A stretch of DNA of 63,718 bases, counting the filler. It is 15 parts of 15 records of this genome, joined end to end, with 100 filler letters (N's around TTAATTAATTAA, not from the genome) between each part and the next. Parts side by side here need not be neighbours in the genome. Positions count along the whole stretch, not along the records: positions 7,002 to 10,776 come from SRR15195285_5125; 14 more parts are not named here. One strand, 5' to 3'. This document shows positions 1 to 63,718 of the stretch, piece after piece. Positions within the stretch are counted from its first letter, which is position 1, and each line of letters begins with the position of its first letter. Both the position numbers and the translations under genes were made by a program. The notes under the pieces are model-generated. The model worked only from the letters and a program-made list of their open reading frames with translations. It ran no database searches and was not told the origin of the DNA.

Positions 1-141
1 ATTCCTGGATTCAAGACCAAGTATCATATTGTAGAAAGAAGTTCCCGGATCTCCCGCCGAGCTGCCTGCTGCTGCCGCCGGCTTCGTTGCGTTCGCGTGC
101 GCTCCCTCGCCGCCGGTCTGACTGGGTGAAACAGAGGCAAG

Positions 142-1461
142 ATGTTGGCTGCGGTCGTGGCTGTTGCCGCTGCTGCCGCGGCGGTGGCAGGTGTGACACC
201 GCTTGCCGAGGCTGGCTACGTGCCGAATCGCAGTGCGTCGCTGAACCTCCCTTTCAGCTGGGCCACGCTGCCACGGTACACCTTCTGCGGCAATGAAACT
301 GCCAACTACACAGGCTATCCGCTGCGCGACTCTGCAGTAGAGTATATCTCGACGAAGGGCGGCCCAATCAATCTAATTGGTGACCACAGCTCGTACCGCT
401 ATCCGGCGGAGAAACACGTCAGCGAGCAGAGCCACGTGATGCTCGCCAAGAACCCAGCCCAGCGGCAATGGGCTTACTACGCAATCGATCTTGTGCGCAC
501 CACGTACGAGACGGGTGCATATATGATGAACCACTCTGATGAGTGCTTATTTAAGGACGCAGACGGTGTACCCGTGCCACGGCCTGTCTACGGCTTTGAC
601 GGTGGTGCAGGCTCTTGTGGTGTTGAGCAGTGGCTGAAAGGCGTGCAGATGATGGTAGAGGATGGTGGCATCTCAGGCATTTTCCTGGATGGTTTTCAGG
701 GCTGCGATCCTTTCTTTCCAAGGTTCTCGAACGGTTCCTTTGGAATTGGTTGCACTCGGATCTGTGGCCACCGAAAGCTTCCCAACGGCACAGACGTACC
801 CGTCAACTGCAGTACGGAGTCGATCGCCGCGTGGAATAAGGGTCTACGTGAGGCGATGTGGAGGCTGAAGAAGCTCCTTGGAGAGAACGGAACCCTGATC
901 TGCAACTCGACACCAGGCCCGTACACCTGTGGCAATGCAAAAGATCCTACCACAGAGTGTCCGTGCGATGGCACAAACGATGAACGCGGTGGCGGCAATT
1001 ATCAGCACATGCAGTTTGTTGACGCCATCGATCAGCGCACAGGCCCGTACGCAATGTTGACGCACACACCACACGCAGACGACATCGAGAACTTCAAGCA
1101 CTCAGTCTCCAACTTTTTGATTTCGGTAGAGAGGTATCAGTATCTGGGCTCGGGTTTCGCCTACGGGTGCGACGACGGGTGGCTATCCACCGATCCGGTC
1201 GTTGTGCACTCCTTCTCTGCACCGCTCGGAGCGCCTGTCGGGCCGGCCGACTCGTCGCCAGGCTGTCCAAAAGGAAAAAAGCCCGCGCCGAAGGACTCCG
1301 TGTGCGTGCGGACTCGGCAGTTTGCTACCGGGACGAAGGTGCTTGTCAATTACACTGCTGGCACCAGCTGTCTTGTGTGGAGCGACGGCCAGAATATGTC
1401 AACAAGCCGAGATCGTGAGGGTCCGGACGGTTGCGCGCTCGCTAGTGACTACGCGTGGTAA
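142..1461 (+). CDS. Secreted putative glycoside hydrolase, GHL15/GH168-like (endo-fucanase-like TIM barrel)
   Basis: ATG at 142 with a hydrophobic Ala/Val signal peptide. N-terminal FSWATLP, central GIFLDG and C-terminal PLGAPVGPA...RTRQFATGTKV resemble the GHL15/GH168 pattern. Intronless, 439 aa. Confidence 0.6.
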   Translation: MLAAVVAVAAAAAAVAGVTPLAEAGYVPNRSASLNLPFSWATLPRYTFCGNETANYTGYPLRDSAVEYISTKGGPINLIGDHSSYRYPAEKHVSEQSHVMLAKNPAQRQWAYYAIDLVRTTYETGAYMMNHSDECLFKDADGVPVPRPVYGFDGGAGSCGVEQWLKGVQMMVEDGGISGIFLDGFQGCDPFFPRFSNGSFGIGCTRICGHRKLPNGTDVPVNCSTESIAAWNKGLREAMWRLKKLLGENGTLICNSTPGPYTCGNAKDPTTECPCDGTNDERGGGNYQHMQFVDAIDQRTGPYAMLTHTPHADDIENFKHSVSNFLISVERYQYLGSGFAYGCDDGWLSTDPVVVHSFSAPLGAPVGPADSSPGCPKGKKPAPKDSVCVRTRQFATGTKVLVNYTAGTSCLVWSDGQNMSTSRDREGPDGCALASDYAW

Positions 1462-1592
1462 CTCGCGACGCGTTGGAGCACAACGCCAGTGGCACAAGTC
1501 ATAATTGTAAAATATGACAATAATTGTACTGAAGCCATTTCACGCTCACACACCCCACTGCTCTTGGCATTGAAAACACGACACCCACAGAG

Positions 1593-3248
1593 CTACGTAC
1601 TAGTAGGCCCATATCCATCCGGGCGGCGGCGCCCCTTCAGGCGACCCGCTGGTGTGGTACGCTTGCTCCCCCCATAGGCTGCGGCCATGCCTGATTGTGA
1701 GACGGCACGTCTGCCTAAACCTCTAGAACATGTACGCCCCCGCCCTCTGCCCCGCCCTCTGCCCCGTCCCGCCCCGCGAACTCGACGCGCCCCGCCAGCA
1801 CCCGACCCCGCAGCTACACTATCAGGAACACAATCACCGTCGTCATGCCCGCCCCAATTTGCCCACAGTGGCTCAGCTTGCATGCGTTCCAGCTCTACTG
1901 CTGCCGCCTCTGCCTGCTGCCACGCGTCCCCGCCAGCTCTACTTGCGCCACCGAGCGCGTTACCTTCACCGCCTGCTCGTCCGATCTCACCAACGAGCAT
2001 GCCGCCGTCGATTGCGGCTTCCGCTGCCAGAAAACGATCAAGCCGATTCTCATTAAAGCCACCCCCACCTAGGCCATCCAGAAGCCTTGTCGCTTCTGTC
2101 ATGGCAGCTGTCGCGGCTCCTCCTCGTTCCTCTGGTCCAAGGACACACTGCCGAGGCGGTTTCGCTTTTGTCCGAGTTGTTTTGGCGAGCTTCAAAGGTG
2201 CCCCGTACGCGCTCGCAGACGATTTGTGTCCCTTTTCGGCCGCTTTGCTCGCTTGCACGTCTATCCGCCCGTTGACGTCGAATTTCGGGCACATCTTCAG
2301 TGTCGAAAGTGGCAGAAACAGAGGCCGTACTGCTGACGCGACGAATGGGTGCCCTGCGGCGGCCGCTGCCGTCGGTCGATCAGAGGGTTCGGACGCAAGC
2401 AGCCTGTCAACCAAGTTGCAGGCTTCCGGACGAATGGGTAAATGGCTGGGCCAGCTGTAGTGCCCAGCTTTAATTCGCTTGTAGATCACCTCGACATCGT
2501 TCGTCTCGAACGGGGTCCGGCCGACCAGCAGCGCAAAGAGGCAAATTCCAGCGGCCCAGATGTCGCTAGCGTGGGAGTGACCACCGTTGGTGGCTACGAC
2601 ATTGTGACCGACAATCTGGGAGTTCCGCAGCACCTCTGGCGGCATGTACGAGGGCGTTCCGCATGCATTTGGGGCCGTCTCGCAGCCGTCTATCAGCATC
2701 TCGGCCAGCCCAAAGTCAGCGATGCGCAAGACGAGCTGCTTGCCTTCGCGATCGATAAACAGGTTATTGAGGGTGAGGTCGCGGTGCACGACGCCCAAGC
2801 TCTGCAGATGGTCCAGCCCGGCAAACAGCTGCGGCATCCAGTACTGACACTCCGGCTCGGTCAGCCGCGTCCGCGCCGCGACGATGTCCATGAGCGTGCC
2901 GTGCTGTGCTACCTCGAGCAGCAGGTACACGCTCTTGTCATCTTCAAAGCTGCTGTAGAACTGCAGCACATTCGGATGACCTGCACCATCCGATGCGAGG
3001 GCGTGCAACGAGATCTCCTCCTGGAGCTGCGCTAGGAGTGCGTCGCTCAGACTCTTCTTGCTCACGATCTTGGCTGCGCACACCTCATCGTTCGTTGTGT
3101 CGCGCAGCTCGTAGCAGCTCGCGAACCCGCCTTTCCCGAGCAGCTTCCCCCGCTCGTACCGGACTACCTCTCCGTCCTCCAGCACCTCCTCGATTATCAC
3201 AACCTTCTTCTTGCGGCCGCGACCGGCACTGCCACGGCGCGCCTGCAT
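1593..3248 (-). CDS. Polo-like Ser/Thr kinase (kinase domain only, low-complexity RG-rich tail)
   Basis: GKLLGKGGFASCY, AAKIV, HRDLTLNN, ADFGLA, CGTPSYMPPE, GHS..SDIW, LLVGRTPFET. First ATG is at 3248 (the track start 3251 is GTG). Confidence 0.85.
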   Translation of the reverse strand: MQARRGSAGRGRKKKVVIIEEVLEDGEVVRYERGKLLGKGGFASCYELRDTTNDEVCAAKIVSKKSLSDALLAQLQEEISLHALASDGAGHPNVLQFYSSFEDDKSVYLLLEVAQHGTLMDIVAARTRLTEPECQYWMPQLFAGLDHLQSLGVVHRDLTLNNLFIDREGKQLVLRIADFGLAEMLIDGCETAPNACGTPSYMPPEVLRNSQIVGHNVVATNGGHSHASDIWAAGICLFALLVGRTPFETNDVEVIYKRIKAGHYSWPSHLPIRPEACNLVDRLLASEPSDRPTAAAAAGHPFVASAVRPLFLPLSTLKMCPKFDVNGRIDVQASKAAEKGHKSSASAYGAPLKLAKTTRTKAKPPRQCVLGPEERGGAATAAMTEATRLLDGLGGGGFNENRLDRFLAAEAAIDGGMLVGEIGRAGGEGNALGGASRAGGDAWQQAEAAAVELERMQAEPLWANWGGHDDGDCVPDSVAAGSGAGGARRVRGAGRGRGRGRGRGRTCSRGLGRRAVSQSGMAAAYGGSKRTTPAGRLKGRRRPDGYGPTST

Positions 3249-3603
3249 CACGCCACGACCCAGCCGCCCTCGACAAGGGCGCTACGGCCCGCACGCGACG
3301 CCCAGCACGCGACGCCCACGCCGCACCGCGACCCGAGCCTGCCACTCCCGCACGCGACAGTCGCTACTCTGAGCACGCCCAGCAGCAGGCGGTGCCCATT
3401 CGTCGCCGTGCGCCCATCTCGCCCGCCGTCTATCACGAACGGCAATCGAGATCTTATGCTACCTACTAGTAGTAGTACTCTGGACCAGAAGAGTGAGTTC
3501 GTGTCTGTGCTGAATCGAACTCGCACTGTTTCAGAGATATTATATCTATATATGGACGCCGCTATACGAGTTACTAGCCAGCTCGCCAACCCCCCTGTTA
3601 GTA

Positions 3604-3703
3604 NNNNNNNNNNNNNNNNNNNNNNNNNNNNNNNNNNNNNNNNNNNNTTAATTAATTAANNNNNNNNNNNNNNNNNNNNNNNNNNNNNNNNNNNNNNNNN
3701 NNN
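3604..3703. other. Artificial contig spacer N44-TTAATTAATTAA-N44 (first of 14; others start at 6902, 10777, 19103, 22251, 27367, 31615, 34799, 39913, 43066, 48284, 52651, 56239, 59569)
   Basis: Identical 100-bp unit with stops in all six frames. Several genes are truncated at these joins. Confidence 0.99.
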
Positions 3704-4079
3704 ACACTTTGTTCTTTTCATTTTGATTAATTGATACTATAATAGCTAGATCTAGATCTACTGAATACTCTTGTCCGATCTCTTGCCCCTTATGACTGCT
3801 CATTTCTGAGACTGGAAATCAGATCCGAGATCGGCATGTAGGATCCTACCATGTTGCATCAGTCCGTGAGCTCAGCAACAGGAAGGGCAGCCGAGTTCAG
3901 TGCAATCAGAATCCCGGACCAGTGACGATTCTGCAGTCACTCTTTATCAGTGACTCTGGTCAGCAGCAGCAGTCAGCCGCCGTGCGCGCCTGGTGCTCGC
4001 CTCCGCCCGTCGCGCGTCGGTCCCTGGCACGTGGCAGCCTGGCTCGGCTGGCGTCGTCTGCCGTGGCAGCGCCGGCGGT

Positions 4080-5123
4080 ATGGACCTGTCTGCGGTTCGC
4101 GATGAGCTCTGTGCGCTGATGTTCGACCGGGCGCACGACGATGGCTCGTACGCACCGCTGCTGATCCGCTTCGCGTGGCACTGCTGTGGGACGTGGGACC
4201 ACGCCTCTCGCACCGGCGGCTCGAATGGCGGCACCATGCGCTTCCCGGCCGAGCAGGCAGACCCGGAGAATGCCGGGTTGGGGAAGGCCCGCGCACTAAT
4301 AGCGCCGATCGTCGAGAAATATGCTTCGCAACTCTCGACAGCAGACGTGTGGATTCTCGCGGGCTACGTCGCCCTGGACTGCACCGGCGGGCCCTGTCTG
4401 CGATTCCGCACTGGCCGTCGGGACTACACGGAGTCAGAGGCGGAGGCACTCTACGGGGAAAAGCGCTGCCCTTTCGGCGACGGGATCCACAACCCTCACG
4501 GCTCGCGCCTACCGGCTGCCGACCTCGGGCGCTGCCCAGTCGCAGGGAGTCTCGCCGACAGCACTCCGTCCACTCGCGAGGCTGCCACGATAGACGCCGT
4601 CCGTGGAACGTTTCGACGTCTGGGATTGACAGATAAGGAGACGGTCTGTTTGATTCTGCTCGGTCACCAGTTCGGCCGTGCGCATCCAGAGTATTCGGGA
4701 TACGAAGGCCCATGGTATGTCAACTCTCCAGCTACGTGGAACTCGGACGGTGAGGGAACCACGACTCGTGGGATGGGTTTCCTAGACGTCTTCTCCAAAC
4801 ACTGGTCGAAGTACGTGCCGGTGACCCCCGCCACTCGAGCTTCAAACCCAGACGCAGCTGCAGATACTGATTGCCAGCAACGACCGGATCTGCGTCAGTA
4901 TCAGCTGGACTACATGGGCGCAAAGTGGACGGCACTAGTATCCGATATGGCGCTAGTCTGGGACGAGGCGTACAGAGAGCATTTGGAGTTCTACGCAGCT
5001 CACCGCGAGGCATTTCAGGCCGATGCTGCCCGCAGCTGGATCAAGCTGACGGAGCTGGGTTGCCCAGAATCTCAGCTACAGAGTGAAGTTACTGATCTCG
5101 GGGAGGATGAGTTTGTGCTGTGA
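4080..5123 (+). CDS. Class I heme peroxidase (cytochrome c peroxidase/ascorbate peroxidase family)
   Basis: Distal motif YAPLLIRFAWHCCGTWD, TGGSNGGTMRF, proximal LGHQFGRAH and SGYEGPW (CCP Trp191-equivalent). First ATG at 4080. Confidence 0.88.
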   Translation: MDLSAVRDELCALMFDRAHDDGSYAPLLIRFAWHCCGTWDHASRTGGSNGGTMRFPAEQADPENAGLGKARALIAPIVEKYASQLSTADVWILAGYVALDCTGGPCLRFRTGRRDYTESEAEALYGEKRCPFGDGIHNPHGSRLPAADLGRCPVAGSLADSTPSTREAATIDAVRGTFRRLGLTDKETVCLILLGHQFGRAHPEYSGYEGPWYVNSPATWNSDGEGTTTRGMGFLDVFSKHWSKYVPVTPATRASNPDAAADTDCQQRPDLRQYQLDYMGAKWTALVSDMALVWDEAYREHLEFYAAHREAFQADAARSWIKLTELGCPESQLQSEVTDLGEDEFVL

Positions 5124-5316
5124 TTCTGTTTGCGCGCCGTGCGCCGTGAAAAGCCGAAGAGAATGCCGAGCTCCTGACTGAGGAACTGTGACACTGAAGA
5201 CGTTCGGATGCCAATCCACTTCAGCGATCTAGCGACAAGCGGCAGGGACTATTATTGATAAAGATGATATGAATATTATGTATTAGGATACGACGCTCGC
5301 ATGTCTGCAGCTGTCG

Positions 5317-6901
5317 TCAAAACAAGAAGTACTTGCTCGGCTGAGTCGAACCATCAGCTTGCTTGCCGATCTCCTCATCACCATACCCGAGCTCCGCCAG
5401 GGCTGGCTTGCACGCAAATTGGATCATCGGTGGCGGTCCACACACACCAATGAAGTCACAATCTGTGCCCAGGACCTTCTCACACATCTTTGTATCGATA
5501 AACCCAACGCTGAACCCAGCGCCTGCCCACGCTGCCTTTTCATCGTCGCCAATCCGGTCGACAGTGTAGTGCACCGTCAAGCGCTGTGGGTGTGCCGCCA
5601 CCAGTTGATCGATCTCGTCCTTCAAAAGGATATCGCCTGGCGTCTGATTGCCGTACACTAAATGGAAATGGATGTCAGCATCCGGCTCTGAAGTCAGAGA
5701 GTACTTGATGACCTGGTAGGCAGGTGAAATGCCGGTCCCCCCGCACATAAACCCAAACTTCTTCCCGGTCATGGACTCACCGTTGAGGACAATGTTACCA
5801 GCACTGAGGTATTCAAAATGACCAACCGGGCCTCGCATTTCTAGGCCATCACCAATCTGCAGAGTGTCAATATACTGCGACATCTTCCCGCCCTCCGGAA
5901 ATCGATCGCACGGCCTGTATACCTTGATCACGAAGTCAACCACTCCCAGCTCTGTGTTGAGTGAAGTCGGGGTGTATGCCCGCATTACCAGTGAGCCTTT
6001 TGCATCCCGATACCGGAGGAAGATATGCCAGCCGGTAGGCAGACCAGTGCGGTGTTCGGGGGAGGGCAGAGCGAATCGAAACAGAGCCGTATCATCTGAC
6101 ATCACGATCTTTTCCGTCAGTGGGAATGACAGCCACTTCTTGGGGTTGAGGGCAACCAACTCATCCTCAGGCGCCAGTTTAAGATTCCCCTTCTCAGCTG
6201 CTTTGTCTGCTCGTTCGTATGCCTCAGCCAAGATGTTCGTTGAAGATTTGCTGTACTTCATTGTTTCATCGTCCTTTGCTTCTACAGTGAATCCGATTCG
6301 CCACTCCTCGAGGTCATCCCAGGCCTTTTTGCTGTGGATCGACGTAAACTCCTCAGAGCAATCCTCGCCACCGTTCATGGTGATCGACGTGATACCTCCA
6401 GGATGCTTCTTGAGATACTTTGTCGTGTCATAGACAATGCCATTTACGACTATCCAGCATGAATCATCCGTGTTGTGCTGCTCGACTTCTTCCATTGTGT
6501 ACGACTGGCCAATTCGTTCCGCCGCAGCAACGTCGTCACCGTCAGAGCTCACGCCACCGATGCTCACTTTGCTGCCGCTCTTCTTCATACTCGAGTCTGA
6601 ATCCTTTCTCAAGATGGACGGACTCTGTGATGGTGGGCCTTGCGATGTTGATGATTGGCCCTGTGTCTTTCGCGGTGTCATCGGCCGAGAATTTCCAACT
6701 GGAGGTCCAGCCGACGACTGCGCAAACACTTTGTTCCCCACAAAAGGAGAAGCTTGCGCCATGAATCCTGGCGATGCCGACGACCGCATGACTGGCGGTG
6801 GCGGGACCGTACCAGGAATGCCTCCGAGCACAGTGTGTGGTGCCGGCCGGCCGAGACCATCCAGGACTCCGCGGCTCTCCCGCGGTGCATCCGGGGTGCC
6901 C
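5317..6901 (-). CDS. Nitrate-reductase-type cytochrome b5 + FAD/NADH reductase module (5'-truncated at contig edge)
   Basis: b5 domain VYDTTKYLKKHPGG...GEDCSEEF..IHSKKA. FAD/NAD domain FRFALPS..GLPTG, RAYTP, FPEGGKMSQY, GGTGISP, CGPPPM. The frame stays open from 6831 to the contig end. Confidence 0.8.
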
Positions 6902-7430
6902 NNNNNNNNNNNNNNNNNNNNNNNNNNNNNNNNNNNNNNNNNNNNTTAATTAATTAANNNNNNNNNNNNNNNNNNNNNNNNNNNNNNNNNNNNNNNNNNN
7001 NCGTGGTGGGCGTGGTGGGCGTGGTGGGCGTCCGTCCTTCTGCAGGGCGAGATTTACATACCCTGCTGGGCGGCCGAGACTGGACGGCATAGTGGAGCTG
7101 AGGAGAGCAGGCAGCGCGCCCCCCGGCCGGGCGGGAGAGACAGAGAGTGCAGGGAGGCGATCGAGGTTGGAGAGTGCCCGTGGACGACGAGGTGAGGCGG
7201 TGAGCTGGAGAGAGTGTAGGGGAGGAGGAAGCGCTGTGGCGAGGCTGCCCCCCCCCCCCTGCGGGGCGGCGATACAGTACTGGAGTAGCAAAAGCGCTGT
7301 GGGTGTGGAGAATGTAGCGGCCAGTGCTGCTGCAGGGCGGAGCGACGGTGGCGGTTGAGGATGATGGCGAACAGGACGGCGGTGAGTGGAGCAGAGCGCG
7401 TGCAGTAGGGGAGCGCACCGCTGGCCATAA

Positions 7431-10400
7431 ATGGTGGTGGTGGTCCCGGTGCCCGATGATGAGCTGAAGCTGGTAGATGCAGAGACCGACCCGGTCGGTG
7501 CTGCGGCGGACGCTGGGGCAGGGTCCGTGAGGCTTCCCGAGGCTGTGCAGTCCAAGCCAACCAGCGTGGAGGACGGCGGTGCACAGAAAGTGGGTAGCGA
7601 TGTGCAGAGCTCCGGAGCAGCGCCCGCGAAGCTAGCCATCGATGACAATGGCGTCGCACTGAACGATCTGGTGGTGAGGAATTTGACCGGAAGAACCATG
7701 ATGGAGAGCGTCGTGTGGTATGTTCAAACGTACAGTCTGCCGCTAATCCTGGGAGTAGTCGCCGGCATGTGCATGGCGAACCTGGACGAGCAGTCGTACG
7801 ACGACCTGCGCCACTTCGAAGTAGTTCCGGCGGAGACGTTCGCGCTGTTCGGGCACGCGATCACCATCCACTTTGTCATCAACGATATATTCATGACTTT
7901 CTTCTTTGGCATCGCAGCCAAGGAAATCACAGAGGCTTGCCTGCCGGGTGGCAGTCTGAACCCACCGAGTAAGGCTGCAAACCCATTGTTCGCCACGGTC
8001 GGCGGCGCTATGGGTCCGGTTGCGATGTACTTCCTCAGCGCGTCGCTGCTCTACGATGCAGATGTCTTCGGGGCTCCAAGCCGGGATGACTTCTGTGCAC
8101 CGGCTGTAGCGGCGGCTGCTGCTGCTGGCGACGCTGGCGATGCGCATAGGCGGCTGGCAGCTGCTCAGCCAGCTGAAGGTGGCTCATGTGCGCTAGGGGA
8201 GAGGTGGGAAACAGCACTTGGCGACGGAGGCTGCGCAAGCGCGACTGAGCTCTGCGTAAACGGCACCGAAACCATCGTAGTCTCAAACTACACCTGGGAT
8301 ATGATCGCGAACGGCTGGGGGATTCCAACAGCTACGGATATCAGCTTGGCATGGGTCGTTGCAACTGTAATATTCGGCGTGGGGCATCCAGCCATTAGCT
8401 TCCTTTTGCTCTTGGCCGTTGCTGATGATGGTCTCGGATTGGTTATTATAGCGATTTTCTATCCTTCACCAGGCCATCCGTTCCATGGGGAATGGCTGCT
8501 CATGGTCGTCCTCGGGATGTGTGCTGCGTTTGTGCTGAGAATAAACCACGTGATGCGGTGGTGGATATACATTGGAGTGGCTGGCTCGATGTGTTGGGTC
8601 GGGCTTTTGGGAGCAGCCTTGCATCCAGCTCTGGCATTCGTTTTTGTGGTGCCATTCTTGCCAGCACTGCATGGGGAGGTGGACGGAGCGCACTCTGGGG
8701 TCAGCGTCGCCCAGGAGCCTGCAGATCTAGCGGAAGATCTTGTGGACGAAGACGACATCATGCACAAAATCTATGACAATATGCTGTCCAAATCAGCTTC
8801 GGCAAAACTGAAAGCCGAGGTGCGCAGAGTCTTTAACTCGCTTGACCTCAACAGTGACGGCGTTCTACATGTCCAAGAAATGGAGACATATATTCGCTCG
8901 CTCTCAGCAGAAACTACTGAAGAAGAGTCTGTAGAGATGCTGATCGCCAACTTTCATGCGGACATGCACACTTACATGGACTTCACAAACTCGATCCACA
9001 ACAGGCAGACGGAACCTCCTACTAGTAGTGCTCGCAAAAATAGAATTGACGATCACGATGTCGTGACTTTTGAGGAGTTCTACAAGTGGTTTGAACATAC
9101 AGGTGGCTACCACGTCCAAATGGTGAAAAGAGACCTCGATCACGTACCGCTGTTCTCGGAGATGAACGGTGTTGACAAACAAGTGCTAGCAAGAGCGGTC
9201 TCATTCGCTTCTACTCGAGGGCACAACGGCCACTTGCGTGTTTACAAACCAGGCGAACAGATCGTGACTCAAGGTGATGAGGGGCACGAGATGTTTATCG
9301 TGCACGCAGGCGCGTGTGTGGCCATCGGAGAAGATGGTCAGGCTGGTCAGCACTATTCCGGTGTCACCCACCCAACCACTCACGAGCACACTTTCGGCGA
9401 GGTAGCGTTGTTGAGCTCGATAAAGAACAAAGGTGCGCAAGGGGCACGGCGTGCGTACACGATCACAGCCACTGAAGACACCACTGTCTGGACGCTGGGA
9501 GACCACGAGTTGCGAATCGCGGGGCGGCAAGTTTTCGATCAAGTGGTAGCGATGGCTCAAGCCTATCATGATGCAAAGGACGATGAGGTCTATCACGACC
9601 ACGCGCCTCTGCATATGTTCGAACACCAAACAAAGTTTGCAGTGGATATTGGAATGTTCTTTTTTGCTTGGGCAAATGCTGGAGTCAAGGTGGCCGGCGC
9701 CGGAGGCATGACATGGGTTGTCCTCGCGTCGCTCCTGCTCGGGAAGGTATTCGGCATCGTATTGATGGTACGTCAATAATGCCGCCTCAGACACCATTGT
9801 ATTGCGTGGCACTGTTATGATAGACGTTCTCTGTGTGCTGATGTTGTTTGAAATGCATGCTGCGCCGTACGACAGTCCGTGCTAGCAGACAAGTTAGGGC
9901 TCGGCAAAAGGCCGGCCGGAGTAGGTGTGAAAGAAGTGTTCATAGTTGCCTTGATCGCATCGATCGGCTTGACGGTCGCACTCTTTGTGACTGGCCAAGC
10001 CTTCGCGACTGACGCCGGACTCGAACGGGACGCAAAGCTTGGTGCCTTGCTGTCAATGTTCAGTGCGGTTCTCGCGTTTGCATTTGCGAAGCTCCTTGGA
10101 GTAGGTGGCAAGTCGGACGAGCGTCTGGCGAACATGTCGAAAGCTGATCGCTTCTCCGAAATCTTCTTCAAGGCAGAGCGTCGCCAATATGTGGAGGCCA
10201 AGGCGATGGCAGATGCGAGCAAGGCAGCTGCGGATGCGGCGATTGCATCCAATCGTAAATTTGCCAATATGATCACCGATCTTCATGACGAGGTACGAAC
10301 GTTAAAACGCCGTATCCAGCAGCTCGAGAGTGCCCTGCCGGATGGAGTGGCAAGCGCCATGGACTTCGTTGCATTGACCGAGGCAAAGAAGGATGCCTAG
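7431..10400 (+). CDS. nhaA: NhaA-family Na+/H+ antiporter with internal EF-hand + cyclic-nucleotide-binding domain; exons 7431-9767, 9876-10400
   Basis: NhaA motifs INDIFM.FFFG..KE, GWGIPTATDI, LAVADD, LHPALA..VPFLP, FEH..FFAWANAGV, LLGKVFGI, ASIGLTVALFV, AKLG. Phase-0 GTACGT...CAG intron 9768-9875 joins the two track ORFs in frame. The start codon is uncertain. Confidence 0.88.
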
Positions 10401-10964
10401 GAAGCACGCTGAGACCGGCAGCCGAGTATGAAGTACTGAGGCTAGGTCATCGCGAAGTTTCTCTGGAGTGATGCTATCACTGAGGACTGGCAGCATGAAC
10501 TACAGAGCTGACAGTCATTCCAATGAATCTCTTTAGTCAACACGTGACATTCGAATGGTTCCTTATTCTACAGGGTCAATCAAGAAAAGGATTCAAGCTC
10601 GTCCTCTTCGAGCTCCGCTGCCGCTGTGGTCGCGCCAATTCCCAAGCTTGCCCAGGGGGTCGACAAGCCTCCTTTCAGCTGGTTTTGACCGAGCTTGCTC
10701 ACGCCAGCTCCAGACTGCGTAGTCATGCCCTGGCCCGCATCAGCTTTCTTTAACTTGGAGGTTCCCGCAGGCAAGGNNNNNNNNNNNNNNNNNNNNNNNN
10801 NNNNNNNNNNNNNNNNNNNNTTAATTAATTAANNNNNNNNNNNNNNNNNNNNNNNNNNNNNNNNNNNNNNNNNNNNGGTGCTGGTGCTGGTGCTGGGGGC
10901 TAGGTGGTGCTGGTGTTGTTGTTGTTGGTGGTGGTGGTGGTAGGGGGTGGACTCGGGGTTTGCG

Positions 10965-13900
10965 ATGTTCAAGACGTTTGCTCGGGAGCGGGTGGTGCCG
11001 TGGGAGGGCCTCGATGGCATCCAGGTGAGCTCTGCTCTGTGCTCGCCGTTCTCGGTCGGACGTCGGCAGGCTGAGCGCTGGCGACAGAGCGACGTCAGCA
11101 GCTGCTGCTGGCCCCGGCCGCAGAATGACGCTCACCGGCCGTGCGTGCTGGCGCGCAGGGGCATCTGGCGGAGTCGCTGCGGCGGATCAAGAAAAACTCG
11201 AGCAAGAAGATGGCCGACCTCCACAACAGTTGCGCCGCAGCGCTTGTGGAGCTCGAGAAGGAGATACCCGCCGCCCAGGTCCAGGGAGACATCAGAACGA
11301 AAATCCACATCATCTTTGAGCCATTCCGCCTAACCTGCGACGAGAAGAATGTCAAGGTCCGTGGCGTCGTGCTGTCTGCCTTCTCCACCCTTCAGCCTCG
11401 CTCCGCGCTCACATCGGCCGCGCCGCCGCTGCACAGACGGTCGCGTACGCGCTGGACTGCATCGAGAAACTTATGGAGCACGGGTTCTTGATACCAAGCC
11501 CTGGTGATCGCAGTGACGCTGGCCAGCTGATCGACCAGGCTGTGGCATGTGTGAGCGACTGCTTCACAGTGCCTGACGACATGGTCCAACTGCAGATCGT
11601 GCAGGCCTTGGAGATCGGCGTGAAGGTGCAGCACTCGGGGGTCCACGAAGGGAGCCTTTTGACGGCGGTGCGCACCATCTACAACATCTACTTGAACCCC
11701 AAAAGCGCTGCGAATATGGACAGGGCGCTCGAGGCGCTGCAGGCAATTCTGAAGGCTGTTTACAAGCGCATGGAGACAGCCAGCGTGGAGGAGGCCATGA
11801 ACGCGCTGGACGCGACGCGCTCAGACGCATCCACGGACGGAGCCCCGCCACCTCCGCTGGAGAGGATTGAGGCAGCAGACCCAGAAGCTGTGGTTCTCGA
11901 CGTGTCTGTCGATGGTGAAGAACTGAGCGCCCCGCCGCCCATCGCAGATGTGGAGCCGGAGCCGGAGCAGGAATCCGGCCAGGTGGCTACGCCGCGCCGT
12001 AGCTCAGTGGTGGCGCTGGAGCAGAAACTCGGCGACACATCCATGAACGAAGAGGACGAAGGTGCAGACACATCTGGGGCCACGTTTCCAAATATTTACC
12101 AGAAGGATGGCTACCTACTATTCCGGGCCCTGTGCAAGCTGTCGATGAAGGAAGTAACGAAGGAGCAGCTACCCGACTCTGTGCCGGTGCGGAGCAAGCT
12201 GCAAGCGCTCAGTCTGATCCAGTCAGTGCTCGAGACGGCCGGCCCAGCGTTCCGTAGCGCCGAAAAATTCGCGTATGCCATCAAGCAGTACCTCTGTTTG
12301 TCACTGCTCAAGAACTGCGTGTCTCCATTCGATTCCGTTTTCGAGATCTCTTTGGCAATTTTCGATAACCTTGTGGTCAACTTTATTGACCACCTCAAGA
12401 CGGAGCTGCAGGTGTTTTTTGAAAATATCTTCTTCCGTTTTCTCGAGAGCCCGAGCTCGTCATTCGTGCACAAATCCGCCGTGCTGGACAGCGTTCGCCG
12501 CATGTGTGCGACCGCACAATTTCCGGTGGACCTGTACCTGAACTATGACTGTGATTTTGAGGGTGCGAACGTGTACGAGCGACTGATCACGTCGCTTTCA
12601 GACATGGCTCGAGGGCACGATGTGCCCGTGGCGATACGAGAGGGCCTCGTCACGCCACAGCAAGGACAGCAGCTGGAGCTAGCTGCTCTGGAGACCCTGG
12701 TCACCTGCGTGTCCTCGATGGTGGATTGGTGCAATCACTGTGACGCCGTCCATGCTAGGGAGGCTGAGGCTTTGAAGTCAGATGCAGAAGATGTGAACGA
12801 AGATGATCTGGAGGCGCTGATTGAGAAGGAGCGTGGAGCACGCGGCAAGCTAGGGAAAGGTGAGCAGGCTGAAATGGCGGAAAAGCAGAAGCGTCGCAAG
12901 GACTTGCTTGTGCAGGCTGTTGAAAAGTTCAACCTCAAGCCAAAAGCCGGCGTCTTATTCCTGCAGAAATGTGAACTGATCCCTCCCGGCACTGGGATCG
13001 ATGCTGCGACAAAGCTGGCGCAGCTTTTCAGAGAGACAGAAGGGTTCGACAAGACAGAGATGGGTGACTACATGGGCGAAGGGGGTACGCCAAAGACTGC
13101 CTTCAATGTGAGCGTGCTGCACGCCTTCATCGACACCTACGACTTTACTGACATGACGTTCAGTGAGTCGCTGCGGTCACTACTCAAAGGTTTCCGGCTG
13201 CCTGGTGAGGCACAGAAAATCGATCGTGTCGTTGAGAAGTTTGCCGAGCGTTACTGCAGCCACAATCCAGGCTCGTTTGACAACGCGGATGCTGCCTACA
13301 CGCTCGCGTACTCTGTTATCATGCTCAACACAGATCGGCACAATCCAATGGTCAAGAAGAAGATGGAGCTCGAGGACTTCTTGCGAAACAACCGCGGGAT
13401 TAATGGCGACGGCGGCGATCTGCCGAAGGAGATGTTGACGACAATTTTTCACGAAATCGTTGCAAACGAAATCAAAATGAAAGAGGATGGAGAGGACTGG
13501 TCGAAGCATAGCGGGATGCTCACGTCCAAGCAGCGCCAGCAGATGTGGCAGGATGAGTCCGACCGTATCATCAAGCAATCCACGCAGATGTTCTCTTCCA
13601 AGCGCTCTGACGTCCGCAAGTTTCACCATGCTAACGAAAAACACCATGTCTCCCTGATGTTTAAAGCTTCGTGGTGCCCCTTGCTTGCTGCCTTTAGTGT
13701 CATCATGGAGGAGGTCGACGACCCAAGAATCATTGACCTCGTCCTGAAAGGTTTCTCCGCGGCGGTGCACATAGCCTCAACGTTTTTCATGGATGTGGAG
13801 CGTGATGCATTTGTATCGACGCTGGCTAAATTTACGCTGCTGCACACGAACGATAAGCAGATGAAGGAAAAGCATGTGGAGGCAATCAAGACGATCCTTG

Positions 13901-16900
13901 CCATTGCATTCCTTGAGGGAGACTACCTCGAAGACTCCTGGGGACTGATTCAACGAACCATCTCGCAGCTTAACCAGAAGCATCAATTGTTGGACGGGGC
14001 GAGGGATGATGCCAGCTTCTTTGCGGGTGCAGCAGACACGCCTGTGCGTGGAGCGGGTGCGGGTGCAATCGCAACAGCTCAGCCTACAAGAGAGCAGCAG
14101 GAGTATCTCTACGCGCTGCCGCTGCAGGACCAAGTTGACCGTGCTGAGATCGAGCGGATCTACTCCAACTCCTCAAACCTCAACTCAGAAGCTGTGATAC
14201 ACTTCGTAACGCACCTGGTCAAGGTCTCTCAAGCGGAATTAGAAAGCTCGCAGCCAAGTATCTTTTCGATGCAAAAGATTGTGGAGACGGCGGCGGCCAA
14301 CATGGACCGCGTGCGCATTGTGTGGTCGCAGATCTGGAAGATTTTACAGGTGCATTTTCAGAACGTGGGCTGCCACGAAAACATGCGGATCGCAATGTAC
14401 GCCATTGATAGTCTGCGGCAGCTTGCACGGAAGTTTTTGGAGAAGGATGAGCTGATGGGCTTCGACTTCCAACAGGATTTTCTGCTTCCTTTCGAGCACA
14501 TAGTCCAGAACTCGCGTTCCAACCAGAACCGAGAGCTCGTGGTGCGGTGCCTCGACCAGATAATCCAGACGAGCGCCCAGAACCTCAAGTCTGGGTGGCG
14601 AGCGCTGCTGAAGGTGCTGGTTGTGGCCGCTAGCGATCAGGATGAAATGATCGTCAACCTTGGATTCAATATTTCCGAGACGGTGATGAAACAGCACTTC
14701 GGAGAGATCAAGGAAATCTTCAGCGACATGGCCCACTGCATCGTGGCGTTTGGTTGCAACAAGACCAACACTACGGTGTCACTCGCAGCAATTCGCCACC
14801 TGAAGGACAATCTCAGCCTCAAGCTAATTAATGGCGACGTAATTCCGTTGCCCGAACCATCGCAAGCTAGTCCAACTTCGCACAGTTTCCTGTTCACCGA
14901 GGCCCACGCCAAATACTGGTTCCCGCTGCTGATAGGAATCGCAAATTTGGTAAATGATGAGCGCCCAACAGTCCGGACGACTGCACTCGAAGCTCTGTTC
15001 CACATTCTTCGCAAACACGGTGCTACCTTCTCGCATGAGCTTTGGGGTCTTGTGTTCAAGGGCGTGCTTATCCCAATTTTTGACAACGTTCGTCACGCTG
15101 GGGAGGAAGATGAGAGCACCGACGAGTGGCTGCAGCGGACGTGTTTTCTCGCACTGCAGCAGCTAGTGGATCTCTTCGTTCACTTCTACGACATTGTTGT
15201 CTTCTTGTTAGGTGATGTCCTGGATCTCCTCACCAATTGTGCCGAACAGGACAGAGAGAACCTGGCCCGCATCGGCGTCGCCTGCTTCACCCGCCTATGT
15301 GTCTCGTCCGGCGAATGCATGGAGCCCGAGGTTTGGTCGCAGGTCACAGACACGTACGCTGCACTGTTCGAGAACACCGCACCAAAGGAGCTGCTGCTGC
15401 GGACGGACACGATGGACGACGACGCGGCAGCAGCGGCCGAGGCTGCCGAGAGCGCTCGAGATGCAGCGACAGCAGCGTTGAGCGAGACTGCGGAGGTGCG
15501 GAGCGTGTACGAGGCGAAGATGGAGCAACTGGAGGTCATGGCAAGACACGAAGGTGAGCTACAGGACGCTGCAGCGGCTGCGCAGAAGCGTGCGGCGGCG
15601 GCTGCAGAGGCAGCTGCGGAAGGTGGCGCGGTGGGGGGAGGTGGGGGCGACCCGGCGGCGCTCGCGGCGGCGGCAAGCGAGGCAGAAATGGAGGCGCAGA
15701 CTCAGTCGCAGGCCAAGGCCGAGGTGCAGGAGGAAGCCCGACGGGCAGCAGAGCTGTTAGCAACGCTCGAGGACGCTGCGGGTGGACAAGAGGCTGTGGC
15801 GGAGGAGGCGGCGGCCGCTTATGAGCGCTCGCAGACCGAGCGTGAGAACCTGCTACGCTTCCATGGTGTGCGTTGCAAGTGCGTCGTCCAGCTCTTGCTA
15901 ATCGACTCAGTGGAAGAGGTGTTCTTCAAGCACGGCCACTTGCTGCGCTGTAACCAAATCGAGGCGTTGCTCGGTGCGCTCACGCGCTGCCATGAGTTCG
16001 CCCGAAATTTCAACGCGGACATTGAGCTGCGCAATGAACTGTGGTCTCGGGTAAGAATTCCACGCCCGCAGCAACAAATGTATCGCGACTGTTCACGGAT
16101 CCCAGCTGTGCAATCCTTGCGCTCCTTCGCTCCATGCATCACTGTCCGTTTCAGGTCTGTCTACTTTTGCTGGCCACATTCAAGTGGCAGTCTCAGCGAA
16201 ACTACGCTGTGCTAAAACACACTACGAATGCTGTTTTCCTCTTGTCACCAGGGCTTCATGAAGAAGGTGCCAAATTTGCTCAAGCAGGCGGGCAACGGGA
16301 TCGCCTGCGCGCTGCGAGTGCTCTTTCGGCTTTATAGCCCGGACATGCTCGATGGTACAGCCGACGTTCCAGCTGATGAAGCTGCTAATCTAGACCAAGA
16401 TAGCACTGACAGAGGTGCAGGAATAGGCGCAGCAGGTGTACCGGTCGGTCTGCAGGTGCTGCCGCCGGAAGAGGTGCGAGCTCGGCAGGAGCTGGCGGAA
16501 GGGTACGTTCTCCTCTTTATTCTCGCATCGCTTACTCACGCGACCACGACAGAGATGGATCTAAGATCTTGAACTACTGTCCATTAATTGCTGTCCTCGC
16601 TTATGCATTCCATCAGGCGTTTAATCTCGCTCTGCCTGGAAGTGATGACGTTCTACATCTCCCTATCACGGCAGATTGACGACCTTGGTGCTGGAGAAGG
16701 GCCAGGCGTCTTATCCCCGAATGAAATGTCGCCTGGCGGCTCGGTACTCCCACATGCTGCGGCACCGGAGGCTCGAAAGGAGGTGGAGGCATACTCGCCC
16801 ATTATGGTACTGCTGTTGCGAAATTTGCATATGCTCTCGCCCCCGAGCCAGTTCGCGAAGCACTTGCCGACATTCTATCTGTAAGTCACGGTTCCGGTTG

Positions 16901-17267
16901 CCCTGCTCAATCTGCGTGACGCCGAAGTTGAATGCGTCATTGCACTTGTTATTGTCGCACCGGATGTGATTCGTGTCTCGCCTCTATGAAATCTTACGCA
17001 TTTGTGTCCGCTGTTTCTGTTGCCTTGTGGCACTCTGCTTCGAACAGGTTATTAGTAGAACTTGTGAAGGTTAGCTCACAAGATGTGCGGAACGCGGTGG
17101 CTGCTATTTTCACGGATTGTGTCACACCTGTGCTCTTCCCGGCCCAGGCAGCGCGGCAAGGTGAAGGAGGGCAGCCGGCGCCGTTGCTACCGGCAGATGC
17201 GATCCCGCGCGAGCTGCCGGATAGTCTGGCTCAGCCACCACCCCCGCCGCCTGTGGGGGACGCTTGA
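10965..17267 (+). CDS. BIG/Sec7-type large ARF guanine nucleotide exchange factor; exons 10965-11024, 11159-11356, 11437-16050, 16252-16502, 16617-16880, 17048-17267
   Basis: DCB motif (PFRLTC...ALDCIEKL), HUS box YLNYDCD, Sec7 FRLPGEAQKIDR and YSVIMLNTD, HDS domains, C-terminal GFMKKVPNLLKQ. All five GT-AG introns are phase-compatible. Confidence 0.95.
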
Positions 17268-17540
17268 CCCGCCTGAAAAGTCTGGGATGGAGGCTAGATG
17301 ACTCCCAATGAATTACCAGCCAGTTGCAGGCGCGCACTACATGTTTTTTTGCATGCACACGCACGCGGGAGAGGAAGGTGACTGTCGGAGCATTGCGAAG
17401 ATTCAAGGTGCAAGAATGCATAGACAAGGAGCATGAAATCACTTGTGAAAACACATGTCTTTATCTCGATATGTTCACACAGCGTGCCTCGTGCAGTCAC
17501 AACCTCGCGCCTCCCCCCTCCCCCCTCCCCCCTCTGGGCC

Positions 17541-18578
17541 TCAGCCCCGCTTGGCGGTCCAGCACTGCTCCTTCCAGTGTACTGGCTTGCCGCACAGATG
17601 GCAGACGTAGCCCGGTCCTGGCTTGCCACGCGCGCCACCGATGCGAGGCCGAGTCTGACCTGTCTGACGCGTCTCAGTGACGCTGACGGTCTCGTCGACT
17701 CGCTCACGCACCTCGACGATGTGCTTCATGGCCTTGCCGAATGCCTGCTTTACCCCTGCTGCGTTGTCCTCCACGGGGATGAGCTTGCACAGCTGCGGGG
17801 CACACAGTGCCTCGAGCACCTGCCGGCCCTCTGAACCGATAGCCAGACCCACGAAGTGGAAGCAGCCAACTCCAGGAGACGCGATGCGGGCTGCAATGGC
17901 GTCCTGCGTCGTGTCCGAGCAGTTGTCAGCGCCGTCGGTCAGCGCGACCAGCTGCAGTGAGCGGCCCTTCGCAGTCACCATGGTGTCGAGGGCGGCACCG
18001 ATGGCGTCGAAGAGCCGAGTTCGACCACCGCAAGAGCCGATGGAGGCCAACACCGGATCCAGGTCGATGTCGATCTTCGGAGTGAACGGCAGCACCTGAG
18101 TCACGACACGGTTGAACGTGAAGATGCTCAGGCGGTCCTGCGGTCCGAGCGTGTGGGCGAACAGGTCACGCAGCGACGACAGGGCCTGCGCATGCTTGCT
18201 GCCCGACATGCTGCCGCTGAGGTCCAGCACGACGGCAACGTCGTTGACCTTGGGCACCGTCTTGACGAGCTTCTCGCGGACGACAGTCTTGTCGCGAGTC
18301 ACCTCGCGTCTGGTGTGCGAGCCGCCGCCTCGCACGGCCAGCGCGCAGCCCTCGTCGCGGCGCAGGGTGAGCTGCCTTCCGCCGCCGCCGCCGCCGCCGC
18401 CCGCCACCCCGCCACCGCTGGGCTTCGGGTGCAGGAACTGCTTGCAGTGCTGCCCATCCTGCAGCTTGCGGCAGCCTGCACCGAACTTGCACAGCCGTGC
18501 GCGCCCAGGCGGGTGGCTGAAGGTGCAGGCGAACATGCGGCAGCCCGCGGCGTGCCTGCAAGGGCGGCAGTCCGCCAT
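17541..18578 (-). CDS. vWA-domain protein with N-terminal CCCH and PBZ-like zinc fingers and C-terminal CCHC knuckle
   Basis: ATG at 18578 (MADCRPC...). MIDAS VLDLSGSM, TRLFDAI, LTDGADN. C-terminal PGYVCHLCGKPVHWKEQC. Confidence 0.8.
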   Translation of the reverse strand: MADCRPCRHAAGCRMFACTFSHPPGRARLCKFGAGCRKLQDGQHCKQFLHPKPSGGGVAGGGGGGGGRQLTLRRDEGCALAVRGGGSHTRREVTRDKTVVREKLVKTVPKVNDVAVVLDLSGSMSGSKHAQALSSLRDLFAHTLGPQDRLSIFTFNRVVTQVLPFTPKIDIDLDPVLASIGSCGGRTRLFDAIGAALDTMVTAKGRSLQLVALTDGADNCSDTTQDAIAARIASPGVGCFHFVGLAIGSEGRQVLEALCAPQLCKLIPVEDNAAGVKQAFGKAMKHIVEVRERVDETVSVTETRQTGQTRPRIGGARGKPGPGYVCHLCGKPVHWKEQCWTAKRG

Positions 18579-19295
18579 GGAGGTGCTGAGCGCTGCTGAG
18601 CGAGAGGTGCTGAGAACTGCTGAGAGCTGAGCGTGTCCCGGTGGTGGTGGGTTGCTGTTGTGGTTGCTGGGCGTTGTCGGGGGCTGTTGTGCGTTGTTGT
18701 GGCGAGCTGTCACCGGAGCGCCACGCAGCGACCGACGGCGGGAGTTCGGACCCTCTCCGTCCGTCGCGACTCGGAAACTTGCTTGAACTGCATGCAGCCC
18801 CGTGGGGATGCCTGCCGATGCGTGCATGCGGTTCCAGGACCTGGTTGCCCAATTTCCTTGATGGTCTTCCCGACGGGATCCCGTTCGTGTACACCGTATG
18901 AATACTATGAATAGTGGTAGGCTAGTACTAGCTAGATCTAGCTACTGTACCAGTACGCAGCACGTACCTGGGTACCGTACAATTATAGTAGTAGATTCCT
19001 TACAGCCAGGCCGATACTAGTACAGTACCATCACTTGCGGTGAGCGGTAAGCTGCTAGTGGCAAGGAACCCGGTCACGGAGTCCTCCGGCGCTTGAGCCG
19101 GANNNNNNNNNNNNNNNNNNNNNNNNNNNNNNNNNNNNNNNNNNNNTTAATTAATTAANNNNNNNNNNNNNNNNNNNNNNNNNNNNNNNNNNNNNNNNNN
19201 NNGAGCTCAAGCACCGGAGTCTCTCTAAAAAGACGACTGGCCAGGTCGAAAACATTTGCGACCAAATTCCATCCGGCATTCGCACATTCCAGTGA

Positions 19296-21878
19296 GTGAG
19301 CAACCCAGTCAACAAGCAGTCAACCGAGTCAAACGTCGAGTCTACACAGGTCTACAATTTCTCAGAGTGCGATTCCCCAGTGTCACCAGCGATTCTATTC
19401 CGCGATGAGTCGAATGAGTGCACACGCCCGCGCGAGCAGCAGTGTTGCCGAGGCGCCCACCGTCGGCGGAAGCTCGGTCCGCTTGAAGGCTACCGCCAGG
19501 CCCTGGCGAGGACCACCAGCACCCACGGCACAGGCCCGAGCCGGCAGCGTCCCACTCTCGCTAACCCCGAGGGCGGTGGCCTTGTCCGCGACGGCCCAGC
19601 TGCCAAGGATGCTGGCCCTCAGCCGGGCGGACGGGAGCAGGCCGCTCTCACAGACGGCGGCGAGCTCGCGGCTGCTGAATCACATGCCGGGCTCCCAGAC
19701 CACGATGGAAAGGAGCAGGTCGACATCCGCTCGGCCTTTCGGCTGGTCGAGGGGGTGTTTGAGCGCAACACGTTTGATCGCAACCAGGACGCGCTCACCC
19801 GGGACGCCATCTACGCACAGGACGCGAGCCGGAAGACGCTCGGGCTGCTCGCGTACGAGGGTGGCACCATCTGTGTGCTCGCTGTCGATCCCGCGGCGCG
19901 CCGCACGGGCATCGGCAGGCAGCTGGTGCGTGCGCACGCGGCGCTGTGTTCTGGTGCCACAATCAGAGTCCAGGCTGACCGCAGCGAGGGCACGGTCCAG
20001 TTCTACGAGGCGTGTGGACTGGAGCTGGACGCTGGCGCGACCGATGCGCCGGACTGCCGCGCGATGAGGGCTGGTCGTCGGCAGGCGCTCGAGGCAATCC
20101 CGCAGCAGTCGCTCCCCGGCATTGCGATGGTCCGGCACCAGTTTCCAGAGACCCACCCGTTCTTTGGGGCTGAGCACGCGCCGTTTCTGAGGCGCCGCTT
20201 GGAGGCTGCCGAGCCGGTGCTGCTCGCGGGGCTCTCTGAGGGAAAGGACGGCGCGATATCCGTCGACCCGGGCGCACTGCAGCGTGTGTGGGACACGGCG
20301 AAGGAGCTGTTTGACTACGAGCTCGGCGAGGACTGGGGAGGCAGTGCTCTTGGCGCGGACGCGCTGCAGCACCTGTTCGAGACCGCAGTGAACGAGTTCC
20401 GCCCGCATCGGCTCGTGTACGACGTTGGCGCGGGGTGCGGCTTTGTCGTGTTTGCTCTGCGGGTGCTGGGCATCACCGCGGGCGGGTGCGAGGCCAGCAC
20501 GACGCTACGTGACGGGGCGAACCGGATCGGCACCCGGTACTTTGGCAGCGCGTGGGAGCCGATCGAGGCCACCATGCGCCCGGTTAGCAGCAAGGTCATC
20601 GTTTACGTCAACAACCTCGCGCCCAACTCACTGCAGCAGCTGGACGCTGCCGACATCAGGATCATGGCAACCGCGAGTATTCCGGCGCTCGGCAGCGCGC
20701 TCCGACGCTGGGCAGTTGGCGACGTGTTCACTCTGGCCGAGTGGGAGACAGAGGGCTCGTGCGGTGAGACGGCGTTCAGGTGGCACCGCTACATCCCGGT
20801 GCCACTGGAGCAGCTGTTTGCGCTCAAGAAGCCGTACCCTCGCGAGAATGGATCGCGCTCGCTGGAGATGATCATGTTTGGCTGCGACGACGAGGGACGC
20901 CGGCACCACTACGAGAATACTGAGGGAGAGTGCACATGGGAGCAGTGCAAGAGCAATCGCCTGTTCAACGGCAACCTTTACGCGCGGCTGTCCGAGCACG
21001 TGATCCATGGCGTGGGAGGCAGGCGCCGCTTCGAGGTTCGCAACGCCTTCAAGGCTGCATTTTCGCGCACTGAGCCGAGTCACAACCAGATGGTTGCGTG
21101 GATGATTGACTGGTGCTCTGTCCGGGCGACGGGCCAGGGCTTTCTGGACGTTGACGGTCCGTCAGTGGCAGCGCTCGGCGGCTCGTTCTCGCTGCCCACG
21201 AGAGATCTGGTCCAGCACGGAATTGTGCCTTTCCGCCGCACAGGGCACCCCGAGGTGGAGAAGGCTGGTGGTGCTCCAGCGTCCTCGGACAGCATTGCAA
21301 ACGACGAGTGCTGGCGCCTTCAGGTTGCCAATGCTGCGGGAAAGGATCTGATCACCAAGGAGCTGCTGCACGCCACCAACCCTGACCTGGCAGTCGGCGA
21401 GTACCCGCAGCTCAAGCACGTGGCGCGGACCCTGGAGCGCTGCTCACCGCTGCTGCTGGACCCACGCCCGGAGCTGAGCGGGAGCCTGATGGCGGTGCTG
21501 CTGCAGCCGTCGGGAATGTTTCTGATGGAGACGGAATGGCCGGGCTTGGAGCTCGGCCACACGCTGCTGTACGATGCCGAGCGAAAGTTTCTGTGCATGG
21601 GACGAACCCGGCGGCTTTCGCACGAGCAGCACACGGTCAGGCCAGTCAGCGGCGACTTTTGTGACCCGATCGGACGGCTGAGGGAGCAGTACGGGTTTGA
21701 GTTTGCTGTCAAGGGGGTCTATATGGTCATGCTCAAGACGCGCCGCATGGGCGAGCTGCCGCTCACGGCATATCTGCCGCCCGCACTGACCGAGGCGCAG
21801 ATGCGCAAGGAAGCCAAGCGCAAGGCGTACTTTGAGCAGCAGCAGATGCAGAAGCGTGTGCGTGCCGGCGAGCTGTGA
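19296..21878 (+). CDS. Multidomain protein: GNAT acetyltransferase + DOT1-like SAM methyltransferase + putative Cys/His peptidase-like C-terminus (start uncertain)
   Basis: GNAT motif A LAVDPAARRTGIGRQLV and motif B VQFYEACG. VYDVGAGCG, GCE and VIVYVNN. C-terminal DECW...GHTLLYD. The 860-codon frame is open but its start is GTG. Confidence 0.6.
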   Translation: MSNPVNKQSTESNVESTQVYNFSECDSPVSPAILFRDESNECTRPREQQCCRGAHRRRKLGPLEGYRQALARTTSTHGTGPSRQRPTLANPEGGGLVRDGPAAKDAGPQPGGREQAALTDGGELAAAESHAGLPDHDGKEQVDIRSAFRLVEGVFERNTFDRNQDALTRDAIYAQDASRKTLGLLAYEGGTICVLAVDPAARRTGIGRQLVRAHAALCSGATIRVQADRSEGTVQFYEACGLELDAGATDAPDCRAMRAGRRQALEAIPQQSLPGIAMVRHQFPETHPFFGAEHAPFLRRRLEAAEPVLLAGLSEGKDGAISVDPGALQRVWDTAKELFDYELGEDWGGSALGADALQHLFETAVNEFRPHRLVYDVGAGCGFVVFALRVLGITAGGCEASTTLRDGANRIGTRYFGSAWEPIEATMRPVSSKVIVYVNNLAPNSLQQLDAADIRIMATASIPALGSALRRWAVGDVFTLAEWETEGSCGETAFRWHRYIPVPLEQLFALKKPYPRENGSRSLEMIMFGCDDEGRRHHYENTEGECTWEQCKSNRLFNGNLYARLSEHVIHGVGGRRRFEVRNAFKAAFSRTEPSHNQMVAWMIDWCSVRATGQGFLDVDGPSVAALGGSFSLPTRDLVQHGIVPFRRTGHPEVEKAGGAPASSDSIANDECWRLQVANAAGKDLITKELLHATNPDLAVGEYPQLKHVARTLERCSPLLLDPRPELSGSLMAVLLQPSGMFLMETEWPGLELGHTLLYDAERKFLCMGRTRRLSHEQHTVRPVSGDFCDPIGRLREQYGFEFAVKGVYMVMLKTRRMGELPLTAYLPPALTEAQMRKEAKRKAYFEQQQMQKRVRAGEL

Positions 21879-22621
21879 GTGTACTGGTAGCAAATGCACT
21901 GTGCATTGACAGATGGATGTGGCTTGCATCTGTATAGATTAGCCGCCAGCACTCGCCAATCGCATTGCTGCCACTAATCTACCCAGCACCTGCCGCATCA
22001 CTAGCAAAACTGACACCACCCAAGAAAGCGCTCGAGTCGAAAGTGACATCACTCCCGTAGAGTACTGGCACTAGGAAGCACACTTCCGCTCAAAGGTCAC
22101 ACCACAGGACCGTGGCCCACTGGTACTTGCCTAAAGCAACCACCACACGCGCTGTTGACGTAACGCCCGTCCTCGGTTTCGAACGGGTGCGCAAACCAGG
22201 TGACGTACTCGCGGTGCCAGTGGTGATTGCAGACCTCGCAGTACTCGCGCNNNNNNNNNNNNNNNNNNNNNNNNNNNNNNNNNNNNNNNNNNNNTTAATT
22301 AATTAANNNNNNNNNNNNNNNNNNNNNNNNNNNNNNNNNNNNNNNNNNNNCATTAACAATCATAATGGACAATAGAACAATACCCTGATGGTCAGTAGGC
22401 TCAGAATATGAAAAACTCGTATTATACCATGAATTTAATACGACTCTGCATAGCGCGGTACATGTAACTTACGCGCGGCCCCCCCGACGCGCGCGACTAA
22501 TCGATACGCGCCGCGTGTACACACGAACCTCGTTGAGGTCGGCGATACGTACCCTTGCTTGCAGTTGCAGCCTGCCAGTCTAAGCGTAACAAGTAAGGCC
22601 CCACTCTAGCGCTCTGACGAC

Positions 22622-22835
22622 ATGCAGCCGCTCGAGGTGCCTGCTGCTGCCACCGCCCTAGGCGCCCCCACTGCCAAGCAGCAGCGAGCGCATGCGGCTG
22701 CAGGGGCGGAGGAGGGCGTCTGACCGACGAGCCAGCTCCAGGGAGGGCTCGAGATATGCCTGCTGCTGCCGCCGCCAGCACGCCCACCGCCAAGCAGCAG
22801 CGAGCGGATGCGGCTGCAAGGGCGGAGGAGGGTGT
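22622..22835 (+). repeat. Diverged tandem duplication of about 90 bp; the first copy is a 33-aa uORF (22622-22723), the second is the start of the main CDS
   Basis: PAAATALGAPTAKQQRAHAAAGAEEGV* versus MPAAAAASTPTAKQQRADAAARAEEGV, near-identical at DNA level. Confidence 0.85.
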
Positions 22836-25800
22836 GCCGCCGCTGGCAGCAGCGTCCGGCGCTGCATCGGACTACGCCTCGCTGCTCGAGAGCTACAAGG
22901 GCACGAAGCTTCAGCGCCGGGCCGCCAAGGGGCACGCTGAGGACGACTCTGCCGACAGCTTGTCTAGCGACGACGAGCAAAGCGAGATCGATGTGTACTT
23001 CGACGTAGAGACAGATGGCGGCGGCCGCGACGAGGTCTGCGTCTCCGTCCGCCGGACAGAGACCATGCAAATGGTGGTGGAGCGGGTTGCAGCTGCGGTC
23101 GGGCGAAGCCGCGAGCAGGTGTGCGATCTGATGGAGCTAGCCGCCGGCAATGAGCGGCAAACAGTGGCAGAGGTGAGCCCATCGCTATCCTTGCCGTGGC
23201 GGCAGGCGCTCACGGACGAGGACTGCCGCTTTGTAGTGCCCCGCATGGACACGCCACCTGCGCGGCGCGGCCCCCTTAGCCCGAGGGACCACGATACGAT
23301 GATCAGGTGGCGACAGCTGCCCGTGATTCGCTGGAGCACGTACTGGTAGCAGAGATGTCGCAGCTGGAGGAGCAGCGCGCGAGGCTGTCTGCGCAGTTGC
23401 GCCAGGCAGAGGTAGAGCTGGCGTCGTCGTCGCTCCGCTGCACAGAACTGCAAACAGAATGCATGGGCTTCCAGTCCGAGTTCGTCGGGATGTCGCGAGA
23501 TCATGAGCAGCTAAGCGTCGCACACGAACGGCTGACCGACGAGTGCCAGCAGCAGGCAGAGCAGTTGCAGCAGATGGTATCAGAATGTGAGGCCATGCGC
23601 GCCAGCGTGCTTCAGGCGCACGCTGCGACTGCAACGGAACTCTCGGTAAGTAAGGTTATGGAACAGCTACAGGATGAGCTGTGCCGCCTCCAGTGTGCCC
23701 TCGGGGACTCGGACGAAGTCGCCGCTACCGGTAGCTCGCTTGTTGCCAGCTCTGCCGTGAGCACGGACACTTACTCGCGTGAAGAGGAGCTGAGCGCCCT
23801 ACGAAGTGAGCGTGAGAAGCTACAGTCCGACCTGCTGCAAAGTGAGGACGAGCATACACATGATATCGAACGACTAGAATCTCAGCACGCTGCGGCCCTG
23901 GCCGCTCAGCGCGAGGAGTCAGTCGCAGTGATCGCACAGCTCTCGGCAGAGCATAGCAGGGTCGTCAAGCACTTGCAGGAAGATGCAGCGTATGCGACGG
24001 CGATATCGGCTGGTGGTTCTGCTGGTGACTGCGCTGATGATGAATCGGCGGAGCTGACACGTCGCCATCGAGAGGCCCTCCGTGCTTTGCAGGCTGAGCA
24101 CGACGTGGAAATGGCGCGCTTGCGTGAAGAGCACGCAGAGCAGCTGGCACGCCACGTTGAAGAACTTGAAGCAGTGTCGTTCCTGGTTGAGGTACCACTG
24201 GTGAAGTCCCTTACCGCTAGTGAGCTGCGAGATGTTGCGGCGACAATGGCCTCCGAATACTATGAAGACGAGAATATCGTAGAGGAGGGAGAGGTAGGCG
24301 ACTCGATGTATGTGATACAATCCGGAACAGCTGTGGTCGAGAAAGATGGTAGGCCCGTTGCGACGTACGGTCCGCGCGACTTCTTTGGCGAGAGGGTTCT
24401 GGTGATGTCAGGTTCTTTGGATGTGGGAGCAGGAGGAGGAACCGCGGCTCGTGCTGCAACAGTGCGTGCTGATGGCCCAGTGCAGTGTTTTCGCCTTGGT
24501 CAAGGTCCAGCAGAATCGCTTATGCAACGCTATGGACATATCAAGGAAGCGTTTGAAGCAAGGAGCAGACAATACGAAGAAGAGGATTATGCGAACAGTG
24601 TTAAGCGCAAGAGTAACTCTGGTAAGGACGGTACCAGTGTGACTCCTGTAAATAGACAACATGCATCATTATTGGGAACCCACCGTGGCGTCGATGCCGC
24701 ACGACAAATGGAGCCGACGACGGTGAGTACTACCATGATGGCTATCCTGGTGGACGCTATTTGCACGCTTTCTCGGGCTACTGCTCGAGGATTGCAGCTC
24801 GCTAAAATTGAGCGAAGTTACAATATTTTGCGCGAAGAGTTCGAGAGTCTTGGCGCTGCCTACAAGTTAAAACACCAAGAAGAGACCACCTTGCAGTCAC
24901 ACCTGGTAGCAATGGCCGCAGAAAAGGCAGAGGCCTTGGCAGCGAAATCAGCATCTGCGGAGGCTCTGAGAACTGTGAGTGGTGGTTATCAGGCTAACAT
25001 CGAGGCCAGCAGTGTGGAACTACGGAGCACAAAAGTAGCTCATGAAACTCTTCAGGCTAAACACACTGAGCTGACCGTAGAGCTTCGAGCAGCAACAAGC
25101 AAGCTCGAAGAGGCACAAGACGTCATCAGTCGGGTATTGGTGGAGAAGTCTCAAGATGCGGCAGCGGCTGCTGAGGTTGCTGCACAATCAGCCGAAGCCT
25201 TGGAACTAGAGCGGGCTAGAGTGAAAGAGTTGGAAGCAAACTTTACACATACGAAGCAGAGGCTCGACACTTTGCAGGACAGGTTTCGACAGCTTGAACA
25301 GGAAGAGGCAGCGACCACTCGGGCACTACGGGTGGTAAAGCAACTCTTGACTAGGATCGATGCAGGGCATGTGTTTGAGCAGTTTGACTCGAATGGCGAT
25401 GGTAGAGTGACAAGAGCAGAGCTGAGAGCTGGGTGCCTGCAAATGGGCTTGTGGCCACTGTTGTGCAGTTCCAAAGGTCAGGCTGAAAGCGTTGAAGGAC
25501 AACAAGATTTAGGTGTGGCAGCTGATAAGACGACGCCAGTCCTCGACGAAACAGATGAGAACGCCGTCACAATGACTATAGATTCCATTGTGCGCCTTGC
25601 TGACGCAGACGGCGACGGTACTATTGACGCGGCTGAATTTACGCGGTTGGGTCAGATGAAGCAAGAACTAGACCGCGTTTGTGACCAGATGGCGACCGCC
25701 CAGCATGAGGCAGAGTCAAAGCTAAGCCTGCTTGCTCAAGAGTCACAGCAGCACGTAGCAGAATTACGGCAGGCGTCAGAAGCTGAGCTGGCAAACGCAA

Positions 25801-26273
25801 ATGCCAAGTTAGCCGCGGCGCTAGTCGACCGAGACAGTGCACTGGAAAGGACTGTAATGCTGGAGGAGCAGCTGGCTTCGAGTGTCAAGAAAGGTAGTGC
25901 ACTGGAGGCGAGCCTGGCAGCATCACGAGAGCAGCTTGCTGGCATGTATAACGCGGTCGAGACTCAACATCGGGGTGTGGCACAGCTGAAAGAGCAGCTG
26001 AATCATGCAGAAAACAATATGAAGCACACGCAGACGATGCTAGATACGTCTGTTCAGCGGGCAGAGGAGCAACGTGCAAGGTTCAAGGTAGAAGTGGACA
26101 GCCTGCGCCAGGAACTTTCTCGGGTGACGGAGGAAGCACACTTGTCGGAGGTAGCGCTAACGGCAGCAATGGATGTCGTCGAACAGTGCCGAACGAAGGT
26201 TTCGCCTGCGGATTGGTCAACAATCACGGGGGCTACACAGCCACAGCTGCAGCAACACCCGAATAGTGCATAG
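22756..26273 (+). CDS. Coiled-coil protein with cyclic-nucleotide-binding domain and EF-hands; probable intron 23173-23279
   Basis: CNBD IVEEGEVGDSMYVIQSG...FFGE...RAATV. EF-hands DSNGDGRVTRAE and DADGDGTIDAAE. A GTGAGC donor and a phase-0 TAG acceptor link the two ORFs (CAG at 23306 is an alternative acceptor). Confidence 0.75.
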
Positions 26274-26323
26274 CGAGCGAATATACACTTTACACATTCG
26301 TGCAATGGGATCTTGAGTTTTTT

Positions 26324-27250
26324 TTACTTTCTCTGGCCTTCTGGCACTATGCTGTTGGGCAGTACATGGTGTCGGTACCCACAGCGGATCGCTGTGGGTT
26401 CCGGTGGGGCCCACGTCGCAGGATCGAGAACACCTGAGTCGCAGCATTGGCGATTGTACTCGACAATTGGGCAGCCTGGATTGTCTCGCGGTGACTGCTT
26501 ACCACAAGCCTTGTGGCAGCAATACGACATGCCTGGCGGTAGAGTTGGTTGTATGGGCGTACCCGGTCGCACGTACGTCCATGCTTCGCATCTTGGGTCT
26601 TGCACACAAGTAATAGCGCACTGCTGTGCGGTGATGTTCACTGGCTGGGCTGGTTGGCAGCCACCTCCAGCGATATCATGGCCGCTGATATCAGTGTGAA
26701 CCATGAACTTCAGCACCGGTTTGTTCGCTGCACGTAATGCTACACCATCCCGTGTACATTTGCAGTCCGGATGATCAAACTGCGCCGTGCTTAGAGCCAC
26801 AATCTTCCCACTAGCATCAGCAATTGTCGCGACTTGTGGTCCACAGGCGGGTCCGTAGCCGCCGCTTATGTTGTCAAAGGCAACGCTCTGCTCAAGCGTT
26901 GGTGGTATTGCAGCCACGAAAGGCGACGAAACGTTCGGTGCAATGTACACCGGCAGGTCTAAGCCAATGCTGTCGTGCCACCCACTGGGGTTCTCTCTGT
27001 CAACGATCACGACCACTCGTCCGTCGCGCAGGATACGTGCGTCCATTGTCTCCATTAGATTGGACGGTGGATTGTGGAGGACAGGCATGCCTTCACCCCA
27101 AGATGCTCCTGCATCTGTCGACGTAGTGTGGACGATGCAATGCGTCGCGTCCGGAGATCGCTGCCGGTCTCCGACTTCCCAGATCGGTGCACACGAGCAT
27201 GTGCTGGAGAGCGTCCACGAGCGTGAGTTCGCGAAGTCATTGTTCTCCTC
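26324..27250 (-). CDS. Partial protein with BNR/Asp-box repeat and PAN/apple domain (sialidase-like propeller fragment)
   Basis: The frame extends upstream of the track start through TSTDAGASW (Asp-box). PAN-like AQQCAITCVQDPRCEAWTY...CCHK. The 5' end is missing and the 3' end is uncertain. Confidence 0.55.
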   Translation of the reverse strand, partial: EENNDFANSRSWTLSSTCSCAPIWEVGDRQRSPDATHCIVHTTSTDAGASWGEGMPVLHNPPSNLMETMDARILRDGRVVVIVDRENPSGWHDSIGLDLPVYIAPNVSSPFVAAIPPTLEQSVAFDNISGGYGPACGPQVATIADASGKIVALSTAQFDHPDCKCTRDGVALRAANKPVLKFMVHTDISGHDIAGGGCQPAQPVNITAQQCAITCVQDPRCEAWTYVRPGTPIQPTLPPGMSYCCHKACGKQSPRDNPGCPIVEYNRQCCDSGVLDPATWAPPEPTAIRCGYRHHVLPNSIVPEGQRK

Positions 27251-27726
27251 TCAGTCATTTGTATAGAGAACTCAACAGGGACTTATCCGCGCGCCCGCGA
27301 TCCCCAAAACGGGGCCCAGGAGGACGAGCGAGGTGCACCGACAGCACAGCCCCCAGCCCCCCCCCCNNNNNNNNNNNNNNNNNNNNNNNNNNNNNNNNNN
27401 NNNNNNNNNNTTAATTAATTAANNNNNNNNNNNNNNNNNNNNNNNNNNNNNNNNNNNNNNNNNNNNATGCACTAGAACACACTAAAACACACTATGCATG
27501 TACCGCGCGTGATTGTTGCAGTCAGCGTCCGCGCGAGGTGCATGCATGGTCCGAAGGCTGCGTTGGCCTCTTGATTTGTATATGCAGTGCTGGCATCCGT
27601 ATTGGGGTCGTATGGCCCAATAGCTATCGCTTCGCGGAAGCAAGTGTTGCAGCTACCGACGGAGTTGCCGGTGAAGGTCTGCCCCATCCGTCGATGCGCA
27701 GCCACACCTAGGTGAAACCCACGAGG

Positions 27727-30371
27727 ATGTACGCCAATGGGTCGAGGGGCGCCCTGGCTCCGACGTCCGAATCCGTTTCGTTCGGGAAGTCACTGGCGGG
27801 CAAGCTTGCGATCGTGACTGGCGCAAGCACCGGCATCGGAACGGAGATAGCTCGCGTGCTGGCGTTGAGAGGCTCACACGTCTGGATGTGCGGTCGCAGC
27901 GAGGAGAAGGTCGGTGCTGCAATCGAGAGCAATCGGCACAGAATGCGCACCAGACGCTGCCACCAGTCTGGAGCGTGCTGCTCGTGCCGGAAAGATGCGC
28001 CGTGTCCCGGATGCTGCTGTTCTCGGTGTCAGCTTGCCCCGAGACTCGTCGAAGACATGCGGAAGAGTATCGGCGAAAAGGCTGACAATCTCGAGTGGTG
28101 CGAGGTGAGATTTCCTGCAGCCTGGCTGGTCTGGCGGTTGTAGTGACTGCCAACTGTGCCGGATTGCAGGTGCACCTTGAGCGAATGGTGTCTGTCAAAG
28201 CGTTTGTGGACAAGATTGAAGCAATGGTGAAAGATTTTCACGCTGGCTCGCCCGCACGCGTGATAAAGCAGCCGGCGAAAAAAGACCCATTCTTTGCCTC
28301 ACTGTACGAGAGCGACAAGGATCGCAAAAAACGAGAGAAGCGAGAGTCGAAGGAACAGAAGAAAGCCAGCGGTCAGCAAGACAGAACAAAAAAAGTAAAG
28401 AAAAACGGTACGAATGGGTGTTTGCTAGTGGCACCATTTACGTTGTACTGATTTTATGTGCCACAGGGACAACGGAGGGCAGCAAGTACGCAGATGGAAA
28501 AGAGGCTTCCTCCCTACACGATGCATGGGTAGTGAAACCACGGCCATCGTTCTCTAAGGTTGATTTACTCTACCTGAATGCCTCAGCTGTCAATCAGGAC
28601 ATGCTAGTGACTCCCGATGGACACGAGTACACATATCAAGTAAACTACCTCTCCCACTTCTATATCGTCCACCAAATGTTGGCACGTGGGCTGCTTGCGC
28701 CGGACGCGCGCATCATTATCACACAGACAAAGGAGGTACTCTCAGGCCCAAAGCGGTCATGGCCAGGACCTGAGATGCTCCTAGACCCAGCAGCTGCGCT
28801 TAAAAGAGCTGCAGGTGAGCCAACAGATCAACTCACTCATTAATTTCTGCTGGACAGCTGCTGATGAGCATCAAAACGTGCCATCACGTGCCCAGGGATG
28901 TCCAAACAAGCAGAGGCTAAAGCAATGAAGCGTGCAGCGCAGAGATCGTCAGCAAGAGCAGCCGAGTCCCAAAAGATGCTTGTCTTCATGCAGGTTGAGC
29001 TTGCTCGGCAGTGTGCCGCGGCCGGTTCTCGCATCACTGTAGCTGGCTGCGTCTCTGGCTTTGTCGTCACTGACATCGATCATATCCGAAGTAACATTCG
29101 TCGCCGATCGGTTCGGTGCTTGAAGTGTTGTTGTGGACGATGCTGCACATGTTGTGATATCGGACCGGAGCTCGATTCCGCAGCCGCGACATTTCTATGG
29201 CTTGGAGTGTCAAAAGAATCGAGTCTGTGTTCAGGTACGATGTGGCGCGACATGCAACAGCAATCGATGCCAAAGTGAGTCCGCGCCTCGCCAAATGATG
29301 GGGAGCACCAGGCCTTTCTGCTTACACTTTCGTCTTGACTGTGTAGGCATATCGTGGGTCTAAATGAATCTGCTGAGGAGGAGTGGATTGAACAGAAGCA
29401 GCGTAGAAAGGCCAAACGCAAGGAGCTGCTGAAGACAGGGGCAATCCACAAGAAAATGTCGAAGGCCATGGCAGCAACCCTCACGCAACAGAGCTTGCAG
29501 CGCGACTATGCAACACTTCCTGTGGAACAGAGGCAACAGCTCGAACGTGAGAAGCAGGACGCCAAGCAGCAGTGGTTACATGCAGACAGCCTCGCATTCA
29601 AGTTTTGGCGCGCCACAGAGAAGTATCTGGGGCTCGAGACTTTAACGGTTGGTGGCCAAGAGACAACAAATGTTGGTGAGAGCTGCCACAGATCCTCGCG
29701 AATAATTATGAGCAACTCTAGTCGAAATGTTGCATCTGAACTGCGTCTATCACATATTCATCTGCGGCTTGCATATTGTGCATGTGATACTGTCAATGGT
29801 GATATTCACAATGGGCAGAAGCAAGTTGCAAGGCTCCACCGTCGCCGTGCCCGGCTTCTACAGGTGGCGATCCACTAGGCTTGACATTGCCAGGCTCAGA
29901 AAGAATTGCTGATGAAGATCCACACGAGGAAGAAGCAACTTCAGGTTTGAAAGACTCGAAACACCATAGAATTCCAGTAGGACAAACGAATTTGTGCGAG
30001 CATGAAGTAGTTGAGACTATGGGAATTAACGACTACAGCGATGTCGGCGACGATAGTGATACCGTAGTGATCGCCCCTAGAGTTCCAAGCAGGTGGCAGG
30101 TCAGTTGCTCTTCACAAACTGACGACATCTCTTGGCTGCCTAGCTGGGTAAAGCTATGACGCTCAAAGGTCTGCGACTCACTTGGCTGCCTTTTCGCATT
30201 GCATGTGTGCTTGGATTCAATTGGGTGGTGCAGTTTGAGGGAGCAGACCATGTCGCGAACGAAGAGATGAAGATTTCCAGCAGGGATCCATCGGAACGCT
30301 TGCTTCTTGCGATGCTTGAGAAGGACACCGAGTCTCTTGAGCAACTAGTCCCGAAGGGATCATCGCCCTGA
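27727..30371 (+). CDS. Divergent SDR (retinol dehydrogenase/WWOX-like), 8 exons; introns 27910-28032, 28105-28169, 28408-28466, 28815-28895, 29275-29346, 29676-29818, 30148-30233
   Basis: AIVTGASTGIG, VDLLYLNA, TPDGHEYTYQVNYLSHF, ARIII, SGFVVTDI. All seven GT-AG introns are phase-compatible. Confidence 0.75.
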
Positions 30372-30609
30372 TTTACTGAGATGATTCTCACCTGGCGTCA
30401 AAGCGTTTTTTAGTTCTGGGCTGCCACTCATCAAGAGTGTGCCACTTTTTGTTCGCATTCTATGGTTGGTTTCGTTGCGGTGTTCACAGTGTTGGATTCG
30501 ATTTTTTGTGGCGGCAAGCTGTGCGTGAGGAAGTACAATCATTGACATAATCATGTTTGTGTTCCAACAGAACCAAATGCTTCATTGACGTGTTCGTGAT
30601 TACTATCTA

Positions 30610-31614
30610 TCAAACAAGCGCCATTTGTTGTACTGTTAGCTCATGATCACGAGTTACACCTCCGATTCGGAAACGCGGGTTTAGACTTTTTCGCCACGCT
30701 TCAATCTCTTCCTTCGTCGGTGGATCTCGCCCCCCGCTGCCCTGGTTCCCATTGGTTTCATAGCAAGGGTTGTGGCCACACCAACCACCAGTGCCACCGG
30801 TATAGCCGTTTGTAATCGCTACCACACGGCTCTTTAATACTTCCGGGGCTGCGAGAGTACGCGGATACATGCTACACAAAACTGCAGCGCGCTCGAGCTC
30901 AGGGTCGGTAGGACCTGGCCCAACACCGGGACCATTTCCATGAATGGTGCGATCATCCCAGACCAGAGCATCGCCTGGATACATCTCTACCCTGATCGCG
31001 CCAGCAAGCTCTTCTGGGTTGTTCTGAATTATGTCTCCCGTGTTCGGTTTCAGGCCGTTTTGCGAGTACTTTTGTGACAATTCGTGGTAGCGGCGATGGG
31101 ATCGTGGAACGACGACATTGCCACCCTTGTGCGCAGCCGTGGGGAGCAAGTTGACGAGGCCCTGACATACTGCACGGCGTTCTGGATCGAAGCCTCCCTC
31201 TCCCCGCCTCCCATCGATGTGGAAGTTGCCTGCCCGAGTCCGCCAGCTAGGCTTGATGCCACTTGGACGGAGCAGCGATATGCCGTCGAAGCTTGTGATG
31301 AGCTCGTCAGTCTGCACACCAAACAGGCCAGCCCACAGCATCTGGACACGTGGCTTACCGCGCACGTACCACGCAGCCTCGCACTGTGCAAGACCGTAGG
31401 CAGAATGTAAGGTCGGGTTCCCCCCTGAAGGGCTCCAGTCGTCGTCAGACCACGTTTCAGGCTTCCAGCGCTGCACACCAGTGCCCTACACCAAGGCGCG
31501 GTCGTGAGGACGATGGAACAGCGCATTAATTGTGTCATTATGAATACGTGGGAGTACAGGAAAACGGCCTGTGTTACCTGGGCTTCTAGAAACCACCAGA
31601 TCTTATCCAACGTG
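30610..31614 (-). CDS. Phytanoyl-CoA dioxygenase (PhyH)-family 2OG-Fe(II) oxygenase, 5'-truncated; intron 31486-31577
   Basis: ELITSFDG, FHID (HxD), QGLVNL, GGNVVVPRSH, GDALVWDDRTIHGN. Splicing gives IWWFLEAQ|GTGVQRWKPETW. Confidence 0.8.
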
Positions 31615-31714
31615 NNNNNNNNNNNNNNNNNNNNNNNNNNNNNNNNNNNNNNNNNNNNTTAATTAATTAANNNNNNNNNNNNNNNNNNNNNNNNNNNNNN
31701 NNNNNNNNNNNNNN

Positions 31715-31780
31715 GACGGACAGACTGACGGACAGACAGACGGAAGGGGGAGAGACGGAGACGGACGGGCGGGCGGACAC
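31715..31780. repeat. (GACG/GACA)n tetranucleotide microsatellite at contig start
   Basis: gacggacagactgacggacagacagacgga...gacggacgggcgggcgga. Confidence 0.8.
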
Positions 31781-31865
31781 GCAGAGGAGGACGCAGCCGC
31801 ACGGTGACGCAGCTCGCACGGACGACCGGCGCCGCGGCAAGAGTGAGGGAGTGGTGGGTGGAGGC

Positions 31866-33257
31866 ATGGCGGAGCAGGAGGGAGGAGGAGCAGGCGGAGC
31901 GGCCACGCTCGGGGAGATCGTGTCGGTCGGCGAATACGCGGCGCGGCGGTTGCTGGCAGCCGCGGGAGGCGAGGGTAGCGAGGAGCATTCCGCCGCCATC
32001 CGCAACTGCGCGCTGCACTACCTGCATGCGGACGGCAAGTTCGTCCAACTTGCGGCCGAGCTCTTCGTCATGTGCGGCGGGAGCGTCCCAGACAGCGAAG
32101 CCACCACCCACGCGGCGGAGGAAGAGTTTGTCCAGCAGCTGACAGCTGAGCTTGAGCAGTGCTTTGCTGAGTACTTCAGGGAGCACTGGGACGATCCCGA
32201 TGGGCTGCTCCAGGCCAACAAGCTTCTGGACGGGGCCGAACCTGCCGCCGAACCAGACGAAGCACTGACCCCTACTACCAGCCTATGGGCCAAACTGCAC
32301 AAGCTTGAGCACCGGCAGTTCGTTGCGAAGTCTCTGCACGCGAAGCGGGAGTTTTTGACACTGGGCGAGATCCTGAGAGAGACTGCGCCAGAGACGCGAG
32401 ACCCGGCTCGTCGTCCGACCGCGCGGCTGCTCGGTGGTGGGATGGCGGCAGGTAAGAGCACAGTGGTAGGAATGCTAAAGGAGAACTGGAAGGACAGCGT
32501 CGTCATCGAAGCAGACGCTTTCAAGATGCACGACCCGATATTCGACCAGCTGAACAAGGACGAACACGGCGCGAACGAGGTCGGGATGGTTGTGCACTCG
32601 CACTCGACCGATGCAGCGAACGAAGAGCTGCTCGCGGCGCTACTCAACCAGCGCGACATCGTGATGGACGGGACTATGACCTGGAAGCCATTCGTCGAGC
32701 AGACAATCGACATGATCCGACACGTACACGAGAGGGAATATAAGCTCGGGCCCGGGTGGCAGCCGGCCACGAAGACAGAGCAGTACTGGGTTGATGTTGG
32801 TCCACGCACGGTTGACGAGGGTGCGCCAGCGCCGCTGCCGTACAAGATTGAGATGATTGGAGTGACTGTTGACCCATCGCTCGCGGTTGGGCGTGGGCTG
32901 CGGCGCAAGATGATGACGGGCCGTGGCGTGCCAGTGTCGCCGCAGCTGCGGTCGCATCGGCTGTATTCGGAGCACTTCGAAGCGTACCTACCACTGCTCG
33001 ACGAGGCGTCGCTTTACGATACATCTGTGGGTTTCGGAAAGGCCAAGCTCGTTGCAACGTACTCGAAGATGTTCGGGGAGTCGCTGCTTGTGGATGAAGG
33101 CGGAGCGTCATGGAGCAGTTTCAAGCGCAAGGCGTTCATCGAGGACAAAGCTCGAGGCGCTTTCGAGATGTACTCCGATGGCCCTTTCGTTGCTGATTCC
33201 GTTCCCGTGGGTGCCGAGATCACGGCACGACTTGCAGGACTGGTTAATGGCGAATGA
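31866..33257 (+). CDS. Zeta-toxin-fold P-loop kinase, plant Ca2+/calmodulin-dependent NAD kinase (NADKc)-like
   Basis: GGGMAAGKST, VVIEADAFK, VHSHSTDAA, RDIVMDGTMTW.PFVEQTI, PYKIEMIGV, QLRSHR. These blocks are collinear with the plant NADKc family as I recall it. Confidence 0.82.
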   Translation: MAEQEGGGAGGAATLGEIVSVGEYAARRLLAAAGGEGSEEHSAAIRNCALHYLHADGKFVQLAAELFVMCGGSVPDSEATTHAAEEEFVQQLTAELEQCFAEYFREHWDDPDGLLQANKLLDGAEPAAEPDEALTPTTSLWAKLHKLEHRQFVAKSLHAKREFLTLGEILRETAPETRDPARRPTARLLGGGMAAGKSTVVGMLKENWKDSVVIEADAFKMHDPIFDQLNKDEHGANEVGMVVHSHSTDAANEELLAALLNQRDIVMDGTMTWKPFVEQTIDMIRHVHEREYKLGPGWQPATKTEQYWVDVGPRTVDEGAPAPLPYKIEMIGVTVDPSLAVGRGLRRKMMTGRGVPVSPQLRSHRLYSEHFEAYLPLLDEASLYDTSVGFGKAKLVATYSKMFGESLLVDEGGASWSSFKRKAFIEDKARGAFEMYSDGPFVADSVPVGAEITARLAGLVNGE

Positions 33258-33475
33258 AAGAAAAGTCAGCAGTACCCTCGCTGCTAGATTCTATGTAGAT
33301 TACACAGCACACGTTTCAGCCGAGCCACCAGATGGGTTACGCACACTAGTGCAGAGTCACCACAACTTTCGGTTCGTTCATTGGGCTGACGCTACTTTTC
33401 GTGAGGGTTGCAGTTCAGGGTGGGAGCCTCGGAGCTCTCACGCATTCATACTGCTCCGAGCGACCACTGCTTCAG

Positions 33476-34798
33476 CTATGGCGAATGTCTTTGTTTGGTG
33501 AGAATCGCATTCGTCGGGATGCCATAATACGCCAACGTGCGCCCATCCTGTAGAACGACGGGAGGTAGGTCACCGAGCCTACCGTCTGGATCGTACGTGA
33601 GGATACTCTCATTGTCGTAGCGATGTCCTTCCTTGTCTTGCATCTTAGCACGCACGCTCTGAATGGTGTCGTTGCGCAACACCCAAAGCATGAATTTTTG
33701 CGCGTGCGCGTTGACGACGAAGATCTGAATTTGCTCGTGACCTTGCCTCGAGAGCTGCCGCATGTGATCTCCATGCTGTGGACCCGCGATCTTCTGAAAC
33801 CAGACACAGAACTCATCGTAGTCGACGTCCCCACCTGTCAAACAGTGCATGGTTAAGCGAGGGCGTGTCTTTATGCAAGTAATGTGGACGGCACGGAGGC
33901 AGCATTGTGCATGTGCGCACAACATAGGTGCGATACGTACTGCTATTCCTGTCAACTTCTTTCAGCACTTCGTTCGGGTCCTCTGTCCGACCCATACGGA
34001 GCAAAACCCGCTTGATTTCGCTCGCATCGAGGGTCCCACTATTATCCTGATCCAGGTCATCCCAGACCCTCTTGAGCTGGTCAGCCTGGCGAGTTTTCCG
34101 GTCTTCCTCTGCAGCTTTCAGTATCTTGATCTTCTCTTTGTCTCCCCGTTGTCTCGCCTCAGTAAGCTCTGCAGCTTGGAGTGCGGCCGCGACTTCTTCC
34201 GCAGTAGGTTCCGGCCGGCTAGCAGTCTCACGCTCCAAGCGAGCAGCCTCAGCACGCGCAGCCTTCTGAGCAGCGAGTTTTGATTTCGCAGACGAGAGAT
34301 TTGTCTGCAATTGATTTTTCAAATCGTCGCTTTGCGTGTCCAAGTCCAATCCCGCTTTGAATTCGTCAATTGCACCCTCATACAGTCGATCTTCCAGCAA
34401 ATTCTCTCCTTTGACGAGATACTTCTGTGCCTCCACGCGTGCAGCGTCACGAGCAACCAGTGATGCCTCAGAAGATTTCAAACCACCGCGAAGTTGTGAT
34501 TTCAGTCTCTGATCGCTGACACCGTCGACAGCCAGTCCAGCAGTAAACAATTCGATTGCCGACTCCCAACCATATGCAGCAACAGCTTTATGAGCGTCCG
34601 AAAGCATACCACGTGCCGCTTCAAGGGCAGCAGCCAACGCTTTCTTAGCAGTGAGCGCGCCGCTTCTGAAGCTTCTCGACAGCTCACTGCTGTTCACGTC
34701 CAGGTTCAAAGCCATATTATACGCTTCGATCGCTGCCTCGAAATCGTACACTCCCATGCAGGATTCTCCTGTCGCCACATGCTCCGCAGCCTCGGCGC
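33476..34798 (-). CDS. TPR + EF-hand + C-terminal ubiquitin-like domain protein, 5'-truncated; intron 33835-33940
   Basis: TPR-like FEAAIEAYNMALNLD and YEGAIDEFKAGLDLD. EF-hands DQDNSGTLDASE and spliced DRNSSGDVDYDE. Ubl QIFV...DTIQSVRAKMQDKEG...LQDGRTLAYYGI. Confidence 0.78.
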
Positions 34799-34903
34799 NN
34801 NNNNNNNNNNNNNNNNNNNNNNNNNNNNNNNNNNNNNNNNNNTTAATTAATTAANNNNNNNNNNNNNNNNNNNNNNNNNNNNNNNNNNNNNNNNNNNNAC
34901 CAC

Positions 34904-34987
34904 GGAGAAATCACTGAGAAATCGGCTAGACCAGGATTCAACTGTCTGGGAATTCCTTGGTCCATCCGATTTCTCACTGATTTCTCC
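34904..34987. repeat. Inverted repeat/hairpin (22-bp arms, 1 mismatch, 40-bp partly self-complementary spacer)
   Basis: GGAGAAATCACTGAGAAATCGG (34904-34925) versus CCGATTTCTCACTGATTTCTCC (34966-34987). Confidence 0.9.
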
Positions 34988-35290
34988 TACTTATTCCATC
35001 CACCATTGGTGGGTCGATTTATTCGAGCTGACATGCAGTGACAACCCGGTCCGGTGCACCTTGCACAATTCAGTCCCAGAACCACAGCCGAGTTCGGAAT
35101 TGACAATCGTCAGAATGGATTGATCCTCAAGTGAATACGAAAATTTGACTGACTCGGTCGTTGACAATTTGCCGTTGACAAAAACACACACACGGAGGTG
35201 CACGAGAAGAACGAGCGCCAGAACGCGGGCTTTAAGGGCAGTGGACAAGAGATCTGAGCGCAGTGGGGGGCGGTGGGAGGAGCGAGGGCG

Positions 35291-36862
35291 ATGGACTCGG
35301 AATCGAGCCGCAATCTGCTGGAGCAGCAGATCGCGAGCTTTCGTGAGGAGATGGGGGGCGGCGTGCCGCAGCCCACGGCGTCGCCGCGCCCGGCGTCGCG
35401 CGTGGTTGGGTTCGGTGGCGCACCTGTGTCGTCGCCGGCGGGAACACCAAGGGACAGCCGTACGCCGAGGACGCCTCGACAACGGAGATCGTCGGGAGGC
35501 CGATCGCCGGGCACCCCTGGAACGCCGGGATCTCCGAGCACTCCGCGCAGTGCGGATCGGTTTGTGCCTACGCGCGGCGCAATGGACTTCGACCTCTCGT
35601 ACCACCAGCTGACGAACGAGAACCTCGCGACGAACTCGTTGCTGGAGGATGACTATTCCTCCGGCGTGGAGTACAAGTCAATACTGTCAAAAATGCTGTT
35701 CGAAGGGGCCGATAAGAAGATCTTGCGTTTCACAGCACCAGACTCGCCGAGGTCACCTAGCTCATCGCCGCACTCGCAAAGGGCATTAACGAATGTGGCC
35801 ACGTGTGAGCAGGCTGAGCTGCGGCACATTTATCACGAGAATATGGCCCACTCTCCATTCAGTCGAATGCAACACCGACAAATTTCTCACACACCTGAAA
35901 AGATTCTGGACGCGCCAGACTTGTTGGACGACTACTATCTGAACTTGCTGGATTGGTCGTCAAAGAACGTGCTTGCCGTGGCGCTTGGGCAGACAGTGTA
36001 CCTTTGGAACGCGCACACCGGACAGATCAGCCAGTTGACACAGACAACTACCACAGACGACTACGTAGCGTCGCTTAGCTTTAGTGCAGACGGCAGTCAA
36101 ATTGCGGTTGGCACGAACAGCGCACAGGTCCGGCTGTTTGACGTGGAGAAGATGAAGCTTATTCGCTCGATGAAAGGCCACCACCACCGTGTCAGTTCGC
36201 TGGCATGGAATGGTAACCAGCTGTCCAGTGGTAGCAGGGACGCTATGATATTCAATCACGATGTCCGTGCAACAACACATCACCAGAGTACCTTGCAAGG
36301 ACACCGACAAGAGGTCTGTGGACTTCGCTGGTCGCCTGACGGCAAGCAACTTGCTTCCGGTGGCAACGACAACATTCTGAACATCTGGGACCATGGCCGC
36401 GAAACTCCTCGATTGACGTTTTCGCAGCATTGCGCAGCGGTCAAGGCCCTTGCGTGGTGTCCTTTCCGCCCTAATTTGCTTGCGAGCGGTGGTGGAACCG
36501 CGGATCGCACAATTCGTTTCTGGAATACGTCTTCCGGTGCGCTTCGCAACACTGTTGACACCAAGTCTCAGGTATGCGCAATCGTCTGGTCAAAGAACGA
36601 GGAGGAGCTGGTGTCCTCCCATGGGTTTTCTCACAACCAGCTAACGTTGTGGAAATACCCATCTATGGTGAAGATGGCTGAGTTGACTGGCCATACATCG
36701 CGAGTGCTGCATTTGGCGCAATCGCCAGATGGCGAAACTGTGGTCTCGGGCGCTGCGGATGAGACACTCAGATTTTGGAAAGTATTCGGGCCTGCCAAGC
36801 GCAAGTCGAAAGCCAGTTCGACAGGCGGGCGCGGCACATTCTCCATGAGTGGCATTCGGTGA
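35291..36862 (+). CDS. CDC20: APC/C activator CDC20/Fizzy
   Basis: C-box DRFVPTR, KILR motif, ILDAPDLLDDYYLNLLDWS, WD40 repeats, terminal IR tail, N-terminal S/TP sites. First ATG at 35291. Confidence 0.93.
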   Translation: MDSESSRNLLEQQIASFREEMGGGVPQPTASPRPASRVVGFGGAPVSSPAGTPRDSRTPRTPRQRRSSGGRSPGTPGTPGSPSTPRSADRFVPTRGAMDFDLSYHQLTNENLATNSLLEDDYSSGVEYKSILSKMLFEGADKKILRFTAPDSPRSPSSSPHSQRALTNVATCEQAELRHIYHENMAHSPFSRMQHRQISHTPEKILDAPDLLDDYYLNLLDWSSKNVLAVALGQTVYLWNAHTGQISQLTQTTTTDDYVASLSFSADGSQIAVGTNSAQVRLFDVEKMKLIRSMKGHHHRVSSLAWNGNQLSSGSRDAMIFNHDVRATTHHQSTLQGHRQEVCGLRWSPDGKQLASGGNDNILNIWDHGRETPRLTFSQHCAAVKALAWCPFRPNLLASGGGTADRTIRFWNTSSGALRNTVDTKSQVCAIVWSKNEEELVSSHGFSHNQLTLWKYPSMVKMAELTGHTSRVLHLAQSPDGETVVSGAADETLRFWKVFGPAKRKSKASSTGGRGTFSMSGIR

Positions 36863-37297
36863 TTGCTGCTTCAAGTCCACGGTGTCTCGGATACGGAAAC
36901 AGCTGTACAGCCTGAACATTTCCATGCTGGGCCAAATATCTGCGAGCGTGAATCCCGAAGGTCGACATCCAGGGAGATTCCTTCGCCAACACCACTCGAA
37001 ACGCGTTTTCCCCTCCATTTGTTTTTCTGTTGTTTTGGGACTCTCTTGCTTTTCTATTTGCCGATCTGTTTGCCCATACTATTGATGTGCCACGTGTGCC
37101 CCTTTGCGGAAGTAGCCTCGTAAAGCCGCCACCCTGATCCCTTACCACTTTGGTATCAAGGGATACCTTTATTGCGTTATAACCAATTTATTTTCAGCAT
37201 TGCACCTGATAGCCATCTGGGAGGAGGACTGCTTGCCTAGAAAGCGCGCGCTAAAGGCTAAGGGAGCGGTTGCGGCTCGAATTGAAATGAAAAGCGT

Positions 37298-39745
37298 TTA
37301 TTCGCCTCTTGCTTTCTTCTTACCGCCGCCATCCACGATAGCTTCGCTATTGCCTCCAGCCGACGTTTGCTCCGTGCTCGGACTCGCTTGCTCAGCGCTA
37401 TCGCCACCCCCGTTGTGCACCTCGGTTGGTGTACCACTCGACTCGCCAGTTTGGGGGCCACCATGCTGTGTCGCATCTGGCAGAGGGCGGCCGGGAGGCG
37501 CCGGCAAGGCGTCACAAGTTCGCCGAATTGTCTCCTGCGCCATGCAGGCAGGCAAAGGACTCCGATTGAACGATCTATGGCACCTTCATGTGGGTAGGTG
37601 GGTAGGTAGGTAGGTCGGTAGGCAGGTAGGCAGGTAAGCAGGTACACGCTGTTTCGAGCTGCAGCGGGCGCGTGGCAAGGCGGCAGCAAAATCTGTGGCA
37701 CAACTAGCAAAGGCGATACACACCTTCAGCAGGGTTTTCAGATGCGCCAGCCGTTGTGCAGTAGACGTCACGTCAAGCATCTGCAGCTTCTCGGCCGTTG
37801 ATGTAGGCAGTATGTTCCCAATCCAGAACGAGAACTTCTCCGGCTGGAATCGGCACATATGCATTAGAACTACGGTTGGTGGGTCAATGAGACACTGCTC
37901 ACTGCACCGCGCATCCAGACACAGCTGGGGACCACAGGGACGCACAGAAGTCATCGCGGGAGGCGGTCCAGCGCGCGTGATGATCTGCCGAAGTAATACC
38001 GCAAGGTGGGGCGAGTGGAGGCTTAGCGCCCGCCCTCGGCGCAGCCACTCAACTGACAGCTTCTCCACCTCCCGCACCTCCTGTGCGCACGTCGAATTTG
38101 TGGAATTACAGATGCGGCGTGCAGACAGCAGCAAGAACAATGAACAGCAGCCATGTAGTAGGGGGCTTTGCGGACCTCTTGCAATGCCAGGCTGCCAGGC
38201 TGGTATGGCACGCTTGTATCCGTGCCATCATCCGTCGGTTCGTCCTTATAAAATCGAACGTTCGCACACCGGTAGCCGTCTATCTCCTTGGTGCTTATGA
38301 CCTCGAAGCGCTGCAGCGCCTTGACCTCAATATGGCATCGGCCATCAAACATCTGCTTGGACTCAATAATTTCCACTTCAGTACCCAGATTCCGCCTTAT
38401 CCGAGCAGATTCTCCAGGCCGGTGCACAGGATCCGGCCGCACACCCAACATACCAAATTTACGATCGCCATCCATGCAGCGACGCGTCATCAGCCGGTAG
38501 CGCGGCTCGAACATGTTCAGTGACATCGACTGGCCTGGCAAAACGTAGTCAAGTGCATACAGGGGGAGCACGTCACATGGCTCCTCCCTTCGCTGCTCTT
38601 TGAGCGCGGTGATTGCCTGCGTGACCACGAGGCAGCAACACAGAATGATCGTTTTGTTGTGCATCACGCTGTGTCAGGTAGAGGGCAAATGCTGGGCGCA
38701 CTGTTGCTCGTCTGGCTGTTTCGTCCGGATGAAGCTTGCTCAGGATACTCTGCAGGCTCACGGAAACCTGCGGGGCAGGTGGTGCATGTCGCCTGCGTTA
38801 AAAAAAGAAAGAAATGGCAAGGATGTCCACAATGCAGCAATGCACCAGCACACAGTTGGGCCGCGACGAGGCGAGCTGGACACGCGAGCGACCGAGCCGC
38901 ACCGGAAACCTTCGCGCGTTCATGTGGATGACCTTCTGGGTCACCGGACAGACAGGCTTCTCGGCCAGAGCTCGTTGCAGGCAGTACCGGCAAAACGAAT
39001 TTCCAGTCGGCGCTGTGATGGGATCGAATATCAGCTGCTTGCACAGCGGGCACGCAAGCGACCTGCGTCCGAGCTCGTCGCTGCTGCCCGACTCGGCCGC
39101 GTCAGGTAGATCGCTTTCGTTTCGCGGAGAGCCTACTGCCACGCCCTCGCCGCTCGCTGGGTCTGACTGCTTGCCGCTCGGTCCATCGCGGACCTTCCGC
39201 TTCAGCCGACGTTGATTGGTCATCGTCCTGACCTTCCGCACGCATGCCAGCAGCTCGCTGTGCATCGGATCGAATGTCAAACCGTCGCTGTATGCATCGA
39301 GGGCGGCGGTGTAGTCCTCCGTTGTGAAGCGAGAATGTCCGCGCAGGAGGTATCCGGTGATCATCTGGTCCGTTGAGCAGGAGCCGGACTCGAGGGCTCG
39401 GTCCACGTCGCGCAGTGCGAGCGCGGCGAGCGTGTGCGAGTCGCCAGGGCCCGAGCGACGGTCCATGTCGGCTTCGCTGGCCGGCCGCGAGCTCACACCC
39501 TCCGCTGTCTTCAAGAAGGCTTGCGCTCGATTCAGCAGCATCTTGACGTCGTTCGGCTGCTGCACAAGCGCATGGGTGAACGCCTTGACCGCCTGGTCGT
39601 GCCTGCCCTCGGCCGCCAGCCTTGTGCCGCGCGCCGCATGCCCCGCGGCATCAGCGCTGGCCCCGCGCTGCGAGCCACCCGCCTGCGGCGTCCCGGCTGC
39701 ATCCTCCGGCGGCGTCACCGCCGTGGGCGCGTCACCCCTCTCCAT
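37298..39745 (-). CDS. TPR-RING-LON substrate-binding domain E3 ligase (LONRF-like); introns 38768-38902, 38617-38701, 38081-38175, 37844-37945, 37535-37723
   Basis: TPR repeats, RING/U-box-like CPLCKQLIFDPITAPTGNSFCRYC...CPV, LON domain LNMFEPRYRLMTRRC...FGM. All five introns are phase-compatible. Confidence 0.85.
37592..37642. repeat. Intronic (GGTA/GGCA)n microsatellite
   Basis: gggtaggtgggtaggtaggtaggtcggtaggcaggtaggcaggtaagcagg. Confidence 0.85.
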
Positions 39746-40012
39746 TTCGCACCTGTTGGAAGGCTACGTCCCCATCCGGCCGTCGTCCGCCGCAGGCAGC
39801 AGCATCGGCGCTTCTCCCTACATCACCTCACCGAGCCCGATCACAACTTCGCAGCGCTGTCGTCCATCTCGGCCATCCCGCCCCAGCCGTTACCAGCCGT
39901 TACGAGCCGTGGNNNNNNNNNNNNNNNNNNNNNNNNNNNNNNNNNNNNNNNNNNNNTTAATTAATTAANNNNNNNNNNNNNNNNNNNNNNNNNNNNNNNN
40001 NNNNNNNNNNNN

Positions 40013-42164
40013 TGCTTCAGCAATGACATCGTCTGTGCAGCCAGGTGGTGGTGACATAGCTGGGCTACCATCATATAATGATGCTCTCAAACTGCCAGTT
40101 GCAGTGCCACCACCACCACCACCTAGCTATGCTGCTGTAATGGGAACCTCGGCGCTAGCATCATCTGAAGCAGACTTCGATGAGGATCTGTTCTCTGAAG
40201 TGATGGCTGGGCCGCCGCCGCAGTCAGGATCATCTGCACCTCCCGAGCATGCACCGCCGCCATGTCAATCTGAGCCCCCCCCGCAAACTTCAACAATGCT
40301 CCCTCAGCTGGCTCTCCAGCTGGACGCCATGGAGGCAGAGCCGTTCGCTGAACCTACGGCTATGAGATCGCCGTGTACATCCCTCATTTATGGGAAAGCT
40401 GGTTGCTATCGACAGTTCGACTCCCGCGACATCATCAACAGTGACGACAAAGCCGACAATGATCAATTTGTTCCGCGTACGAGGTCGAGTAATCCACATG
40501 GCTTCGTCACGTCCTCGATTGGTTGTGTAGCACTTGAAATACTTGGTTTGTTGTACGCACATGGCGACACCAACAGCCAGGGCGACAGGATGGATGAGTC
40601 TACTCCTGTGTCATCTTCTCTTTGGATAAATCAGTGTTTGATCTTCAAGCTAAATCAGCAGCTCGGTGATCCACTGGCTGTCGTGGCATCTGCATTCCCG
40701 CCGTGGATTGAAGAGCTGATGTCTTCCTATCCATTTCTCTTTCCAATCGTGGTGCGAGAAGACTTTTTTCGTGTCTCGGCGTTCGGCGCAGCCCGAGCGG
40801 TCGAGTGGCTGCGGCTTCAGCAGCAGCAGCAGCAAAACGCCAGTACAAATGCTCCCTTGGGAGACAGGCTTGGGCCACTGCGTGTGGAGCGTTGGCTGAT
40901 TCGACGTGATGACTTCTTAAACCAAGCACGCCAGCTACTGTGTCATCATGCTGCTCGACGTAGCAAACTCGAAGTAGAATTTGAGGGAGAGTCCGGGATT
41001 GGTACAGGAGTTCATGTCAGTTTCTTTACAGATGCTGCGGCACGGCTGTCTGAAACTGCTGAGAACCAGAAGGTAAAGATGTGGATGTCAGATTCTAGCC
41101 TGCCACAGGGCGATACACTGCAATGTGTCTTACACCCCGTCAGTTTGCTTGGTCTCAAAGCAGGGGAGCCCAGCGGCGTTGCCGCAGTGTTACGTAGATT
41201 TGAGTTGCTCGGGTGGCTATTTGGAAAAGCGCTAATCGACAGAAGACACGACGAACGGCTGCTGCCGCTCCGGCTTAGTCCACACTTTGTTGATTTAGCA
41301 CTTGGACGAGAACAAACGCTACAGACGTCGATGCGACAGTACGGTGAGTGGGCTGGGCTAGCTACACTGGCTGCGCAAGAAGTGCAGGGAGGCTCTATGG
41401 TGCTTTTGCTTCTGGAGCAGCTCCACGGAGTGCGCAACGGCACAATCGCACTTGACCAGGCAGCTGAAATGATTGAGATGTGCGATATTGCCTTCGTCGA
41501 TCCTGCAGCCAATGAAGCTCCGCTGTGCCCAGGTGGCAACGACCGTACACTGAGGTGGCCAGATGTCGAGGAGTTCCTGGGTTTGCTGGCCTCTGCTTGG
41601 CTTGGTGAGGGCGTACGGCTGCAATGCAACTATTTTGCCCGAGCGCTTGGGCAGGTAGTCCCACTGAAGAAGCTGAGCCTGTTCACAACACTGGAGCTTC
41701 TCGAGCTTGTCTGTGGTGCGGCAGTGGAATGGACTGCGGAGGACCTCGAGAACTGCGTTGTACCTGGCGATGGATATACTCGTGATTCAGAGCCCTACCA
41801 ATGGCTGTTGGATGTGCTTGTAGGTCTTGCAACAACTGCTGCTGATTCAGACGCACATGATGGGATGTCATCACTGGGGGGAACCGACAAGGCGGCGCAG
41901 CGCGCGGCCTTTCTGGAATTCGTCACCGCACGCGCACGGCTGCCTTCGGGTGGGTTGCATGCGCTCCCGTGCCCAATCAGCGTACAGGACCCTGGAAGTG
42001 GTGGCAACAGTTCCACGCAGCGCGACATTGATCAACGTCTACCTACCGCTCATACGTGCTCATTGACCCTTGATCTGCCGTCGTACAGCAGCAAGGAGAT
42101 ACTGAAGCAGAGACTTGAAGGGGCGCTAGTACTGATGGCAGAATACGAGGGACTGGTGGACTGA
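40013..42164 (+). CDS. HECT E3 ubiquitin ligase C-terminal part (UPL3/TRIP12/Ufd4-like), probably 5'-truncated
   Basis: KLNQQLGDPL...PPW...YPFLFP, LEVEFEGESGIGTG, FLEFVT..RLPSGG, catalytic LPTAHTC...LDLPSYSS. Confidence 0.88.
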
Positions 42165-43832
42165 CACGCTGCAGGGCAACGAATGGGTGCATGGGTCTAG
42201 TCAGGACTCCAGACATCGTCAACGTTGGCCTCTTCCGAGACGGAGACGCCAAGCCTTCCCTGGTGACAGGGGTGTCCATCGACCAGAATCTGAGACCAGG
42301 TTGAGTCCCAGTCTGATGAGAATGCAGTGTGCCACAACAAAATGTTGTTGTCCACTATCATTATATCTCCAGTATGCAGCTCCACTAGTCACCAGCGCGC
42401 ATGCTGGTAAGATGAGCTGTCGTTTTGTCCGTCGGCTTCTGGCGCCTTCAAAAGGATCTGCTGCAGCGTTGCCAAATCCATATCATGCTCTGGCCCACCA
42501 CAACCACGCAAAGCCAACGGATCGGGCACAACTCTGCACCGGCTCTGATCTCGTGAGTCGCGGCTGTCATAAGCTCAAAGACGAATCGAGTGACGATTTC
42601 CTATAGACATAAAAGGAATACAATTTACAGACAAAACCCAACTTCCCTATCTACTGGTGGCTCGAGCGCGTGCCGAGGTCAGCAGTGCGTGGCGCACGAT
42701 GCGCGACCTCATCCGCACTGTACAACATGCACGCTGCCTGCTGGACGTCTCCCTCCGCGTCGACGAGGGCTCGCTGTCCACAAGACACGCACACGCCATG
42801 ATTCAGAGCCACAGCGCCACCCCAAGTTTCAACATTACGCAGTGCGGACCGACCGCTCGAACCAAGGAGCTGACGCTCATGGAGTCACAAGGTGACAAGT
42901 GCGAAAGCATCGCAGAGGTCATAGAGGCACTAGATGCAGCCCCCGTAACGGCCGAGGAAGTCAAGTCACGCAAAATCCCGCACGCAGAATGCCAGCACTG
43001 CAAGTCGCTGTTCCTGACCACGCTGGGTCTACAAAGACACCAAACGTTCTGCACAGCTGCAGACCNNNNNNNNNNNNNNNNNNNNNNNNNNNNNNNNNNN
43101 NNNNNNNNNTTAATTAATTAANNNNNNNNNNNNNNNNNNNNNNNNNNNNNNNNNNNNNNNNNNNNCACCAGCAGCAGCAGCAGCACCACCACCACCTCCT
43201 CGGCCAGCCCGTCAGTGTTCTGTACCGTGGGGTCGTTGGCCGTCGGCGAAAAGTCCGAGTCGTTTCCCAGTCATATTTCAATACATTCTACGCGGGATGC
43301 ACTAGGGATTGATTTCGGGTCCAGCGGGCCGGAACTCGTTGCCGAGCCGGATGCTGAAACAGAGAGGAACCTCAACCTGTTCAACGGTCCAATCCCAAAA
43401 TCATAAACTCGTAGTTCTTAAATACAATTTATGCTTAATGAAAATGTATAAGTACGAACTTTAGCAGATTTTCGAGTTCTACTGTCCTGGTTGGCACACT
43501 GTCTGTCACAGGCTGGATGGATTCTTGTATTGCATTTAGAACTCACTGATAAATGAAGCACACCCCGCGGACCGCCCCAAGACTGATTTTTTTCGCATAC
43601 CACCATTGATATTGTACTGGAACCCCCGCCTGCGGCTTGAATCCAACCCTGTCTGACAGTCTGTGAAGTACTTGTAGTTGATGTGGGAAATCGAGTACGG
43701 ACGGTGGCGCGTCTGGAAGGTCGCTCCAGGGAGGCTGGTGCGCCAAAAATGGCCGGCATGGCCGTGTCGGCGCCCTGCGCTGAGCTCTGACGCCCTCTGA
43801 CGCCCTGCGCTGGGAGGGAGGGAGCCTGAGGG

Positions 43833-46800
43833 ATGCCAGGGTTGCCGCCGCCGCCGGCGCCGGACAGCGATGAGGAGCAGGGCGATGCTAAGGCGCTGGT
43901 GCCGGTGGTTAGCACGGGCAGTTCGCGGGCGTTGCCGAAGTCGGGCAGTGGCGGCAAGGTGGCGCCGGCGGGGCGTGACTTCTCCGTGCAGCCGGAGGAG
44001 CTCTGCAGCTTCATGGAGCGCGCGGTAACGAGCAAGGGGAGCGTGGAGGTGCTGGAGCGCGAGTTCAACGGGATCATGGGGCTGGCGCACACACTTCGCG
44101 TCAATCCGGCGCTCGGGCTGGTGCGCGCCGTTGCGCGTTGCGCGAGCGTCATTGTGTCTTGTGTGTGCTGCGCACCGCTGGACTGCGCGGGGCGCTGGCG
44201 CTGCGATGGTCGCTGATGGCCGTGGGGTTGCTGTTGTGCTGCGATAGACGAGTGTCCAGGACCTGGAGTCGCGCTACCACCACTTCGGCAGCAACATGCA
44301 CGAGAAGGTGCGAGCGCTTCACCCGTTGCTGGCTCGTTCGATCTGCAGTCGCACTGATCTGTGCTGTCCCCGCGGTTCCATGCGTGCACAGTCGCCAATC
44401 CGAGGGCTGTGGTCGTCAATATGCCACGTGATGCATGATGCTGCAACTCTGCTACTGCTAGTCGTGGCGGTGGGGCTGTTCGTGGTGGGGGGCGTGTTCG
44501 ACGACTCCAGGGCTGTGACGCAGGGGGCGGCCGTGTTCGCATCTCTCGTCGTCCTGATTCTGATCGGGGCGTGGAACGACCGCGACCGTGACCGCAAGTT
44601 CGCTCATCTCAACGAGATGGTGAACGACGTCTCGATCGGCGTGCGACGAAATAGCGAGGTGGTGCAGGTTCACACCTCAGAGATCGTCGTGGGAGACATC
44701 ATTGAGGTGGCGTATGGCAATATGGTGCCATGCGATGGGGTGCTGGTGGAGGGAAGTGACATCAAGGTCAATGAGTATGCCCTGACCGGGAACCCCCGTG
44801 ATATTAGCAAGAACGACGAGTTTCCGTTCCTACTGGCTGGGACACAGATGGTCGGAGGCTACGGCTACATGATGGTCATCGCGGTTGGAGAGCACTCATT
44901 CAAAGGAAACATTGTCAAGCTGCTCGCGGCCTCCCATGACGCCCCCACGGGCCTGCAGCACAAGCTTGAGAGTGCTGCGCACGAGATGGGCAAACTTGGG
45001 CTGTATGGGATGCTGTCGATGATTGTGGTCTTAGGCCTCTGGTTTGGCCTTGACTTGATGATCACTGGCATGAACGGCTGGAGAGATCGATATACACCTC
45101 TTCTGCTGGAATTCTTCGTCAACGCGATCGTCTTGTTCATCGTTGCCGTGCCAGAGAGCCTCTCGCTCGCCGTCAGCCTTGCACTGGCGCATGCAATCAA
45201 ACGGATGGTCAAACACAACAATCTGTTGCGGCATGTCGACTGTCTGGAGAAACTAGGACAGGCCACGTGCATATGCACAGACAAGACAGGCACTCTCACT
45301 ACGAATAGGATGGCTGTTGCAAAAAGTTGGTTTGGACACAAACGGTTTTTGCAGGTGCCACCACTGCAAGAGTTGGGCACGGAAATGGTGCGCGCGATGG
45401 GTGAGTGCATCTCAGTGACTTCGACTGCAACCCTGGAACTTCAACGCACGGACGAATTTGAGCGTGTGACGGTGCTTGGAAACAAAACTGAGGGCGCCCT
45501 GCTGATGCTGGCACGTTACATGGGCATTGAGTACGAGCGCGTGCGCAGGCAGCTGGGACGGTTGCACTTCCACACTTTCACCTCGGATCGGAAAAGAACT
45601 AGCACACTGGTCAACAACGTCAATTCTAAAGGCCTCAAGACTCAGGCGAAACGGTTGTATGTGACTGGCGCAGCTGAGGTTATCCTGCGCCTTTGCGATT
45701 TCCATCTGAATATTGATGGGATCTCGACAACGAAACTAACAGACGAGCTGCGAACGGAGCTTATGGAGGATGTGATTGGGGGGTTTGCGCATGAAGGGCT
45801 ACGGACAATTGCACTAGCATACAGAGTTATCGATGACATGTACGGTATAGACTGGAACAACCCATCGTCGATCGAACATACGCTCGTTCTGGTGGGAATT
45901 GTTGGAATCAGCGATCCGTTGCGTAAGGAGGTTCCGGATTCAATAACCGAGTGTCTTCAGTCAGGTATAACCGTTCGCATGGTGACTGGCGACAGTCTAG
46001 ATACTGCCACGACAATTGCGATTCGTTCGCGGCTTTTCCGAAAGGAAGATGGCGACCTTGCCATGGAAGGGGCGGACTTTAGAAGACGAGTGACAGACTC
46101 GACTGGAGAGATCTATAAACCGGAATTCGATTCAATCTGGCCGCGTTTGCGTGTGCTGGCCCGAGCCTCACCGCAAGACAAAGCCACCCTTGTGAAGGGC
46201 CTGCGTGAAGTCGGGGAAGTTGTGGTTGCGACTGGAGATTCTACAGCTGATGCGGCTGCACTGTCTGCGGCGGACATTGGATTTGCGATGAGGATCTCCG
46301 GCACTGACGTCGCCAAGGAGACGGCCGACATCTTGTTGCTGGATGACAGTTTCCACAGCATTGTCACGGCGGTGTTGTGGGGTCGCAACCTAGTGGATGC
46401 GACCTGCAAGTTTCTGCAGTTTCAGCTCACAACCACGTTGGTGGTGGTTGTTTTCAGTGTGGTCAGTGCCGCAGTCCTGAAGCATCCGGTGTTTAGCGCT
46501 GTCCAGCTATTATGGATCAACTTCGTCGCGGACCCGTTCGGATCCTTGGCACTAGCTACGGAGGGTCCATCGTCGAAGACTACAGCCGGGCGTCAGCCGT
46601 ACAAAGACGAAGATCCGCTGATTTCGCCGGCTATGTCCAGAGACATTGTTGGACAGGCTTGCTACCAGGTGCTTGTGCTGTTGCTTTTGCTGTTCGGCGG
46701 CGGGATGCTAGTGGACATGGAGTTTCTGCCAGACGCGGTAGACGTGATCGATCGGTTGACGACAGACAATGAAGGTTTGACGCGAGAGCAGTGTGCTGCC

Positions 46801-48058
46801 GGCGGTCTCCTGTGGCATGATCGGATCCCGGGGCAGTGTATGAGTGGTGAAACCAACGCGGTCGTCTCTGACCTGCACTGTGAAGTGAACGGCTGCGATT
46901 TTGGGTGCGGATTTGCTGGCGGCGTCCGCTGTGGCACAGTAGAAGCCGTAGCAGAAGGATTCTACCTGGGTGTGGAAGTTGCAAATACAAACGAAGAGCT
47001 CCGCAGGGCATGTGAGGTGAACAGGAACGTGTGGCAGTCCCCGTGTGATGGCTTTACTGCTGGTCAGGAGGGAACATGCACAACTGTGCCCGGGTGTGCA
47101 TACACCGCCCCTATTAGTCCGGCGGTTGACACGTGCATTGATGCAGACGAATCGGGAGATGACTGCGTGACGACTTTCGTCCCGAGTTTCAGTGTCACGT
47201 GTCCAGTTGGGTGCGAGTACACCCCGGCGGTGACCCAGGTCCTTGAGGAATGCGAGCCTGCGGCCTATACAGTTGGCTGCACAGCTCCGGATGGCACTCT
47301 GATCGGTGTTCCGGGCGCGACACCGCCAGAGGCCAACTTCACAACTCAAGCATCCTGTACCCAGACTGGGCACTCGTGGGTCTCCGCAGTGGACGAATAC
47401 TGCGAGGTAGATAGCATACGAGTGCATAGCACGCATGCCGACGGTTCGGAGCACTTGACGATGATCTTCAACACCTGCGTACTCATGGCGTTGGCCAACA
47501 CTCTGAACTGCCGGAAGGTTCACAACGAGGCCAACCGTTGTCAGGGTATCGCCAAGCACAAAATGCTGGTCGTGCTGGTGGTCGCGACCTTCTGCGTCCA
47601 TCTAGTGCTGGTGCAGAGCTTCGGGCCTGTAATGTCTGCAGCGAAGGATGGCCTGAGCGGCAAGTGCTGGGTGCTATGTCTGATACTGGGCCTCTCGGTT
47701 CTGGCCTGGGGGCAGCTTTTGCGTGTGATACCAAGCCGCTTCTGCGCAAGGTTTGCACGCAGGTTCAACAAGGCTGCCGCGGTGCATGAGCTCGACGAGG
47801 AGCAGACACGTGAGATGCGGAAGAAGCGGCATCACTTTTGTCGGTGCCACGTCAAGGGTGGCGCGCGGTTACGCAAGGAATTCGGCCAGGTGCGCCCTCT
47901 TCTTTCCCCCGCTTGGGCCTTCCCGCCCCCGCCGCATCTGATTCGAGTGCTCCGTGCGTGCGAGTTCGCAGGTCCACCTGTTCAAGTCTGGCAGAACAGA
48001 ACGCGTGCAGGCGCTCACGCTATCGGTTGCGCGCGAGCGCATCGTCGACATGGATTAG
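43833..48058 (+). CDS. P2B (PMCA-like) P-type Ca2+-ATPase, divergent; introns 44121-44247, 44308-44391, 47890-47971
   Basis: CTDKTGTLT phosphorylation motif, VAVPE, FTSDRKR, GLRTIALAY, MVTGD, KFLQFQLT, QLLWIN..D...LALATE, TMIFN. The spliced C-terminus KGGARLRKEFGQVHLFKS resembles the PMCA calmodulin-binding tail. Confidence 0.88.
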
Positions 48059-48383
48059 CTCGGTGCTGCTTATATCGCACGGAGTAGGGATTAGTTACAA
48101 GTTATTCTATATTTGTCTCCCCCCGCACCGTACACCGCAGCTGAGGCGAGCCGTAGCACAGGCACCGACCAGCACCACGCCGCGGCGAGTTCTGCTAACC
48201 TCGCCCTCTCGATACGAAGAGTGCATATCCAGGACCATGCGTCCGCCCGTCCACCGCTGGCGCGATACACGATCAGCCCCCCCNNNNNNNNNNNNNNNNN
48301 NNNNNNNNNNNNNNNNNNNNNNNNNNNTTAATTAATTAANNNNNNNNNNNNNNNNNNNNNNNNNNNNNNNNNNNNNNNNNNNN

Positions 48384-48872
48384 GGGACTCTTCGGGAAAT
48401 GTAAGTTTGACAGAGCATCTTCGCCACACCCCTCGCTGCAAGAGCAGGAGCGCAACTCCCCAACTCTACCGTACTGATGGCACGCAGCCGCCATCGCAGC
48501 CAGCGACTCCGCCGTAGATGATACCCACACTCACTGTCCATTTCTGCGGTACCTTCCGCAGACGAGTTCCCCGAAATGTACACCAGTGATGAGCTCGCGG
48601 CTGCCACCCAGAAGCTCATTGACAACGCGAACAAGAACAAGCGGATCCTTGGACTGTTCCTGTTTGGAACAGACCGCGTGGAAGAGTTCCTGAACAAGGG
48701 CTTCAATTTCATCTCGATCGGCAACGACCTTCATCACATTCTCACGCAGACCTTCGCGCACAAGGAGGCGCTGGTCGCGTGCGCCAAGGCGGCCGGGAAG
48801 TCCTGGGCCCCAACCCCGTGCGCCATGCCGTTTGGTATGGCTAAGGAGGGATGGAACCACAACCCGCAATAG
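48384..48872 (+). CDS. C-terminal fragment of an HpcH/HpaI aldolase-family protein; intron 48401-48561
   Basis: Spliced GLFGKYEFPEMY...ILGLF...KGFNFISIGNDL resembles the HpcH/HpaI barrel end. Only a fragment is present. Confidence 0.55.
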
Positions 48873-49321
48873 AAATGCTGAGAATGACAGGCGACGGAGT
48901 GCGCAAACCGGATGTGAACAAATCAGTTGTATTGCAGACAACTTCTCAACCGCATACTCAGAGTACCGCAGCATACGACATATCCCTCGGTGAGCAGCAC
49001 AGGCGTGTGGGCGTAGGTCAGTGGTCAGCAGGTGTGGAATTCAAAAAGCCAGCAACGTGTTATGCACAGGCTGAGAGATTTGGGTTGTTGCTCCACTTTA
49101 TAGCTATTTTATGGCTGGATCTCCACAGCTAATTGTAGTGCATTTTCCCGTTTCTCCAAAACCATAGTGTGCAGTGCTCCAAGTGTTATATTGACAACGC
49201 GAGGTATATCCCAGAACACAGCAACAGGTTGAAAGTGGCAGAGTCTCCATCTCGGCTGGGATAAACGTCCCCACCAGGCGCAACACGTAGCGAGACATAT
49301 GTATGCCACCAACCCCAACAG

Positions 49322-52300
49322 TCACCGCAAAGCACTGCTGGGGCGGACATACTTGTTCGTAGCTACTCGTAGTTTGCATTTCAATGCAGATGGGCCCGCC
49401 GTAATCGGTGTGCAGTCAACGGTGATAGTGTTGGTCACTGTGGATTCCCGTGCAGGTGCAGTCAGGCGCGGAGATGCTGTCGCGGATCTTGCTCGGACAA
49501 CCCGCGAATTGAGTGTCCAGCTGGTGTTGTAATGCCACTGCGAGCGACGTGGCGTGCGTGAGTCCGGTGTCTTCGGTTCCAATGGTGGAGATGGTCTGAA
49601 GAAGAATCGCTGCTCTGAATGCACAACTGATGTACCAGCCTCCGCCACGCGTTCACCTTCTAGCACGGCCTCACCGGAGTAGGTAGCATTATTTCCACCG
49701 TTCCGTGCATCCACGACCCGCGCTTCCCAGGCGAGCCGGTTACTGCTTGTGGCGGGAGCAGATGATGGGCGTCGCTTGATCTGTGCCTTCCACGATGGGG
49801 GCGATGGTAGCATAAGTGCTGACGCTGGAGCTTTTCTACAAACCTTCACATAGACCTGCTGAAAGACGGCCTGGGCTCGAAGGTGCCCAGTCCCTGCTAG
49901 GATATCTGCTGTATGCATTCCTCCATGTAGCAGACGCTCAGTTTCCACGCTCGCCCTGGCCGTCTCCAACTGCCATAGATTCTCTGCAGGATCATTCTGA
50001 GTTTTCGAATACGAGTTGTCTTCGCTTTCGTCAATCGTCTGCATACCGTTCCTGAGAGGTTCGTCTGCCATGTCTATTGCCTGGCTTGGGGATGACCCAG
50101 CTGTCGTTGCGGCTGGCACTGTCTGCGCTGACACTATCTGCAGAGGTTCAGCTTCTACGCTCGTGCAACTTCCATGTTTTGTCTGCGCCAACTTCCATAT
50201 TTTGTCTGCTTGTGCTAACATGTCCTGAGTCTGTGCACATCCGTTTGGAAGCTTGTCTGTCATATGTGTTGCCTGCCTAGGGGACGACCTAGCTGCCCTC
50301 GCTTCTGCGGCTGCCCTTGCCCTGGCTTCCTTTGCTTCTTTTGCCTTCCTTGCCCCAGATGTTTTCATTGCTGCTGTCCTCCTTGCCGCTGCTGCCTTCT
50401 CTGCGGCTGCCCTTGTCCTGGCTTCCTTTGCTGCTTTTGCGTACCTTGCCCTGGATGCTTTCATTGCTGCTGTTCTCCTTGCCGCTGCTGCCTTTTCTGC
50501 TGCTGCTGCTGCCTTTCTTGCGGTGGCGGCGACGGTGGCGGCGGCGGCGGTGGTGGCGGCAGCGGCAGCAGCGGTGGCAGCACCGCCTTTCTTGGATTTC
50601 TGCGTCTGTTTAGGCTTTGCAACTACTTCTTCATCTTTCTCTTCAATTTGCAAGTTGTTGGCCTTCTCTTCTACTTCGAGAACAGGCACATATATATCGC
50701 GTGAAATTCCTGAAATATCGACTGCTGCATCTGTGTCCTCTTTGTCTACCAACTCGTAATGACCCTTGGCGCTGAAGCCGTCAAGACGCAGTTGCAGCAC
50801 CTTGAGTTTTCCTGTCGGGGTCGTAATCTTGTTGAAGAGGAACGATAGCATCGTGGCGTATTTTTCTTCTTCTGAATCGCACGACTCGAACAGCTCTTCC
50901 TTCCCCTCATCTTCCACCCATGACTGCGCAAGCTGGAACATAGACTCCAAGAATGTGTCGTACGGCATCAACTGCTCGAAAGGCCTTTCGGACAGGAAGC
51001 TCTGCAGCTCTTTCGCGTCGACAACCCCATCTTCACTTTCATCAATCGCCTGGAAAAGGCCTTTGATGTTTTCGTCTGATATCACCTTCGTGCCCACCTT
51101 GGCGATATCTCGGATAATAGTTGTGAACTCATTTACATCCAGCTCACCAGAGCCGTCGCTGTCGAATTGCGCAAAGAGATGCATCCAGCCGATCCGATCA
51201 ATTTCCTCTCGACACGCCTCCTGAACGAGCAGCTTGAGATCACGCCGCCGCTGGAGTTGCAGCCTGTTCTGCCGTGTTTTGCCTTTGACCGCGGGCGAAT
51301 CTGAAGCCAGATAGTCCACCAATTCTTGTGACGACACCGAACCTCCACCATCTTTATCCACGTCACTAAATATCTCCTCAAGCTCGTCATTTTCAATCGA
51401 GATACCTGTCTTGTTGACGAGGCGCCTTCCTGCCGCTCCCATGGATTTTTGCGCAAGCAACGTTAGGCGTGTTGGAACCTTCATGCGATCGCGCACAGCC
51501 TCACGGAACTCTTCGAAATCAACCTCACCAGAACCATCGGCATCCATACTTTCGAACAGCTCGTGCCACCCATTTTTGGCCACGGTTGATCCCAGCGCCT
51601 TCAGCAGCTTTGCTTTCACCTTCTCTACCCACATTGCGACCCGAATGCTGTTTGCGCCATGTGTCATGTCCTCGCACCAGTCTGCGTCTGCGATTTTTTC
51701 AGCTCGTTCAAGGTCGAAATCCTCCGCGCTGACCAACAAACGCGAAATCCGACAGTGCAGCTGTTTATAGGCGTTCGCATCGATTCCACCACGCTTCCCC
51801 AACGCGAGGGCGCGCTTTGCTACCAGCCACCGGCCTCGAGCCGTACCACGTTCTTCATGTTGCGACGCGTCGTGTTCGGTCAACCTACGCAAGACCTCCC
51901 AAAACCGGTCGATGATATCTACACATGCTGTTGATTGGCGCAGGGCCGTGCGCGCGTCGTAGGTCTCTACTTGTTTCTCCAACATGAGCATTCGCTGCTC
52001 CGGTGTGGTCAGCCTCAACAGATCGTGTCTGTACAGCGAGTACACCTCCGTATGCATATCGGTTGTCGTCACGGTCGCCAAACGGAACTTACTGCCACCG
52101 AGCATCAGCACTTCGCCAAAACATTCTCCAGGCGTCAGCTCGCTCACCCTGCCGACGCCCCGCACATGAACACATGGGTTGCCCACCTTCACGATGAACA
52201 TGTTCTCACCGCGTTTACCCTCTTTGACGATCTCGATTCCCGGGCGGCTGAAAACATGTTTGCTCAAGCTAGTGGCCAACATCATGAGGTTGGCCTTACC

Positions 52301-52650
52301 GAGAGTTGAGAACAGATCTATCGCTGCGAGCATGTCAGCGCGCTCTTCCAGAACCTCGCGGTCGCCCCAGGCTTTCTCCATCACTTTTATCGCGTCTCCG
52401 CCGCTGCATCGTAAACACCGTGTCGGCTCAGTAGTGATGATGGAGGCCGTACGCCGGTCTGTCGCTAGGAACAGGCACATTTCGCCGAAAACCACTCCCG
52501 GTTCTGTCAGGTCGTCCACGACTCCGATGCCGTCTACATGAACCGCACACGCGCCCGATTCTAGCACGTACAGCCCGTTGGGCGCATCGCCCTGTGCGAA
52601 CACCACCTCCCCATCGCTGTAGCTCATCTGCTCCATGCCAATGGCCAGCA
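49322..52650 (-). CDS. Tandem CNBD + multiple EF-hand protein with Ala/Lys-rich repeat, probably 5'-truncated
   Basis: Two CNBDs (VFAQGD...FGE...RTASI; IVKEG...FGE...RLATV). Four EF-hands: DADGSGEVDFEE, DKDGGGSVSSQE, DSDGSGELDVNE, DESEDGVVDAKE. Confidence 0.85.
50304..50495 (-). repeat. Coding tandem repeat, 2 x 96 bp (KAAAARRTAAMK..KEAR.RAAAE)
   Basis: Two near-identical 32-aa units in the 1104-aa ORF. Confidence 0.85.
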
Positions 52651-52811
52651 NNNNNNNNNNNNNNNNNNNNNNNNNNNNNNNNNNNNNNNNNNNNTTAATT
52701 AATTAANNNNNNNNNNNNNNNNNNNNNNNNNNNNNNNNNNNNNNNNNNNNTGCTGCCGCTGGTGGTGGTGGTGGTGGTGGTTGGTGTGCACACAAGGGCA
52801 TACGGCTCCCC

Positions 52812-54380
52812 ATGGTGCAGCAGCAGCAGCTGAGCCGGCCCTCGGCGCCGTCTGCCGTGGTGGCGCCGTCTTACACTGCCGAGCTCGCCACACGCTCCGC
52901 TTACCCACGCTTCCCCGCACGACAGCCGAAGAGCAGAACGCCGAGGCGGCGCATCGTCGTGTCCCCGCCCGGCCGAGGCTACGCTGACGCCTTCTCGGGA
53001 GGGCAGACGATGAGCCGCATACCGCACGATAGGAGGCCGACGGCGCACGATACGTTCCAGCCCGCGCCCCTGGACGGGGTAGGCTCGCCGCGATGGGTCT
53101 CGCCGCAGGTGTCGAGGGAGACGATGCCGCCCCCGGTCGCGCCGGTCGCGCCGATGCCCTCGTTCCGGAGCGAAGAGGCCGTAGTGCGCGAGGACAGCCT
53201 CGCCAACCATTGGGGCTGCACGGTGCTGGTGGGCAGCGTGAAGAACTCGTGGCAGCCCGTGGACCATCAGATGTGGGGGCACAAGATCCACTCGGACGCG
53301 AGCGATCCCTTCTCGCAGAACCCCATCTTCCGCCCAGCGGGCGGCGGCGGGGCTCGCTCGATCCCGCGGGAGATGGTGTGGCTCACCTCGAGGAACTACC
53401 GATACACTGGCATCGAGAACGACCTCGTCCGCCACGTTCCGGATGAGGCGCCGCAGTACGAGTACGGTGGGCGCGATGCGCGCCCGGGCCTCAACCTCGT
53501 CGGGCAGCAGAGCATGCTCACGCCACGCAGCTCTGCGTCAGCGCGCACGGGTGTGAACGGCAGCAGCCGCGGCAGCCAGAGCTGCCGCGTCGTTCTGCCC
53601 AGGCTTGGCGCTGAGCACGGCAACGGAGGGCCAGAACAGGCCGCTGAGCGGCCGGGGCAGCGGCAGCTGTCAGACGACGTGTGGATCGCTGCTGTGCTGG
53701 AGCTGCACAACAGGGCACGGGCGTTGCACGGCGCACCTCCGCTGGTATGGAGCGATGAGTGCTTCGAGCTCGCCAAGGCGCAGGCGTCGCAGTGCGCCCT
53801 GAGCGATCTCGCCACCCACGGGCACCTTGACGGACGGTCGGGAAGGCACGGGCAGAACATCTGCGTGCTGCCAGCGGCGGCGTCGGCCGCAGCGCGTGCT
53901 GGCCTGAGTGACGGGAACGGCGAGAGCGGCGACAAAGGCGACGAGATGGTAAAGGTGGCGCAGGAAGCTGTGGAGACCTGGTACGAAGAGGTCGAAGACT
54001 ACCAGTGGGAGGAGCCTGGGTTTGCAGGAAATACGGGGCACTTCTCGCAACTAGTCTGGGGGGACACAGAGGCGGTAGGCATGGCGGTGGTGGTGACACC
54101 AGCACAGGGTTCTGAGAGGGCGGCGGCAGCCTCAGCGAACGGCCAGGTGGGCCGGCGTTACATTGTGGCGAACTATTATCCAGCGGGCAACGTTTATGTG
54201 CCAGGGGAGTTTGAGCGAAACGTACTGCCTGGCCCTGGGAATCCGAATGCCGAGACGCTAGTCCAGCAGGAATTCAGTCGGCTGGCGCATTTGACGCCGA
54301 GAGCAATCCCACCGAGGAAAGAGGACACCGTGGACGGCTATCTCATGGAGCAGCAGCGGCAACACTCGCCACAGCACTGA
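52812..54380 (+). CDS. CAP/SCP (GAPR-1/PR-1-like) domain protein with long disordered N-terminus
   Basis: LHNRARALHGAPPLVWS, GQNI, WYEE, TGHFSQLVW, YIVANYYPAGN. Confidence 0.85.
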   Translation: MVQQQQLSRPSAPSAVVAPSYTAELATRSAYPRFPARQPKSRTPRRRIVVSPPGRGYADAFSGGQTMSRIPHDRRPTAHDTFQPAPLDGVGSPRWVSPQVSRETMPPPVAPVAPMPSFRSEEAVVREDSLANHWGCTVLVGSVKNSWQPVDHQMWGHKIHSDASDPFSQNPIFRPAGGGGARSIPREMVWLTSRNYRYTGIENDLVRHVPDEAPQYEYGGRDARPGLNLVGQQSMLTPRSSASARTGVNGSSRGSQSCRVVLPRLGAEHGNGGPEQAAERPGQRQLSDDVWIAAVLELHNRARALHGAPPLVWSDECFELAKAQASQCALSDLATHGHLDGRSGRHGQNICVLPAAASAAARAGLSDGNGESGDKGDEMVKVAQEAVETWYEEVEDYQWEEPGFAGNTGHFSQLVWGDTEAVGMAVVVTPAQGSERAAAASANGQVGRRYIVANYYPAGNVYVPGEFERNVLPGPGNPNAETLVQQEFSRLAHLTPRAIPPRKEDTVDGYLMEQQRQHSPQH

Positions 54381-54783
54381 CAGGCGTGTGTCAGGCGTGC
54401 GGCAGTATTGCTGCGCAGCGTATGGTAGTCCACATGAACGTACTTAAAGCAGATCGTACGAGCACCTTGATCAGGAGCTTGTTGTATTCGGGCTCATTGT
54501 CCGGCCCATTAGGCTGCCGCCCTCCGTAGTTGAGCAGCGGCGAGAGCTTGTAGGTGCCAGGTACCACGTCGGCAGCCGTGATCTCGGTTCTATCCACCAG
54601 GGGAATGTTCACCCCAATTGCGATACGATAGCCAGCCAACTTAGTATATTCGTAGGGTAGGGATTCCTATGAGTCAGGATTGAGAAACACAAGGGACTTC
54701 GTGGACGGTAGCTGCTTCACTGCTCCCTACACCCTCACCCTCATGCTTGTGCTGTGCCACCGTGACGACGAGCATCTGGGCTC

Positions 54784-56119
54784 TTACAGACTCGCCCCGC
54801 TAAGGTCTAAAGCCTGAATGCCGCCGGTCTGGCTTCCGTCTTTGCCTCCACAAGTGTACTCCTTCATCCGCATCATCTTACCGTGGTTGGGGTCAAAGTA
54901 GAATTGGCACAAGGTCCCCCCGTCCCCAACATCTACACAGCATGGGCATCATTCTACTCAGGTATGCTACAGAGCGAGGCTGCCACTTGCTGGCGCTGGC
55001 ATCTCTCTGCTGAGGAAGCTGCTCTAGGCAGGGGACTACTGATGAATGCGACTCACACACTACGTCGCCAGACGGGTCTAGCGCCATATGCTGTGGGGAG
55101 AACGACTCAGGCACGTCTGCAACCAAACAAATCTCGCTCAGTCGCAGACCCCCAGTGGCGCCGTCCACGCCAAACACCGCCACGGAACAGCATCCTGTTG
55201 CTGGCAGAGCGCGATTGGGAGCGAAGAGCCACTTTCCGTCGGGCGTCATCTTGATCTCCGCACAATGGCTGACTTCAGTGAAATCGTCAGGTACTGTCGA
55301 AATGGTCTGTGTGTGAGTAAGCAGGCCGGTCGTTGTGTCCATTTGATAGCCCGAGACCGAGTTTCCTTGCTCGTTTGCGGTGTAAAGAATGTTTAAGAAA
55401 GGGTGGAACACGAAGTGGCGAGGGCCCAGCTCCGGCCTCGTGCCAAATCGATTATACGGCGGAGGCGCTGCCTCACCGCTGAATCCTTCTGGAAAGCCTC
55501 CCTCAGGTTCTTCTGCAGTAGCTAGTGGGCCGTCGAAGCGAGGCACAGGCGTAGCGCCAGTGGGCGGCGGAATGATTGGAGGTCCGTTTTGCTGCAGCTG
55601 CCCTGTGGCGTCTGAAAACGAGAGCTGATGGATAGCGTTGCCGTTGGTGTGGTCCGCTGCAGCTACACACGGGACAAATGCAAAGCGATTGCTGGGGTCC
55701 GTGGCTATGAAGTGGCTGGTGAAGCGCAGGTCGTCCAACACGCTCACAGGCGGACCAGTCGCGCATCCATCGGCCTTGATAGGCAGAGAGGCCACGGCAC
55801 CAGGTGTGCGGTATGAAGCCAGCAGCAGGTAGCGCCCCGTCCGATCCGTGGCCATGTAAGCCGGCGAGATCGGCAGGGGCACCGGCTCGGCGCCCGTCGG
55901 CGTCACCTCGCCGGTGAGCTGGTCGACCGCCAGTGTGACGCAGGTATCCTCCCGCGTCACCACATAGAGGAAGTAGCGGTCGGGCGAGAAGGTGAAGGTT
56001 GAGACACCGCCGTGCACCGCCGTGGAGCGCAGGTGAGTGAGGTCGCCACTGCCCTCTGCGCGCTTGTACATGGCGATGGCCTCCCCTGCGCCAACGTATA
56101 GCAGCTGCACCCCGACCAT
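54784..56119 (-). CDS. Lactonase, 7-bladed beta-propeller (6-phosphogluconolactonase YbhE/Pgl-like); intron 54933-55056
   Basis: TDRTGRYLLLASY, HFIATDPSNRFAFVP, GPRHFVFHP, AEIKMTPDGKWLFAPNR. Splicing gives GDVVYVGDGGTLCQFYFDPNHGK...ASL* with stop at 54784. Confidence 0.8.
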
Positions 56120-56338
56120 CTGGGAGGCAAGGAGGGAAACGGCCCAGGATGGCCTCCCCCGCCTAACCCTCACACACTTTCTGACCACCTCACAGACCCG
56201 CCAGCCAGGGCGGCGGTCACGGGTAGTGAATGGTCTGGNNNNNNNNNNNNNNNNNNNNNNNNNNNNNNNNNNNNNNNNNNNNTTAATTAATTAANNNNNN
56301 NNNNNNNNNNNNNNNNNNNNNNNNNNNNNNNNNNNNNN

Positions 56339-59300
56339 TGTGTTTTTCTTGTGAGCCGAATTTCTGGACGCGACGTGAATCCCGGCGAGAAGGCCGTGCT
56401 CGTGACAGACAGCGAAGGGACGGTCTTGAATGCCAGCGCACCCGTAATTACCCAGCACCACGGCGTCGTCGTTTTCACTCCTTCGAGGTCTGGTGGCAGC
56501 CAGACGTACTACGTTTACTACATGCCGTACACACAGTCCGGAATCGGCAGCGTCCACCTTGCCTGGGATTCGCCTAATGCTGGTCAGTCCGGTCACTGGT
56601 TGCCAGCTGCCAACGTCACCACCGTGCAGAAGGCGATCCACGCGCGCCAAGTTTTCACGTTGCCAAAGCCAGTGACTAGCCGCAAGTTTCGCTGGACCTG
56701 CACCAAGACCTGGGGCAGCAATCCCGCCTGGCAGGCGTTCTTGCTCGAGCTGGAGTTCCGCACTGCCGACGGCTGGCTGGCGAACCACGCTACAAGCGCT
56801 CAGAATGCGCCCGTTGCTGCTGCATCCTCCTGGCAGTCGCGACAGACTGGCGATGGGCAGCCGTGGGCAGCAATGGATGGAAATCTCCACACAATGTGGG
56901 ACCCACGCAGCACCCCAGCTTGGCTGGACCTTGACTTTGGAAAGGCGATAACCGTCGAAGCTGTAGGTGTGACAAGTGGCGGGGACATTACACACGACAT
57001 TAAGGCTTTCACGCTGGAGACATCATCGAGCCCAGCTCCAAGCCCAAGCGGAACCCCATGGCAACAGCTCCCACATCCGAGCGACGTCCGCATCGAATCA
57101 CGCGATGAGTTCCACAATATTATACCAATGGGGCTGCCTGCGAACGCCTCTGAGGTGGCCGAGCTGGCTGCTACACATCCATCGGCAGATGGTGTGTGGC
57201 TCTTTACTGAGCCACGTGAGTACAAAGTGATGATGGAGGATCGTGTGCCTGTCCGATGGGTGCAGCAAGGACCGTCCTCTCACTTCAACGCGTCTGTGCA
57301 GCGTGGTGAGTGGTTCTACTTCCAGCTAGCGCTGTACAGCAGCAAAGACCTTTCGAGTGTCACGCTCTCAGAGCTGACGCTAGCTGGGGGCAGTGTCACA
57401 GTACAGGCTCAGTGCCTCAATACAATGGGCAGCACATCCCTGGGTGAGGACGTAACACCGACACAGCGCCCCGTGCGTCGAGGGTTCGACGCCTTTTTGG
57501 TCTCGGCAAAGGCTGGAAGTGTTAAGACGCTCTGGGTCGGCGTCAATGTGCCAACTACTGTCAATCCTGGAACTGTGCTGCGTGGTACCGCTACCATTGG
57601 ACTACAAGCGACAGGGTCGGCCGCAACGACAAAAGCAGTAGCCGTTGCCCTGACGGTTAGCAATGAGCCGGTCAGCGCGACGCAGGGTTTCTCAAATCTA
57701 TCCAGCTATTCACGCCTGAGCTGGCTTAATTCGAAGTACGCTATCGATGAGGAGGTTGTTGCGCCGTACACCCCACTACAGGTCGTCGGAAGCAATGTCC
57801 TCGACTCAGAAAAATTCCAGACAGACGGCTTCAGAGTGAATCTGCTGAACCGGCAGGTTGTGGTGGGTGCTGACGGTCTGCCATCGGCTATCACCGTCAC
57901 CCGTCCTGCCTCAGCTCATGGTGTGATTAGCGAACGCAAGATCAAGCTGCTTGCAAAGCCAATCAGCCTGTGCCTCCTAAAGGGTGGCTCGAGATTGCCC
58001 GTGACAGTGCACACACCCGCCACTGTCTGGCACACAACGCCCGCAACCGTCAGCTGGAGCTCAGTTGTAATCACAGGACCCGCCCAGCTTGTGCTCAACG
58101 CGAGTATATCTATGGACGGATATATAGACTTTGCTGTGGAGTTGTCTGCAGCCACACCGGCTGATGAGCACTTTACTGTGGATGATATTCAGCTGCAAGT
58201 TGAATGGTTGCCACAGCCGAAGGACAGGCTCTACTACACAGGTATGGGGCAGCTGGGACAGGCGTTTGCAAGCAATACCTCCATCGAGTGGAAATGGACA
58301 CTCGAGCACCAGAATAACTTTGTGTGGGTGGGCTCGCCTTCAGCAGGCCTCAAACTAAAACTGAAGGACGACAATGACCCGCACCGAGATGCAGCGATCC
58401 CGTCCTACTCGGAGCTACCATTGTCTTGGGCGAACGGAGGTCTTGGTGGAACACATATATCCTCGCTGCCCGGGAACCCACTCGGAGCATCTTTGACTGC
58501 GTACACCGGACCGTACACGCTGCGACCGGCAGCAAAGGTGCCACTTACCAACTGCTCGCGAGTGTTTCGATGGGATATGTCAGTCACACCCTTTAAAGCA
58601 CGAAACGAGAGCAAACACTGGGATTTGCGGCACTTTCAAGTAGGTTACCCAGGCAGCTCTTTCACATCTGCAGAAGACGTTCACAAGACAGGCGCAAATG
58701 TGATTAATATCCACCAGGTGAGGCATGCGATTGCGCGAAGCTCCATTTCTCTCGTTCTACGCGTCACCTTTCAGCAAACTAAAGCTTGGAGTTACTGTCC
58801 TTCATGATCCGACCAGGGTGTCGACACAATGATCAACCCGTAAGTAATCCATGTGTCTGTCTACCTGTCACAATCAATCAGCAGTCTAGCTGGCTGGCAG
58901 TTTGGCTGGCTGATAGTCTGGCTGGCTGAGTGACTGGGTGATTGAATTCACCGATGTGCATTCGCTTACCGCCTGCCTTCGTAGACACCGTGAGAGAATT
59001 GTCCAACCACGCTGCAGAGATCTGGGCGATGCGGCAGTTGGAAGATGAGATATACGCGAGACCATCCTGTGGCTTTGGTGGGCAGAGCAGTAATTGTGGC
59101 GGAGCAGCTTGGCTTCAAGAGCAGCTGGGAACAAGCTACGCGCCAGCTTGGTTTGACCAACTTGCCGCGCCTAATGGAGCAGATGCAGCGATTGCACAGG
59201 CAGGTACAGCGGGTCGCTGGTTGAACTATTACATCGAAGGCCTTCGACACTCTGTGGCTCATGCACCCTATATCAATGGTATATACTACGTAAGATCCCA

Positions 59301-59513
59301 TTCGGATAGTATTCCATCGTAATGCTTTATTGTTGTACCGCCATTCGAATGACGTCCCATTGTTACGATACAGGACGGGATCTTATTCGACCGATTTACA
59401 ATGGTGCGCGTGCGCAAGACACTGGAGCGCAACTCGAAAGTGTATGAGCCCCTGATTGACATGCATACTGGCAATGACTTCATCGGCAGCATGCGCACTG
59501 ATGCAGTGCAGTA
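56339..59513 (+). CDS. DUF6067/GH123-like glycoside hydrolase with inserted F5/8-type C (CBM32-like) module; partial at both ends; introns from 58718, 58840, 59290, 59514
   Basis: YYVYYMPY, RGEWFYFQ, RLSWLNS...VVAPYTPL, GANVINIHQ, TVRELSNH, GRWLNYYIEGL, GIYY|DG..FDR.TM.RVRK. F5/8C-like WAAMDGNLHTMW...WLDLDFG. Confidence 0.72.
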
Positions 59514-60030
59514 GTACGTCTTCTCCGCGGTGTCACAATCAATCAGCTGATCAGTACTGATCAGCTGANNNNNNNNNNNNNNNNNNNNNNNNNNNNNNNN
59601 NNNNNNNNNNNNTTAATTAATTAANNNNNNNNNNNNNNNNNNNNNNNNNNNNNNNNNNNNNNNNNNNNTAAAACAAACAAGTCTTTGTGTGGACACCAAC
59701 TCGACTTTGGTGTTACGCGGTACTCGCAGTACCTGGGTACCACTGTAAATTTGAAAATTTCATTCGAAATCAAAATGGCCCCAGGACCGATTAAATCACA
59801 TTGTACTTAATCGCTGTTCGTGAGGCATCAGCTGATCAGCACGCAGGAGTTCAGCGAGGAGTCGGAGGACTTGCTGCCTTAGCTTGGCCGCGGCGTACCG
59901 GGCGGCTGGCTGGCGGAGCTGGCTGTCATGAGGCGGCTTGCGGCAGGGCCAGGGCTTCTGGCTTCGGCCAGAGGCCCCTGCCGGCAGTGAGCTCGTGGCG
60001 GTTCGGAGGAGGAGGCGGGGAGCCGACCAG

Positions 60031-63000
60031 ATGCTCTCGCGGGCGCGGCAGGAGCTCGAGAGCGGCTTTAGTGTGACGAGGTTCGAAGTAAACAGCGCCA
60101 CAGGGGCAGTAGATAGGCACCGATATGAGTTGCGGTTGGTTGGAAACCGCTTGCAGATCTGCAGCGGAACAACCGCGGTGCTCGACTTGGTCGCCAGTCG
60201 TCTCATTGATGCACATCTCGGTGGGGCACCGGCCTGCACGGAGCTGCTGCGCCAGGCACGCCAAGCGCACCTGCCGCCGGTCGCCCAGCCATGGCGCTGC
60301 TTCCACTTCACTGTTCTTGAACAGGTGGGCGGGCCCAGCACCGCCGACGTGGTAGTGCATGCCGAACCGTACTACTGCGCCTCACCGACGTCGCGCCAGG
60401 CGAGGCTCGCAGTCCTGGGGCTGATGACGATCGAGCTGGCAGGACGCGACGATTCTTGCGGGCGCTACAAGCTCTTGCACAAGGCGGCTGCCACACGTGA
60501 ACTTGTGACGATGAGCGCCGTGGAGACCTTTGTGATCCTGCCCCGCGAATCAGAGTTGCTGGTGCACGAGATCAGGACTGCCGACGGTCGCCCACGCGCG
60601 CGTACCGACTTTGGCTGGGTGAGTGTGATCTCTCAGGGCGGTAGGACCATGGCCGAGCGGGTGGGCGAGTCCAGGATCGGCATTCTACGCCCGGGGCCTG
60701 GATTTTTGCTCTGGAACATGGCAAAGCTTCACCTTGAAGCTCTGGTGCCACCTGGCCCGTTCCGCAGGCACGGGATGTTCCGCGTCGTCGCGTCACTGCT
60801 GCGGCAGGTTGCGCGGGGCGTGACGTTGCAAACCGGGAACGGCGCCGCCTACAATCACACGGCGAACTTACCTGCAGTGCAACGCGGCTGGGAGGAACTC
60901 ACGTCAATAGAACAGGTGGCAGCTCAGACTTTCGGGTGGAGTTATAGCTCATGGCGCCGTGGGACGAACGTCGTGCCGAGCTGGGGCAGCTTGAATGAAA
61001 TCGAGCGAAGCGCGGCGTCAGCCTTGAAGTTGGGCGAGGACGGTTGGAACGGGCTACGCGAAGAGCAGGCTAATCGGGCAGTGCGGCGCGAAGGAATGCA
61101 GCCGCGTAGGACTGAATGGCTCGCGCTGGATGATGTGGAACGTGCTTCAGCATTGTGGTTGGGTTGGACAGACAGCACTTGGGGTCAGGGCAGTTACCCT
61201 GCCGTGTGCAGCTTAATGTGGACTGAACTATCGCGCGACGAGAGAGAGGCCGTCAGAACGCTTGGGTGGTCCCCTACGACCTGGCAAGAAGATTGCGCTC
61301 GGCACAGCCTGCAGAGACATGTAGCTACCAGTGCGCCGGCAGCGATCGCTCTGCATGAGGGTGAATCAGCAGACTACTGGTTGCATGTGGACACAGCATC
61401 CATTCGAGTCGACGCGCTGGGCTCGCAGCGGGTTGATATGATGTCAAAGACTGCAGAATCACCAATGTTCTGCCGTGTGTGGTTGGACGGGAAATTGGTC
61501 GGTGATACCCGCTCTGTTCCAGCGGTCCCAGTCGCTCCGATTCGAGTCCCTGGCGCAAACCAGGACGAGCTAAGACAGCAGCTGTCGCAGCTTGGACTCA
61601 GCGACCTGAGACGACAGGCAATTGGTGCAGGTGTGAGCAACGACGCCCTTGAAGATGCGTTAGACCATGAAAATCCGCACGAAGCGACACTGGCGACCAC
61701 AATAGAGGCTATGCTTCGACTGTCGACCCCACGGATCTCTGCGGCAGGCGATTTGCGGTCGTCGACCCCAGCAGCTACCCAATGGGTAGCTGCGGAGCTC
61801 AAATGGGGCGAGCAAATCCGGCTGCCCGGCGTTGCAAACTCGTCCACAATAATGACGACGCTCTGTATCGAGCTGTACTGTCAGTCATTGGAGGCAGAGC
61901 GAGGGCCCCCGGAACAGGTGCACTCACATAGATCAATGCCAACCTCAGCCAATGCGAATCAAATAAGCCCACCCTCCCGCCAAGAGCTTGAGGCTCGGCT
62001 GGGTCGGCTTGCAAAGAGAGATCAAAGGCTCGCGACCACTTTCACACTTTCGCCATACAAGGGGGTGTCATCTTCGATAGGTATGTATCTGACTCAACAC
62101 TCGACCCCACCAAGATCGCAGTTGCCTGACGACGGGGCTGAGCATGAGCTGGAACCTGAACCTGAACCAGAGCCGACGAACGTTGGCGATGCAAGTGGCA
62201 ACACCGAACTGCTTGGAGTCGTGATCCTGAGTGGCCAAGGTCTTGATGGTTTCCAAGCTGCAGCATCGTATGTCATTCAGCCTTTGACATCATGCTTCCA
62301 TCAGGCCAGTGTTGAAGGCACACTGCGTCTGCGAGTATCATCGTCGGAGGAGGCTTACTGTGGACCAGCCGTTGCCCACAGTCAGACAGCAATTGAGAAA
62401 GCTCCGCTTGGCTCACCAGTCAACACGGCGGGTCGCCATGTCCGTGTCACCCATGACTGTGTCAGTTGGGCGGCGCTGGCAGTGCATGAACAATCTTTGT
62501 CGACAGGGCGCAACCGTTGCGACGACAGCGAAGATCCTCCGATTTTCATCAGCAGCAGCAGCATTGATGCTATGGTTAGCAAATTTGGTGCATCGTCTGC
62601 AGATCTACAAGGCGTGCCACTTGTTATCGTCGACCCTTTCCTAGCTGACACAGATCAACTTGTCAACGCTGACGAGCTAAAAGATGCAGTAGTCTTGTGT
62701 GGTCGAGGCAGTGTCCCTTTTATAGAGAAGGCGAAGCGCCTACAAGCGTGTGGGGCCGCTGCTGTGGTGTTCGTCAATACTGAGGATGAGCCCTTCTGCC
62801 CACTCAACAGTGGCAGAGCTCAGTCTAGTGCAGATGATGGCGTCTTGATTCCAGCAGTGTGCATACAGAATACTGTGGGGCAGAACATCGTTGATCGGGT
62901 ACGGGTATCTGCAGCAGGGAAAACGATGACCGCATCTCTGATTTTAGGTCAGTATGGCACGCAAGAGCAGGTCGCAGATGCATCAGTTGCAAGCGCCTCA

Positions 63001-63718
63001 CCGCCTTGCAAACATGGGCGATTCAAGTCCTATATTGACACAAGAGCAAGCGCACGAGAAGTCTCATACGCCTTAGCAACGCCCGGCAGAACGGATGCTG
63101 GAGCTTCAAAAGCGAAGGGTGGTGAGAACGGAGGTAGCGTGCAGCTTACACTCACGCCACAGATCGTTCCTTTTGACTCACTTCTCCCTCACTGGGAGGA
63201 GCGTCACAACTTGCGGCTTCAAGCGTTTGCTCAGCTTCGGCCCATTATGCAGCAGTTCGTGGCGAAGCACGCAGTGCCATGCGCTGGTGCATCACCCCAG
63301 GCTGCCCCAACAGTCTCGCAGGCGGATATCAAAAAAATGGTTGCTCAACTGCTGCCTTACTGCGATAAGGATCGTGTGGTGCCGGCTTGTCGGCATCGAT
63401 GCATCGACAAAGCGTCGACAGCCACGAACGGTGACGATACTGGCATTGCAAGCAGCCCGAGCCTGAACACTGCTCGTCACCGCAATGACGACGACGGGTT
63501 TACCGTCGACGTGGTAGTCAAAGTTTTCCTGTCTCCTGCATACTTGCCTACTACTTGTGGTCAGTGGGACCATCTTTGTGGCATCTTGAGTCAATGGGAA
63601 ACGTGGGTCGTGCGGCGGAGTGTGGTTGTTGTCAAGGCTACTTTAATCTTCGAGGACCTCAACGCAGCTGGAACGCATTTGGGAACAATACGCGAAGGCG
63701 AGCAGGTAGAGGTGCTGG
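60031..63718 (+). CDS. Large multidomain protein (>1229 aa, open at window end): SH3b-like, 4 Trp repeats, split C2-like with helical SAP/LEM-like insert, PA domain, second SH3b-like
   Basis: I translated this frame by hand and found no stop from 59932 to 63718. Motifs: RVRTDFGWVS; WEEL..E..AA.TFGW...W x4; FCRVWLDGKLVGDT; PA domain LVIVDP...RGSVPFIEKAKRLQACGAAAVVFVN...IPAVCI. Confidence 0.85.
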   Translation, partial: MLSRARQELESGFSVTRFEVNSATGAVDRHRYELRLVGNRLQICSGTTAVLDLVASRLIDAHLGGAPACTELLRQARQAHLPPVAQPWRCFHFTVLEQVGGPSTADVVVHAEPYYCASPTSRQARLAVLGLMTIELAGRDDSCGRYKLLHKAAATRELVTMSAVETFVILPRESELLVHEIRTADGRPRARTDFGWVSVISQGGRTMAERVGESRIGILRPGPGFLLWNMAKLHLEALVPPGPFRRHGMFRVVASLLRQVARGVTLQTGNGAAYNHTANLPAVQRGWEELTSIEQVAAQTFGWSYSSWRRGTNVVPSWGSLNEIERSAASALKLGEDGWNGLREEQANRAVRREGMQPRRTEWLALDDVERASALWLGWTDSTWGQGSYPAVCSLMWTELSRDEREAVRTLGWSPTTWQEDCARHSLQRHVATSAPAAIALHEGESADYWLHVDTASIRVDALGSQRVDMMSKTAESPMFCRVWLDGKLVGDTRSVPAVPVAPIRVPGANQDELRQQLSQLGLSDLRRQAIGAGVSNDALEDALDHENPHEATLATTIEAMLRLSTPRISAAGDLRSSTPAATQWVAAELKWGEQIRLPGVANSSTIMTTLCIELYCQSLEAERGPPEQVHSHRSMPTSANANQISPPSRQELEARLGRLAKRDQRLATTFTLSPYKGVSSSIGMYLTQHSTPPRSQLPDDGAEHELEPEPEPEPTNVGDASGNTELLGVVILSGQGLDGFQAAASYVIQPLTSCFHQASVEGTLRLRVSSSEEAYCGPAVAHSQTAIEKAPLGSPVNTAGRHVRVTHDCVSWAALAVHEQSLSTGRNRCDDSEDPPIFISSSSIDAMVSKFGASSADLQGVPLVIVDPFLADTDQLVNADELKDAVVLCGRGSVPFIEKAKRLQACGAAAVVFVNTEDEPFCPLNSGRAQSSADDGVLIPAVCIQNTVGQNIVDRVRVSAAGKTMTASLILGQYGTQEQVADASVASASPPCKHGRFKSYIDTRASAREVSYALATPGRTDAGASKAKGGENGGSVQLTLTPQIVPFDSLLPHWEERHNLRLQAFAQLRPIMQQFVAKHAVPCAGASPQAAPTVSQADIKKMVAQLLPYCDKDRVVPACRHRCIDKASTATNGDDTGIASSPSLNTARHRNDDDGFTVDVVVKVFLSPAYLPTTCGQWDHLCGILSQWETWVVRRSVVVVKATLIFEDLNAAGTHLGTIREGEQVEVL

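Follow-up and report, generated by a model that had tools for sequence, protein, structure and literature searches.

The window analysed here, a stretch of 63,718 nt including filler, consists of 15 contigs joined by 100-nt spacers (N/TTAATTAATTAA). On its plus strand, at positions 7431-10400, we identified a eukaryotic gene with two exons and 953 codons (Table 1), which encodes an NhaA-type core with an EF-hand pair and a cyclic nucleotide-binding domain (CNBD) inserted between transmembrane segments (TM) VIII and IX. As the gene resides on a contig of its own (3775 bp, positions 7002-10776), which stems from a fragmented multi-contig bin, the apparent neighbours in the window are not linked to it. 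The gene stretch is present in 19 marine runs from 16 studies. The host is a marine eukaryote: for the CDC20 protein of the bin, the best non-self match was at 85%, and the named matches, at no more than 67%, came from unrelated eukaryotic groups.

The reading frame 7431-9779 runs uninterrupted through both junctions of the insert, with a GT at position 9768 and an AG at 9874-9875. The spliceosomal intron postulated in the initial annotation is borne out by a contig from an RNA run (X16, record 19), in which 9766 is joined to 9875 (cut +1) and exactly the 108 nt from 9768 to 9875 are removed. P0003, P0004 and P0005 share the start of the window gene and run on into the intron at the corresponding position, and the full-length homologues P0006 and P0007 align continuously over the exon junction. 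One contig of an RNA library (X10, record 7) has kept the intron; it may derive from pre-mRNA or DNA carry-over and was not counted as a splice variant. Further RNA-library contigs lie within the insert (X15, 8752-9286 and 9262-9438; X16, 8809-9264) or bridge its 5' junction (X10, 8517-8757). The initial annotation had considered that the insert might be spliced out, or that the assembly might be chimeric. Among the RNA contigs searched, none skips the insert, the 108-nt intron being the only joint seen, and a DNA contig of 2505 nt from a different study (X2, record 29; 8436-10776) covers both insert junctions. We conclude that the locus represents a genuine gene, transcribed in a marine eukaryote that has not been cultured. 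All runs compared consist of contigs, without raw reads; parts of the gene that lack RNA-contig cover in single runs carry no evidential weight.

Table 1. Features of the NhaA gene; positions refer to the window, residues to the spliced protein.
Feature	Position	Strand	Basis
Exon 1, 779 codons: acidic N-tail, NhaA TM I-VIII, insert, TM IX-X	7431..9767	+	ORF, Pfam
NhaA core TM I-VIII, residues 93-412	7707..8666	+	Pfam, alignments to NhaA chains and relatives
Loop III-IV insert, about 80 aa, residues about 206-290	8046..8300	+	alignments
Acidic, poorly conserved linker, residues 413-455	8667..8795	+	pLDDT <50 for insert residues 1-40
EF-hand pair, residues 456-560	8796..9110	+	Pfam, structural-chain matches, model
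CNBD, residues 561-715	9111..9575	+	Pfam, Foldseek, alignment to Bcy1 and RII-beta
NhaA TM IX-X, residues 722-779; K772 (nt 9744-9746) = K300 equivalent	9594..9767	+	alignments
Spliceosomal intron, 108 nt, GT..AG, frame kept	9768..9875	+	sequence, RNA contig
Exon 2, 174 codons + TAG: NhaA TM XI-XII, C-terminal helical tail	9876..10400	+	Pfam
C-terminal helical tail, heptad I/L/V pattern	10125..10355	+	alignment with P0006, weak coiled-coil matches

The NhaA family PF06965 (cut-off 23.5 bits) matches exon 1 in three stretches (E 9.6e-34, 117.3 bits) and exon 2 at profile positions 306-371 (E 1.6e-9, 37.6 bits). The blocks that the initial annotation had equated with E. coli D133, D163/D164 and K300 were found in the alignments: T302/D303 (nt 8334-8339) and D332/D333 (nt 8424-8429), the counterparts of T132/D133 and D163/D164, are invariant in all 12 aligned sequences, and K772 is nearly so. 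The NCBIfam equivalog TIGR00773 stays below its cut-off of 254 bits (79.4 bits in exon 1, 33 bits in exon 2), a low score that is to be expected and partly technical, since the products of the two exons were scored separately and the match is interrupted by the 310-residue insert and the intron. For P0006, a homologue that is 42% identical to the window protein, a full-length AlphaFold model was available (pLDDT 75.6); its ten top Foldseek matches are all crystal or cryo-EM structures of NhaA (target TM-score 0.76-0.82). By structural alignment, identity of the subfamily to E. coli NhaA amounts to only about 14-15%, and the nearest short relatives are bacterial proteins annotated as NhaA at their source, with 48-55% identity over the core. 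The protein is predicted to be an NhaA-type (CPA2, PF06965) antiporter with the full ion-binding set, presumably exchanging Na+ (Li+) for H+.

NhaA, whose electrogenic Na+(Li+)/2H+ antiport is activated at alkaline pH, is the structural paradigm of the CPA Na+/H+ antiporters. The P0006 model resembles the 12-TM fold of the E. coli and Salmonella structures (PDB 1ZCD, 4AU5, 7S24, 7A0W), in which the unwound TM IV and XI cross, and likewise has a beta-hairpin in loop I-II. Common to these structures and the window protein are the equivalents of T132/D133, D163/D164 and K300, as well as those of the gate residues E78, E252 and H253, whereas the counterparts of R81, E82, K153 and H256 are lost in the latter. 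In addition to the insert of about 310 residues in loop VIII-IX, the window protein has an insert in loop III-IV, an acidic N-terminal tail of about 90 aa, a helical C-terminal tail and the spliceosomal intron. The loop III-IV insert, which we take to be extracellular or luminal from the topology of E. coli NhaA, is Cys-rich, with an HRRL motif and NGT/NYT sequons; four Cys residues are conserved across the clade with EF-hands and CNBD, and bacterial-type relatives are devoid of this insert. As to the C-terminal coiled coil noted in the initial annotation, the helical heptad tail was found, while the coiled-coil family matches in Pfam are weak (E 0.017-0.17) and below the cut-offs. The tail is conserved in P0006, whose model has helices at 766-794 and 803-836, for the most part with low pLDDT values (41-83 as block means), and we consider it a probable coiled coil.

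The location of the large insert proved to be as initially described: in the alignment to solved NhaA chains, query residue 412 pairs with chain residue 239 and residue 722 with 243, which places residues 413-721 (nt 8667-9593) in the TM VIII-IX loop. In E. coli NhaA, the mobile half of the pH gate on the cytoplasmic side is made up of this loop and the N-terminal end of TM IX. The end of the insert lies 10 residues upstream of E731/H732, which correspond to E. coli E252/H253, and in the P0006 model a CNBD helix (593-621) is followed after 3 residues by the helix 625-648. According to the alignment, E78, E252 and H253 are retained, R81 is replaced by E, E82 by A and H256 by K, and K153 is without equivalent. 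As the gate residues are retained only in part, the E. coli gate model may not transfer to this protein. E252 and H253 are pH-gate residues of E. coli NhaA, for which it is still debated how the cytoplasmic "pH sensor/gate" around TM IX governs access to the ion site (PMC9606361).

The cytoplasmic insert consists of an acidic linker, an EF-hand pair and the CNBD, in this order. Identities to P0004, P0005, P0006 and P0007 amount to 58, 33, 13 and 13% in the linker, 81, 69, 29 and 35% in the EF-hand pair and 83, 72, 31 and 32% in the CNBD. The module is under selection, its two domains being better conserved than the linker. A canonical 12-residue Ca2+ loop has acidic or polar ligands at positions 1, 3, 5 and 12, a Gly at position 6 and a hydrophobic residue at position 8. 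EF loop 1 of the window protein (DLNSDGVLHVQE, residues 472-483, nt 8844-8879) is canonical at every position and matches the pattern D-x-N-x-D-G-x-[ILV]-x-x-x-E. It is also canonical in P0005, but degenerate in the 79%-identical P0004 (Cys at position 1, Asp at position 6) and in P0006 (Tyr at position 3); loop 2, which ends in VVTFEEF, is degenerate in all five members. The Pfam matches (E 8.7e-5 to 8.4e-3) remain below their cut-offs: EF-hand_7 (residues 461-488, E 8.7e-5) scores 23.2 bits versus 30, EF-hand_6 18.6 versus 25 and EF-hand_1 16.0 versus 25.4. At the sequence level, the region matches chains of calmodulin and troponin C with E-values of about 4e-4 to 1.4e-3. The model of the insert (pLDDT 63) displays helix-short strand-helix twice, the strands 66-68 and 132-134 being placed as in an EF-hand pair, and the corresponding region of the P0006 model has a pLDDT of 87-94. 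The initial annotation, which had read a first EF-hand and a second degenerate one, was thus right about both loops, with Pfam scores that fall short of the family thresholds. With loop 1 degenerate in P0004 and P0006 and loop 2 in all members, Ca2+ sensing is not conserved throughout the clade, and Ca2+ control by the EF-hand pair is uncertain.

The CNBD recognised in the initial annotation is supported by profile and fold searches. PF00027 matches residues 603-693 with 37.3 bits (E 2.7e-9; cut-off 27.5) and exceeds the cut-off in five of five full-length members (38.2-42.9 bits in the homologues). The prediction that InterPro families would appear as a PF06965 match split around an EF-hand and PF00027 therefore came true for PF06965 and PF00027, the EF-hand lying below its cut-off. 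In the insert model, which is of moderate confidence (pLDDT 63), a beta-roll is formed by strands 198-277 plus helices. Foldseek returned 366 matches at E≤1e-3 for this model, and those listed are CNBD proteins throughout, among them CNGA1/B1 (E 1.7e-7), PKA RI-alpha, Bcy1, SthK, HCN2 and PKG, each with a probability of 1.00; in the P0006 model, the EF-hand and CNBD region has block pLDDT values of 64-94. In canonical CNBDs, the G-E and Arg of the phosphate-binding cassette touch ribose and phosphate, and ligand-blind CNBD homologues are typically without the cassette Arg. The cassette of the window protein (FGE 655-657 to R674, nt 9393-9452) contains G656/E657 and R674-A-Y-T, the canonical pattern being G-E ... 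R-[AST]-A-[TS], and all five members retain G-E and Arg. Compared with Bcy1 and RII-beta, the cassette has 8 additional residues, which follow the cassette helix and precede the Arg, and all five cassettes are 6-8 residues longer than those of canonical CNBDs. This lengthening could abolish or change ligand binding, and binding of a cyclic nucleotide (cNMP), as judged from the sequence, is uncertain. The residue that follows the Arg of the cassette differs among the members (A, T, S, A and Q) and hence gives no clue to nucleotide preference. Modelled as a homodimer (2 x 309 aa), for which the predictor made no use of the alignment, the insert had a score of 0.00 ("no answer"), which speaks neither for nor against dimerisation.

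Besides the window protein, four full-length protein clusters share the architecture, with identities of 79, 66, 42 and 42%; the five come from different sources (JGI, ENA, Logan and EukProt). In the tree they form a set of their own (99% SH-aLRT), apart from P0247, a separate eukaryotic NhaA with three EF-hand pairs in loop VIII-IX (PF13499, E 1.6e-31). The EF-hand pair of the insert and those of P0247 resemble each other only weakly (E 7e-4 and 0.002), and P0247 falls at a different place in the tree. A common origin of the EF-hand insertions in P0247 and the clade is unsupported, though conceivable given a branch length of 1.24. Loop VIII-IX is a recurrent site for sensor domains. The window gene falls within a broad clade of long NhaA proteins of the eukaryote type, which includes named dinoflagellate sequences and in which many members bear other cytoplasmic domains; the horizontal acquisition proposed in the initial annotation would thus not be private to the host organism. 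The dinoflagellate proteins P0107 (Symbiodinium natans) and P0121 (Pelagodinium beii), the Band_3_cyto-NhaA fusions and P0247 are in the same long-form group, with the HRRL extracellular loop. In other eukaryote-type NhaA proteins, loop VIII-IX is likewise enlarged, to 60-180 aa versus a median of 30. The Band_3_cyto-NhaA fusions carry their extra domain N-terminally, unlike the loop VIII-IX module of the window protein. According to Pfam, a CNBD is absent from P0107, P0121, the nine Band_3_cyto proteins, P0141, P0132, P0151 and P0247. Eukaryote-type NhaA proteins have thus repeatedly gained cytoplasmic regulatory domains, be it Band_3_cyto at the N-terminus or EF-hands, with or without CNBD, in loop VIII-IX. 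A scan of metagenome contigs with P0001 yielded five loci of 42-54% identity, of which L002 and L005 have spans too narrow for the insert.

Taken together, we lean, by a modest margin of belief, towards an antiporter whose pH gate is controlled by a sensor module in response to ligand; regulation of the antiporter by the module is inferred from anatomy. In the models, the EF-hand pair and CNBD are a folded cytosolic unit set into the TM VIII-IX loop, with the last (C or lid) helix of the CNBD passing almost straight into TM IX. Binding of a cyclic nucleotide to the CNBD would reposition its C-helix, and Ca2+ at the first EF-hand might possibly have the same effect in the orthologue of the window. 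Movement of the C-helix would then shift the start of TM IX, so that the cytoplasmic funnel opens or closes, or the pH set-point moves, and Na+/H+ exchange would thereby become responsive to second messengers. The regulation by Ca2+ and cyclic nucleotides suggested in the initial annotation is compatible with the canonical EF loop 1 and the cassette G-E and Arg, and is weakened by the degenerate loops of the orthologues and the cassette insertion. More tentatively, a small clade of marine-protist NhaA proteins may have converted the pH gate intrinsic to the transporter into one operated by second messengers, with the lid helix as a lever on TM IX. A second-messenger gate would cover both the clade with EF-hand pair and CNBD and the separate lineage with six EF-hands, as both carry their domains in the TM VIII-IX loop. 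To our knowledge, every regulated Na+/H+ exchanger described so far relies on a C-terminal tail or a separate subunit.

The most serious alternative, to which we assign a clearly smaller though real chance, is that the insert is a ligand-blind scaffold, composed of a KCNH-like CNBD-homology domain and a pseudo-EF-hand pair, that senses no second messenger and helps with assembly or targeting, makes dimer contacts below the NhaA dimer interface or acts as a docking site for partner proteins. The cassette insertion (8 residues here, 6-8 in all five members), the degeneracy of EF loops in several orthologues and of loop 2 in all, the EF-hand scores below the Pfam cut-offs and the unconserved residue after the cassette Arg would all fit such a role. 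However, G-E and Arg of the cassette are retained in five of five members despite an identity of only 29-35% across the clade, and EF loop 1 is fully canonical in the window protein and P0005. It is improbable, in our estimate, that the core has departed from NhaA-type Na+/2H+ exchange and mediates K+/H+ exchange, transport of another cation or a messenger-gated leak. The low equivalog score, the unconserved gate partners R81, E82, K153 and H256 and the distance to E. coli NhaA point in this direction; against it stand the invariant or nearly invariant equivalents of T132/D133, D163/D164 and K300 and the similarity to short bacterial relatives annotated as NhaA, and the low score is expected from the insert and the intron split. 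An assembly chimera of NhaA with EF-hand and CNBD sequences, or an intronic insert that is spliced out, might be suspected from the short contig, the fragmented bin and the use of contigs instead of raw reads, but is effectively refuted by the single frame across both junctions, the independent DNA contig, the RNA-library contigs, none of which skips the insert, and five full-length clusters from different sources in which the architecture is found at identities as low as 42%.

For the preferred reading, gating by a ligand-responsive module, SLC9C1 (sperm-specific NHE) is the functional precedent of a secondary transporter modulated by a cyclic nucleotide. In common with the window protein, it combines an exchanger with a CNBD, yet it belongs to CPA1 (PF00999) and has its voltage-sensing domain (VSD) and CNBD C-terminal to the exchanger domain. 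In the window protein, PF00999 is absent among the Pfam matches at E≤1 and no VSD was found by Pfam; its CNBD lies inside a loop of the transmembrane domain, and the resemblance to the CPA1 family is one of concept only. The activation range of SLC9C1 is shifted by cAMP, and the abstract describing this names no EF-hands (PMC6052114). Control linked to Ca2+ is likewise found in plant SOS1/NHX7 and in NHE1 with CHP or calmodulin, but these are CPA1 exchangers regulated by separate subunits or C-terminal tails rather than by an insertion into a TM loop. SOS1 reportedly has a CNBD-like region at its C-terminus, and the partner of NHE1 is said to be the EF-hand protein CHP1.

In the literature searched, drawn largely from outside the subscription journals, we found no description of an NhaA (PF06965) protein that bears a CNBD or EF-hands. 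As the initial annotation had surmised, the architecture, expressed and conserved in a few related lineages, is apparently undescribed. Two classical ligand sensors are set exactly at the NhaA gate, and this arrangement is conserved and expressed. If it responds to ligand, it would offer a natural switch with which to test the gate model, TM IX being moved by a ligand instead of pH. It would also be a second, independently evolved solute carrier under cyclic-nucleotide control beside SLC9C1, with a different coupling geometry, and a hint that marine protists couple cNMP and Ca2+ signalling to Na+/H+ exchange. A second-messenger gate, if true, would make this a ligand-gated secondary transporter working on a principle unlike that of the described regulated Na+/H+ exchangers, and fast pH or Na+ signals triggered by cAMP/cGMP or Ca2+ would be possible.

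As to the origin of the insert, a search with residues 415-720 retrieved three proteins, all from the clade with EF-hands and CNBD, and brought up no stand-alone protein that might have donated the cassette; the whole of P0006 gave no usable match in the Atlas. The nearest Atlas matches to the insert by language-model features (0.90 and 0.89), which are to be taken as a lead, are soluble EF-hand and CNBD proteins of about 260-290 aa, commonest in Bacillariophyta, that comprise the same domain pair. Two further CNBD and EF-hand proteins are encoded in the bin. They do not stand out as donors, their similarity to the insert being that of CNBDs in general (29%, E 3e-7; E 0.013), and their domain order is opposite to that of the insert. 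Their presence indicates that both messengers are in use in the organism or bin.

The insert in loop VIII-IX of the NhaA-type gene, for which the initial annotation proposed an EF-hand and a cyclic-nucleotide-binding domain (CNBD), is part of the gene and of its transcripts. The stop-to-stop frame covers 7431-9779; with a donor GTACGT at 9768 and an AG at 9874-9875, the join of 9767 to 9876 is in frame, yields ...GKVFGIVLM + SVLADKLGLGK... and a predicted product of 953 residues (779 + 174), and agrees with P0006 and P0007, two full-length homologues that are uninterrupted there. Four homologues called from unspliced DNA (P0003, P0004, P0005 and P0271) run into the intron at the identical point (…M-V-R…), so the intron position is conserved. 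The stretch of the gene is present in 19 public marine or seawater runs from 16 studies, six of them RNA libraries, and one DNA and three RNA runs were compared with it at the level of Logan contigs rather than raw reads. The spliceosomal intron is borne out by a contig of RNA run X16 (record 19), in which 9766 is joined to 9875 and 108 nt are skipped (GT..AG, cut +1), exactly the predicted intron. A contig of RNA library X10 (record 7, 9200-10199) keeps the intron and could represent pre-mRNA or DNA carry-over.

A chimeric assembly, or an insert that is spliced out, would have explained the unusual architecture away. A 2505-nt contig from the DNA run of another study (X2, record 29) bridges both insert junctions; it is colinear with 8436-10776 and takes in TM VII-VIII, the insert in full, TM IX-XII and the 3' end. 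RNA-library contigs lie within the insert (X15, 8752-9286 and 9262-9438; X16, 8809-9264) or cross its 5' junction (X10, 8517-8757), and no contig joint skipping the insert was found in the one DNA and three RNA runs. Together with the conservation in relatives, these contigs rule out both scenarios. Population variants in other runs, R673Q (nt 9448), G580D and Q584E (nt 9169 and 9180; codons 580 and 584), agree with P0003, which is 99% identical, and indicate that different samples contain closely similar versions of the gene, either alleles or strains.

The family model PF06965 is split by the insert (Pfam; E 9.6e-34 over three stretches of exon 1, E 1.6e-9 in exon 2). The NCBIfam NhaA equivalog scored 79 bits against a cut-off of 254 with the protein scored in two pieces, a low value to be expected from this scoring, the divergence of the protein and its 310-residue interruption. 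In alignments with solved NhaA structures, residues 285-412 correspond to NhaA 115-239 and 722-778 to NhaA 243-306; thus, as first read from the sequence, some 310 extra residues sit in the TM VIII-IX loop, in place of the three-residue stretch 240-242. The catalytic equivalents are likewise intact: in an alignment that includes relatives from eukaryotes and bacteria, T302/D303 (= T132/D133) and D332/D333 (= D163/D164) are invariant and K772 (= K300) is nearly so. The core has a further, eukaryote-specific insert in loop III-IV (see the table), with an HRRL motif common to dinoflagellate homologues, four Cys residues kept within the EF+CNBD clade (this protein and P0004-P0007) and two N-glycosylation sequons (NGT/NYT). 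Loop III-IV is periplasmic in E. coli NhaA, and by its sequence features the insert would fit a loop on the extracellular or luminal side of a membrane protein that passes through the secretory pathway.

Features of the NhaA-type protein, its homologues and other open reading frames (ORFs) of the bin
Feature	Location or members	Strand	Remarks
Loop III-IV insert, ~80 aa	8046-8300, residues about 206-290	+	between TM III and IV by structure alignment
Acidic linker	residues 413-455		poorly conserved; pLDDT <50; identity to P0004/5/6/7 58/33/13/13%
EF-hand pair	residues 456-560		identity to P0004/5/6/7 81/69/29/35%
CNBD	residues 561-715		identity to P0004/5/6/7 83/72/31/32%
Band_3_cyto NhaA homologues	P0056, P0102, P0124, P0126-P0130, P0132, P0141, P0144, P0151		790-1490 aa; PF07565, up to 72 bits
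1631-residue ORF	11320-16215		another contig of the bin
ORF 997 aa, CNBD + EF-hands	23280-26273	+	CNBD at 326-418, EF-hands at 697-790
ORF 1126 aa, CNBD + EF-hands	49322-52702	-	two CNBD stretches (E 4.4e-25), EF-hands at 379-568
ORF 542 aa	5317-6945	-	candidate cytochrome b5 + FAD/NAD(P) reductase (translation read by eye)
Further ORF	3954-5123	+	
Further ORF	56291-58807	+	

The identities within the insert, to be compared with 97/88/68/68% for TM IV-VIII against the same four homologues, show that the EF-hand pair and the CNBD, the two parts predicted to be folded, are under clear constraint and that the linker is not. In the Pfam scan, which gave the expected split of PF06965, PF00027 matched residues 603-693 with 37.3 bits (cut-off 27.5), but all EF-hand models at residues 461-491 stayed below their cut-offs (E 8.7e-5 to 8.4e-3). 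An AlphaFold model of the insert (7-row alignment, pLDDT 63) has helix-strand-helix twice in the EF part, followed in the CNBD part by an eight-stranded roll, which contains one short helix, and by two helices at the C-terminal end. The CNBD fold is corroborated by Foldseek, which gave 366 matches to the PDB at E<=1e-3; the matches listed are all CNBD proteins, namely CNG channels, PKA regulatory subunits, SthK, HCN and PKG, the best at E 1.7e-7 with probability 1.00. For the full-length homologue P0006 (42% identical; 40-row alignment, pLDDT 75.6), the EF + CNBD region was modelled with block pLDDT of 64-94, and the top 10 structure matches are NhaA (target TM 0.76-0.82), then CNBDs.

EF loop 1 (residues 472-483) follows the canonical pattern of a Ca2+ loop at positions 1, 3, 5, 6, 8 and 12, as it does in P0005 and nearly in P0007; in P0004, which is 79% identical, positions 1 and 6 are Cys and Asp, and in P0006 position 3 is Tyr. 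None of the five members has a canonical loop 2. The EF-hand first proposed for loop 1 of this protein thus fits, as does the degenerate state noted for the second. Ca2+ binding is plausible for this orthologue and, judged from the loop residues, is not shared throughout the clade. The phosphate-binding cassette of the CNBD keeps its Gly-Glu and its Arg (here R674, then A-Y-T) in all five members, and the variant at R673 adjoins this Arg and leaves it unchanged. Compared with yeast Bcy1 and mammalian RII-beta, the cassette has 8 additional residues, and compared with a canonical CNBD encoded in the same bin it has 6. The position that follows the Arg, which bears on cGMP preference in PKG and CNG channels, varies across the five members (A/T/S/A/Q). 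A cyclic nucleotide may plausibly bind.

A search of 5.8 billion clustered proteins gave 934 matches, and among the best 120 examined, five combine PF06965 with PF00027: P0003 (99% identity), P0004 (79%), P0005 (66%), P0006 (42%) and P0007 (42%). The architecture thus recurs in four further full-length proteins, P0004-P0007, and PF00027 was above cut-off in all four full-length homologues scanned. An exhaustive HMMER search of 1.84 billion representatives gave 2066 matches; of these, 150 were listed, and among them an unbroken alignment over the insert is seen for P0004 and P0006 alone, and the truncated fragments P0009 and P0221 extend into it. For the 147 of 286 homologues in which both flanking motifs were found, loop VIII-IX has a median length of 30 residues, with 281-319 in the EF+CNBD clade only (15 entries, near-duplicates included) and 180 as the next longest. 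A quick, unrooted ML tree of 66 sequences placed 30 short bacterial-type proteins on one side of one branch (100% SH-aLRT) and joined the five EF+CNBD proteins with the truncated P0008, P0009 and P0183 in one set (99%); P0183 has a very long branch, and the end of this fragment resembles the start of a CNBD. Grouping apart from this set is P0247, an N-terminally truncated long NhaA of 836 aa which lacks a CNBD and in which ~450 aa of the TM VIII-IX loop are taken up by three canonical EF-hand pairs in tandem (PF13499, E 1.6e-31). This protein is a candidate for a purely Ca2+-sensing NhaA, and its EF-hands in the same loop but at a separate place in the tree suggest that sensors have probably been inserted into loop VIII-IX on more than one occasion. 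The wider eukaryote-type group has two dinoflagellates, Symbiodinium natans and Pelagodinium beii, as its named members. PF06965 also occurs with Band_3_cyto in two of the best 120 of 934 matches. All nine long proteins scanned have this N-terminal Band_3_cyto/EIIA-like domain at E<=1e-3 (three above the Pfam cut-off), and three more such proteins were found beyond these. The Band 3 cytoplasmic or PTS-EIIA-like domain of this large group looks like another, apparently unremarked, regulatory NhaA fusion.

In CNBDs generally, the C-terminal helix is a ligand-dependent lid. In the P0006 model the last CNBD helix (593-621) is separated by three residues from the TM IX helix (625-648), and this short helical link, given the role of the lid, makes a lever on TM IX plausible. 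A ligand in the CNBD would then move the cytoplasmic end of TM IX, and the funnel with it. The cytoplasmic pH gate of E. coli NhaA comprises D11, E78, R81, E82, K153, E252, H253 and H256 (PMC9606361). The end of the insert lies 10 residues ahead of E731/H732 (= E252/H253), a pair that is almost invariant across the subfamily. E78 is kept as E165; in the structure alignment R81, E82 and H256 are replaced by E168, A169 and K735, and K153 is without counterpart.

In the full-text literature searched, which excluded subscription journals, supplements and InterPro architecture tables, no NhaA-family protein with a CNBD or an EF-hand is described, so that within this reach the architecture is, as supposed at first, undescribed; the literature found concerns neighbouring topics (SLC9C1, SOS1, NHE1-CHP1, E. 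coli NhaA and CPA evolution). SLC9C1 carries its sensor domains at the C-terminus. It is a CPA1 protein, whereas what is novel here is that the sensors sit within the gate loop of an NhaA scaffold. SLC9C1 combines an exchanger with a VSD and a CNBD, and cAMP shifts its activation, which provides a functional precedent for a second-messenger-regulated Na+/H+ exchanger (PMC6052114). As a concept, the present protein belongs with these exchangers, its regulation being predicted.

The 63.7 kb of the window are 15 separate contigs of 3.0-8.2 kb and 53-64% GC rather than one chromosome piece, with GC contents of 50-64% along the stretch and 100-nt spacers (N runs around TTAATTAATTAA) at 3604-3703, 6902-7001, 10777-10876 and 11 further places. 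The NhaA gene lies on a separate 3775-bp contig (7002-10776) and hence is not physically linked to the rest. Being a fragmented eukaryotic bin, the window carries no information on gene neighbourhood across its spacers. Proteins typical of eukaryotes (CDC20/Fizzy, a HECT ligase and a protein kinase) are encoded on other contigs. The two other ORFs with CNBD and EF-hands have the opposite domain order to the NhaA insert and share with it generic CNBD similarity only (29% identity). Among the further ORFs of the bin, one encodes a haem peroxidase (PF00141) and another a GH123-like glycosidase that also carries an F5/8 type C domain (PF19543, E 8e-94).
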